From an uncultured Christensenellaceae bacterium (GTDB lineage Bacteria > Bacillota > Clostridia > Christensenellales > CAG-1252), in the NCBI GenBank assembly GCA_964561145.1, contig CAZLNZ010000005.1:3449-67448 (forward strand): a stretch of 64,000 nt of DNA. The letters run 5' to 3'. Every line of letters starts with the position of its first letter. The first letter of the stretch is position 1. The position numbers and the translations under genes were made by a program. A model generated the notes under the pieces. That model was not told where the DNA came from and did no database searches. It was given only the letters and a program-made list of their open reading frames with translations. This document shows, piece by piece, positions 1 to 64,000 of the stretch.

Positions 1-3000
1 TATTCGGGTGTAAAATATAGTGCGATCAATCATTTGTACTATTTTACACCGCAATATTGTAAAAAAGACGGATATGTTTATGCAGGCTTTACTATGTCCA
101 ATTTGTCAAGCCATGCAGGGTATGCTGCGTATAACAATACGCCTACTACCTCTTTCTCGGGAACCAATACCTTGGGCAATATTAACGTAAGAGGTTTGTC
201 GGCAGGTGGTACGGCGACATTAACACTTACTTGGAAGGGCATAAAATATGCTATCTCTTACCAAGCAAATGGCGGAACAGGTTCAACCTCGGGAACTAGC
301 GGAACCTTTTCGGGAAATAATGTAACCGTTGCCGTAAACGGATATACACGTGACGGTTACTATTTTAACGGGTGGAATACCGAGGCAAGCGGAAGCGGTA
401 CAAGCATTGCTAGTGGTGGTCAGTTTGCAGCTGCTACCCTTGCGAAAATACTGAGCGACGGTGCCAATATCAATAGTTGTAATACAGGGGATCAACCTAC
501 GGTGTATGTCAACCTATATGCACAATGGGAACCCTATACTTACAAGATATCCTACGATCTTAACAGAAAATCAAATATGTCGGGAACAATTTTGTACAAT
601 GGTGGTACAAATGCTCCTGCCGAACAGATATTTACCTATGGTAGTGCAGGAACTCTACAAGGTGCACCCGCTGTTACCGGATGGATATTCGGTGGCTGGA
701 ATACCAAAGCTGACGGAACCGGTACTAACTATGCTGCAGGAAGCAGTCAGACAAATATAAACAACGGTTTTACCGATGATAAAACTGCCGGGTTTGTTAA
801 TAGAAAGCCTAATGACCGTGTATTATATGCAAAGTGGACGGCTATAACATATACGGTAACTTTTTCGCTGAATAAGCCGTCAAATATGTCCTCTACCGTT
901 TACTATGATGGTACTGCAAATAAAACTCCGAATTCCATGGAGTGTAAGTATGATACAGAATACTCTATGCCTGCAGCGGCAAGCGCTACAGGTTGGACTT
1001 TTGGCGGTTGGGGATCTTATTCTGCAGGAGCTACCTTTAAAAACTTGACTGCTACTAACGGTGAATCTAAGACACTCTCAGCTCAATGGACTGCAAATAC
1101 CTATAAGATTTCCTATACCTTGAATGGCGGCTCGTCCTCCACTTCACCTAATTCTGCGACCTATGACAATTTGGTGACCATAGGTAATCCTACAAGAAAG
1201 GGTTATCGATTCGATGGTTGGACCTATTCGGGCGGTAATACCTCAACGGCAAAATACGGAAGTTCTACCTATTCCGGTGCAACATCGTGGAGTAATGCAT
1301 CGACAAAGGTTACTTCTACCGGGTTCTGGAACTTGACTGCAAGTAAGGATTCCACCGTCACTTTGACTGCTAATTGGACTCCGGTTACCTATTACGTTGT
1401 ATTTGACAACAACGATCCTTCTTGGGGTGGATGGGCAAGCAAGGCAGATCCCGAGAAATTGACTTGTAAATACGACGAAACTATGAATTGGCCCTCGGCA
1501 CTTACCTGCGAAGGTTGGACCTTTAAGGACTGGGGCGGATATACCCCCGGTAACGAGTTTAAGAATTTGACGGATGTGGATCAAAAAACAATTACCATTA
1601 AGGCAAATTGGACCGTTAATACTTATAACATAAAAATCGAAACCAATGGCGGAACCAAGAGCGGTGGCGACGGTAAGACTCAACATAACGGCATAAGCTA
1701 TGACTCTGTTCAAAGAATTTACTACCTAAACGGCAGTAATGTTAATAAGGCAGGTTATGTATATGCCGGCTTTACCACATCCACTTTATCTTCTCACGCC
1801 TTGTATGCTGTTTATGACAGCACACCTTCCGAATCTCTTTCGGGAACCATCACTGCCTCCGATATCAATGTTAAGGGCTTGGCTTCAACCGGAACCGTAA
1901 CGTTAACCTGTCAATGGAACGGAATCAACTTTACCTTCGTATATCACGGTAACGGCTCGACAGGGGGTACTACCGCAAGCTCTAAAGAAATGACCTTTAG
2001 CGGTAGCGGTGTACAGCTTGCAAATAACGGATTTACTAAACCGGGCTATAAGTTTGTCGGTTGGACAACTTCTTCTGACGGTAGCGGCGATTCCATTTCA
2101 AGCGGCGGAACATATAAGGCGGACGTACTAGCTGCACGACTTTCTTCTTTAAATAGTGACTGGGCAACAGGGGCAAAACCCTCTGTTACCATAAATCTTT
2201 ATGCACAGTGGGCACCAATTACCTATAGCGTTATCTATAACGACAATAAGCCCTCTAACATGTCATCGACTATTTCAACCCTACCCCAAACCCTCAATTG
2301 TAATTACAATAGTCAATACAGTATCGGAGAAAATGCCTCGGCTGTAGGTTGGAGCTTCTTGGGTTGGAATACAAAAGCCGACGGCTCGGGTACCTCTTAT
2401 AAATCAGGGGATACCTTTAGTAACCTTACTACAACAGACGGTGCTAAGATTAACCTTTATGCGATTTGGTCGGCAAACACATATTCTATCGCTTACAACT
2501 TGGATGGCGGCTCTTATGGTAGCAAGCATCCGACAAGTGCTACGTATGACACCTTGGTTACAATCAATAAACCGACAAAAACAGGATATGTATTCGCCGG
2601 ATGGACTTATTCGAACGGTAGCTCTACTGCAAGGTATGGTTCGGACGTTTACTCCAATACAACAGCTTGGTCTAGCGGCTCAACAAAGGTGAATAATGAG
2701 CAATTATGGAACTTAAGGAGTGAATCGGGCACGATTACCCTATCTGCAAATTGGACACCTATTACCTACAAACTGGTGTACGACAACAATAAGGCTAATT
2801 CTCCCTCGATGTCGGGTACTCCCTCTAACGTTCCCGCCGATCAAAGCTGTACTTATGACAAAACAGATAAAATCGGTAACGGAATCACTGTTAGCGGTTG
2901 GAACTTCTTGGGTTGGAATACAAAGGCTGACGGCTCGGGTACTAATTATACCCCCGGTGCCGATTTCAAAAATTTAACTAGCACTAACGGAGCAACCATT

Positions 3001-5770
3001 ACGCTATATGCAAGATGGTCTCAAAATACCTATAAGATTTCCTATGACTTGGGCGTAGCTTCGGGTGAGGTTCAAGGAACACTTGGAAACTATAGTCCCA
3101 CAACGGCAACCTACGATAGCTTATTGACAATCGATAACCCCTCAAGGGTTGGTTACGTATTCTTGGGTTGGACCTTTAACGGGAATACAACATTGGCAAA
3201 ATATGGTTCTCAAACCTATTCCTCTAGCAGCAGTTGGAGCTCTAATTCTCTAATGGTTGATAGCAAATATTTCTGGAACTTAACTTCTACCAATGGTGAA
3301 ACGGTCACCCTAACCGCAAATTGGAGGGTGTACAATTATAATATTAAGTACGTGCTTTCGGGCGGTGAACTTGGCGAAAATGCTCCGACAAAGGTTGATT
3401 TTGACAAAGTAGCTATTATTGATATTCCGGAAAGAGAGGGCTATACCTTTGTCGGTTGGACTTGGTCCGGCGGCGATTCCTCTACCGCTATGAGATATAC
3501 AGATTCTTGGGAATCTTGGGCGGCAACAACAAAGTCGACATCTACTCAATATAAGAATTTATCGGGTCAAGACGGAGCAACCGTAACATTGACGGCAAGT
3601 TGGGTATTCTATTACACTGTAAGATATGACGCAAATGCAAGCAACGGTACAACAGAAGTTAACGGTACCCTTCCCGATTCGATCAAGATAACCGACGGTG
3701 AAAACTATACCATCGGCGGTACTCTTTCAAGAGTCGGCTATGAGTTTATGGGTTGGAGCGATAATCCCTCTTATCTTTCTCAAGGAGAAAGCTTTGTTTT
3801 CGACGGAAAATCTAATTTCCAAGCGTCAACCACTTATAGCACAACAATGTATTATGCCGATCCCGGTTACGAAATAACCCTGTATGCTGTATGGAAGGTT
3901 TCCAACTACAGCATTGTTTACGATCTCAATGATATTTCAATATCTCAAAATCCTCAAAAGGGTAACAATGCACCGACTTCTGCTGTATTCGATGAAAGTG
4001 TGCGTATCGATAATCCTACAATGAGGGGTTATACCTTTGTCGGTTGGACTTTTGACGGTGACGTTAACATAGCTAGATATGCCGACAGCTACAGTACGAA
4101 GTATGCCGATGCTACTTCTTGGAACAATGCAAGTTCGTCTGTTTTGTCGAATAGTTACCTTTGTTTCTTCAACCTTACCGGAGTAAACAACGGAACCGTT
4201 ACCCTAAAAGCTAACTGGAAGGCTAACACCTATACCGTTACTTTCGACAACTCTATGCCCTATAATATGACTTCCGATATAGTAATATCGAAAGAAATAA
4301 CGGCTACCTTCGATGAGCTTGTAACTATTCCAAATGCACAAGCTACAGGTTGGGACTTTACCGGTTGGGTAGGCGGATACTATGATTACGGCTACGACAG
4401 AGACTATATATCAATCGATACTGCTCGTTACGGAAATCAAGCTTATGCTCAAGCGTCCTCTTGGAATATAGGCTCGACAAAGGTTACAAGTAGCTACTTC
4501 TGGAACCTCGGTGACGGTGAAGACGAATACTCTGACGTTACCTTAGTTGCCACATGGAAAGCTAGAACTTATAACATTTCCTACACGCTAAACGGTGGTA
4601 GTTACGGTGATTTGCACCCTGCAACGGGAACCTATGATACCTTCGTTGAAATCGATGCCCCTGTAAGAACAGGTTATAACTTTATCGGTTGGGCATTGGT
4701 CAATGGTGATACCGACACTGCAAAGTATGCTTCTTCCAACCTTAGCACCAATGATCTTAAAGCGTTGGCAGCATGGAGTCAAGGCACTACCGGTGGCGGA
4801 AGCTATAATAATACTCGCAGTGCAAGAGCCTCTACTACAGGTGGCAATTGGCAAGAGGCTGAGGAAAATCGCTTCTTCTGGAACTTGACTTCATATAGCG
4901 GAGGAAACGTAACCTTGGTTGCAACATGGGAAGCTAGAACATATAGCGTATGTTTTGACGGTAACGATATTTCTTGGTCGCAAGATCCCTCCTCTGTTCC
5001 TAATGCAATAAGTGCTACCTATGACGAGGCATTTACGATGCCCTCTGCAATTAGCTTGAAAGGCTATTCCTTTGGCGGTTGGAATACCGAAGAGGATGCT
5101 AGCGGTACTCTATATGCCGCAGGAAGCAGTCAGGTTAACCTGATAGTCAATCCCGAAAAGGACGGATCTTCTTCCGTTACCCTTTATGCAAAGTGGACAC
5201 ATATAAGCTATAACATCTCCTATAGCCTTAACGGCGGCACCCTTTTAGATGCCCCCGCTTCCGCTTATTTTGATGAGCTTGTTACTATCAATAATCCTAC
5301 TCGTGTGGGTTATAATTTTATCGGATGGACATATTCTAACGGTGACTCTAGTACTGCCTTATACAATTACGAGCCTTCAACCGACGCTGTTTCTTGGTCG
5401 GATAATGAGGCTACGGTCAACGATATCTATTTCTATAACTTGAGATCGACTCAAGGTAGTGTTACAATGACGGCAGTATGGGAGGCAAGAACCTATTCCG
5501 TAGTATTCGAGCCATCTCACCCCGAAATTTCCCTCGATGACGTATCTGCAACCTATACCTTCGATTCCACTTCTATAGGGGATAACACTCCTTATAACTT
5601 AGGTTTTGCCAATGCAAATCAAGTCAAAGAGGGCTATGTATTCTATGGTTGGACTAAGTCTAAGGGAACTCTTGATAGGGATTACACTTATAACAGCGGA
5701 AGTACAAATATAGTTTCAGATCCCGAGGCGGACGGAAGCTCTTCCGTTACCTTGTACGGTATTTGGTACT
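1..5770 (+). repeat. Tandem array of Listeria-Bacteroides repeat (Flg_new / InlB B-repeat type) domains inside the giant CDS
   Basis: Units of ~75-100 aa carry the family signature Y-x-[IV]-x-[YF]-x-x-N-G-G ... G-[YW]-x-F-x-G-W-[NT] ... DGSG[TD] ... [LV]-Y-A-x-W. Examples are YAISYQANGGTG...GYYFNGWNTEASGSGTS...LYAQW (nt ~250-530) and YSVIYNDNKPSNMSS...GWSFLGWNTKADGSGTSY...LYAIW (nt ~2225-2475). A second subtype adds an extension after the GW motif: ...GWTYSGGNTSTAKYGS...FWNLTAS...VTLTANW. Confidence 0.8.
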
Positions 5771-8700
5771 ACACCATCAACAGATACTATAGCAACACCT
5801 CGAGCGACGCCCTGCTTGTTCGTCAAAACGATACCGGCGTATTTAATACGGATTCCTTATCTAGCCCCATCGGTATCTATTCAGGTTTTATCTTTGCAGG
5901 CTACGGCAACAAGTGGTATAGTTATTATTCCGTAGATCACGTGCTATACGAGGTAGGCTCTACAGACTTAAGATTGGATTCACTTGACGATTTCACAAAG
6001 CATTCTTCCGATGTAGGCGGTGTAATTGTTGATATGTACGGACAATACTATCGTCAATCGAACACTCAAAACGGCAGTGTTCTCTACTATGGCTATGATC
6101 CGTCCGTAAACGGCACCGCTATGGATAGAGGTACAAGCGGTAATTCGGCGATTCCATCGGATTCTAGTTCTTATGCATCAAATGCAAAATGGAGCGTATC
6201 TTTGGATAAGAATGCTCAAGGTAGCTTCGTCTATGATTCGACATATGGTTGGGGCTTAACCTCTTACGGTTCGAGTAGCACGGCGGTATATTGGCTTACC
6301 GTGGAGTTTGACGAAGATATCATCAATGCTATTAATAACGGAGTCGGTGTAAGCGTATTCTTCTCCGCCTCGGCACTCTTCCAAACAGGAGATAAGTATG
6401 CGATTGCAATGAACTGGATCGGTCATAGCGGAAACGGTCAAATCGATCCGAGTTATCTCGATGTTTCCAATGCCTCCTTTACTTCAACGGCAGGCTTTGT
6501 TGCTTATAGCTCTTTTGCGACTGGTAACGGCAACAGTCTAACTACATCGATCGGAAGCAGCTCCTATAACGGTTCTTACAAGGTTCCCGGAGGCGCTACC
6601 GGTGTAAGATTGTTATTCTACGTTCAAGGAAACGGAGAATTGACCGGCGGATTTAAGAATATCACCTTTAAGACATTCTACAATAACGATCAAAGCGCAC
6701 GTTACGGTGTTGCAAGTCTTGTTGGTAACAAGGTAACGTATGTGGGCGAAAAGACCTCTTTCGATTCCTCCTATGCAGGTTATACCGATAAGACTTATCA
6801 AACACCCGATACTTTGAAAACTCCCTTTACAACTACTGCTTACACAAATCCGGGCTATAAGTTTATGGGTTGGTATCTGTCCTACACCCCTGTTACTTCG
6901 GGTGCGATCTCTTTCGGTACCTTGGTTTCAGATGAGGAGGTATTACCTTCAACTTATACATATTCGGAGGGTTACAGAAACAACAGATACTTCTATGCGG
7001 TTTATGAGCCGTATAATTATAACGTAACAATCAAATTACCCACAGATGCAACTGCTTTCGGCAGCTATTCCGTTTATAAGTACAATGTGGATAACACAAC
7101 CAATCCTACATTTATCGGTACTATAGATCAAAATAGCAAGAGCTTAACCTTTGCAGCTTACGTCGGTGAAATTTATTATATCAATTCTTCTTCACAGCTA
7201 GCTAAAGTCGGTTATCTCCCGATTGGCTGGAGAAGTTCTGTTTCAGGCGGTTTCTGGGGTTTATCCGATAACTCTGCCAATGCGGTTATCGGAAAGGATA
7301 TTCAATCGAGCAGTATAAGGGTTTCCTCTTATAGCGATTATGAGTGCGGCGCTCCCGGGTCAAGCACGCTTCCCGCAACAGTATCCTTTAAGTCACTTTC
7401 TTGTGTTCAGGGGGACAGCGTGAGCTTAACCGCCGTATGGGCACCTATTGTTTACTCTGTAACCTTTAACGGCAACAGACCTACTACAGCAGGAAATCAA
7501 TCCCACTATAACTCTGCAACCGATCAAGGAGCTTCAACGAGTGTTCAAGGCGAAACACCTAAAGCATACTTTGCCTATGACAATTTAGGAGGAATAAGCT
7601 ATCCCGATACCGATGTGAACGGAAGAGAAATCTCCCTCTCCCTTCCCGAGGTAGGCTTTACCTTGACAGGTTACACCGCTTTGGGTTGGTCGACTTCTCA
7701 AACACCTTATGCCGTATCCTCCTTGGGTGGCGGTTCTGGTACGACTTATCGGGTTGGCGGAGAGTTCAAGAATAAGAGTGCTACAAACGGAGCCAATATC
7801 AATCTGTATTCCGTTTGGAGTGCTAACTATTATAAACTATCATTCCGTGAATACGTTGGCTCGGGTAAGTGGTCTACAAGTGTGACATATTCGTTGTACA
7901 TAACCTTCGACTCCTCCAGTGTATTCTCTTCTGCAACAACTCCTTCAACTCTACCTATTAATGAGTCCTTTATCGGTTATCAATGGGCAGGCTGGGGCGT
8001 TGAAAAAGATGTTCAACTCTTCACAACGGGAGGAACTCTAAACAGGAGCGTTTCAGGTTATACAAATGCACAAGGCTATTGGACTAATCCCTCTAACGTG
8101 ACCTTGTACTCGTTGTTTAACTATTACATAAACTACTACGGCACTCCCGGTAATCCTAACGGAAGCTACATAAGAAAGAGTTATTACGCAGGTGTCGATA
8201 ATGTTTATGCAGAAAGCGAAGGAGAATCCTTTACCCTCGATCGTTCCACACTTTTAGGTTGGTCGGGCTCAGAGTATAGCATGAATGTTGTCTACGGAGC
8301 AGGTAGTCCCCATACTTATAACGTGATTAGCGAGTCCGCAGGCTCCGATAAGAATACCAATTCACTGTATGCTGTTTACCGTGGAAGCGGTCCTATTAAT
8401 TATGTAAATTCAATCAATCCCGAAAACGGTGTAAGGGTTGACCTAGACAATAAAGGCAACGCTAACGGCTCCTCTCCTTGTATTAGCGAGGGTAGTCTTG
8501 CAGAGGCACCCACAACGTCGGGAAGTTATGTATTGTCAGGCTCCAATTACCTAAGTAAATGGGGTGTATACTTCGATGAGGCAAGCTCCTCCAATATCTA
8601 TAAGGGAAATGCCGGTAGCGACATACCTTCAAATGCAATCGGTATCGATACCGATTCCACAACCCTCTCGGGCGTTCGTTATGGCTTAATTTGGTTGGAT

Positions 8701-11700
8701 ATGACAGTAAATGACAGCTTGGCTTCGATACTTAAAACAGGCTGTACTTTAAGCTTCTCGGCACATACCGGCGGATCTTCTTCTGCTACCTTCTATCCCT
8801 TCATCTCAATTGGATGGTATGGCGATGGCTCGATGTACCACTTCTCATCCGGAATCTCTTCAAGAACCGATGACCAGAGTCCTGCTGCCAAAGACACCAA
8901 CACAGAGGTCTACTTAACCGTTCCCTCCTCGGATGTCAAGTATCACACCTTGAGAGTAGGCGTTGCGGTTGTTTGGAACAAGGCTCAGGTCGGAGATCTC
9001 GTCAATGAGTTCGATAACTGGATCAGCAATCCTAAGATAAGCATCACCAATTACTTTAACGGCTCGGGTACCGAGGCTGATCCCTATATACTTGCCACCA
9101 AGGGTGAACTTCTCTTCTTGGATAGACTTATCGATACAATGGGTAATACCTTTAGCGGTACCTATTTCAGTCTTGTTAACGATATTTCTCTCGATAATAA
9201 CTTTAGCATTGCACAAACCAATTCCTTCCAAGGAATATTGAACGGTAACGGACATGTTATTACTTTAAACTATTCCGAGGGTTCAACTGCCGATAACGTC
9301 GGCTTCTTCGGTAAGGCATCGGGTACGATCAAGAACTTAACCGTTAAGGGAACCTCTGTAGGCAATAACAATGTCGGCGGTATTGTAGGATATGCTACCG
9401 GAGACTTAACTTTAATCAATTGTACCAACGTCACAACGGTAACCGGTGTTAATAATGTCGGTGGTCTTGTGGGACACGCAAGCGGTAGCTTGAATATTTT
9501 CAGCTCTCATAATGAAGGGGTAATAACTGCTTCGACGTCTCAAGAAAATACCGCTGTCGGTGGTTTGGTAGGCTTAATCGGTGGCGATACCAACATTTAT
9601 TACAGCTATAACACCGCCTCTGTTACTAATACCGAAAAGGGAAGAGTCGGTGGTTTGGTCGGATTCTTAAGCGGCGGAAATGCTAATATCAAGTATTGCT
9701 ACAATACCGCAAAATACATAACCGCCAAAACCTCTTATGCAGGCGGCTTCATCGGTTACACTGCAGCTAATACTACAATCGCTTACGGTAGCGTAATCGA
9801 TACAACAGTTAGAGCCGGGAACCTCGGTGACGGAACTACATTTGCCGCAGGTTTTGTAGGATACTCTTCGACCTCCCTTAACATATGCTATAGCTATGTT
9901 GCTAATCTTGTAGTTGAAACGGGAGATGCAAAGGCTAACTATATTGTAGGCGGCGGTAACGCCATGGTTACAAATACCTATAGATACGAAAGCTTGCTTT
10001 CCGCAGAGGGCGGTAGCGGTTATGACGGAATAGCTGTTGAAAAGCTGATTCCTCAAACATTGAATCAAAGTGTTGAGGGTGTTGACCTTAACGGAACAGG
10101 TGAGGGTAGCATTACCGGTTGGATTTATAATCCAGGATATTATCCTTTACAGGCTTGTTTCGCTGTTCGTAATTACTCCAATAACTCAATGTATGCACCC
10201 GATCAGGGCAACAACTTCTTAACTTCCGAAGTTGGCTCCTCTGACGAGGTATTGCATTTGGGTGATACCTATAATACAAATATTAACGAGTCGGGTGGAT
10301 ATTATTCCGAAGGTTCGGGAGAACATAAGACAACCTACTCTGCAAGCTCCAAGTACTATTATGCCTACGTGAACAATCGTTCCGATATGCTCTTCTTAGC
10401 AGCCTATATTGCTGCAGGCGGTAGTCAATATACCGACGGTAAGTACTTCACTCAAACGGCTCATGTCACGACAATGACGGCAAGAGGTGTAGATGCTACT
10501 TATAATACCTTCTTCCTTGCTCTTTATGATTCCTTGACTAACCCCTACTGGGGCGGTGAAAGCTACGATTCGATGCTTTCGATCGGCGGAAACGGAGAAG
10601 ATAATTACTTTGCCGGCGTTTATGACGGCGGTTCCCATTACATCGACTATGTTTACTATAACTCCGACTCCTCTTATATCGGAGTATTTGGTTATGTAAA
10701 GACCTTGAATAACAGTGCAAGCGTATCTAATTTGATAGTTTTAGAGCATTCCGCCTTTGTCGGAAAAGATAATGTCGGCACTATTATCGGTAAGGCAGAA
10801 GGATCTTATTCAAATAATGTTCTTTTGACTTCTGTTGCATATCAAGCACTAGAGGTAGGCGAGATTAAGGGCGGTTCCAATGTCGGAGGATTGGTAGGTT
10901 ACGGTGTTCATCTCTATATCGATAACTCGGTTCCCGTAAGCTATGTTGCTAACAATTCAACCTATACCTATACCTTCTCTGTTTTAGGAAGCAGAACCAA
11001 AAATACGATTTTGGCAACAGGAAGTTGTGTCGGTGGTTTAGTCGGTTCCTTGGAAAACGGAGAAATTACCCTATTAAACAACAACTCAACGGACTATGCT
11101 TCTGTTAAGGACCTTTGGATAAAGGGTAGCTCTAACGTAGGCGGTGCAATCGGTAAGTTTACAGGTAGTATCGCAAGTATTACAAATATTCAACTTTATA
11201 ACATTGAAATAGATGCTACAAATTCGACAACCGCTAATGTCGGCGGTATTGTCGGATATAACAACGGTGTCGTAAATAACTTGATGGGCGGATTAACCTA
11301 CTGTTCTGTATATTCCTCCGGTGGCGGTTCCAATGTCGGCGGTTTCTTCGGATACAATACTACAGGCTTTAAGCTTAGCTCTGCTTGTAATGCAATCGTC
11401 GGATCTAAGACTGTTAGCGGAACACCCTCTATAGTCAAATCTTATTATACTTCTAACAACGTCGGCGGTATTGTAGGTAAGCAATTCTCCGGTGACGTTA
11501 TTGAAATCGATTCCGCAAAGAATGCCTTCGGTGACGGTCATGTTATTGTTACCTATAAGGTATACGGCGGTAATTACGTTGGCGGTATTGTCGGATATCT
11601 GTCTTACAGTGCCTCCGGGAAAGCGGGTATTACCCTTGGTCAGTGGATAAAGGTTAAGGGAGTATCGGGCGGTAGCTATATCGGTGCTTTAGCAGGTTAC

Positions 11701-14700
11701 TCTAACGGAGTAATCAAGGCAAGATCTACCGAAAAACTAGAGGTCATCTCTGACGATTTAACCTCATCGAACGGATATATCGGCGGTCTTGTCGGATTCA
11801 TGGACGGTGGTGCTTTGAAGTACCTCAAGAATACTTCCGTTGTATATGCAACCGGTGGCAGTGTTGTTGGTGGTCTTGTAGGTTATATGGCAGACGGTTC
11901 TGTTCAAAACTGTCAGCAAGATGCTAATGTCGGCAAATCCAATCAAAGAGTAGCTTATACGGGCGGTTTAGTCGGTGTTATGGTTGGCGGTACACTCGGT
12001 CAAGATCTGACAAATACCCATTCAACCGTGTATGGTACCGATTATGTTGGCGGCTTTGTCGGCTTATCCTTAGCAGGCACTGACGATCAATCTCGTGTAA
12101 ATAATATGAACATCGGTTCAAGCTCCCATAGCTCCGGTAACTATATAGGCGGTATTTATGGTGCTTATGTCAGAAGCTCTTCCTATACCCTTTCCCAATC
12201 ACTTACAAATAGTAAGGACGTTTACGGACAAAGTTATGTCGGTGGTATCGCAGGTGCCTTTATTTCTAACGGTGGTCTTCTTACTATAGATACTACACTT
12301 ATTAACCATGGCGAGATTATCGGTGATAATATCATCGGTGGTATTGCGGGAATTATTTCTTCAACCGATAATAATTCTTATGTAACTGCATTGGGAACCT
12401 ATATAAATAACGGAAATATCGGTGCTAACGGTACAAGTTATGTCGGCGGAATTTTCGGCATGGTATCTTCATACTCCGTTATAGGTTCTTCTTCTCAATC
12501 TGTTGTTACGACTTTGACAAACAACGGACAAGTTCTTTCAAGAAGTTATTCGGGTGGCGTGATCGGTGTACTTCAAGGTAAATTAACAGGCGTCACCGCT
12601 CAAGACGGATACGCTTTCGGAAATACTAAGCTTATCAATAAGGGTAACCTACAAGCTACCTCTTCGATCAATGCATATATAGGCGGTGTGATCGGTTCTA
12701 TGACCACCGCTATCGATTCGACTGTAGTCACCTTCGGTGATTTATCGGTAACAGGTGCCGAGGGTAATCAAAATCAATCTATCGTTGGTGTAATCCTATA
12801 TAATGACGGAGCGATTACAGCTCCTAACGCAGGTATAGTCGGTGGTATAATCGGCTGTATAGATAGTATCGGCTCAGGTGAGTTCTCCTCTAACTCTCTT
12901 GTCAATATAGGCACAATCAGGGGCAGCGATATGACCGGTGGCGTGTTCGGATCGGTTTCTGTCGATTTATCGGAGAAGGCAAATAACTACATTTATCACT
13001 TGGGAACAATTAAGACCAATGCCAAAACTAACGCTTGGGGTGCTTTGGTCGGTAGTACCGACTACGCAATAAGCGGTGGTAGTGATACCTATACTTTGGG
13101 CTTAATAACCATAACGGAGCTGTTGGGTAATAGTGCTTCTCCGTATTCTAGCTTCCAAGACAATAATAACGTAGGCTACGGTAACTTTATTCTACTGGGT
13201 GGAACAAGGGAAAAAGATGCATCAACCTATGTCGGTGGCACAGAGGGTGGCAGCGTACAGTTGGTAGCAGACTTTAAGGAAAGTTTCGCAAATGCTTTAC
13301 TTTCAGGTACCGTCATCGATATCGAATTGATCTTTAACACGACCGAAGGTTATTATTTCGAGCCTGTTGAGTTGCAAAATACCGATGTGTTAGGTAAAGA
13401 GGAAAATATGAAGGTCGCAAACTTTGTAAGTCTCCTTACCGAAACGGATTATGCAACAAGCGTTGCACAAAGCAAGAGCTTTAGCATAAGCGCTAAGGGC
13501 AACGTCAGCCTACGCTTGGCACTTGCGGCTTTCGATGTGGAAAGTTCTTATTCCGGCTACTTTAGCGGAAGTCAACAGGAGATTATGTCCTCTGTCGTTA
13601 GTTCCAATGTAACGGGTACTACAAACGGAAATATTGCATTGATACAAGCTGTAACCTATGGTGGCTACACCTTTGAGAAATTGCCCGATAATATGATTTC
13701 CTCCGGCATTTTAACCACATTTAACGGTTACAATATCGTTACCGTTAATGGTTCCTCTTACATAGATGCTCAGGGCAACGGAGAATATTTCAAGTGTTAC
13801 GGTATTACCTATGATGCCGACGGCAATGCCGACAGCGATGACGATAAGAGAATTTCTCAATCTACAACCAAGCCTATAGAGGCAGGTGTATATACCGTTT
13901 ATGTAAATACGTATTGGCAAGCTAACAACGCTGTCAATCAAGAAAACAAACGTGTAGGCAGAACCTCTACACAGTTTACAGTGAATAAGTCGATAGCTAC
14001 CGGAGTTTATTTCCTTGACAGTAGTTCGGTTTATACCGCTAATCCTCAATACCTACAAATCTCAGGCTCTCAGGGTAGCAACGTAAGTAGCAACGCTTAT
14101 GCAAGCGAGATTACCTTGTTCGCAAGGAATCCATTATCAAACAGCGTTAGTACCGTAGGAAGAAGCGTAGGATTGACTGGCTATCCCGAAAACGGATATA
14201 CCAATGTAGCTTATGTTGACGGATTTCCTGCTCCTCAAGAGGTTACCGCTTACTTGAGCGGAGCTTATGCTAACTTCTATGCGGTTATTATCTACCGTGC
14301 AGTATCGGGTACCAATGTAACCTTGGCAGATATTTACTTCTGGAACGGAAACGAATACGACAGAATTACCGTGAAGACTTCAGAATATGAAGGAAACGTA
14401 GAGGGGAACTTGATTAACGACTGCAACGATATTAAGAGCATTTCTCAAGAAACCCTTTCTTCCTTGAATGTACCCACTAGCGGTAACGGAGGTAGTAGTG
14501 AAATTTCGAGCGTAGGTTATCTAACCATAACTCCTGCTAAGCTAACCGTAAATTATACCTTTAATGACGGTGTCGCCGATGGTGATATTCTTCATAAGGT
14601 CAATTATTCCGATGGTGTCTCCTATAGCGTAACAATGAAAATCAGCGGTGCTTTGGTCGGCTCTGAAAACAGAGATAACACCAATGCCTTCTTGTCGGTT

Positions 14701-17700
14701 GCCTATTATATCGCTCAATATGACGATTATAACTATACAGTAGGCTATAGCGGAACAAGAGAAAGCTATGAAAGCAAAATGGCAACCTTGAGCGAAAGCG
14801 ACGGTAACAGCTTTGGTTTCTCCGTCACGGCAAATAGAACCAATAAGGGTTCCGTTTATATTAAGCTCGGAACCGAGTCGGACAGCACTAACATTTTATC
14901 CGGAAGAAGTGCAGGTAACTATACCATCGAGTACTCCCACAGGGTCTTAGTCATACAGCGTGCGGAGTTGCATGTTCTTTGGTATGTGGATAGTGGAATG
15001 AGCTATTCCGATAATATGTATCTTGTTGCCTTGAATAGGGCAGTAGAAAAGCTTGGAGCAACGGAGTACTACATCCAATCCAAGGAGGGCAACCGTGCTA
15101 TTATCACTCAAGATATGTTGACCTCATCCTTAAATAGTACAATGTATCAGCCCGTTGCAAGCGTATCTGAGGGAACAAGTAGCTACACATTCTCGGGCTA
15201 CAACTTCTATGTAACTCCGATTGTGTATATTGACCTCGGAACTTCTATAGTATTCTTTGATCCGAGAGATATTTCCTCCGACGGTTCATACGGTGAGGCT
15301 TATTCGATAACTGCGGACAACGGTTCTGTTCTTTCTGCCGATAACAGAGGATCCTTTGTGTATCATAGTCTGAGTTTCCAAACCGTAGAAACGGTTACTG
15401 TTTCAGAAGTTAACGGTAGCTGGGCAAACTATCGTTGTCAAGACGATTCTACAAGCTTCCGTTGGAGAATAGATACTCGTCCAATCGACGTAAGTTGGGA
15501 TGAATATAATCCCGATAACGGTAACTCCTTTAACAACTGGACAACAATTTTCGATAACAATCGTCATGGTGTTATCGCAACAATGAAAACATACGTCGAG
15601 CAGAATTCGACAGCTATCGGTTCCTATGGTGAAAGAGGTTGGATTAATGAGCAGAGAATAGTGGATACTCTCTGTAATCCTATGGGTTCGATTACTTCGG
15701 GAGGCTCTTATAATGCAAGTCAAGGAAGCGCGACACAAGCGGGACACGCTACTTTCTATGCAACTAATGCGGGTACCTATGTCGCAAATGCAGACAATGT
15801 AAGTAACAAGGAATATTATTTAGCCGAAGGTTCTTCCATAACCTTTACAATAGAAAAGTTTGTTATCGATAAGCTTGTTTGGTATATTGACGGCAACGAA
15901 TTTGAACAAGCCACCTTTGTGGATTATCGTGCTTCAGCTTATACGGTAACGGTTGAAGGTTTCAACTCTACCACTCCCACTCCTACCACAATGATGGGTA
16001 CCGTGGTATCCTTTGTTGACGGAACTAATGCTTATACAAATGCAAATGCTAATTCTGAAGGAGTTCTTCTTAACGGAAAATCGGCATATGTAACCAGAAT
16101 TGTCTTGAAGGACAGTGTTAACTACTCGATTGCTATACAAGGTTCGAGCCCTGCTTGGTACATAAGACAAGCGGTTTTAGACTATAGCATGACTCCCACA
16201 AATCAAACCTATAACGGTTATGAGCAAAAGGTTATGACCTTGACCGTTTCCAATATCAAAGGCGAGGATACGGTTACTTTGGCTTCATTGATTATCGACG
16301 GTGAATCCGTTACCGCTCCTACCTTCAGCGGAACAAGCAATACCTATTACATAACACGTACTAACGCAATAATCAATTGTGCCGTATCCGTAACGTTACC
16401 TGCTTTGGCAAACTATTCTTGGAGTAGTGAGACTACAACTGCGCACTTTACCTTAGCACGTTTGGAAATCAATCTCGATTGGATAATTCCTTCGATGCTT
16501 ATCTATAACGGAGAGACTCGCGTCGGTTCTGTGACCATTGGAAATATTCAAGAAATTGACCATGAATATAATTATGATTGGAGTATTGCCTCCGATTGGA
16601 CAAGAAGCGGTTTGAAGAATACTCGTGAGCAGAGAGTAACAATTGAGGGTAACCTCGCGGGGGCTGAAGCAGACGTATTCTCCGTACTGTTTACTTATAC
16701 TCAAAACGTTTCAAACTACAGTGCCGGCACCAGAGCAAAAACGGACGATTTATCGGCAAGCCTTTCGGGTAGTGATGCCGGTACCTATTCTATAAGAGTT
16801 TCTCAAATTAACAGCGGTAACTATATTCTCTCTTCTTCTGCAGAAAGAAGCTGGACAATAGAGCAAGCAAAACGTGAGTTTATATGGACAATTACCGATG
16901 CTGTCAACTCGACATTGAGCAATCCTTATGAGTATGCAGACGGAAAACTATTGAGCGGAACCTATGTTAGTGAATATGATGCTCAAAATATAACCGTTAA
17001 GGCGGTTGTATACGATAATGGCACCCTTTGTGAAATAAGCGGTTATACCGTAAACAACGGTATCGTTAGCGGTGATACTTATTCTGTAAGAAATGCCAAT
17101 ACCTATAACATATCGGTAAATACCGTTGAGGATTTCGATGAGATTGTAAATGACAACAACCATGCTTTGCAGGGATCAAGCGCTATAAAGGTTGTTATTT
17201 CCAAGAAGAAATTGTCGTTGGAATGGCAAAGCTCGACCGATGACAGTGCCGATGAGGTCAACAAAAATAACGGATATGCCGTAGAGTACGATACAAGACG
17301 TCACGGATGGATTGCTACCGTTTCGGGAATTCTCGAAGATGATAGAGGAAGCGTAACACTTTCTACAATCGGTACAAGTAATTCGCTTGAGATAACTACT
17401 GAGGGAATTGCACTGATAAAGAAATTCTTTAGTGCCGCAAACGTTCAAGAAAACGTTGCGACATACTATTGCTATATCTCCTCCGTTATTGACGGAGAAG
17501 AGGGTGGCAACTATAGCTTGTCCGGTTCTTCTCGTAGCTTTGTAATTCAACCGAGAAGGGTAACCCTTTCCAACTGGATATTATCCGACGGTATCACAAT
17601 CGATAACGACGGAGAATATGAGCAAACCTACAACGGCAGACGTTGGAATATGAGTATAAGCGTTGAATCGGGACTTCTCGGTTCGGACACCGCAACCATA

Positions 17701-20700
17701 GTGGACGGTGTTTATAACGGAACCTATTATGCAATCGATGCAAATCTCGAAGGTTCTTACTCATGCTCTGCAACCTTTACCTTTAATTCGGGTAGCCAAT
17801 ACAATTATACATTGGCATCGGACGGTACTTATAGTTGTATCACCGATAACGTGGTATGGAAGCTATTACCTAAGAATATTCTTGCTTCTAATATTCTTTG
17901 GACACTCGATGACGGTGAAGTTTACGAAAAGACATATGACGGAAAAGAGCATACAATCAAGGCTCGATTCGCAACTATCGACAGTACATTGAGTAGTGCC
18001 GAGGACGGCTTGGTAATCAACGGAGATAACCTTGTTCTTTCCTTCACGGGAAATACAATCGCAACCGATAGCGGAGAATATATGGCTTCTGTCACTTCTA
18101 TTCTCGATAACAATAACTATAACTTAGTTCTCGATAGCGGTTATTCCAAGCTTTGGACTATCAAACGTGCTTTACTTACTTTGAACTGGAGCGGTGTTCA
18201 AGGTGGAGTTTATAACGGTGAAGAGTATGTTCGTTATGCCACAATTAGCGGATTAGTTGAGGGAGAGAGCTTAACTCTCAGAGTTAACTACGAGGGGTTT
18301 GCTTGTGCTGATTCCGATTATGTATACGTTGACGGAAGAGAGGAAGACATAGGATATCCTATCGAGATTAAAAACGGTGTTAGAATATCCTATAAAGGAA
18401 AGAATTACAACGAGTTAGCATATGGTCTCAATATCGATAAGAACTCTCTGGACGACAGTTACGACAATAACGGCAAAGCCTCTAACTATGAGTTTGTCGA
18501 GGGAATCGAGTTTACCGATAGCTTTAATGTCTACAAGAAGGAGCTATCTGTCGTTTGGTCGGGAGATGCAAACGGTATGTATAATAAGCAAAGCTTTACG
18601 CGTACTGCAACCGTTTACGGCTTTGTAGGAGAGGAAGGTTTGTACTTTACCTTAAATATACCGGAGAATGCGGAGTGCGATAGTTCTTGGGGTGTATTCG
18701 ACAAATATGTTAGCAATTCGGAAAATACAATTACAGTTTCGGCTATAAGAGCGGGTACGTATGAGTTCGTCATTAGTGCCGAGCTTAAGGATAACGGATA
18801 TATCCTTGCCTCTAACTATCTCTTTGCATCTGGTTCCGATAGCAGTAACACTTTGGTGATTGCCCCGGTAAGCTTGACTTTAGAGTGGAATAGTACCACA
18901 AACGGAGAGATAGACGAGAAATCTTACGATGATGGCTATTCCGTTGTTTATGACGGTGAGAGACACGGCTGGAGTGTTAAAATCAGCGGTATACTTGAAG
19001 GAGATGAATTAAGTTTCTCTGCAATCGGAATGAACGATAACAGTAGCGAATACGAGTATTCTACACTTTCGTTATCGAGTAAGCTTGAAAACGGTGTCGA
19101 TAACATCTTCTATATCGATTCGACCAATGCCGGTAGCTATAGTATAATCCTCGGTGCAATCGATAACAGCGACTATGATTTATCGGGTCAAAACTTATCT
19201 CGCAATAGTACGATCGCCAAAAAGACCCTTTCAATGAAGTGGAATGAGGACGAAAGTACCGTTCGTGTTTATAACGGAATATCGGTTGAGCGTGTTGCTT
19301 CCTTCGAGGGCTTTATCGGAGATGAAACATTAAGCTTTAGAATAGCTTCCTCGGGCACCTCTACAATTACACCCGAGCCAATTGACGGATTGGTAATAAT
19401 CGGTGCCGACAATAATAAGATAGTTTACTCTGCAAAGGATGCAGGCACATATTCTTTATATGTATATACAACCCTCTATGACGGAAGCGGTCTAGCTCGA
19501 AATTACAGCTTTATTCCCGAAACAAGCAATAATACCCTTGTTATAGAAAAGAAAACCTTGACAATAAGTTGGAAGAGTATAACAGAGGGCGTTATTGACA
19601 CGGTTCAAAGGGAGAACGCTTACAACGTGGTATTTGATAACAAATCTCACGGCTGGATGCTTGAAATAGGCGGAATACTCGATCAAGATATTGTAAGGTT
19701 TATTTCCGTAAACAATAATTATGCAAATTGCGAAATAAGTTCCGGTGATAATCTGGAAAACAGACAGTACATGCTTTCCAACACCGATGTAGGAAGCTTT
19801 AATATTGCAATCTCGGGAGTGACAAATTCTAACTATGATGTAAGCGGTGAATTGTCAAGAGCCTCTTCAATCGAACAAAAGGCGATTACTATTTCAATTG
19901 CATACTATGATGAAAGCGGTTCCTCCTCCTTGTTAGGAGATTCAAAGACCATTTCCTACGATAAGTATAGACACGGTTTAGTCTTGTCCGTTAACGGATA
20001 TATCGAGAATAGCGGCGGCTTCAGTAATTGGACCGTTTCGGGTGCTACCGACTCTAAGGGACAACAAGTATCTGCCCCCGCTTTGGATGGGGTTTACGAA
20101 CTATCGAGTATCGATGCAGGTAGCTACTCTGTTAACTTTACCTTTAATAACAGTAACTACATTGTCAACGGTAACAGCGATGGCGTTGCAACCTTTGCTG
20201 ACAGATGGACGATTACCCCAGTTGCCTTGAATGCTCAATGGTATGCAATAATCGGCGGAACACTTCAATCGAGTGTTTACACACAAGACAATTTATCTTG
20301 CGTGTATGATTCTAGCTATAATGGCTATAGAATTGTAGTAAGCGGAGTGATTTCGAGAGACGGTGAACTCGATGACGCAGGTGTTCTTGTCGAGTATAAC
20401 GGTACCTTATCTGCAATTTCCACTAAAGATGGCGGTTATGCGGACTACACTATTAATACATATACTCCTAACGCTTGGGAGATCAAAGTTATCGGTATGA
20501 ATAGCGGTGCAGAGGACAACAGCAAGAACTACACCGTTGTCACCTCACAAAAGACCGTCACAATCACTCAAAGAGCTATGAGTATTGCTGTTGAGTCAAT
20601 AGATAGTGTTATTACCGATAGCTCGTTGACTTCCGTTTATGATGGTGGAACGCACGGCTTTAGAATTTCAATACAAGACGTTTTGGATTGTGATATTTCA

Positions 20701-23700
20701 CAATTTACGACTTGGGTCGGTGTCAATACCTCAGGCTCTCAAAGTAAACCTGACGGAAACGGAAGCTATTCCTTTGAAAGTAAAAATGCCGGTATCTATT
20801 CCATTTCGGTAATCTTTACAAACAAAGACTCCAACTATGCAGTTACGGCTCCTAGTTTTAATGTCAACGGAGAATCATATTCTTTCAATATTGAATGGAA
20901 AATCGAGAGAAGACCCGTTGATTTAACTTGGGATTTATATAAAGCGGTATCGGGCGTTGATGCAACTGCCGACGGTTTAACCGTCGTTTACGATGGCACT
21001 TATTATGGTTGGATTGCCTCTATAAGCGGAATGCTTGACGGAGACGAGGTAATGATTCAATCATCAAACGGTGGCGAATATATAACTACTACTCAGCTAG
21101 AGCCTACCAGTGGTCGCGGTAAAACAATTGCCTTCACGGTTTGTGATGTTAGGGTAGGCTTTGTTAATACAGAATATGTTGCCGCTGTCAGCAAGGAACT
21201 TGTAGGAGATGATGCCCCCAACTATTACATCAAATCGGACGGTCAACAATTGACCTCTGTCAGTGCTAAGAAAGTTACCATTTCGCCCAAAAAACTAGTT
21301 ATTAAGACTTGTTACGATTATTATCCCGATATGTATCCTAAGGGATTCGATTATGACGGACAAGTTCATATTCGTTATATACATGTTGAAGGAATTGTTG
21401 CAAATCGCAGCTTAAGATTCTTGATAAGCGAAAACGGCGGCGTAACCTTTACTAGTGCTATAAGCAATGGCGGCGTTATTCTGGATAACGAAAGCAATTT
21501 GGTTTACAGAGCAATGAACGCAGGTTCTTATTCTGTAGGCATTTATGCAATAGAGGATGCTAACGACCGTGCAAGTAACTACTATCTTGAGGAATTAAAG
21601 AACGACTTGTTCAATATTCAAGCACAAGAGTTGTTCCTTAATTGGATTCCCCACAAAGGTCAGCTTAGCGATTATGAAGGAGTTAACGATGCATCGGCTG
21701 TCGTAAACTACGATGGTGCCTCTCACGGCTGGATGGTTGTTGTCTCAGGAATAAAGGAGGGCGATTATGTATCCTTTAAGACCATTGACCATAACTTTAA
21801 TAATACTACATTGACCACCGGAACAACGATAGAAAACGGCAAAGCATACTTCTTTGACAGTGTCGACGTTCTCTATGATTCTAATGGTAATATACAAAGC
21901 TATCATGTGGAAATCGCACAAGTTAACGGCGGTAACTACTATTTCTCACCGCAAGAATATACGACGATAATAGAGCCCAGAACCGTAAACTTCGCTTTGT
22001 CATCCTACGATAACGGTACCAACTCTCTAGATTCCAATAATAAGGTTGAGTACGATAGCGGTACTCACGGCTTTATGCTGACAATTTCCGGCTTGGTCGA
22101 AAGCACGGATATCTTTGAGCAATGGTCGGTATCGAACGGTGTGACTATATCCTCCTCCTCTGCACCTATTAATAACGGATCCTTTACCTTCCTTGCCGAG
22201 ATGCATGGTAACTATTCCTTGACGCTGAAGTGGAAGAGCTCGTATAACAAAAACTATAAGTTTGTTTTGAATAACGGAGAGGGCTTAGATGGTACATTAA
22301 CAGAAGATTTGGCAGGGCAAACCCTTACTCAAAGTTGGGAAATATCTAAGAAGAGAATTATCTTCTCTTGGCAATCGGACGCAGGTGCTTCTTATGAGTA
22401 CACCGGTAGTTATATCGAGTCTATTGCTTCGGTTTCCGGTATATTTGTAGGGGATTCCGTTCCTCTTACTTTCAATTATTACGGAAACGGCGTTACTTAT
22501 AATGCCGATACGGTATTCGATTCTAAGACTACCACCGTAAGTAACGGTAGTTCGGTTATCTACAAGGGATTCCACGTTTCGAAGTACGAAGATGGCGTTG
22601 AAAACAAAAATAAGTATACCGAACCTTATGGTATTGTAATATCTATTTCCGATTCCGAAAATAGCAGTTATTGTATAGACGAGAATACCTCAAATGCAAC
22701 CCACTATTTCGATATTACTCCTCGTACCCTTTATCTAAATTGGTCGGGAGAAAAGGTAGGATATTACCAAGGCGGAAGTACCTATGTTAACAGAAAGTGC
22801 CTCCTTTCAAATGTTGCTTCATATTATACAACAAACGATAACGGTGAAGAAGTATTCGATGGCGATCTTATTAAGCTATTCTACACAATGGACAACGACA
22901 AGGGTCGCATTGTAACCATTAATGGCTTTGATGTATTCGATGAGGCATATTCCGACTATGATTTTTCCGAAAGCATTTATTCTATTGCAAACGGTGAAAG
23001 CTTTACATACGGTTTGAATGCTGTGGGTAAAGTCAATATAACTATAACAGGTTGTGCTAATACGGATATTAATGGTAATTCCTATTATGACTATAAGGTT
23101 GAAGGTAGCGACACCCTTACAGTGAAGCCCACTCCTTTAGATATAGAGTATATTTCTGTTAATGCCGAGGGTTCTAGCAAGCCAAACGGATTCTCTACCA
23201 TATATAGTGGTGAAGTTCAAGGCTGGAAAATCGTTATTAACAATCTCTTCGAGGAGGATATCATCACCCTTACAATCAGTAATAACAGCTACGAAAGTCT
23301 TACCACAAGCGAGATTGTATTTAGTAATAGTAATTACTATGCAACAGTCGGAAGCATAAATGTAGGCGAGTATTCAATGGATATTGTTGCAATAGATAAT
23401 GAGAACTATACCCTCAGTGAAGGTATTAAGTTATCCAGTTCGATTACACCTCGTACGGTGGAAATTAATGTCGATGGCTACAATGAGTCGGGACACGATA
23501 TCGGCAACATTATCACCTCAACAAATTCTACCGTTACTTATGATGGTAGGGAACACGGATATTCTCTTGCTGTTAGCGGAATTGTATCAAGTGATGTATA
23601 TCTAAGCTTAGGTAGTGTATTAATGTATGATATTGGCAGGATTCAATCGGGTTATCTTGAAAATACTACTTACAATATATACGGCAAAGAGGCAACGAAG

Positions 23701-26700
23701 TATTCGCTTGAAATACTTGGAATCGTAAACGCAAGCGGCGAAGAGAATTCTAATTATCAACTCAGTATTCTTTACGGTGATATCGAGAATACCGGTATAA
23801 CCCTTAATCAAACCATTGAAAAACGTGCTGCTCTAGTTAGCTATGAGGAGTATTCTGAAAACGGTAACTATATGACCGCAAACTCCATCGTTTATGATGG
23901 TGCTAAACACGGATATTCTGTAACGATATCCAATATCATCGAGGGCGATGAAATATTCAAAACCTGGAATGAAAATGATGAACCTGCAACGGCTCCAACC
24001 GCAAGCGGCACTTATTACGTTTATATAACAAATGTAGGTGAGGCGAGCTTTAGCTTTACAGTTGACGAAGATAATTTGACCAATTATGATTTTGGCACCT
24101 CTAAAACGGCGGCATCACTCTCTTGGAAAATCACAAAGCGTCCACTTTCCATCACTTGGAGCGGAAAGAGCGGTGCCGAGTACACCTACAAGGGGTATTA
24201 TTATACTCATACCGCAACCGTTTTCGGTATTGTCGAAGGAGATTTGACAATCGAAACGACGGAATTGTCCGGCTTTACTTATCCTTCCCTTAATAATCGC
24301 GGCACTACCGACAATACAGCTTTCTATAGAGCCAAGGATTGCGGTAAATACGGAATCAAAGTTAATTTGGAAGAGTGTAATGAAAATGCTTGGCAGAACT
24401 ATGAGCACCCGGATGAGGATTCCGACGAATGGACTAACACCTTTGAAATAACCACAGCACCTTTAACTGTTAGCTGGAGTTATTTGAATTCTCAAGACAC
24501 CGCTAATAGCGTTGTTTATGACAAGCAAGAGCATGGTTTTGTTTTGAGAATAAGCGGAATACTAGGCGAAGACATGTTCTATCTCGGTGACCTTGCTAAT
24601 AATGGTTTCAAGGTCCTTTTATCCAGAGATGACCAGTTGAATAATAATGAAGCCTATAGTTTCGTTGCAAAAGAAGTTGGACGCTATTCTATAAGCGGAA
24701 TCAATGTTGTCGGTAGCTATGAATCTAACTATACTATTACCACGATTTATCCTAATCTTGACCAAGCCGTTAGCGAGGAACTGAATTTTGAAATAACTAA
24801 GCGTACAATCGGAATTAATTGGAGGAGTTTGACCGATGGTAACCTGGGTTCCTCAATAACCGGCAACGCTTCGAGTATGGTTTATAATGGCTTAACTCAC
24901 GGATACGGCATCACGCTTTCCAATATACTTGACGGGGATAGCGTGTCTTTTGTCGGTTTACAGTCGACATTTGAAAACACCCTCCTCAATGGCGTACAAC
25001 TCGGGAACTCAACCTACAATGTGTTCTCCAAGAATGCATCTTTCTATTCAATAAGCTTGGGTTCAATCAATAATGATAACTATACCTTAGAAGGTGCTCA
25101 AACCTCTAAGCAATTGACTATTGAACGTGCTCATCTTTCCATTTCTTGGAGTGGTACGGATGGTGGAGAGTATAAGAATGCGGCATATGAAAAAGCGGTA
25201 TCGATAATCGGTTTTATCGGAAACGATGATTTAACCTTCAGCTACACTATTGATGCAGCAGGATCTACATCAAGTGCAACTATAATTCGTTCCGCCGATG
25301 ATAATACTATCACACTTAGCGGAACCCATGTTGGCATTTATACTCTTACCTTGTCCAAAGATATTGCCGACGGCACAAAGGGATTAGCTCAAAACTATAT
25401 CCTCAATGGCGGAGCGGATAGCACCTCTTCCATAAGCATTACAAAGAAGGCAATAACAATAAGCTATGAAAAATATGATAAATCGTCGACATTATCTTTA
25501 GAGTATGACGGAGAATATCACGGCTGGATCGTTAAAGTGTCGGGACTCATTGAGGGTGATTCCGTTTCCTTTACGGATATGATTTCTTCTACTTATGAGA
25601 AGAACGAGTTAATCGAATCTTCCTATTATATGCTCTCGAAGAATGTCGGTGATTATTCGATGACTATCGGTGGTTTTGAAAACGATAACTATATTATTCT
25701 CGGTGGAAATACCATTAAGAGCTTTACAATTACTCCTAAGCAATTAACCATTGTTTGGGGTAATGTTAACGGTGGCGTTTATAACGCTCAAAGCTATACA
25801 AATTCTGCCACCGTTTCAGGTTTAATCGAAGATGAGTCTTTGATTCTCGATATTACTCACAAGAGTGATGAGGGATATAAGACTCCTACTTATACAGCTC
25901 ATACCGCTATTGTCAACAATTCTTCTATCTCTTGGTCTGCAATTCGTTGCGGCTCCTATCAAATTGAATTAGGTATTTCTAACGGTTCGAATGGAAATGT
26001 GGCAAATTACACCTTGGCAACCAACAGAACCGATAAAATGGAAATAACCCCCGCTACCATTTCATTAACTTGGACAGATTTACGCACTGATAATTCAGTT
26101 GAGAATATAAGCGGCATCTATGATAGTAACAGATATGGCTATAAGTTAAATGTTCAAGGTATCTTAGGAGAAGATGTAGTTAGCTTTAACGTAATTTCCT
26201 CAAACTTCGAGCAAAACGGCTTAAAAGCTAATGACAGAGTAAGCAATGCTTCTTATGAATTCTCTTCCGTGAATGTCAAAGCTGAAGGGTATTCTGTTGC
26301 AATTAGCGGTGTAGATAATCCCGATTACCAATTGATTGGCGGTACATATACCTTAAATATTACACCTGCAACACTTACCGCAGTTTGGGATGACAGCAAC
26401 CATTCTGCTGTCTATAACGGAAATACAATTCAACGTACATTAACTGTAAATGGATTGATAGGAAGTGATACATTAACCTTTGCCTACACAACAAGCGGTA
26501 ATCCCGAAGTAAATGTAACATCCCCTGTTCAATTGGGTAATAATGGAGTTATAACCTTCTCCGCAAAGAATGCCGGCACCTATACACTTACAATGCTTAC
26601 AAGCATTACCGACGGAAACGCTTTTGCTTCCAACTATAAGCTTTCCGGCTCCGATGTATCGAGAACAATCACAATAACTAGGGCAATGCTATCCATTACC

Positions 26701-29700
26701 ATGCAGGGCGAAGGCTCCACATATAACGGAAGCTCCTTTGAAAAGATTGCCTACATCAGCGGTTTGGTAGGAAACGAGAGCTTAAAGGTTAAGGTTACTG
26801 TTGAAAATGGAGAGCCTCAAATAACTACGGCTTTGACAAATTCCTATGCAACAATAGTAAATAACGGACAGATTTCCTTTACCGCTGTACATGCAGGCGA
26901 TTATAAAGTGGTTATCGGAGATATCGTTTCCGATAGCGGAAACGCCTCCAACTACTATTTCGACTCGACAGTAGAGCGTGCAATGGAATTGACAATTGCA
27001 AGAAAGGCCCTGACCTTAAACTTTGGCGGTGATAGCGATCCAATATATAGCGGTGAAAGCTATACAAGATACGGTTATCTCACAGGTATAGTTAACGGGG
27101 AAACCTTGAAGATATCCTTTGCAAATGTACAGGGCGAAAGTGTATTATCTTCCGTAAACGGAATGGCAGAGGTCGCAAACGGCGAAGTCTTCAATTATTC
27201 CGCAAAGAATGTCGGTACTTACTCTATAAGCGTATCTACGACCCTTTCGGATGGTTCGGGGCTTGCTTCCGACTATTATATCTCTGATGGAATTACAACA
27301 GATGAGTTGACCATTTCTCCAAAGACCATTCACTTGAATTGGTTCGGTAATACCGATGTCACATATGACGGTAGTGAGCATTATCTGGGAACCTATCTAT
27401 ACGGACTTGCAAACAATGAAACCTTAACCTTGTCTGTAACGGTTGTTAGCGGTACTCCTACCGTAACTCCCGGTTTAACACCTGCTATAGGTAATGATAA
27501 GAGTGCTATCGCTTTGATGCTTAGTGCAAGAAATGTCGGCAGCTATCAAATCAGTGTTTCAAGCACCTTGTCTGACGGCACAGGACTTGCCTTGAACTAC
27601 ACATTAGATACAACAAATCTTTCCTCTCCCGAATTGACTATTGCGAAGAGAACTTTAAGCATAACTTGGAATGAATATCATGACTACGATGACTCCTACG
27701 TTTATAATGCAAAGCCTCACGGCTATAGCCTAAAAGTCAACGGTCTTGTAGATGGTGATGATATCTTTACCGAGTGGGGTGCTGAGGGTAATGTCACTTA
27801 TCCTACTAAGCCTGCAAAGAGTGGTACCTATTACTTCACTGCAATTAATGTCGGAACCTATAAGGCTACGATAAGCGTTACAAATTATAGTAATTACTAT
27901 CTCGATGCTTTTGATACAGAGAAGAGCTGGACAATTTCTCCTAAAGCAATTACCGTTACTTCAACTACAATAGGCTTATCTTCGGGTGAAGCAACTTATA
28001 GCGGTTCTACGGTTGGCTATTCGTTATCCGTTGACGGAATTATTTCAGGCGATAGACTTTCCTTGATCGTTGATACAAACGTTGAGAATGTTGGCTTCGT
28101 AAGTTCCGATTTAATCTCGAATACCTCCTATTCCTTCACTTCGGCAAATTGGCTAGACGGTGGATATTCGATAGCAATTAGCGGAACAAATAATACAAAC
28201 TATATTTTGGAAAACGAGGTTAGATTATCTTTTATAATTAACAAGGCTACCTTAACCTTCACTTGGTCCGGAGAAAAGGGCGGAGTTTACAGTTCTCAAG
28301 CGTATGCACGTACCGCAACTCTTTCGGGCATTGTTGAAAATGAGAGTTTGACCTTTGCTATCGAGAAAGACGATGCAAGTAAAGTAACTCCTTCCGTTGT
28401 TTCTGATAGCGTTGCATTGTCTTATGCTCAAAATACATTGACATATTCTGCAGTAAATGTCGGAGAGTACTCTGTTAATATAATCTCCGTTTCCGACGGC
28501 TCGGGTAAAGCATCCAACTATATCTTTACCGAAAGCAGTGACTCGATGAGTATTTCTAAGAAAGCTATAACCGCTATTTCACTATCGGAAAATAGCAAGG
28601 TTTATGACACAAAGAATGTAGATTACACATTATCCGTAAACAAGGTATCGGCTCTCTTCAGCGGAGTACAAGGTCAAGATAAGCTTGTTCTTAATAAAGA
28701 TTATTCATACTCCATTGTCAACGACAGTGTAAGCGTTATAGGGGAAACTCCTGTAAAGGTTAGTGTATCACTGTTAGATACCGCATTGTCTAATAACTAC
28801 TCCTTGAGTGAAAACGAATTTGAATTTACTATCACTCCTTATACGTTGAGCTTGACCGATCTTGATTATACTTCTTCTGTGGTTTATGACGGAAATGCAC
28901 ACTCTGTAACCCTTTCTGCATCACCTCTAGGAGAAGAAGTTACATTTAGCGAAGTTAGCCTGTTTGGCTTCTGCAATTGCGGTAGTCATAATATCGCATA
29001 TCCTAGCACAAGTAACAGCGTAACAAATGCAGGTAATTATTGGTTACAAGTAAGCGGTATAAGCAATTCTAACTACGTATTTGCATCACAAGAACTCTCG
29101 GTAGTATTCGGTAGCTACTATGAACAATTAACCGACCTAGCCCTTGCAGACGGTGCTTTAATTTATGCACCCTTTACGGTACTTAAGAAGTCTAATGGCT
29201 TTATTCAAGATGCCAAAGAGGAAACTGGTGTATTTAATGGAACTTATCAGTTTACCGAAAAACCTGCTCTTGCAGACGAATATGTCGCAAACGCTATGGT
29301 CAATATTTATTCCGATGAAGGTTGTACCGATCTAATTAGCTCCTGCACCTATTCGGAATATAAAGGTGTAAGAAATGTAGGAACCTATTACATAGTGTTC
29401 TCCATAGACACTCAATCGGATTTGACAGATGAAACCGATGATGGCTGCAATATTAGTACTTCTAATGCAAGCACACAACTCACTTGGAAATACACTATCA
29501 AAAAGAGTAATATAACGGTATCTTATGACAGTGTGATTTCTAAGGTATATGACGGGACCTCAATTCCTTCCGATAGCGAGTACTCGATTAGAGTTAGCGG
29601 TGAATTGTATACCGTTACAACCACCGTTACAACCTCGAACAGAATTACAACCTTAACCAATTCCAACGGTGTGAAAGTTACCGTTGCGGCTAGATATGCT

Positions 29701-32700
29701 AACGTTAATGTAAATTGGATTGATAACAGCATCGGAAATGTCGATGTAGTATTTACCTTAGGCGGAAGTGATTCCTCCAACTTCACCATAATGAATTGTG
29801 AGGATTCATATACTACTTCTGACGGTATAATCAATCCTAAGACCATATCAGTTAACTGGCAAATAGACGGAATGGATATTGACTCTGTTATTTATGACGG
29901 AAATGAGCATACCGCTTTACCGAGTATATCAGACCTTGTACTAGGTGAGGATTTGACAATTTCTGTTGTTAACAACATCTATAAGAATGCCAATGCCGAT
30001 AACGGAAGAATTATACTAAGTGGCAAAAACAGCTACATTTCATCCTTTGAATTGTCAAACGGTGAAAACGGAAATGCTCTGAACTACACATTGCTTGACG
30101 AAAACGGAAATACAATCGAGGGTGCAAACTTCACTTGGACTATAACGCAAAAGGCAATTAACTCCATTAAATGGAGTAGAAGTGACGGTGAGTGGAATGA
30201 ATACACCGTACCTTACTCTGCTAAGTACTATACTCTCACACCTTCTTCTTCAGATGTACTCGAGGGTGATTATATTTCCTTCATGGTGGAAAACAATTAC
30301 AAGTTTAATGTAGGCGAGTATACCGCTATTGTAAGCGGAATTGATGGAAATTCTAACTATTACTGGAATGCTCATAGAGTAACCCAAGAGTGGAGTATTA
30401 CACCTGTAGTTGTTGAAATCAACTGGAGCGAGTATAAGAGTGGCGGTAATTCCTTTACAAACAACAAGGTAGTATATGACGGTGAGAACCACGGATATCA
30501 AATCGAAGTAAAAGGAATATTGTCCGCAGATACTAAGGTAGCTTACCAAATCAGCATAGATTCTGCCGTGTCTAGCGGAGTTAGAGTGCAAAACTCCATT
30601 GCATATGCAACACACACGGGTATATACACCGTTTCAATTGAGTTGATAAGCGATAATGAAAGACACAAGAACTACACTGTTTACAATAATATAAGTTCTA
30701 AGACCTTTGAGATCACTCAAAGAGCGTTGACTATTTCTGTTAGCGATTACAATGATGATCTAATAGCTTCTGCTTGTACTTATGACGGAAATAATCACGG
30801 ATTTGTTATTACAATTAACGGTCTGGTGGAAAACGACGATATCTTCTCATATGTAGTAGGTTTCGACCATCCTACAAAGGATGGTAGTTACAATGCTATA
30901 CATAAGGATGCAGGCACTTATTCAATCGGTTATACCATTGTCGATAGCTATTCTGACTACAGTATCCAAGGAGAAAGAATTTTTGAAAACACTTGGACAA
31001 TTTCTAAGGCATATATATCAGTATCCTTTGACGGCACTACAAGCGGAAGATATCAAGGCTCTTATTATGAACGTGTTGCAACATTTAGCGGTATCGCAGG
31101 TAATGAAACTCTTGGTGTAACCTTTACTGCTACAGGAAGTCCTGAGGTTGTCGGAAATATAAGCGGTAGTACCGCCTATGTATCTTCAACCGAAGGATTG
31201 ACCTATAAGGGGTTGAACGTTGGCACTTACTCGATTACCATTAGCGGTATTGTTGACGGAACAGGTCTTGCAGATAACTATATATTTATCGATTACAATG
31301 TTGAAGAAGTCAAAGATAGCATAACTATAGGAAAGGCATATTTATCCGCAAACTTCCAAGGAACGGCAAACGGAATTTATAACGGCAGTGCCTATACACG
31401 TACCTTGGTAATCGATGGCTTAGCAGACGGCGAAGACTTGAACTTTGAAATTTCTTCAGTCGGTAATCCTACTGTAACCCCTGCCGTAAGCGGTAACGTG
31501 ATTAACGTAGGAAAGGGCGATATTATTACCTATTCGGGTATTGATAGCGGTGTTTATAGGTTGTCAATTTCCTCCGATATTCAAGACGGTACAAAAGGTC
31601 GTGCCTCTAACTATACCTTTATAGGAGAGCCTATTGAGGATTCTATTACCATATCTAAGGCAATGCTCGGCATCGAGTGGAGCGGTTCAAGTATCGGAAT
31701 ATACAACGGTACACCTTATGAAATGATAGCAACTATTACCGGCTTTATCGGAGATGAATGTATAAGGATTAAGGGAGTTGCCGATGGTGATATTAAGGTT
31801 GATAAATTAACAGACGGATATGCGACCGTATCTGCTTTAAGTAATCAAATCTCCTTTAGTGCTATAAACGCAGGAAATTATAGCCTAACATTGCTTGAAC
31901 TTGCAGACGGTGATAACGGCGGAATGGCTGAAAACTACTTCATGAATTTTGAAAATGACGGAGTAGCACAATTGACAATTTCCAAGAAGGCTCTTACATT
32001 GAAGCTTGAGTCAAGTGATAATTTGTATACATCAAGTGACAACAACTCCTTTGTTTGGACTTATGACGGAATAAAGCACGGTGTTAATATAAGCTTTAGC
32101 GGCGTGATTGATGGAGATTCTGTTTCTGTTTTGTATACCTTAAATGGCGGTGCTAATAAGGTTCTTAACGTTAGCGAGAACTTTGGTTCAAATACCGTAG
32201 GAATTAACAGCATTATCATTAGTTCAACATTATCTGGAGGTAAGAGTGATAACTACTTCTTAACCCTTGACGGAACTAGTGCGTGCGTAAATGATGTCAT
32301 ATATACCTATACAATTAAAAAGAAGACCTTATCCATATCTTGGTCTGAAGATCGTCAATGGACTTATGATGGTAACCTGCATAATGTAACAGTAACAGTT
32401 GAGGGTATTGTAGAGGGTGACGAGCTTACCTTTAGTTATAAGGACGGCGAGCATAGCGGTAACTTTACAGCTAGCAGTAACATCTTCTCAAGGAAAAATG
32501 CAGGAAGTTATACGGTAAGCATAGAGGAAGTCTATGGTGAAAAAGCAGAGAACTATTCTTTAAGTAAATCGGAGATAAGCTTTGAGATATTAAAGCAGAG
32601 CTTAATTTTGACTTTAGAGTCTAGTAACAGCAAGGGCAAAGGTGCGTATTCCGATCTTTTCGCTTGGACTTATGACGGAGAAGAACATGGTGTTATCGTA

Positions 32701-35700
32701 GCTCTCGAGGGAATTGTATTGGGTGATGAAATAACCTTAGCGTACACCCATAGCGGAGTAAACGGTAGTGCTAGCTTTACAAATGATAATAAGAATCTAT
32801 TCGCTTCAACCGATGTTGGTGAGTATAAGTTGGTACTTAATGCCGAAATGAAAGGAGTGGATTCCGCAAACTACGAGCTTACAGGGGTAACCGAGAACGT
32901 AGAAAAGGATTACCGCATCGATAAAGCACCTCTAACCCTTACCGTTAACGTTACAGCGGGTTATAGTAATGTAGACGGAACTTATACTTGGACATATAGC
33001 GGTAGCGAATATGGTATCATCGTAAATGTAGACGGCATTGCCTTAGGTGATGACGTTAGGTTGACTTATACCGAAAATAACGGAACAGAAATTGAAGCAC
33101 TTCTTATCGAGGATTGGCAGAAGTCCTTCTTAAGCACAAATGTTAAGTATTCCTTAATAGAGATAAGCAATCAATTAAGAGGCAGCGATAGCGAAAACTA
33201 CCAAGTATATTATGAAGGTAATGTACTTAATGCTTCATTGCGTTACTCATTGAGTATAATTCCTAAGACTTTGACTTTAGATTGGAGCAATTCAGTTGCA
33301 CAATCGGGTGATGGTACACTTGCTTCTCCCTATATTTATTCCTACAATGCTTCCGAGCACACAATAATCTCAACGATAAGCGGTATAATCGATGGTGACA
33401 TACTGACAGTTAACTATCTTGACGGAGATAAAGTTATAAGCCTAACTTCTTCCTCCGATAGTATTTCAAAGAGTTTCTCTAGAATCGCTGCAAGTGACAA
33501 TGCATATCTTGCAAGCATTGCATCGATTTCCGGCGATAAGGCTATTAACTATACCTTGGATACGTCTGAGGTTTACTATAAGATTAATCGCAAGGTATTG
33601 ACCGTTTCCGCAACGCCTAGTAGCAATGCTAGCGGTGAGGGAAGTAAGAGCAGCCCCTATACTTGGGAATATGACAAACTCTTACACGGAATAAGCATTA
33701 AGGTAGAGGGATTAATTGCGGGCGACGATGTCAAGCTTGAATATACGGATAACGGCGTGGCGGGAAGTAAGGCATTTGTCGGTGAATCTGTTGAGATTAA
33801 CTTTAGGAATTCGGCGGTTGGTTCCGAATATACTGCTTCCTTGTCCTCAACGCTTAATGGACTCGATAAGGATAATTATTCATTGTCTGCAGATATAACA
33901 ACCTATTACTATACAATTAATAGGAAAACGATCACATTGAAGTATTATTTCACTACTGGTTATACAGGAATTGGTACAGCGGAAAGCCCTGTTACTTGGG
34001 GTTATACGGGCGCTGAATACGGAATGGTATTTGAATTCGTCGACTTTATTTTCGGGGACGATGTAAAGGTAAGCATAGGCGACAAGGATTATCTTGTTGA
34101 AAGTATGTTGACCATATCCAATAAATACGCAGGTAACTATAACCTAGTATTCAACGGCTTAACGGGTACCGATAGCGGTAACTATCGCTTGGTATTTGAT
34201 AACGATGTTGAATTTACCGAGGAACAAACCTATTATATGCAGATTGACAAGGCGGAGCTTACACTCAATTGGACCCTATATAACGAATCGGGCAGTGCTC
34301 TGAAGGCTTCCGGTGACATTATCGAGTACGATGCTATATCTCACGGCTTCAAGGCAACTCTTGGCGGTACAATTTATGGTAATGACGATGTTTATTTGTC
34401 AAGTAATTCGGTTGGATTCGAGTCTATAGACTGTGGGAGAACCATAGAATTCTATTATGCTTCGGTTGGAAACTATACTATCGAAATCAACGGACTAGGC
34501 GGGGATAATTCCGAAAACTATGAACTTAAGTCTGATGATTTAACTAGAATATTTGAAATTGACAGAAGAAAGGTTGTATTGAATGTTTTCAAGTATACCG
34601 CAGGTTCAAAAGGTGAAAGCTTTAACGGCACGTCATATACTACAATTTATGACGGATTAACCCATGGTTATTCTATTGATATATATGGTATATTGGATAA
34701 CGATGAAGGTAAAGTATCTCTAGGATTCGGTGAATACAATTGTCAAAGACATAACACTGAAGTTAGCTTCTATGCAAAAGATGTTAGGGATGCCGACGAA
34801 TCCGCTTATAGTGTTGTGGTAAGAAGTGAGTTACAGGGTGATGCAAGTGGAAACTACAAGCTTGTAGATTTATCAGGCAAGGAGTATTCCTCCGATATTA
34901 CGTTGACTTTTACCATAAAGAAAAAATCCTTGACGTTGAAATGGTATAAGTATATTAACTCTATGGGCAACGAATACTCTTCAACTTCTCTTGAGGTCGA
35001 GTATAACGGTGGTGAGTACGGTTATGGTGTATCAATCTATGGTGTTATAGGTTCCGATGAGGTTAGTCTAAAAGCCGTAGGCGATGTTAAGGGAGAGACA
35101 TATGACGAGCACACTATTGTTTTTGTTGCTAGCAACGTAGGCACATACACCGTTGGAGTAAGTGCAGCTTTAGATGGAACTGCTGCACAAAACTACTATT
35201 TGTCCTATAATGGTGAAAGGGTAACAGATAAAATATCGAAGAGCTTTAAGATTACGCCTCGCGCGTTAACTTACGAGTGGGTGGAGTACAATCCGACTCT
35301 TACAACATCATTTGTTGATAACAAATTGACCTATGACGGCAATATTCACGGATTCACCTTTGTCATTAACAACCTTGTTGACGGCGATAAAGTCAATGTA
35401 CCTATTTCGGGAGCAGAATTCTATGGTTCTACAGCTGGCTCCTTCTCTTATGGTGCGAAAAAGGCAGGAAGTTATACACTTAAGGCATCTCTTAACGGTT
35501 TGACGGGTGACGATAAGGATAATTATTATTTTACCGAAAATGAAGCGACAATTACCTTTAATATCAATAAGAAGGATATAAAATTCACATGGGTTCAATA
35601 CAATCCTAGCAACACCAATGCCCTAATAGAGCAAGCAGGCGGTACCGCTTATGAAAAGACATATTATGTAGAGTATGATTCAAAGCGTCACGGCTTTGGT

Positions 35701-38700
35701 TTCACAATGACCGGGGCTATATCCGGTGATAATGTAAGCGTTAACGTTACTTGTAACAACTGTACAAAGGATGAGGACTCATATAATTACTATATGGTTA
35801 ATGCCGGTGTAGGTACAATAACAGCTAATTCCACATTGACCGGTAGCGATGCAGCAAACTATAAGTTAGTAGACCTCTTTGGCAACGATATCGACATAGC
35901 ACAGGTAAGAACTATTGAAATAACCAGAGTTAAGTTGTATATTAACTGGACCCCTTATAATTCATCCGATACTGCGGATTATAATAAGATTACAGATGTC
36001 AACAATATTGTCGAATCGGACGGAAATGCACACGGTTGGGAAGTAACCTATAGCGGTAATATTCCTAGCGGTCAATCCTTTACAATATCTATCAATGATA
36101 GTTACTATGAACGTGACGAAGACGGTAAGAAAGTTGAAGTCGAATTAAGTTCGTATCCGAAAACGACTATAGGTTCTAGTGCTACTTTAAATAAAACTAG
36201 CATATCTTCCGGTATGCGTTATTCTACAAACAAAGTTTGGAAAACTATCGAAGTTGATGAAGAAACCAAGAAGACCACAATTATCAATCCTATTAATATA
36301 TACATCAAGATATCTGCAAAATCAGGAACAAGCGAGTCTAACTATAGCATAGTAGATGGAACCGATGTAATCACTTCTTCCGATTGGACAACAGATATTT
36401 GGGAGAACCCCGATTACAATCAAAGTGAAACTTTCCATAGAACATGGACAATAACTCCCGCCTTCGTTCAATTAAACTTCTACAAGATTGTAAACGGAGA
36501 ATTCGAAACTACTGCGGACAAGGCTTCCTCCTTTACAGAAATGTATACAGGTCTAACCTTCGGTTGGGCTGCAGCAATTACCACTTCTTCAGGAGCTCAA
36601 ATAAGCAATACTAAGGATGTCGGACTAAATTCGACCTATACCTACGATAATGCATTTACTAATACCTCTATCGAAGCAAAGAATTTCTTGACTCATCAAA
36701 CCAGCACGCAAGATACTCTACTTCAAATGGTATTTATGCAGACTGCGGTAGTAGGTACATATGAGTTTACCATAACCGGTATTACCGGTTCCGATGCCGA
36801 CGACTATGTACTACGCTATGACGGTAACTCCTACGATGGCGAGATTTCCATAACTCGTTCCTTTACGATTAGTCCTCTTAATCTCAATGTAACCTTTACA
36901 ATAGATGGTGTAAAGGATAATCCGAGAGATTTTGTCTATAACGGAAAAGATCACACTATGGGAATATTCTTTGAAGGCTTGAAGAAAGAGGAATATTTTA
37001 ATATAGAACGAAAGAATAGTGATGGTGTTATCACATATAAGCAAACATATGATGCCGGATGGAGTCTTGATAATACTCTCGGATATAGCTTCTCTCCGTC
37101 CGAGTCGGGTACTGTAGACGGAACCAGGTTATATCTTCCCTTTAAGGATGTAGGAGAATATCAGATACTAATCGGTTCATTTAAAACCGCACATGTTACA
37201 GTTCATGAGGCAACACAGAAATCCTTCTTATGGTGGAAATGGTATAATGAGAACGATTATGATTATTACGTAGATTTAGGTACAATTTATACTTTACAAT
37301 TCGTATCGGGTTCACCAACAAACGTAGTAAACGTAACACCTGAGGAGATTAAGGTCGAGAGAGGATTTATCGCAGGTGAGGACGTCATATATGAGAATAA
37401 CGAGCCTGTTATACCCTACGATGCAACAACGCATACATTCCTCTTTAAGTTGGACGGAAACAATATAAGTAGCGATTCTGGAACAATTAAGACCTCCTTA
37501 GGAGAAACCTTACGTTACACAAGAACGGGTACTTATGAGGCGATAAATGCTAATGCCAATTCTTCAAGGAAACCTATTTCTGCACCTTATACGGTAGAAG
37601 TGTCACTTCGTGATAATGGTGAATACAAGGCGTCCAACTATTCAATTACGTATGTATCTCAAAACTGGTATATTTCGCAGAGCAGTTTGCAGATATCGGT
37701 TCAGGGAATCAATTCCACAGTGGATAATTCCTATAACGTATACGATGGTTTAGACCATGGTTTCAGTGTCAACATATTGGGTTGGATATATGAGGCGGAT
37801 GGTTCTCAGCTTGTAATCAAACATAACGGAAAAGATGTAACCAACTCCTTCCAATTTGCTATCAACGGACATGGTGACAGTGATATTAAGAATCAAACAA
37901 AGTCTTATACTCATACTAATATCGGTAATTATTCGTTAAGCGTAGTATTCTCTAACAGTTCCGCAAACTATGAATTCTCACTTGTCGACGATAATCAAGA
38001 ATCCGACGGAGTAAAGAATTGGTCAATCACTCCTCGTAAGATATCACTAGATTGGGAAACAGAAAATGCAGACGGAATAGAAGGTAGCAACCAATTAACG
38101 TACACAAGCGGAAGTATTAATAATGTTGTCTATGATAGTTTGTATCGTAGACTAAGTGCAAACATTATTAATCTTGCTCCTTCCGATACACCGATTCTAG
38201 TCGGTCAAGCCAATGCTGAAACTAAAGGCTCTACCAAGACAATAACTGCAAAGTACTCCTTGTCGGACACCGTTTTATTAGTTACAGCGACCTATACCTC
38301 TTATGTGGATAACTTCTTTGATGGCTTTGAGTTTGCGGATGATTTGTATAGAATTACCGGTCTAAACGCGGGACTTTATTCTATTTCCTTTGAGATTTCC
38401 ACCGGTTCTAACTATTCTATGGAGAGAGAAAAGGTTAGCTTTACAATCGAAAGATTAACGCAAACTGTTACTTGGAGATATGATAACGAAGTCGTATCGG
38501 GAGCAACCTTGACAAAAGACTATGATGCACTGACTCACTTGTTGACCGCTGAGATGAAATCCAACTCTCAAGCAACCGTTTCAATAGGTGGCTATGCTGT
38601 AGATAACTCTAATGCTGTTATTACGGAAAAGGGTGTAGAGGTAGTTAATGCTGGCAGCTATAAAATAAATGTCTCAGGCGGAATAGTTGCTGTCGGATCT

Positions 38701-41700
38701 CAAAACGAGATTGCAAACAACTATGCTTTATCGGGCAATGTCGAGTTTACCATTAATATCAATGCATTGCCTATAACGATAACCTCTAGTATAGTGGATG
38801 CGTATGCAAGCAATAACTTGGCAAACACTGATGATATACTTGAGTATGACGGCAATGTTCATGGTATTACTTATACCATCAAGGGAATTCTTCCTTCCGA
38901 CAATGCGATTATTTCCTACCTGTTTGAAGGTGGTATTGCATCGGACGATGACAGTAACGGAAGAGTTCTTACCTTTACGGGTAAAAATGTTCTCACAAGC
39001 GGTGGCGGGTGGTATACCGTCAAATTGGTAATTAGTGAAAGCTCCAACTATACCTTGAACGGAAATACCCTTGAGGCAACAACTTATGAGTTTAGATGGG
39101 GATTGACTCCTAGAAAGATAATAACTGTTTGGAATACATATAACGAAGAGGGTTCGGCTTTGTCCTTCAAGACAGGAAATGATGACGGTAGCCTCAAGTA
39201 TGACGGATATTATCACGGATATACTGTTAATTATTCCGGTGTAGTTGCCGGTGAAGAAATAACCTTCAATAGAGTTATGTCTAACAGTATTTCTCTGAAC
39301 GGTGGAAATACCGTAGCCGCAATCAATCAAGGCTCATATACATTGAAGGTATCAATTTCGGAAGCAGACACCAACTATGTAATTGACGGAGTCAGCGAAA
39401 GAAGCTTTACAATAGAAAAGCGAAGCTTGATAATTGACATTAGCGAGTATCATTCAGGCGGAACGGAGAACTTTAACGAGGTGTCCAAGGAGATTATCTA
39501 TAACGGTTACAGCCATGGTTACAACATTTCTTTAGGTGGTGACTATATTATAGAGAAGGATTCCAACTTGATAACGTTGTTATTCAACGGCGAAAGGGTA
39601 GAACCCTTAAAGGGTAATAATGTTCTGTCTGCTAAAGATGTTTTGAGAAATGGCGAAAGCGTAAGAAATTACGCCTACAAGCTCGATTTCTCTAATCCTT
39701 ATGACAACTACCTATTGCTTAACTCCGATAATACCGCATATAGCGGAGAAACGGAGGGCGAGTGGACAATAGTTCCAAAGAAACTTGACATTAAGTGGCT
39801 ATTGGATGGAGAGGAAAAGGATTCTGTAACCTATGACGGAAAGCCTCATACCGTAACCGGTTCAGTAGAAGGCGTATGTGAAAGAGAGCGCTTATCTATA
39901 AGCTACAGCGGCTTGATGCAAAGCGGTGCTAATGCAACTCCTTCGAAGGAGGTTCTTGGAGAAATCGGAGTATATATTTCTAATGCCATTATCGATTCTG
40001 ACAGCGGAAACGTAAATAACTACTCTGCAGAAAACGCTTCCTTTGAATGGTACATTTTACAGCGTGCAATTAGCGGAGTGGAATGGAAACTTGATGGTGT
40101 TGTAATAGGCGAGGAGGAGAATGTATCCAAGCTTTATGACGGAGTTGTTCATACATTAGAACTTTCGTTAATGGGCTTAATTAACGGCGATGATGTACAA
40201 ACAGCAAAGGACAGCACGATAGTATCATCTTGGAGCAATCGAAACGTCGGAGAATATGTAGCTTCCGTTAACGAGATCGTCGGAAAGGATGCAACCAACT
40301 ACTATATTGAAACCATAGTACACAACAAAGCTTGGAGCATAACCCCAAGACCTCTTAATGTGGTTTGGACTATCGATTATGGCTATACACAGGAGTCAGA
40401 ACTTGTTTACGATGCTAAGAGTCACCAAATCAAGGGAGTTTTGGAGGGACTTGTCGATTCAAGAGCTGAAATTAATATCGGGGCACTTACGATACTTGCT
40501 AAATGCGAAACCTTAGGTATAGTATTGATGGAGAATAACACAATCGACTGTAAGAATGCAGGAGAGTATGCTTATACCATTGAGACCATAACCGTCTATG
40601 ATGAAAACGGAATAGACGTAACTGAAAACTATCAACCTGTCGAGGAAAGCAACAGAAGCGTAAAACTTACAATTTTGAAGAAAACCATTACTGTTAGCTA
40701 CACTTGGACAAGCTGGGCAAAGGATGAAAACGGAGATTGGTATATGACGGTAATTGATGTGAACGGATCCATCGATACGGTATCTTATGATAGAAATCGT
40801 CCTAGACAGCTTACAATCACCTTGTCAGGAACATACGACGAAGATGATGTTAAGCTTCCCGATAGCATTTTAAATAGTGGCTTCTCTCAAAGCAATCCTC
40901 ATACTGCCGATGGAAATCTTTGGGGCAATGCCTCCAATATTAAAGGCTCTGTAAAGATGAATTACGAGTCTAATGTTGACGACTACATGGGTGATGTTTA
41001 TTACATCGGTAACGGAAGCAGTGCGACCTTTAACGGTACAGCCTCCGGTATTTATTCCTTTGCTATATCAGACTTCTCTTCCGATAACTATACCCTGGAA
41101 AATAACAGAGTAAGCTTTACTATTTCCAGACAGGGAGATGCACTTGGCGATTCTCTGGAGATGAAGTGGTATTACACTAACGAAAATATCTATATCGGAG
41201 AACCTCAAGAATATACCTCTTCTTTGACCTATAACGGATTCTACTACACCGTTTATGCTAAACTCGTAAGCGGTAGCGGAGATATCGACGACATAGGATT
41301 TGAGTATTCTACATTCCAATATACTACAGATTACGAAAGCGGTGCTCTTGCTACGAATACTATGAAGAATGCCAATAAGTACAGAGAAGAGATCAATAAC
41401 TATGACTTCTATACCACAAGCATTATAGCAATTACCTATGGCGGTGAAGTAGGAAGTGGCGATATAACAGAGCAACGTAACAGCTTTGTTAACAACTATG
41501 ATTTATCGGAGTCTGAAAGTTTCTTCTATCTTGAATGGCAGATTAAGCCCAAGACCATAGATAGTAATTATCTATATTGGGAGCTTGACGGAAACGAAGA
41601 AGTCGAATATGTGGAATATTCTAGCAGATACGGTTCAATTAAGTATCTATCGGTAACAGACGGAAATAAGTTGCTCTTCTATAGCGAGGACGGAAAGAAC

Positions 41701-44700
41701 TTTGAAATAGCAGATAGCTATTATATCCAATATGCCGATGAATATAGCGACAATCTATATGTAAGAAATGGTAATACCTATGTTCTGTATGATGAAGAGT
41801 TACATGGTGTAAGACGTGCAGAAACCGCAACAACAAGCGGTTATCGTCTATACTATAGAACAGGTTCTTCCGGTAACTACGCATATTCAAAAGCAACGGA
41901 AGTCGAGGTCGCTAGAGCTGCAAGTATTGCTTTAACTACCACGGCGACAAAAGCTCGTCAAAGCGGTGATGATAACGAAAGCGAGTCCACTCTATATATT
42001 ATTAGGGACAACTATTACAGAGTAACATATGATGCACGTGAGCATAGCATGAAGCTTGTTTACGAAGGATTTGCTATAAACGATGATGTTCAATTTACCT
42101 ACAATGGAGATAACGCACAAACCAATGCATTCGACAATTATTATGTTTCAATTCTTGGCTTAAGTGGCAGTGACAGCTCTAACTACATTTTGGAGAATGG
42201 AGAAAACATTTCTCAAAACTGGAGTATTTCAAAACGCACCCTAACTCTGGTTACCGACTACAATTCCTCCTTCTATGAGTATAACGGAACAACCGATAGA
42301 GCTGTAACTGTACTTGTAAACGGATTGAGAAAAAATGATTCCATAAGACTTGATATGAGCATTACTTTGGGAATTTCAGCTAATCTCGATTCCGTATTGC
42401 TTGAGGCAACGAGCAAGGGCGGAGAGGGACAAGCTCAATATGTAGTGCTATCAGGAGATAATAATTACTTTGATATCAAGGTATTGCATGCCGATATGTA
42501 CTCGATAATCCTACAAACCGCACAAGCTCTAACGGGCGACCTAGCAACGAACTATGAGTGGGAGGACGGTATCATAACAGGTATCAACTTCGTTATCGAA
42601 AGAAAGGAAATTGATGTTGTTTGGTATGAGTATAATGCCGGACAACGCTTAGAAACTCAAACTAATTACTCGGTAACCTATGATGGAAAGGAGCATGGCT
42701 ACGAGGTTGTAAGTGACGGCATTTGCGAGGTTGACTTGAAAAATAATATTCTTCTCGATATAACCTGTACAAATGCAATCGTTAGATCGGGTATGGTTTA
42801 TGCGAAAGATGTTAACTTCTCCGATGGAGTTAAGTCTTATGACGTAAGCGTATCCATCGATAGCACCGATTACACATTGAAATCCAATCGTAACAGCTTT
42901 ACAATTTCTCCTGTAAGGATATCCTCACTTCATTGGAGTTTAACCGATGAGGACGGTGTATCCGGAGAATATATCGATAATCTATATAAGACAACCTATA
43001 ACGGAAAGCTTTGGAGCTTGGTTGCAACACCCGATGCAAGTCAATTTATAGACGGCGATACCTTTAATGTGGTATACAGAAATGAAGGAGCTTATAAGGC
43101 AAGTGCTATAGACGTACTTGTGGATGCCGGTGTTGAAACAAAGTATACTGCCACAGTTATAGGTCTCGGTAACAATAACTACGAATTGGCACCCGAGCTT
43201 GTTTCCAATGGTTTGGATTCTCAAAACTGGATTATTTACAAGGCGAGAATTGACGTTCAATGGAGTCAAGAGTGGATTTTGCAATATACCGGTAATACGG
43301 TAGATGCCAAGGGTTATGTAACCGTGCTCGGTCGTGATGTCGATAACAACGGATTCAATTCAGAATTGTATCTCATCGACGGAAGTCGTTTCACCTATAC
43401 CCCCTTTGTTGCCGGCGTGACTTCTTCTACGGTTAGAAATGCAGGTACCTATCTATTCGAGATCGTATTAGAAAATATTGCTGAAGATCTGGATATCAAT
43501 AAAGAGATAGCTACATCGTTGATTAACAACTATAGTATCTATAGCGACAATGAGTTGGTAAGAGTTTCTTTGACAAAGACGATGACAATCAATCCTTCCC
43601 CTGCAAGCGTAAACTGGAAGCTTATTGACGAAAACGGTAACGATACATCTGCTGTTTATGATGGTACCATAAAGTATGCTCTTCCCGAGTTGAGCTTGCT
43701 TGGAAATGATAATGAAGTAGTACAACATGCAATAAATAAGTCTCAGATAGGTAGTTCTGTAGTTACAAATGCCGGAAGATATACCGACAACGTTCTTGAT
43801 CTTTCAGATGACGGATTTAATAGCATAAGAAACAACTATGAGCTTTCCAACCTTACAGCAGACATTACTATAAGTCAGGCGAGCCTAGATGATTACTTAA
43901 CCTTCGAGATAAGCGAAGAAATCGCATCGTTGTACGGTCTTATTTATAGTGAATCGCAAGGCGGATACGTTGCGACCTATAATTATGGAACAATATATCA
44001 TTTCTTCGTAGAAAGGAAACTCGATAACGGCAACGTTGTTTTGTGGGCAGATAAGAAGCTTGACGGACTTGCTAACGCGTCTTATGCTTATCAAAACATT
44101 CCTTATATCTATAGCAGTGCTAATCCGGCTGACGGGGATATAGTGATTAATTACCATGGTGGACATGCAAGCTTTAAGCTTGGCAATGTAACTGTTGAGG
44201 ATAACGGAGTGGTTCGGGCTTCCTCCGAAAAGTATACAATAACCGCGACCGTAGGCGAAACTGCCAACTATTATGGTTGGTCTAAAGAAATAAGCTTCTA
44301 TATCGAAAAGGGTAGTGTCACCTTGTACATGAATAACGGAGAACCTGTCGATTACAACGGAAACGACAGAACTACCTTTATTACAGGAGAAAAGGAGAGC
44401 ACGGATAAATATACAAACTTGCCCGACGGAACCTCTTTCAGTGCTAGCTATACTGCCAATTGGACACCTTATGGAAGGGTTTTAGGAGACTTTGAAAGCG
44501 TTATAATCGGAAATGACGTGTTACAATTAAGAAATGCGGGTACATATAACATAGTTGCATCAATTGATTCCTCCGTTTATCCTAATTACAACATTGTTAT
44601 TATTCATGAAAACGGAGACAGTGCATCATTTGAAATACTTCCCAATGTAAGTGTGGTCGCTTGGTCTAATCTTAATGAGCTGGTATATAACGGATATAAC

Positions 44701-47700
44701 CAAGCACAAAGCGTAACGGCATATCTGGGAACAGTCGGTAGCGATCCTCAAAACGTATATCTCCCGATTGTAATCAATAATACAAATCCTGAGTATGTAG
44801 CAAACGGCGGTCGCAACGACTATAGAGGTATTTACACAACCAAGGAACAGCTTGGAATGCTATATTTAGGAGAGATGCACTTAGCAGGAACCTATCAAGT
44901 TACTGCAGTATTTGAAATTGCTGATTATGGTAGTGTGTACAGTGCAGGGGCTAATCTCTATGGCGATAACGAGTATCTAAAATATTTAAGCAACAACTAT
45001 GTGCTTGAAAATGCCGAGAAGAGTTATGAAATCGCCAAGGCGGAATTGAATGTACGTTGGTACTACGATACTCTGATGGAAACTTCAAACGGCTTACGCT
45101 CCTCTTGGTTCGAAAAGTATGCTAATCTTCGTTCCGATTATTTGGATTACATTGAAAACGGCTTAATCTTCAATAGTAGCTCGATGCCGTTATACGGGGT
45201 AGAGTATTCTAACTCGTATCCTTTCGTATATGATGGCTTTAATCATGGTGTATTTGCCGTGGTTTACGGGCTTATAGGAGATTCCTTCTATGATTATCCT
45301 TTGTCGAGCGTGGAGGTTACTCGTGACGCCTATGGCGGCTATGTCGGAAACGGAAAATACGGTGTAATTTATTCAACTTCGACCTATGAAAACGCCTCGG
45401 GTACTTATGACATATCGATTTCAGGCTTTGAAGGATATTGTCATTCCTTTGAGGATTACGTAACAACTAACGCACGCTTTGACTATAACTATAAGCTAAG
45501 CGAGAATTCCGTCGGTAATTCAACGCTACGCTGGAGAATAGACAGACGTGTATTAGATCAAATAGCCTCCTTTGAGGAAAATAATGTACAAACCTCTTCA
45601 TTGAAGAAGTACTATAACGGCTCTGTTAAGTTTGACTTTAGCACAAAGAACGGACAGGCGTTGACAACAGAGTTCTATCTTGGATCCTTCTCGGGTGATG
45701 GTTCCTTCTTGGTTATGACATCACTTGAAGCAAGTGGATTGACTATCTCCGAATTTACAACAGACCTCGGATATAGGCTATATGTCAGCAAGGGAGCCGG
45801 TTATGCTTTGGCAACTGCTGCAGACCTTATCACGGGTCAACTTTATACTTTGGTAGATGAAATCTATGAGAGCTACAATGAAAATGAACATGGTGCTTTA
45901 CCGAAATATGGTTATGCCGGCGGAATGCTGATCTTCCATAAGAATGCCTCCTACTTCGATGTAGCAAGTCTTGAAGAGATTGCAAACGGAAATGACCTAT
46001 ACGTATCTATTTCAACAACTAACGATTTCACCACTTCAAACGTTGCAAGGGTTGATATCGAAAATGTTAACGAGCTTCTTGTTATCAATACTATAATTAA
46101 GATGAATCTTAATGCGGAATACGATAATGAATCGGATACCATTGTAATCAACCTTGTAAATGCGATTGCCGGAGATTTATTCGGTCAAGGTGGTGTGGGC
46201 GATCTCTTAGGTAAGTATGCAAATCTTGTCAATACAGGTTCGATACAAGCTGAGCACGCTGATACGAGAAGCAATAATTCTGCGATTATGGAGCTCGGAG
46301 CTTTCAATGTTGCGGGATATACCTTTAGTCAAGAGTATAGCGGCACTAACGAAACCGAAAACGTTGTTGTCAATCTTGACATAACTATAATGCCTATCCC
46401 TGTTGAGATTCGTTTGAACGGAAACAAGGTATACGATGGAAAGGGATACAGCGGAAACATCGAAAACGATGCGTTGATAGGAAATAGCGATGAGCTTGCA
46501 AACAAACTCGGATTAGAGATTAATGTAAGAGATATTCGTTCTCGTAACGGAATTGTTGACGGCGGTTCTATCGATTTGATCAACGTGTTGAGTATATGGC
46601 ACACAGAGAAGGAAAGAGATGACTCTAGATACTACTATGTGACGACCAGAGAAGTTAATTCTGTAACAGAGTATGGTGCAATTCTTTTTGCGGAGCTTGA
46701 CGAATTCATCTCATTAGGCTATGCAATAACAGAGTATGTCAATTCCGCTGATATTGCCTCTTATTTTGGACGATATGTAAGAAGTGCTACTGAATACAAT
46801 AGCGAAAAGCACGGACAAATATCAAACGGAAATGTCACAACAGGTAACTATGTTATTTATGCTAAACGAGGATCGAAGTATTACGAGGCAACTCTAGAGG
46901 AAATTTCCGGCGGTGTCGATTTGTACGTATTTGAAAATGCGGTATCCTATATTTCCTATGATCCCGAAAACGGCGGGGTATATGGTGCCGTAGACGTAGA
47001 GAATGGTAACACAACCTCCGAAGGCTATAGTGTTTATTACTTCAACGGAACGGATTACACCTTGGCAACAGGCGAACAGCTTAGCTTGGGAGCAAACCTA
47101 TTTGTTGCTTGCTATGAGGTGATAGACAGTGAGTTGTTTGATGAACTCCTCAACTGCTTTGTTATCGATTCCTTGAGAACCACAGGTTCGAATGCAGGTA
47201 AATATACTCCCGAATATGTGGAGTATGATTCAACCACGCATGGAAGAATACTAGCTAGCGGAAAGACGATCTCAGGCATTCAACTCTTCTATAGAATAGG
47301 CGAAACCTATTATGTTGCCGATTCCGAGCATGCGAAGTCAGGTACTAACTTGTATGTATTCGATTTAACAGGCTATGTTCCTTATGACGAGAGCTTACAT
47401 GGTGATCTTGAGTATATTCGTCAAACTGTCACAGACTTGGATGTGGTATACACTCTTTATTATAGCAAGGATGGAAATAATTTCTCCGTTGCAAGTAATG
47501 AACAGGTAAGAGATGGCGTGGATCTCTACGTATTGGAGAACGGTTTAGTAGTTAGCATTTTGACCTCGTCAGATTACTGTGGCGGCTCTTATGCAAACTA
47601 TTCGATAACATTATCTCTCGATTCGAGCTATGAGATATATAAACGCAATCTCTATGTTGTGTATGATAAGCTTGTGCAATCCTATAACGGAGAATTAGTT

Positions 47701-49560: not shown

Positions 49561-49572
49561 AGGAGTAAAACA

Positions 49573-52506
49573 ATGAAATCATCGGTGAAAGCTTTAATTT
49601 CAATAAGTTTAACAGCGGCGTGTATCGTTTTGATATTCGTCTACTCCTTTGCTTGGTTCACGGCATCTAATACCCATGTTGAAGCAAATGGCGGTATGTT
49701 TAGTGCCGCAGGTGCCGGTGAAACTGTAGGTGAGTTAACACTTGGCGGTGTTATGAACCTTAAAGAGGATGGCGAGTACAGCGGACAAACGGGAGAATAC
49801 TATTACTATTATGTTCTTTCTCCCGATGATCCCGCTTATACTTACATCGATACCGATAGTGAGACAGAGGGTATTCAATATCTCACAAAGGAGTTTACCA
49901 CATACGATATATCTGTAAATATTTATGCAGAGAAGGAGTATGAGGGTATTTATACGACTACCGAGGGGAATGTAATAAATGTTCTCAATCAAGATATGAC
50001 CCACACTGTAATCGACTCTTCCTCCGGTACAACCTACTATACCGTCTATTCCGATTCGAATGAGATTTTATATACGACGGATCCTTTATTAACGGGACAA
50101 GCAAAATATGCTGTAAGAAAGATAACAGTTGATTACTCCGAGGAAAATCCGATTACAACTGTAAAATATCTTTCGGGGAATACTTCTCTTGTAGCTTATG
50201 GTGTATATACAAGAAAGCAATATCAAGGAATATCGGAAACTTACAGAACCATTATGACCTTTAAGGGCACCGCAAAGAGTGTGGAGGAGGATGGTAGCTG
50301 GATTATTAGCAATATAGACGGAACTAAAACAATAGTATCCGATCCTCAGGGCGATAATCCTATAATAAGAATAGTTAATGATTTTGGCGGAGAGTTGTTC
50401 GTGCAGGACGAATTCACTATAATCGAGTTATCCGAGGGTGATATTCCTACCACATCTGTAATTCGTAACGGATTAGCTTTAGATGTGGCTTCATATATAA
50501 TGTATTGTGAAGGTGTAGAGGAGATTACCGAGGGTGATGCTCGTATTATCACTAATTCCGACGGAACCACCACAAAGATTGTGGGAATGGATTTGAACGA
50601 GGACGGAATATATGATCAAACACGCTATGAGATATATAGCGGAGACGTATTACTTTTCTCTCAAATAAAAGGGGAAAGTGATAGCGATAGCTACAAAATA
50701 ACTATTCGTGAGAATAAGAATACCCCGCCTACAACCATCGTGGATATCGGAGATAGGATTACTACCACCAAGTATCGCATTATCTTGAATAAGGATGGTA
50801 CTACAACCTACTATAACACAATGTCCCCCTATAGCTATGCTGTATATGCCGAGGATAATACCTTATTGTACTCCTCGAGCAATGACGAGTTATCTAAAAC
50901 AAGTATTTCTATAGACGATGAATTGTGTACAACCGTAATGCTAGAGGGCTCGATTATTAACGGAGCGACCATTGTTTATAAGCATTATGAGAAGGTTGGA
51001 CAAAAGACCTATGTTACCGAAACAATAGGAACATATGATTTAGAAGACGATATCTACTCTTATGTTGTCTATGATCGTAAGGGAAACGTAAAGTATGATT
51101 CTTTAAATTCAGACATTTCCATTGATCCCTCTTCCGTTATCGGCTATGCCGTAACAAACAGCAGTTCTCTAGACAATGCTTATAGGTTTACGAAAAAGTT
51201 TACCGTAAAAATAACCGTTCCTACAGGAAGAGAATTCAACTTATATTGTACCGCTCTTTCAATAGGTTTGGTAGGTGAGTATGAATTGGACATCGCTCCC
51301 GATGATTTGAGAAGTACCGGAAGGGCATTTTGTACATATATCACCATTACCGAGGAGGAAAAGGACGATAATCGGGAAGAGACTTCTCAACAGGGCGAAG
51401 AAGATAACGAAGAAGACGCTTCAGAAGGCGAAGATAATAAGGCTGTAACTAAGATTTATCTGTTTGGTCTTGAGGAGGATACCAAGATAACCTCCTTTAC
51501 CGATGAAAGCGGAGTAACGAAAACAACATATATTGTAAATAATTATGATAACAGCATTACTACTGCGATATATGAGGATGGTGTTTTAGTATCCTTAAAG
51601 GTTGTTGGCGGTCCCGATCCCGACAATCCTTACAATTATACTTTAGATACTGAAAACGTAAGCTTAACTTTTAACCCGAGTAAGATTATATCTTATGTTG
51701 ATCCTTCAACGCTTTTAAGAGATTTTTATTGGGAATTGGCACTTCCTCTTGAAGGAGGCTATGGGTTATTAACAGATAGCGAAGAGGATGCTTTTCTTTT
51801 TGAAAAATGGAAGAACGGGTCTGAGGGTTATGAAGATATCTATGTAAAAACAGACGGTGGATACGAATCCATAAAATATGAACAACCTACTTTTTCCGGA
51901 TTGTATTATTGTGAGTTCGAAGAGGCAGATTCATATATTGAAGGAGAAAGGTATTTCAGCTATAATTCAAGTATATATTACTATCTACCGATTAAATCAC
52001 AGAGTGAGTTTGACAATGCCTATCAAAACAATGGCAATAAACTTTATAAACTAATAGGCGGTTCAATTGATAACTCTCTTTCTGTATCGGATTATGTAAA
52101 AGTATTCAAAGGTGAAAAAATATTTACAAAGGGAATCGGTAGCGACGGTAATCCGTTCTTTATGTTGCAAAACGATGAATATATAAGCAATTTCAAACTG
52201 TATAAGAAGGAAGTCGATTATTATAAAACCTTCTATCCCGGTGCCAACGGAAAGCTGGTTGATGAGAGCGGCGAAGCGTTTGTCCTCAAGGAAACCACGA
52301 TATTTGAGGATTGTAGTTTAACCTTGTATTTCCTTGACGGAGCAAGCTTGGATAAACTTGATGAAGTAGAATATGGTTTTGATTTCGATAACAATTATTA
52401 TGTAGTAAATCAAAGCCAAGTAAAGCCCTTTCAATACAGTGATATTGAATTCATGGGTACCAGATTTATGCTAGAGTTCGACGTATTCGGCGGACAGTCA
52501 AACTAA
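49573..52506 (+). CDS. 977-aa exported/membrane-anchored protein of unknown function, with a SipW-type-like N-terminus
   Basis: ATG lies 7 nt after AAGGAG (49560-49565) and 12 nt after the giant gene's stop. The N-terminus is MKSSVKALISISLTAACIVLIFVYSFAWFTASNTHVEANGGMFSAAG: a basic n-region, a hydrophobic core, then the motif F-A-W-F-T-A-S. The protein has Tyr/Thr-rich beta-type sequence, an acidic linker EEEKDDNREETSQQGEEDNEEDASEGEDNK (51352-51441), and a C-terminal ...GTRFMLEFDVFGGQSN. Confidence 0.85.
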   Translation: MKSSVKALISISLTAACIVLIFVYSFAWFTASNTHVEANGGMFSAAGAGETVGELTLGGVMNLKEDGEYSGQTGEYYYYYVLSPDDPAYTYIDTDSETEGIQYLTKEFTTYDISVNIYAEKEYEGIYTTTEGNVINVLNQDMTHTVIDSSSGTTYYTVYSDSNEILYTTDPLLTGQAKYAVRKITVDYSEENPITTVKYLSGNTSLVAYGVYTRKQYQGISETYRTIMTFKGTAKSVEEDGSWIISNIDGTKTIVSDPQGDNPIIRIVNDFGGELFVQDEFTIIELSEGDIPTTSVIRNGLALDVASYIMYCEGVEEITEGDARIITNSDGTTTKIVGMDLNEDGIYDQTRYEIYSGDVLLFSQIKGESDSDSYKITIRENKNTPPTTIVDIGDRITTTKYRIILNKDGTTTYYNTMSPYSYAVYAEDNTLLYSSSNDELSKTSISIDDELCTTVMLEGSIINGATIVYKHYEKVGQKTYVTETIGTYDLEDDIYSYVVYDRKGNVKYDSLNSDISIDPSSVIGYAVTNSSSLDNAYRFTKKFTVKITVPTGREFNLYCTALSIGLVGEYELDIAPDDLRSTGRAFCTYITITEEEKDDNREETSQQGEEDNEEDASEGEDNKAVTKIYLFGLEEDTKITSFTDESGVTKTTYIVNNYDNSITTAIYEDGVLVSLKVVGGPDPDNPYNYTLDTENVSLTFNPSKIISYVDPSTLLRDFYWELALPLEGGYGLLTDSEEDAFLFEKWKNGSEGYEDIYVKTDGGYESIKYEQPTFSGLYYCEFEEADSYIEGERYFSYNSSIYYYLPIKSQSEFDNAYQNNGNKLYKLIGGSIDNSLSVSDYVKVFKGEKIFTKGIGSDGNPFFMLQNDEYISNFKLYKKEVDYYKTFYPGANGKLVDESGEAFVLKETTIFEDCSLTLYFLDGASLDKLDEVEYGFDFDNNYYVVNQSQVKPFQYSDIEFMGTRFMLEFDVFGGQSN

Positions 52507-52516
52507 GGAGGAGTAT

Positions 52517-53371
52517 ATGAACAGAAAAGCGATGCTAATCACTTCAGCTTTATTGTGTACGGTTATCTGCGGATTGATAATCGGCTTTTCTCTTGCTTGG
52601 TTTAGTATCGACCTTCGTGCCGGAACAGATAGCTTAACTTTTAATATATCTTCTGATATAGAAATGGTTGTAGCTTTTGCCCCCGATGATTTAAAAATTA
52701 ATTTAACCCCCGCAAAGGCAAATAAAGGTGCCGTTGCTGCCGGCTTAACCATAGGCGAGGGTGCCGACGTTTTGACGACAAATCAAGATAAGTATATCGA
52801 CGAACCGGCAACGATAGGTGTAGCCAAAGCATCGATGTTATATCTTGGTTCTTCGGGAGGTGTTTCATCGAACTATCGAATGAAGGTTTCTTGCGGAATG
52901 TATACAGGCGAAACGGGCGGAGTGAATATTGCAAGCGATATTAATTACATGGTTTTTGCTTGTGGTACAGGCTTTATAATGGATGATGCATGGCTCTTGG
53001 GTAACGTAGAAAACTCAAAGGTTAGAGAGATAAATTCACAATATCGTACGAGAATAGAAGAGGAAATTTACGACGAACAATCAAAACAGTTTGTATCCTA
53101 CAATTTCCAAAATGATATAAATGATAATGCGTATTATCTATTGGATACCAATATAAAAAGCCCCTCCTTATTAAAGGAATTTGGCATAAAGGGCGTGTGG
53201 AATAACGGTGAACTTGCACAGTCGAGCTATACGATTGTTCAAGAAAAAATGAATTTCCAATTTTTGGTAATAGCGTGGTATAATCGGGTTGACGAGCTGT
53301 TAGATCCTGAAATACAAGCATCGGACATTATAGTTATTTCATTGGGTATCTCAAAGGACGGAGGAAACTGA
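52517..53371 (+). CDS. 284-aa exported protein, TasA/camelysin-like in size and N-terminal motif (hypothesis)
   Basis: ATG follows AAGGAGGAG (52505-52513) and lies 10 nt after the upstream stop. The N-terminus is MNRKAMLITSALLCTVICGLIIGFSLAWFSIDLRAGTDSLTFNISS. The C-terminal part ...MNFQFLVIAWYN... recalls the alternating beta pattern at the end of TasA-family proteins. Confidence 0.8.
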   Translation: MNRKAMLITSALLCTVICGLIIGFSLAWFSIDLRAGTDSLTFNISSDIEMVVAFAPDDLKINLTPAKANKGAVAAGLTIGEGADVLTTNQDKYIDEPATIGVAKASMLYLGSSGGVSSNYRMKVSCGMYTGETGGVNIASDINYMVFACGTGFIMDDAWLLGNVENSKVREINSQYRTRIEEEIYDEQSKQFVSYNFQNDINDNAYYLLDTNIKSPSLLKEFGIKGVWNNGELAQSSYTIVQEKMNFQFLVIAWYNRVDELLDPEIQASDIIVISLGISKDGGN

Positions 53372-53373
53372 TT

Positions 53374-55695
53374 ATGATAAAAGCTTCAAGACAAACAATA
53401 ACCATCGTGTGTATAGTAGTTGCAATTGTATTGGTTGTATCCTCTGTAAGTATCGGTTTAGCCTATTGGTCACAACAGATTAAGGCAAATACCAGCTTTT
53501 CCGATAATGCCGACTTCAATGCTTCGGAACGTGATTTGATTTTTCAGCCCTTGGATTCGAATAGAGAACTAATAAACTTTCAATCTTATGATCCTGCAAT
53601 TCACGGAAGTCTAGAGTATTCCTCCTTGACTGAAACCGAGATTATGCTTTATTACAGCGAAAATGCGGGACAAACCGGAAAAATGGCAACACATGAACAG
53701 ATTAAGAGTGCAAAGGAAGACTTTGATCTGAACGGTAATTATAGCGGATTGTATGTGTCGGGAGATCCGATTTTGTATAATCAAGATATTCACGGAAGTT
53801 TGCGTTACAGCTCTTATACCTCTTCGGGTATGCAAATCTATTCTTCCGAAGATATGCCAGCTAGCGATTATGATATAGCCAGCTATTTCAAAGGGGAGAT
53901 CTATTCTTATCTTGTATATGATAACGGATATGTATCCTATGATCCTAACATTGCAAGTGATGTAAAAAAATACGGATATTTGTATTATAACAGCGAAACA
54001 GAAACAGATTCGGAAACCGGTTACGAACTGAGAGTTTTAATAGATGGCAGCTATATGGTTGTTACTCGCAGTACATGTCCCAAGCTCGATAAATTATATG
54101 TTACCACTTTTGTTCAATACGATCCGACCTATAACGGTCAAATAGTTCATAGCAAGCAAACCTCATTGGGCTATACCCTTTATTACAGCGAGGATTACGT
54201 TGAAAACGGACAGGTTATGTCAATTGCCATAACCAGAGCTCCTTACCAAACACAGTATGCCGTAAACGAGCCTCTAAATACCACAGGTCTAATTGTTACC
54301 GCGACCTATGAGGATTCCTCGGAGCGTGCAGTTTACGGTTATACCTGCTCAGGCTATACTACAGCAGATTTAGGGCAAGCTACCGTCACTGTAACTTATA
54401 GAGGTAAGACTGCAAGCTTCGATATCGAAATCGTCAACTTTAATTATATTTATTTTGACTGTCTGGATGGTGATTGGTGGTACGAGGACGATGCAATAAC
54501 AAAATGTAAACTTACCTTTGATGACGGGACCACAGACTCTGAGGAAGCATTGGGTGAAGTTATGTCAAAGCAAGAAAAGGGTTTGAAATTGTTTTATACA
54601 AGATATGCTGATAACAAAACAGTTAGCTCCGTTATCATTAACAGAATCAATCCTGCAAATGAAAATGTGGTTTGGGATGAGGCTGTAAGCCTTGCAGATA
54701 ATGAATACTCCTTGGAAAACAACTTGTTAAGGCTTAACGGTGTATCCTCCGCCGAGTGGGTCGCTTATGAAAGCGAAAAGAATTATGTTTATATGGATGT
54801 TGGCTCAGACCACAGAGAACTTGGTGCCTCTGATTCAGGCTGGCTTCAAGACGGAGCCGGTGTATATTGTTATATTGTTTATGATGGTGGAGATGAAAAT
54901 GCTTCTTTCCCCGGAGAACGAATGGAGGAAAGGAAGATATCTTCTGTAAATAGCATTCTCCGTCTTTATGTCGGCACAAAAGCAGTTACAAAGATCGTAT
55001 TTGTAAGATGCTCTACTCAAAATCCTGAATTGGAAGAGAATCAATACAATCGTACAGGTGATCTTTCTTATGACCGAGACTATAACGTCTTTTCCTTTAC
55101 CGATTACAATAGTTTCAGCTCATTCTCCTATGAATGGCTGAATATAGAGGGGAATCCCAATCTAAGCGAGGCAGGCGGAGAAGGGGAGGCAAGTGTTACG
55201 GGGAAATGTACCCTTACCGAGTTCCACGTTGCTCTTGAGAATGAGATAGTAGAGGGATACAATTTATATGTAGGCGGCAATATTGTTGCTTTTGCGGTTG
55301 TAGGCTATTCCGGTACGGTTTCTGATGTCATTATTCCTGCTACACATAAATCCGACAATCTGGCTAAAGAGTATGACGTTGTAATGATCGGTGCAAGTCC
55401 CGATTATCCTAACCAGTCTATGGGCGGCAATGCTTTGATTACCTCCTTAGTTATAGGTGCAAATGTAGATACCATTGCCGATGCAGCCTTTAGATCAATG
55501 GATAATCTTGTCAAAGTAACGGTAAACGGTGTCGGACGTCTCGAACTTGGACGGTATTGCTTTGCAGGTTGTTCAAAGCTTAGCGTGGTATCCTCAGGGA
55601 AAACCCTCTATGATTATGAAGGTAAGATGATTACTAACGACAATGCAAGGAACAATGCCTTCTTTGCTTGCATTAACGTTATAATTGAAGATTAA
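53374..55695 (+). CDS. 773-aa exported multidomain protein: SipW-type-like N-terminus, Tyr-rich modules, Big_3-type Ig-like domain, two CBM25/26-like modules, BspA-type LRR
   Basis: ATG lies 2 nt after the upstream TGA, with GGAGG at 53360-53364. The N-terminus is MIKASRQTITIVCIVVAIVLVVSSVSIGLAYWSQQIKAN. A Big_3-like segment, ITRAPYQTQYAVNEPLNTTGLIVTATYEDSSERAVYGYTCSGYTTADLGQATVTVTYRGKTASFDIEIV, occupies 54229-54435. The C-terminal sequence ...VSDVIIPATH...GNALITSLVIGANVDTIADAAFRSMDNLVKVTVNG...LGRYCFAGCSKLSVV is typical of the BspA-type LRR (LRR_5). Confidence 0.85.
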   Translation: MIKASRQTITIVCIVVAIVLVVSSVSIGLAYWSQQIKANTSFSDNADFNASERDLIFQPLDSNRELINFQSYDPAIHGSLEYSSLTETEIMLYYSENAGQTGKMATHEQIKSAKEDFDLNGNYSGLYVSGDPILYNQDIHGSLRYSSYTSSGMQIYSSEDMPASDYDIASYFKGEIYSYLVYDNGYVSYDPNIASDVKKYGYLYYNSETETDSETGYELRVLIDGSYMVVTRSTCPKLDKLYVTTFVQYDPTYNGQIVHSKQTSLGYTLYYSEDYVENGQVMSIAITRAPYQTQYAVNEPLNTTGLIVTATYEDSSERAVYGYTCSGYTTADLGQATVTVTYRGKTASFDIEIVNFNYIYFDCLDGDWWYEDDAITKCKLTFDDGTTDSEEALGEVMSKQEKGLKLFYTRYADNKTVSSVIINRINPANENVVWDEAVSLADNEYSLENNLLRLNGVSSAEWVAYESEKNYVYMDVGSDHRELGASDSGWLQDGAGVYCYIVYDGGDENASFPGERMEERKISSVNSILRLYVGTKAVTKIVFVRCSTQNPELEENQYNRTGDLSYDRDYNVFSFTDYNSFSSFSYEWLNIEGNPNLSEAGGEGEASVTGKCTLTEFHVALENEIVEGYNLYVGGNIVAFAVVGYSGTVSDVIIPATHKSDNLAKEYDVVMIGASPDYPNQSMGGNALITSLVIGANVDTIADAAFRSMDNLVKVTVNGVGRLELGRYCFAGCSKLSVVSSGKTLYDYEGKMITNDNARNNAFFACINVIIED

Positions 55696-55703
55696 TTGAA
55701 AAG

Positions 55704-58466
55704 TTGAAAAGGCAACTACCCAAAAATATAATACTGATTATTTTAACAGCTTGTTTCTTACTCCTTGCATTAGGTGTTTCTCTTGTCAGCTATAGTATTG
55801 TTTTAAATAAAAAACCAACCGCACCGACTGTTCCTAATAAACCGCAGGATATTGAAGAAAACCCCGAGTTAACCTATGTTGAAAGAATAGCAAAAAGTTA
55901 CACTTGTACTTTTTATGATGATAGCTATCACATCATTACCTTGGAAAAGGATTGTACCTTTGTTTTGAAAAACAGAGGAGTAGTTTTAGAAAAGGGAAGC
56001 TTTACAGTACAAGCCGATGGCACTATCAATTTGACTCTGTTTGGGGAGAAGTATTTACTAAAGCCCGATCTGCTTAAAAGTCTGATGCTTATGGTGGCGG
56101 TGCCTATCGGTGATTATACAGAGTACTCGAATCAGGTCGGAGAATTTGTGTACAAACTCAGATTGTATAATGAGGGCTATGCAAGACTCTTTTTAGAGGG
56201 GAATACCTTTAATGTGTATGGAAGTTATGGTGTGGATGGTGAAAAATGCACCGTAACCTTTTTAAACGAGAAAACCCTTTTTGCATTGTATAAGGAAAAC
56301 GGATCAAATAGGTTTAAAGATTATAGTCAATATGAAAGAAACTTTTATTTGGGCGACTATGAGTGTTCCTTTATGAATAATGCAACATTGACGTTATATG
56401 AAGGATCCTTTAGAATACATAACGGAAATACCTTATTCGAAGGTGATTCCTATGAGCTTGATGACGATGAGCTGTGTTTATATATCGGTGGTACCAAGTT
56501 GTTTATCGATATCTATAGCGATAACTGCAAGAGGGCTTCGCTCAAGGATATTACTGAGGGCGAGGGTGAGACTTACTTATATTATTCAAAAGATTATAAT
56601 GAGGATTATTACTTTACTTTTTATTCCACAAATGGCACCTATAAGATGACTTCGACCTCTATGGGCTATACCTTATATGGTTATTATAAATTTTTTTCTC
56701 AGAATCGTTATTACGTAATGTGTTTGAAAAATAGTGCCATGGTTGTTATTGAGAATGGTAAGCTTTATCTTGCTAGTGAATATGTTGAAGATACGAGAGA
56801 GAAGTTTTCTTTTGAGAATAATGACGGTGTTTGTAATTACGAATTGTCTGTTTCGAGTGACGGAACTTTTACTCTTGTACGTAAAACACAAAATATTACA
56901 GGGGATGAACATAAGGGTACTTATACAATAAATCCTTACGGCATAGTATTATCCAACAGCTTTTATGGAATTTTCAAGGACAAGATTGTTGTTTTAGATT
57001 ATGAAAATCACCTGTTTGCTTTAGTTAAATACTATCAATATACCGATTATAACGGAAAGAATTATTATCTCAAACAAATAGCGGTAAATAATGATACCGA
57101 CGAGTTTGTATTAAGCTCTTCCTTTGATTCTCAAGAATTTGCAAGAGCTACATTCGATAAAAACAATTTGAAAGAAGGTTTTAGATTTTTAGGAAATAAT
57201 GAAGATGAACTAATATGGGTATCGGGAGATATCTTTGTCTACGTGGAGAGCTTGTTGGGAAAATACTATTATAACGATAGCGGAATAGACTATTTATTGC
57301 TTTTAAAAGATTTGTCCTACGAGTTAAGTATTAACGGATATCAAGAGAAAGGATTCTATAATATAATCGATGGGCAGCTGATTTTGGATAACGAAACCTA
57401 TGTAACCTTGGCTTCAAACCGTTTTTCCTTTACTAAAGATAGAATAACGAAGGTGGAATGCACCCTTCCTAATATGATAGTAAAAGGGGAAGATGTAAAA
57501 CTTTCCGAATATACCATAACATTACATACCCTTTTAGGGAACGTATACCATACTTCATTAGATAAAGTATCGGTTGAGAAACTTCGCACGGATATTGCGG
57601 GCGATTTTGAATGTAGGATTGTATTTAGGGACTATACCTATATGCATAGCTATAAGGTTATAGAAGAATCTCCTTCCTATTTAGCGGTAGTAAATCTACC
57701 TGACACTGTAAATTTCGGGGAGGGTATTAATCTTTCTAATGCCGTCGTAAATGTAATAAGCGATTTTGGCAGAGTGATGTTTTCTTCTGCGATAAGAGAA
57801 GATATGTTTGTCGATTTAGATTTATCTTCAATTGGAAGCAAGAGTTCTATATTATGCTATATGGGCTTGACCTATACATATTATTATACAGTTGTTAGTG
57901 ATGTTTATGATGTTGAAATTGTCGGATTAACAATGTCGAAAAATGTCTTTTCAGTTGGTGAAGAAATAGATCTTACGGGTGCAAGAATAAGGATTAGGAC
58001 AAATCTAAACACCTTCCGCTACGAAAGAGTAACTCTTGACATGCTCGTCGGTTTTTCAACAGCGAATGCCTGCTATGGGGTATTTATAGTTGAATACAAC
58101 GGGATGAGATATGTTGGGTCATCTTATATAGTAAAGTCAATACCTCGAAGCTATGAATTAACGGTAGATGTCGTTTTGTCAACAGTAGCAGGAGTAGAAA
58201 GCGATATTCAATATATGACCAATGCTTACTTTGTGGCACTTTCTGACGGAAAATATAGGTTCGAAAGTAAATCTCAATATGGAATACGGGCTTATTTGTA
58301 TGATGAGAACATGACCTTATTGGCATACGATTATGCCGGAAGCGAGAACAGTGTTGACTTTGTTATAGAGTATTCCCTAAAACAAGGAGAAATGGTAAGA
58401 CTTTACTATCGAGTTGACTCCGATAGTGACGAGGAGATTGAAATAATCGCAACCCGAATTGGTTAG
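55704..58466 (+). CDS. 920-aa membrane-anchored protein: N-terminal TM, Pro-rich linker, repeated beta modules, three Big_3-like Ig domains, PPC-like C-terminal domain
   Basis: The only in-frame start near the 5' end of the ORF is TTG 55704, 8 nt after the upstream TAA. The SD is weak, so translational coupling is likely. The N-terminus is MKRQLPKNIILIILTACFLLLALGVSLVSYSIVLNKKPTAPTVPNKPQD. Ig-like repeats at ~57440-58145 include VEIVGLTMSKNVFSVGEEIDLTGARIRIRTNLNTFRYERVTLDMLVGF...YGVFIVEYNGMRYVGSSYIV. The C-terminal sequence YFVALSDGKYRFESKS...AYLYDENMTLLAYDYAGSENSVDFVIEYSLKQGEMVRLYYRV resembles the pre-peptidase C-terminal (PPC) fold pattern. Confidence 0.8.
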   Translation: MKRQLPKNIILIILTACFLLLALGVSLVSYSIVLNKKPTAPTVPNKPQDIEENPELTYVERIAKSYTCTFYDDSYHIITLEKDCTFVLKNRGVVLEKGSFTVQADGTINLTLFGEKYLLKPDLLKSLMLMVAVPIGDYTEYSNQVGEFVYKLRLYNEGYARLFLEGNTFNVYGSYGVDGEKCTVTFLNEKTLFALYKENGSNRFKDYSQYERNFYLGDYECSFMNNATLTLYEGSFRIHNGNTLFEGDSYELDDDELCLYIGGTKLFIDIYSDNCKRASLKDITEGEGETYLYYSKDYNEDYYFTFYSTNGTYKMTSTSMGYTLYGYYKFFSQNRYYVMCLKNSAMVVIENGKLYLASEYVEDTREKFSFENNDGVCNYELSVSSDGTFTLVRKTQNITGDEHKGTYTINPYGIVLSNSFYGIFKDKIVVLDYENHLFALVKYYQYTDYNGKNYYLKQIAVNNDTDEFVLSSSFDSQEFARATFDKNNLKEGFRFLGNNEDELIWVSGDIFVYVESLLGKYYYNDSGIDYLLLLKDLSYELSINGYQEKGFYNIIDGQLILDNETYVTLASNRFSFTKDRITKVECTLPNMIVKGEDVKLSEYTITLHTLLGNVYHTSLDKVSVEKLRTDIAGDFECRIVFRDYTYMHSYKVIEESPSYLAVVNLPDTVNFGEGINLSNAVVNVISDFGRVMFSSAIREDMFVDLDLSSIGSKSSILCYMGLTYTYYYTVVSDVYDVEIVGLTMSKNVFSVGEEIDLTGARIRIRTNLNTFRYERVTLDMLVGFSTANACYGVFIVEYNGMRYVGSSYIVKSIPRSYELTVDVVLSTVAGVESDIQYMTNAYFVALSDGKYRFESKSQYGIRAYLYDENMTLLAYDYAGSENSVDFVIEYSLKQGEMVRLYYRVDSDSDEEIEIIATRIG

Positions 58467-58502
58467 TGATTGAAGGTGCTTTATTATAAATGGAGGTATG
58501 TT

Positions 58503-59027
58503 ATGGAATTCCAAACAGAAAGACTGGTTTTACGCCCTTGGCAGGAGAGTGATGCTGAAGAGCTCTATAAATATGCAAGTGATCCCGATATCGGACTGTC
58601 TGCCGGATGGAAACCCCATATCGATGTCGAAAACAGTAGGGAAATAATCCTAAATGTATTGTGCAAACCTGAAACCTATGCCATTTGTTTAAAAGAGAGC
58701 GAAAAAGCAATCGGCAGTATAGGTTTCCACCACAATGACTTATTTCCCGACGAATATGAACTTGGTTATTGGATAGGAAAACCCTTTTGGGGTCAGGGGT
58801 TTGTTCCCGAGGCGTCTCGAGAACTTTTACGTTACGCTTTTGAGAATCTTGATATGAATCGTATATGGTGTGCTTATTTCGAAGGGAATGCCAAAAGTCG
58901 CCGTGTTCAAGAAAAACTCGGTTTTGAATATCATCATACCACCGAAGGCGTTCGTATAAAGCAACTAGGCGAATTCCGTACCGCCCACTTTTCGCTACTA
59001 ACCAAGGAGCGTTACTTTTCCCTATAA
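58503..59027 (+). CDS. GNAT family N-acetyltransferase (RimJ/RimL-like)
   Basis: ATG 58503 lies 6 nt after GGAGG (58492-58496). The protein begins MEFQTERLVLRPWQESDAEELYKYASDPDI and continues ...IGSIGFHHND...ELGYWIGKPFWGQGFVPEASRELLRYAFENLDMNRIWCAYFEGNAKSRRVQEKLGFEY, which is the typical GNAT RimJ/L-type pattern. I prefer ATG 58503 to the ORF-finder's TTG at 58470. Confidence 0.85.
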   Translation: MEFQTERLVLRPWQESDAEELYKYASDPDIGLSAGWKPHIDVENSREIILNVLCKPETYAICLKESEKAIGSIGFHHNDLFPDEYELGYWIGKPFWGQGFVPEASRELLRYAFENLDMNRIWCAYFEGNAKSRRVQEKLGFEYHHTTEGVRIKQLGEFRTAHFSLLTKERYFSL

Positions 59028-59105
59028 TACAACTACTAAACTTTTTAAGTATTCTATATTTCTTACAAAAAATCAGTGAGGAAATAAAAAGATTTTTAAA
59101 AGGGA

Positions 59106-59135
59106 TTGACACAGGGTAGTGCTCGGTAATATAAT
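59106..59135 (+). promoter_or_regulatory. Sigma-70/SigA-type promoter of the aro leader
   Basis: A perfect -35 TTGACA (59106-59111) and a perfect -10 TATAAT (59130-59135) are separated by an 18-nt spacer. The promoter sits ~27 nt upstream of the leader-peptide ATG. Confidence 0.7.
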
Positions 59136-59161
59136 TAATCTATAAACGTAAGGAATATAGT

Positions 59162-59233
59162 ATGACAAGCTTAAAACAATTTGGCACTTCTTATACCTTC
59201 TACTTTAGCTACTTCTTTTTTGCAAAGAAGTAA
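59162..59233 (+). CDS. 23-codon Phe/Tyr-rich attenuation leader peptide MTSLKQFGTSYTFYFSYFFFAKK
   Basis: ATG 59162 is preceded by AAGGA (59150-59154), and the stop is TAA 59231-59233. The peptide has 6 Phe and 3 Tyr, and 8 of the 10 residues from position 11 to 20 are Phe or Tyr. It lies directly upstream of a terminator/antiterminator and of aromatic amino-acid biosynthesis genes. Confidence 0.7.
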   Translation: MTSLKQFGTSYTFYFSYFFFAKK

Positions 59234-59237
59234 TTTT

Positions 59238-59287
59238 GAGTGTGGTATAAAATCCGAGTTGCTTTTATGGCTTTAAAGACCACACTC
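59238..59287 (+). promoter_or_regulatory. Antiterminator helix of the aro attenuator
   Basis: GAGTGTGGT (59238-59246) is perfectly complementary to ACCACACTC (59279-59287), giving a 9-bp helix. Its 3' arm overlaps the 5' arm of the terminator, so the two structures are mutually exclusive. The 5' arm starts 5 nt after the leader stop codon, within the footprint of a terminating ribosome. Confidence 0.65.
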
Positions 59288-59307
59288 AACAGAGCGTGGT
59301 CTTTTTT
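59275..59307 (+). terminator. Rho-independent terminator (attenuator) upstream of aroF
   Basis: The hairpin is AAAGACCAC-a-CTC-AACA-GAG-c-GTGGTCTTT: 12 bp with one A/C mismatch and a tetraloop. It runs into a T-tract (59302-59307) and lies 17 nt before the aroF ATG. Confidence 0.8.
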
Positions 59308-59323
59308 AAAAAGGAGATATATT

Positions 59324-60337
59324 ATGATAGTTGCACTGAAAAAGAATGTCGAGGAAATACAGGTTGACAATCTTATTAATTGGATTAAATCTATAGGCTT
59401 AACCGTTCATATAAGCCGTGGTGATAGTAATACCATAGTAGGCTTAATCGGTGATACAGCGAAGGTGGATATCGATCTTTTGCGTTCATTGGATATAGTA
59501 GAGTCGGTAACCCGCATTCAAGAGCCATATAAAAATGCTAACAGAAAATTTCATCCTCAAAATACGGTAGTTGATGTATGTGGTCATACTTTTGGCAACA
59601 GTAATTTTCCTATTATTGCCGGTCCTTGTTCCGTTGAGAGTTACGAACAGGTTTTGGCGATCGCAAAGGCGGTCAAAGCATCGGGTGCAAGTATATTAAG
59701 AGGAGGTGCCTTTAAACCTCGTACTTCTCCCTATTCTTTCCAGGGCTTAGGTTGTGACGGTTTGGAAATTTTAAGAGCTGTTAGAAAGGAAACCGGGATG
59801 CCTATTATAACGGAAATAACGTCGGAAAAGTATATAAAAGAGTTTATGGACGTTGATATAATTCAAGTAGGTGCAAGGAATATGCAAAACTTCGAGCTTC
59901 TAAAGGCTTTGGGACGGACGGAAAAAACCATTCTATTAAAAAGAGGCTTAAGTGCAACAATAGAGGAGTGGCTTATGAGTGCGGAATACCTTATGGCGGG
60001 TGGTGCGAGAAATGTAATCCTCTGCGAAAGAGGAATTAGAACCTTTGAGCCCATGACAAGAAACACTCTGGATTTATCTGCGATACCCCTTGTAAAAGAG
60101 AAAACGCATTTGCCGGTTATCGTTGATCCTAGCCATGCCTCCGGCTTGAATAGGTTGGTAAGACCCATGTCGTTAGCAGCAGTCGGAGCGGGTGCAGATG
60201 GACTGATAATCGAGGTTCATAACGATCCTCCTCATGCACTTTCTGACGGAGCTCAATCCTTGCGTCCCGATCAGTTTGACGAGGTTGTAAAAGCTATAGA
60301 TATAATGCTTCCTATCGTTGGTAAAAAGAGAGGATAA
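59324..60337 (+). CDS. aroF: 3-deoxy-7-phosphoheptulonate (DAHP) synthase, class I-beta, with N-terminal ferredoxin-like/ACT-like regulatory domain
   Basis: ATG 59324 follows AAGGAG. The N-terminal ~70 aa, MIVALKKNVEEIQVDNLINWIKSIGLTVHISRGDSNTIVGLIGDTAKVDIDLLRSLDIVESVTRIQEPYK, closely resemble the regulatory domain of Thermotoga maritima DAHPS as I recall it. The catalytic motifs KPRTSPYSFQG, VGARNMQN and VDPSH are present. I rejected the ORF-finder's GTG at 59240 because it lies inside the attenuator. Confidence 0.9.
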   Translation: MIVALKKNVEEIQVDNLINWIKSIGLTVHISRGDSNTIVGLIGDTAKVDIDLLRSLDIVESVTRIQEPYKNANRKFHPQNTVVDVCGHTFGNSNFPIIAGPCSVESYEQVLAIAKAVKASGASILRGGAFKPRTSPYSFQGLGCDGLEILRAVRKETGMPIITEITSEKYIKEFMDVDIIQVGARNMQNFELLKALGRTEKTILLKRGLSATIEEWLMSAEYLMAGGARNVILCERGIRTFEPMTRNTLDLSAIPLVKEKTHLPVIVDPSHASGLNRLVRPMSLAAVGAGADGLIIEVHNDPPHALSDGAQSLRPDQFDEVVKAIDIMLPIVGKKRG

Positions 60338-60338
60338 T

Positions 60339-61211
60339 ATGAATATCGGTATCATAGGATTGGGACTGATAGGCGGTTCAATAGGCCGTGCCGCCAAAAA
60401 GAAAACCTCACACAAGGTTTTTGGCTTGGATATCGACAAAGAGGTTATGTTAAAGGCCAGACTTTGTATTGCCATCGATGAAGAACTTAACGATGATAAT
60501 CTTGCCGATATTGATTTGCTTATATTATCCCTGTATCCGGATACTGCAATAAAGGTTATGAGAGAGTCTCTTCCGAAACTTAAGAAGGGTGCTATTGTGA
60601 TAGACTGTTGCGGAACAAAAAGAAAAATAGTCAACGCTATGGAGGAATTAAAGAAAGATTATCCTCATATAGAATTTGTCGGAGTGCACCCTATGGCAGG
60701 AAGAGAGTTTTCGGGAATATCTCATGCTATTCCTACGTTGTTTGAAAACGGGTATGTAATAATGACACCGGTTTATTCGGATATTGCTACATTGGCTTCG
60801 GTAAAGGGCTTTTTTATGGAGTTGGGGGCTTGTGGCGTTGAGGTTGCGTCAAAGGAAAAGCATGATACAATGATAGCATATACATCGCAGTTGGCACATG
60901 TATTATCCTCAAGCTATATTAAAAGTGAATTATCCGATAGCTATACGGGCTTTTCTGCAGGAAGCTTCAGAGATATGACAAGGGTTGCAAAGCTTAACCC
61001 TCAAATGTGGACAGAACTCTGTCTTGAGAATGCAGACAATCTTGTTATACGAATTGATGAGCTCATTCAACATCTTTCGGAGTATAGAGATGCATTGAAG
61101 GCTGGAAACGAAGCGGATCTTTATAAGCTTTTCTTGGAGGGTACCGAGATGAAGGCTAAAGCCGACGAGCTGATGAAGGAGAGAAAGAGAAATGATAAAA
61201 ATCAAGGTTGA
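60339..61211 (+). CDS. tyrA: Prephenate dehydrogenase
   Basis: ATG 60339 lies 1 nt after the aroF TAA and is preceded by AGAGAGGA. The protein has the Rossmann motif MNIGIIGLGLIGGSIG, the HPMAGRE motif and ...AYTSQLAHVLS.... Confidence 0.85.
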   Translation: MNIGIIGLGLIGGSIGRAAKKKTSHKVFGLDIDKEVMLKARLCIAIDEELNDDNLADIDLLILSLYPDTAIKVMRESLPKLKKGAIVIDCCGTKRKIVNAMEELKKDYPHIEFVGVHPMAGREFSGISHAIPTLFENGYVIMTPVYSDIATLASVKGFFMELGACGVEVASKEKHDTMIAYTSQLAHVLSSSYIKSELSDSYTGFSAGSFRDMTRVAKLNPQMWTELCLENADNLVIRIDELIQHLSEYRDALKAGNEADLYKLFLEGTEMKAKADELMKERKRNDKNQG

Positions 61212-62235
61212 GACCGAACCTCTTTATAATGTCTATATAAACGGCGGTTTGCTTTCCGATAGCGAATTCATAGCAACAGAATTAAAAAGCTATAAAAAAT
61301 TAATGGTGGTAACAGATTCAAATGTGGCACCGTTATATCTACGGACTCTTCTTTCCGCCTTGAAGACGATTCCTGTTGATATTTATTCGTATGTCGTTGA
61401 AGCCGGTGAGTTATCGAAGTCGATAGATTCTTTTTCCAAGATACTAAGTTATGCAGTTGAGTGCGGCTTGACCAGAGGGGATGCATTTATTGCATTAGGC
61501 GGCGGTGTGGTAGGTGACTTGACGGGCTTTATTGCGGCAAACTATATGAGAGGGGTGGACTTCTATCAAGTTCCCACGACCCTCCTTGCGGCAATAGATT
61601 CTTCTGTAGGCGGAAAGACTGCAATAAATCTTCCGGAGGGTAAAAATCTTGTAGGCGCTTTTCATCAGCCAAGGGGCGTATTTTTTGATATTGACACATT
61701 GAAAACCCTTCCCGAAGAAGAGTGGAAATGCGGCTTGGGAGAAGCAATAAAGTATGCAGCCCTTGCCGGCGGAAGGATTTATGACATAATAAGCGATGGA
61801 GTGAACGATGATAATATTCAAGAACTCATTGCTTTATGTATTGAGTACAAAGCCATGATTGTAAAGTCTGATGAAAAGGATGACGGCATAAGAAAAATTC
61901 TTAATTTGGGTCATACCGTAGGTCACGCAATAGAGAAGCTTTCGGGCTTTACTATAAAACACGGTGTTGCTGTAGCACAGGGATTACAGGCAATTGTCAA
62001 ATATCAAACAAAGGAAGGGAGCTTGTCGAGAAGTGAGGCAAATAAGCTTTCTCACATAATAGACAAATATCACTTTAGCTATGTAAATCCATATCCGCTA
62101 TCTAGTATTGTCGGTTGTATATCAAAGGATAAAAAAAGTTTGGGCGGCGGAGAAATTGAATTGATCAAGCTGAAGGAAATAGGAAAACCTTTTGTTGAAA
62201 ATGTTAAAATCGAAACACTTGGAGCACTTTTATAA
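61192..62235 (+). CDS. aroB: 3-dehydroquinate synthase
   Basis: The motifs GGGVVGDLTGFIAA, VPTTLLAAIDSSVGGKTAINL and LNLGHTVGHAIE are present. The gene overlaps the 3' end of tyrA by 20 nt. Confidence 0.9.
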   Translation: MIKIKVETEPLYNVYINGGLLSDSEFIATELKSYKKLMVVTDSNVAPLYLRTLLSALKTIPVDIYSYVVEAGELSKSIDSFSKILSYAVECGLTRGDAFIALGGGVVGDLTGFIAANYMRGVDFYQVPTTLLAAIDSSVGGKTAINLPEGKNLVGAFHQPRGVFFDIDTLKTLPEEEWKCGLGEAIKYAALAGGRIYDIISDGVNDDNIQELIALCIEYKAMIVKSDEKDDGIRKILNLGHTVGHAIEKLSGFTIKHGVAVAQGLQAIVKYQTKEGSLSRSEANKLSHIIDKYHFSYVNPYPLSSIVGCISKDKKSLGGGEIELIKLKEIGKPFVENVKIETLGALL

Positions 62236-63488
62236 TGATAAAGATATATCCGTCAAAAATATCCGGAGAGGTTAGAATTCCCTCCTCGAAATCCGTTGCT
62301 CACAGAGAACTAATAGCAGGCTTTTTAAGCGGACAACCTTTTTCTATATTCGGTAGCTTTACATCTAGTGACATCGATACTACAATGCATTGTTTAGATA
62401 GCCTTGGCGGTTGCTTTGAGGTTAATGATGATCATACAAGTATTTCGCTCGTAGGATATAAAGACATAAACAAACCTCTCCTTGATGCAAGGGATAGTGG
62501 CTCTACCTTGAGGTTTCTTCTTCCTGTAGTTTCGGCTTTAGGCGTAGAGTGTAGTATGATAGGAACGGAAAGACTTTCTTTAAGACCGATAGGCGAACTT
62601 CTTTCCGTGCTTACCGCTAATGGCGGAAACTATTCCTCGAACAGATTGCCGTTGAAAGTCGGCGGAATTCTTCACGGCGGTGATTACCAAATAGATGCAG
62701 GAATAAGTTCGCAATTTATAACGGGCTTGTTGTTTGCACTTCCTTTATTGAAGGAGAACAGTAGAATTATTTACAAGAATCCATTGGTTTCCTCTAATTA
62801 TGTGGATATAACCTTAGAATGTTTGTTAAGACACGGAATTCAAGTAAAAAAAGAGTCTTACGGTTTCAATATCAAGGGCAATCAAAGCTATATATCGCAG
62901 AAAAGCCTTGAAATAGAAGGCGACTGGAGCTCTGCCTGCTTTATGGCGTGCTTGGGTGCGGTTAGCGGAAAGGTTTTATTGACAGGCTTGAATCACAATT
63001 CCACTCAAGGGGATAGAATCATCGTTGAGTTCTTAAAGCGAATTGGTGCTAAGGTTGAATATACCTCAAAGGGCTTATGTATTCAAAAGGATAGGATTAG
63101 ACCTATAGAGATCGATGCGGAAAACTATCCCGATATTGTCCCTGTATTGGCGGCGACCCTTGCTTTTGCCGATGGGAAATCTATAATTCACGGAGTTGAT
63201 CGTTTAAGAATTAAGGAAAGTGATCGCATCGCTGAAATTATAGAGCTATTAAGTTGTTTTGGCATCAATGCAGAGTACTCGGACGATACTTTAGTGATTT
63301 ACGGTGGATATGTTACAGGAGGAGTATATCACTCTCCGAATGACCATAGAATGGCAATGAGCTTTGCATTGTTGGCTATAGGAGGAAACGGTGAGAGTGT
63401 AATAGACGGAGAAGAGTGTGTGAAAAAGTCGTATGCAAATTTCTTTGAGGAACTAAAAAAGCTTGGAGGTAAGTATGAGTGCCTTTGA
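62235..63488 (+). CDS. aroA: 3-phosphoshikimate 1-carboxyvinyltransferase (EPSP synthase)
   Basis: The motifs IPSSKSVAHRELIAG, DSGSTLRFLLP, LSLRPIGELL, SSQFITGLLFALP, RIKESDRI and DHRMAMSFALLA are present. The start shares a TAATG overlap with the aroB stop. Confidence 0.9.
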   Translation: MIKIYPSKISGEVRIPSSKSVAHRELIAGFLSGQPFSIFGSFTSSDIDTTMHCLDSLGGCFEVNDDHTSISLVGYKDINKPLLDARDSGSTLRFLLPVVSALGVECSMIGTERLSLRPIGELLSVLTANGGNYSSNRLPLKVGGILHGGDYQIDAGISSQFITGLLFALPLLKENSRIIYKNPLVSSNYVDITLECLLRHGIQVKKESYGFNIKGNQSYISQKSLEIEGDWSSACFMACLGAVSGKVLLTGLNHNSTQGDRIIVEFLKRIGAKVEYTSKGLCIQKDRIRPIEIDAENYPDIVPVLAATLAFADGKSIIHGVDRLRIKESDRIAEIIELLSCFGINAEYSDDTLVIYGGYVTGGVYHSPNDHRMAMSFALLAIGGNGESVIDGEECVKKSYANFFEELKKLGGKYECL

Positions 63489-64000
63489 TAAGTTGAGGGT
63501 CGAGATATACGGAGAATCGCACGGAGATTTAATCGGGCTTAAGCTTTATGGTCTACCAAAAAACTTTAAGGTTGATATTCCTTCGTTGACTTCTTTTGTC
63601 GAGAGAAGAAAAAGTGGCAACAATTCGTGGTCTACACCAAGAAGAGAAGGCGACTCTTTTGAGTTCTTATCGGGAATAAATGAAGATATGACCGACGGAG
63701 ATGTGCTTGAGGTGGTAATAAAGAACACAGATAAAAAAAGTGAGGATTATAATGAATTGGCATATACCCCCAGACCCTCGCATGCCGATTATGTAGCAAC
63801 GGTAAAGGACGGAGTTCCTGCGTGTCCTAAGGGAGGCGGTCGTTTTTCCGGTCGTCTTACAGCTCCATTGGTGGTAGCAGGAGGAATTGCAAAGCAAATT
63901 CTTGAGGAGAGAGGAATCGAAGTTTTATCGTATATTCGCAAAATCGGCGAAATAAGCGGCGAAAGTTACCTAACCGAAGAGATTACAGCCGAGGATATAA
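63475..64000 (+). CDS. aroC: Chorismate synthase, 3'-truncated by the window end
   Basis: ATG 63475 lies 5 nt after GGAGG (63465-63469) and overlaps the aroA end by 14 nt. Frame 1 is open to the window edge. The sequence is MSAFDKLRVEIYGESHGDLIGLKLYGLP...RPSHADY...GGGRFSGRLTAPLVVAGG. The gene is missing from the ORF track only because it has no stop codon in the window. Confidence 0.85.
   Translation, partial: MSAFDKLRVEIYGESHGDLIGLKLYGLPKNFKVDIPSLTSFVERRKSGNNSWSTPRREGDSFEFLSGINEDMTDGDVLEVVIKNTDKKSEDYNELAYTPRPSHADYVATVKDGVPACPKGGGRFSGRLTAPLVVAGGIAKQILEERGIEVLSYIRKIGEISGESYLTEEITAEDI

Follow-up and report, generated by a model that had tools for sequence, protein, structure and literature searches.

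A leader peptide rich in Phe and Tyr codons and a predicted ribosome-mediated attenuator ahead of the aroF operon of an uncultured Christensenellaceae bacterium

Leader peptides with aromatic codons are already known ahead of aroF, the gene for DAHP synthase. In the actinobacterium Corynebacterium glutamicum, the aroR leader, with a minimal F-Y-F motif directly upstream of aroF, has been shown experimentally to attenuate that gene (Neshat et al., 2014; PMC11802643; PMC4046766). The control is described as ribosome-mediated attenuation that is derepressed on aromatic amino-acid limitation, although limitation for Phe alone had an effect (PMC11802643). In Acholeplasma and in environmental sequences, the uORFC-13-1 motif is found solely ahead of aroF (Brewer et al., 2021; PMC8632094). 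It consists of a uORF with promoter, ribosome-binding site and start codon, a U-run that codes for Phe, and an adjoining intrinsic terminator, and it also has an extra base-paired element (PMC8632094). In E. coli, the pheL-pheA and pheM-pheST leaders (RF01859) follow the logic of a short Phe-codon ORF, alternative 1:2, 2:3 and 3:4 pairings and an intrinsic terminator. In low-GC Gram-positives, leader-peptide attenuation is known to stand in place of T-boxes (PMC2965389; PMC9413887; PMC5794164), as at hisZ/hisS in the Bacillus cereus group, his in Peptostreptococcaceae and Erysipelotrichales, and ilv-leu in Staphylococcus aureus. The usual controls of the aromatic pathway in Bacilli are T-boxes and TRAP (PMC1262725).

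We have analyzed a stretch of 64,000 nucleotides (the window) from an uncultured Christensenellaceae bacterium, in which aroF is preceded by what is very probably a classical ribosome-mediated transcription attenuator, sensing charged tRNA-Tyr and tRNA-Phe and controlling aroF-tyrA-aroB-aroA-aroC. As in the published accounts of aroR, Phe and Tyr leader codons lie directly upstream of aroF and the same mechanism is predicted, but the codons make up eight of ten positions, and the C. glutamicum element has been demonstrated by experiment whereas ours is a prediction. The window leader shows no evident sequence relationship to aroR, and the two probably arose independently. In context and layout it agrees with uORFC-13-1, which also comes from a Firmicutes-related lineage, although that motif, defined from 24 sequences, has "at least one" codon for Phe and lacks a Tyr component while the window has both; the taxa differ as well (Acholeplasma as against Christensenellales and Oscillospirales here), and the comparison is one of layout, not of consensus. 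The E. coli leaders are gamma-proteobacterial, control pheA or pheST rather than aroF, and use Phe as the only regulatory codon. The attenuators of the other Firmicutes belong to the same class as the window element but serve His or Leu and other operons, none of them aromatic. The mechanism is thus not new, Phe/Tyr leaders ahead of aroF having been published for Corynebacterium and a uORF motif for Acholeplasma; the window element is a well-supported further case of it, and the norm in its clade. The promoter and the leader ORF comprise the following:

59106..59135, plus strand, sigma-70-type promoter (TTGACA 59106-59111, spacer 18 nt, TATAAT 59130-59135)
59150..59154, plus strand, Shine-Dalgarno sequence of the leader, AAGGA, 7 nt ahead of the ATG
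59162..59233, plus strand, leader peptide ORF of 23 codons and TAA (ATG at 59162, TAA at 59231-59233), product MTSLKQFGTSYTFYFSYFFFAKK
59192..59221, plus strand, regulatory codon run, codons 11-20 (Y T F Y F S Y F F F), the proposed stalling zone

The promoter matches the consensus at 12 of 12 positions, as a preliminary description of this DNA had claimed, and a promoter scan found no other such match in 58000-64000. Both hexamers are retained in two close relatives, L161 and L164. Transcription would start at about 59142, and the leader Shine-Dalgarno sequence is unpaired in the minimum free energy (MFE) fold; translation of the ORF is predicted. The ORF was likewise confirmed in coordinates and sequence, its run holding five Phe and three Tyr codons; among 1,542 small ORFs in the six frames of the window, it alone reaches eight F/Y/W codons in ten. 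A second F/Y-rich ORF, at 52063-52170 on the minus strand, sits within a plus-strand gene and was set aside as a chance match. All the sequence features in the preliminary description were indeed found where it had placed them. Downstream of the run, and partly overlapping it, are the elements of a switch:

59167..59184, plus strand, 5' strand of an outer long-range helix (3' strand 59254-59273) that closes the segment 1:2 structure in the MFE fold
59191..59205, plus strand, segment 1 (in the MFE fold, its UUAUACC at 59191-97 and its CUACU at 59201-05 are paired with 59238-59250)
59210..59232, plus strand, hairpin of 9 bp (UACUUCUUU / AAAGAAGUA) in the 3'-terminal part of the ORF, with AUUUUG after it
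59238..59246, plus strand, segment 2, the antiterminator 5' arm GAGUGUGGU, beginning 5 nt past the stop codon
59275..59307, plus strand, intrinsic terminator AAAGACCACACTCAACAGAGCGTGGTCTTTTTT, segments 3 and 4, -16.9 kcal/mol and then six U (5' arm 59275-59287; loop AACA; 3' arm 59292-59304; U-tract 59302-59307)
59312..59316, plus strand, Shine-Dalgarno sequence of aroF, AGGAG, outside the terminator

The leader folds far more stably than shuffled versions of itself (MFE -47.9 kcal/mol as against -29.7 +/- 3.6; z = -5.09), none of 200 shuffles equaling it. The antiterminator arm GAGTGTGGT (59238-59246) is the perfect complement, over 9 bp, of ACCACACTC (59279-59287), and the duplex has an energy of -15.1 kcal/mol against -6.0 +/- 2.0 with shuffled upstream sequence (z = -4.5). 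Since ACCACACUC (59279-87), within the terminator 5' arm, is common to both pairings, terminator and antiterminator are mutually exclusive. The coordinates and pairing given earlier for both hold; a simple terminator scan nonetheless left 59275-59307 unflagged, because an A.C mismatch breaks the stem. The Shine-Dalgarno sequence of aroF lies outside the terminator, and control is therefore on transcription and not on access to the ribosome-binding site. The 8-bp hairpin noted at the end of the leader (ACTTCTTT/AAAGAAGT) is present in the MFE fold and is 85% paired in ten relatives (helix 5, 59210-59232) without compensatory changes; it is a candidate RNA-polymerase pause hairpin. A weaker pairing of TTATACC with GGTATAA had been proposed as a 7-bp anti-antiterminator. 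It too is present in the MFE fold, and the two helices of segment 1 (helices 3 and 4) are 80% and 84% paired in the ten relatives, the 7-bp pairing itself 80%, but the anti-antiterminator turns out to be larger than 7 bp: in the MFE fold the whole leader ORF pairs back onto 59238-59273. The outer part of this structure (helices 1 and 2) is just 50-60% paired in relatives, and because of this poor conservation it is uncertain whether it matters.

Covariation argues in favor of the two alternative hairpins. A protein search brought up closer relatives but no aroF locus of Acholeplasma or C. difficile. In a clean alignment (A7) of ten close relatives, whose AroF proteins are 80-97% identical, pairing of the antiterminator amounts to 95.6% in register and to 26-59% when slid, and three of its pairs are compensated on both sides, with changes from G-C to A-U and from A-U to G-C. 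The terminator has five doubly changed pairs. For either helix none of 500 shuffles reaches the observed score, the scores being inflated by the relatedness of the sequences and by the derivation of the structure from the window's own sequence. In three of the relatives (L171, L168, and L163) there are three-way changes that span segments 2, 3 and 4. Compensatory changes, which the preliminary description had proposed to look for, are accordingly found in both helices at this distance. In a more distant subset of 15 sequences (A4), the terminator again covaries (0 of 500 shuffles) while covariation of the antiterminator is not significant (100 of 500). Two MAFFT alignments of distant leaders (A2 and A3) misplace segment 3 and were excluded.

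How the switch might depend on the ribosome was examined by simulating co-transcriptional folding of the transcript up to 59290 under a ribosome mask, a procedure that tests geometry only. With the ribosomal A-site on any of codons 2-22, all nine antiterminator pairs form (pair probability 0.94-1.0); without a ribosome, or with one at codon 23 or the stop codon, none of the nine does. The trp/pheA-type geometry that had been suggested for this leader is thus supported. A folding comparison of the two structures, also suggested earlier, gave -47.9 kcal/mol for the terminator state and -32.1 kcal/mol for its mutually exclusive alternative, so that the former is favored once all four segments are present. 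The switch must therefore be kinetic and, being kinetic, needs coordination of RNA polymerase with the ribosome. Transcription in B. subtilis is largely uncoupled from translation ("runaway"), and such coordination is consequently not to be assumed in a Firmicute.

From these elements the following course of events can be envisaged, in which stalling, hairpin pausing and the response to Phe/Tyr supply are predictions from the sequence. The consensus promoter would give a transcript from about 59142, and a ribosome would load onto the 23-codon leader. With an ample supply of Phe and Tyr, the ribosome would reach the stop codon (59231-33) and cover segment 2 (59238-46); after its release, segment 2 would return to its pairing with segment 1, where the F/Y codons lie. 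Segment 3 would then be free for segment 4, the terminator would form and RNA polymerase would halt in the U-tract (59302-07). With Tyr- or Phe-tRNA in short supply, the ribosome would stall within 59192-59221, holding segment 1 open and leaving segment 2 uncovered. The 2:3 pairing of 9 bp would then precede the synthesis of segment 4, no terminator would form and the operon would be transcribed. Pairing with segment 1 is expected to sequester the antiterminator 5' arm whenever the run is free of a ribosome; if the leader is not translated, the 1:2 structure would form and termination would follow by default. Sensing of a free amino acid by the nascent peptide, as in TnaC, was rejected, since a biosynthetic operon would then be switched on by an abundance of its own product.

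The simulation also bears on what is sensed. As a stall at any of codons 2-22 antiterminates, Phe/Tyr specificity rests solely on codon composition. By the same token, the ORF and its hairpins could act as a generic reporter of ribosome slowing, whether from starvation or from antibiotics, and antibiotic-sensing ribosome-mediated attenuators are documented in Firmicutes, bmrCD and vmlR being examples. We consider this unlikely. The Phe/Tyr run is the sole peptide property conserved across 138 loci, and the runs of 59 related leaders contain 212 Tyr and 187 Phe codons but a single Trp codon, with TAC and TAT used about alike. The genes controlled belong to aromatic biosynthesis, and a conserved arrest motif such as antibiotic-sensing leaders have is absent.

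The comparison of loci covered 154 aroF loci with sufficient upstream sequence, metagenome loci included, from Christensenellales, Oscillospiraceae and others. A Phe/Tyr-rich small ORF lies upstream of aroF in 138 of them, and in 135 of these 138 leaders it is followed by a terminator (a hairpin and T-run within 130 nt of the stop codon). The distance from stop codon to U-tract has a median of 61 nt in related leaders (interquartile range 55-68) and is 68 nt in the window. ORFs with at least six F/Y codons in ten precede aroF at 63 of 79 genome loci, as against 30 of 2,352 control windows (1.3%). Alignment of orthologous leaders, another of the checks proposed at the outset, shows that the run is kept while the rest of the peptide, which varies in length from 14 to 44 residues, drifts. 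Even in a relative of 96-97% identity, five N-terminal residues differ, the only change inside the run being F13 to Y. The preliminary description had regarded leader-peptide attenuation as unusual here; among Christensenellales and Oscillospiraceae it is instead the rule at aroF.

The structural side of the class was followed in the 59 related leaders. The antiterminator arm begins 0-10 nt past the stop codon in Christensenellales relatives. At 56% of the 59 loci, compared with 24% of shuffles, upstream sequence sequesters 70% or more of the terminator 5' arm. The simulated switch, taken as the value with a ribosome on the run less that with one at the stop codon, has a mean of 0.19 compared with 0.01 in shuffles. 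When the terminator 5' arm was paired with upstream sequence locus by locus (RNAduplex), the window and, individually, 13 of the 59 loci gave a significant result, in a test that is underpowered for short GC-rich arms; the contrast between own-locus and cross-locus pairing is small (-8.8 and -7.6 kcal/mol).

Since T-boxes and TRAP usually govern the aromatic pathway in Bacilli, it could be supposed that the ORF is incidental and that the U/A/C-rich tract and hairpins form a translation-independent riboregulator binding a protein, a tRNA or a small molecule. Sub-threshold Rfam matches to Leu_leader and PyrR architectures might be read in the same way, but they reflect only the generic arrangement of a hairpin and a terminator, the best in the window, Leu_leader (RF00512), scoring 25 bits against a threshold of 50. 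No Rfam 15 family attains its gathering threshold, either in the window or in 20 related loci; Phe_leader (RF01859) has no match in the window even at E <= 10, the T-box model (RF00230) matches neither the window nor the 20 loci, and the window has no T-box sequence. A TRAP site calls for about 9-11 (G/U)AG triplets spaced 2-3 nt apart, whereas the window has six scattered ones, in chains never longer than one, and no aptamer-like fold is conserved besides the alternative hairpins. Furthermore, the run varies freely in RNA sequence from one lineage to another while the ATG-initiated F/Y frame persists, with an SD-like motif before the ATG in 40 of the 59 related leaders. In the other two frames, an ATG ORF is present in merely 6 and 0 of the 59, although this frame test is partly circular, the loci having been picked by their F/Y ORF. 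We regard a riboregulator as very unlikely. Several features that characterize a ribosome-mediated attenuator are present together: an ORF with Shine-Dalgarno sequence, start and Phe/Tyr codons, a terminator, an antiterminator exclusive of it, a fold dependent on the ribosome in simulation, and conserved codons.

Longer versions of the ORF have been deposited as genes for "hypothetical" or "uncharacterised" proteins on at least 1,000 contigs, and one may ask whether the 23-residue product is a small functional hydrophobic peptide with a terminator of its own, aroF being served by leak-through or by another promoter. Some leader peptides do have functions in trans, for example peTrpL. Yet neither sequence nor length is conserved beyond the aromatic content, and Pfam and NCBIfam scans of three leader peptides gave no match. 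The ORF is always directly upstream of aroF with a fixed spacing from stop codon to terminator, and the promoter scan found no second promoter between 59233 and 59324. The terminator 5' arm, moreover, has a conserved covarying partner by the stop codon, which a gene-end terminator does not need. A peptide gene is in our view barely credible, and it is the attenuator that explains the recurrent small "hypothetical protein".

The genes downstream are in keeping with control by Phe and Tyr:

59324..60337, plus strand, aroF, DAHP synthase (type I-beta), the first regulated gene (PF00793, 2.8e-75; PF18152, 4.2e-22)
60339 to 61211, plus strand, tyrA, prephenate dehydrogenase (Pfam; start inferred from MNIGIIGLG)
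61192-62235, plus strand, aroB (Pfam)
62235-63488, plus strand, aroA (Pfam)
from 63475 and extending past the window end (64000), plus strand, a frame reading ..LRVEIYGESHG.., which we take to be chorismate synthase-like and hence aroC

The operon comprises the common aromatic pathway and tyrA, and the aroF product has an N-terminal ferredoxin-like regulatory domain (Pfam). In the DAHP synthase of Thermotoga, this domain mediates feedback inhibition by Tyr and Phe. Control by Phe and Tyr therefore fits the operon physiologically. Because Tyr and Phe codons are roughly equal in number, the runs suggest that one leader reads two amino acids at once. Tyr also stands beside Phe in pheM, the pheST leader peptide of E. 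coli.

How far these results can be extended is an evenly balanced matter. In the extended reading, the element is one of a large, lineage-wide class of Tyr/Phe-sensing attenuators, unannotated and, as far as we have found, undescribed, which would be the main means of controlling aroF transcription throughout the gut Christensenellales and Oscillospiraceae (as well as in at least some Lachnospiraceae and Anaerovoracaceae) in place of the T-boxes and TRAP of Bacilli. The kinetic requirement would then imply effective, probably pause-mediated coordination of ribosome and RNA polymerase in Firmicutes lineages, unlike the situation in B. subtilis. Since such attenuators need a ribosome that keeps pace with RNA polymerase, their wide conservation is indirect evidence on transcription-translation coordination in Clostridia. 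In concept the advance is a modest one, as the mechanism is in the textbooks. The analysis does provide a regulatory annotation of the aromatic amino-acid operon in gut Clostridia that are little studied and mostly uncultured, and it brings the aromatic pathway into the small set of leader-peptide attenuators known in Firmicutes. At 165 nt the element is compact, and it might find use in engineered anaerobes as a part that responds to Phe/Tyr.

The distance between leader and aroF is not the same everywhere. At eight loci (L036, L039, L040, L042, L043, L044, L047, and L053), an intact attenuator lies beyond 400-420 nt upstream and is followed by inserted repeats.

Re-reading the sequence bore out the main elements of the preliminary description, namely a promoter, a leader ORF rich in Phe and Tyr codons, a terminator and an antiterminator, together with two smaller pairings (an 8-bp hairpin at the ORF end, and 7 bp between 59191-97 and 59244-50). 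The elements and flanking genes are as follows.

ends 59027, GNAT acetyltransferase gene, upstream of the leader
59106-59135, + strand, sigma-70-type promoter, TTGACA-18 nt-TATAAT, 12/12 match
59150-54, + strand, leader Shine-Dalgarno AAGGA, 7 nt 5' of the ATG
59162 (ATG) to 59231-33 (TAA), + strand, leader ORF of 23 codons, MTSLKQFGTSYTFYFSYFFFAKK
59192-59221, + strand, F/Y run, codons 11-20, Y T F Y F S Y F F F
59238-46, + strand, antiterminator 5' arm (segment 2), GAGTGTGGT, exact complement of ACCACACTC at 59279-87
59275-59304, + strand, terminator hairpin, -16.9 kcal/mol, with six U at 59302-07
59312-16, + strand, aroF Shine-Dalgarno, 3' of the terminator
59324, + strand, ATG of aroF, after its Shine-Dalgarno; aroF, the first gene 3' of the leader, encodes a DAHP synthase with an N-terminal ferredoxin-like domain
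downstream of aroF, tyrA, aroB and aroA
from 63475, frame resembling chorismate synthase, extending past the window end

From this gene content, the leader heads an operon for the aromatic common pathway plus tyrosine. The promoter is the sole 12/12 match in 58000-64000, and among 1,542 small ORFs in the six frames of the window the leader ORF alone reaches 8 aromatic codons in 10. The next-best ORF, at 52063-52170 on the minus strand with 7 in 10, falls within a plus-strand gene and was rejected as a chance match. The 170-nt leader folds at -47.9 kcal/mol, compared with -29.7 +/- 3.6 in dinucleotide shuffles (z = -5.09, 0/200), and the antiterminator duplex at -15.1, compared with -6.0 +/- 2.0 kcal/mol when the upstream sequence is shuffled (z = -4.5).

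The minimum free energy (MFE) fold contains the pairings of the preliminary description but is more extensively paired: the entire leader ORF pairs back onto the 40 nt 3' of its stop. Its helices are these.

59167-84 with 59254-73, outer helix
59191-97 with 59244-50, inner helix of the 1:2 structure (F/Y-codon region with segment 2)
59201-05 with 59238-42, inner helix of the 1:2 structure
59210-18 with 59224-32, ORF-end hairpin, 9 bp

The F/Y-codon region thus sequesters segment 2 in the naked leader. ACCACACTC, its alternative partner, is the inner portion of the terminator 5' arm. The decision point was simulated with a transcript ending at 59290, which lacks the terminator 3' arm, and with 28 nt masked for each A-site position. 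Without a ribosome none of the nine antiterminator pairs formed. All nine formed (pair probability 0.94-1.0) for every A-site position from codon 2 to codon 22, and for codon 23 or the stop again none did. In the model this is the behaviour of a trp/phe-type attenuator, in which an untranslated leader would terminate by default. With all segments present, the two folds proposed earlier as alternatives differ widely, the terminator state at -47.9 and the enforced antiterminator state at -32.1 kcal/mol, so that the choice between them must be kinetic. The hairpin at 59210-32, followed by AUUUUG, would be a plausible pause signal.

Other known regulators were also considered. A T-box sequence and a TRAP-type triplet array were looked for and neither was found. 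A scan against Rfam 15, covering the window and 20 related loci, gave no family at threshold. In the window the highest sub-threshold score was that of Leu_leader, 25 bits against a threshold of 50; neither Phe_leader nor T-box matched there even at E <= 10.

The leader is widespread upstream of aroF. The comparison covered 80 aroF loci from species-representative genomes and as many from metagenomes. In the genome set, 63/79 upstream regions contain a small ORF in which at least 6 of 10 codons are aromatic, versus 30/2,352 control windows drawn from those same loci; raising the cut-off to at least 7 gives 46 and 4. With both sets combined and a 560-nt search window, 138/154 loci have an F/Y-rich ORF, and in 135 of these 138 a hairpin and T-run follow within 130 nt of the ORF stop. 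The stop-to-U-tract distance varies little, with a median of 61 nt (IQR 55-68) in related leaders, and is 68 nt in the window. Carriers include Christensenellaceae, Oscillospiraceae/Oscillibacter, one Lachnospiraceae MAG, Anaerovorax odorimutans and Yeguia hominis. Of the 16 loci scored negative, several still have a weaker F/Y ORF (e.g., NNYAYYYYQRG). An F/Y-rich ORF was not found in a few metagenome contigs, in two MAGs of Treponema type or in several MAGs of unclassified Clostridia/Bacillota.

In eight Christensenellaceae-type loci (L036, L039, L040, L042, L043, L044, L047, L053) the attenuator is complete (ORF ..YFYFYFN.., terminator GGCTTTGTAGTAATCGCTACAAAGCC with T-run) and lies 300-480 nt upstream of aroF. 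The intervening DNA holds 1-3 copies of a conserved ~100-nt repeat (..CTTCGCAATACTGCGTTACTGCTT..GCGAGCCTTGTCTTGCT..) without an Rfam match; a dispersed intergenic repeat and a second regulatory element are both conceivable. In a rabbit-gut Clostridia MAG (L018), a second, divergent aroF paralogue has its own F/Y leader, MKNKEMAFAYYFYFNYAS (minus strand, 2420-2476 in reverse-strand locus coordinates), and so both aroF copies carry the attenuator. In locus L171 (AroF 80% identical), aroF is followed not by tyrA but by a pheA-type chorismate mutase-prephenate dehydratase (1624-2220), indicating that the same leader type heads Phe-branch or Tyr-branch operons.

The peptides vary freely outside the run and are 14 to 44 aa long (e.g., MNNLTRSQFYFAFYYGYFFKKQSI, MKNLKSYFYFYFNNRFSISR, MTNITRSAEYRYFSFTYFYGKAYFGLAENVCDRV). 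In the 96-97% relatives five N-terminal residues are changed, and within the run only F13 to Y. The runs comprise 212 Tyr, 187 Phe and 1 Trp codons, with TAC and TAT used about equally. The ATG ORF is regular only in the F/Y frame, by a test that is partly circular. No Pfam or NCBIfam model matched the leader peptides; longer versions, where gene-called, are "hypothetical" or "uncharacterised" proteins, and one such protein is present on 1,000 contigs or more. Oscillospiraceae-type leaders (L061, L062, L069, L072, L074-L077, most of L097-L160) share a core ..FSFTYF(Y/F)GKAY.. that overlaps a strong hairpin within the ORF (AGCUUUACC ... GGUAAGGCU), and part of the peptide conservation is therefore probably conservation of RNA structure. 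Their antiterminator 5' arm lies within the 3' part of the ORF, not 3' of the stop. In A. odorimutans DSM 5092 (L052) the leader MTNCIFATEWYYVSFISYYWNKAYLSFTAKMHCYSS, about 102-213 nt upstream of aroF, differs from nearly all others in having two Trp codons in or beside its aromatic run, a composition that may let it sense Phe, Tyr and Trp alike.

No reliable alignment of distant leaders was obtained. Across a subset of 15 sequences, covariation is seen in the terminator (0/500 shuffles); the antiterminator is 74% paired in register versus 29-53% slid, with no significant covariation (100/500). A 10-sequence alignment including protein-search relatives (AroF 80-97% identical) gave the following.

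antiterminator, 95.6% in register versus 26-59% slid, 3 pairs changed on both sides, 0/500
terminator, 78.3% in register versus 35-55% slid, 5 pairs changed on both sides, 0/500
inner 1:2 helices and ORF-end hairpin, 80-85% paired, 0-2 both-side changes per helix
outer helix 59167-84/59254-73, 50-60% paired, 12 both-side changes

The whole 1:2 structure is 38-48% paired when slid and no shuffle of 500 reaches its score. All the scores from this alignment are raised by the relatedness of its sequences and by the use of the window's fold as the structure to be tested. Among these orthologs the F/Y run is kept, with compensatory changes in antiterminator and terminator. Three-way changes are visible in the raw sequences of segments 2, 3 and 4 (the last two being the terminator arms): GAGTGTGGT / ACCACACTC / GAG.CGTGGT in the window, AAGTGTGGTT / AACCGCACTT / GAGTGCGGTT in L168 and TTGATGTGGT / AACCGCATCAA / TTGATGCGGTT in L171. 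Family-wide, sequestration of the terminator 5' arm reaches 70% or more in 56% of loci versus 24% of shuffles, and the simulated run-minus-stop switch averages 0.19 versus 0.01. The family-wide pairing signal is real but modest.

Leader-peptide attenuation is a textbook mechanism. Fold, simulation, ORF conservation and covariation support, as far as computation reaches, the proposed ribosome-mediated control, and hence a predicted Phe/Tyr leader-peptide attenuator in the window. The aroF operon of C. glutamicum is under attenuation by the aroR leader (F-Y-F), which responds when Phe is limiting (PMC4046766; PMC11802643). The uORFC-13-1 motif, a predicted Phe uORF adjoining a terminator, occurs upstream of aroF only, in Acholeplasma and environmental sequences (Brewer et al., 2021). 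Premature termination in the aroF 5' UTR is recorded in C. difficile, with no mechanism proposed, and Firmicutes leader peptides are documented for histidine and leucine. The full texts searched held no description of a Phe/Tyr leader in Christensenellales/Oscillospirales, which is weak evidence since most subscription journals fell outside their scope. The element had been called unusual; this holds relative to Bacilli, but across its own clade such leaders are the rule. What stands out is the breadth of conservation in gut Clostridia and the predicted joint reading of Tyr and Phe, not the mechanism.

The window AroF is 86% identical to that of a Christensenellaceae MAG, and the nearest relatives place the organism in Christensenellales. 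Three quarters of the window is a single ORF of 16,508 codons (34-49560, + strand), whose listed TTG may not be the true start. With Listeria-Bacteroides repeat domains (PF09479, E = 6e-67) in the N-terminal 4,800 aa and a GLUG motif in the C-terminal part, its product appears to be a giant cell-surface or adhesin-like protein. Four more large ORFs follow head to tail (49573-58466, + strand; 977, 284, 773 and 920 aa), the last of them (55704-58466) Tyr/Asn-rich and without a Pfam match; they may be part of the same surface-protein locus.
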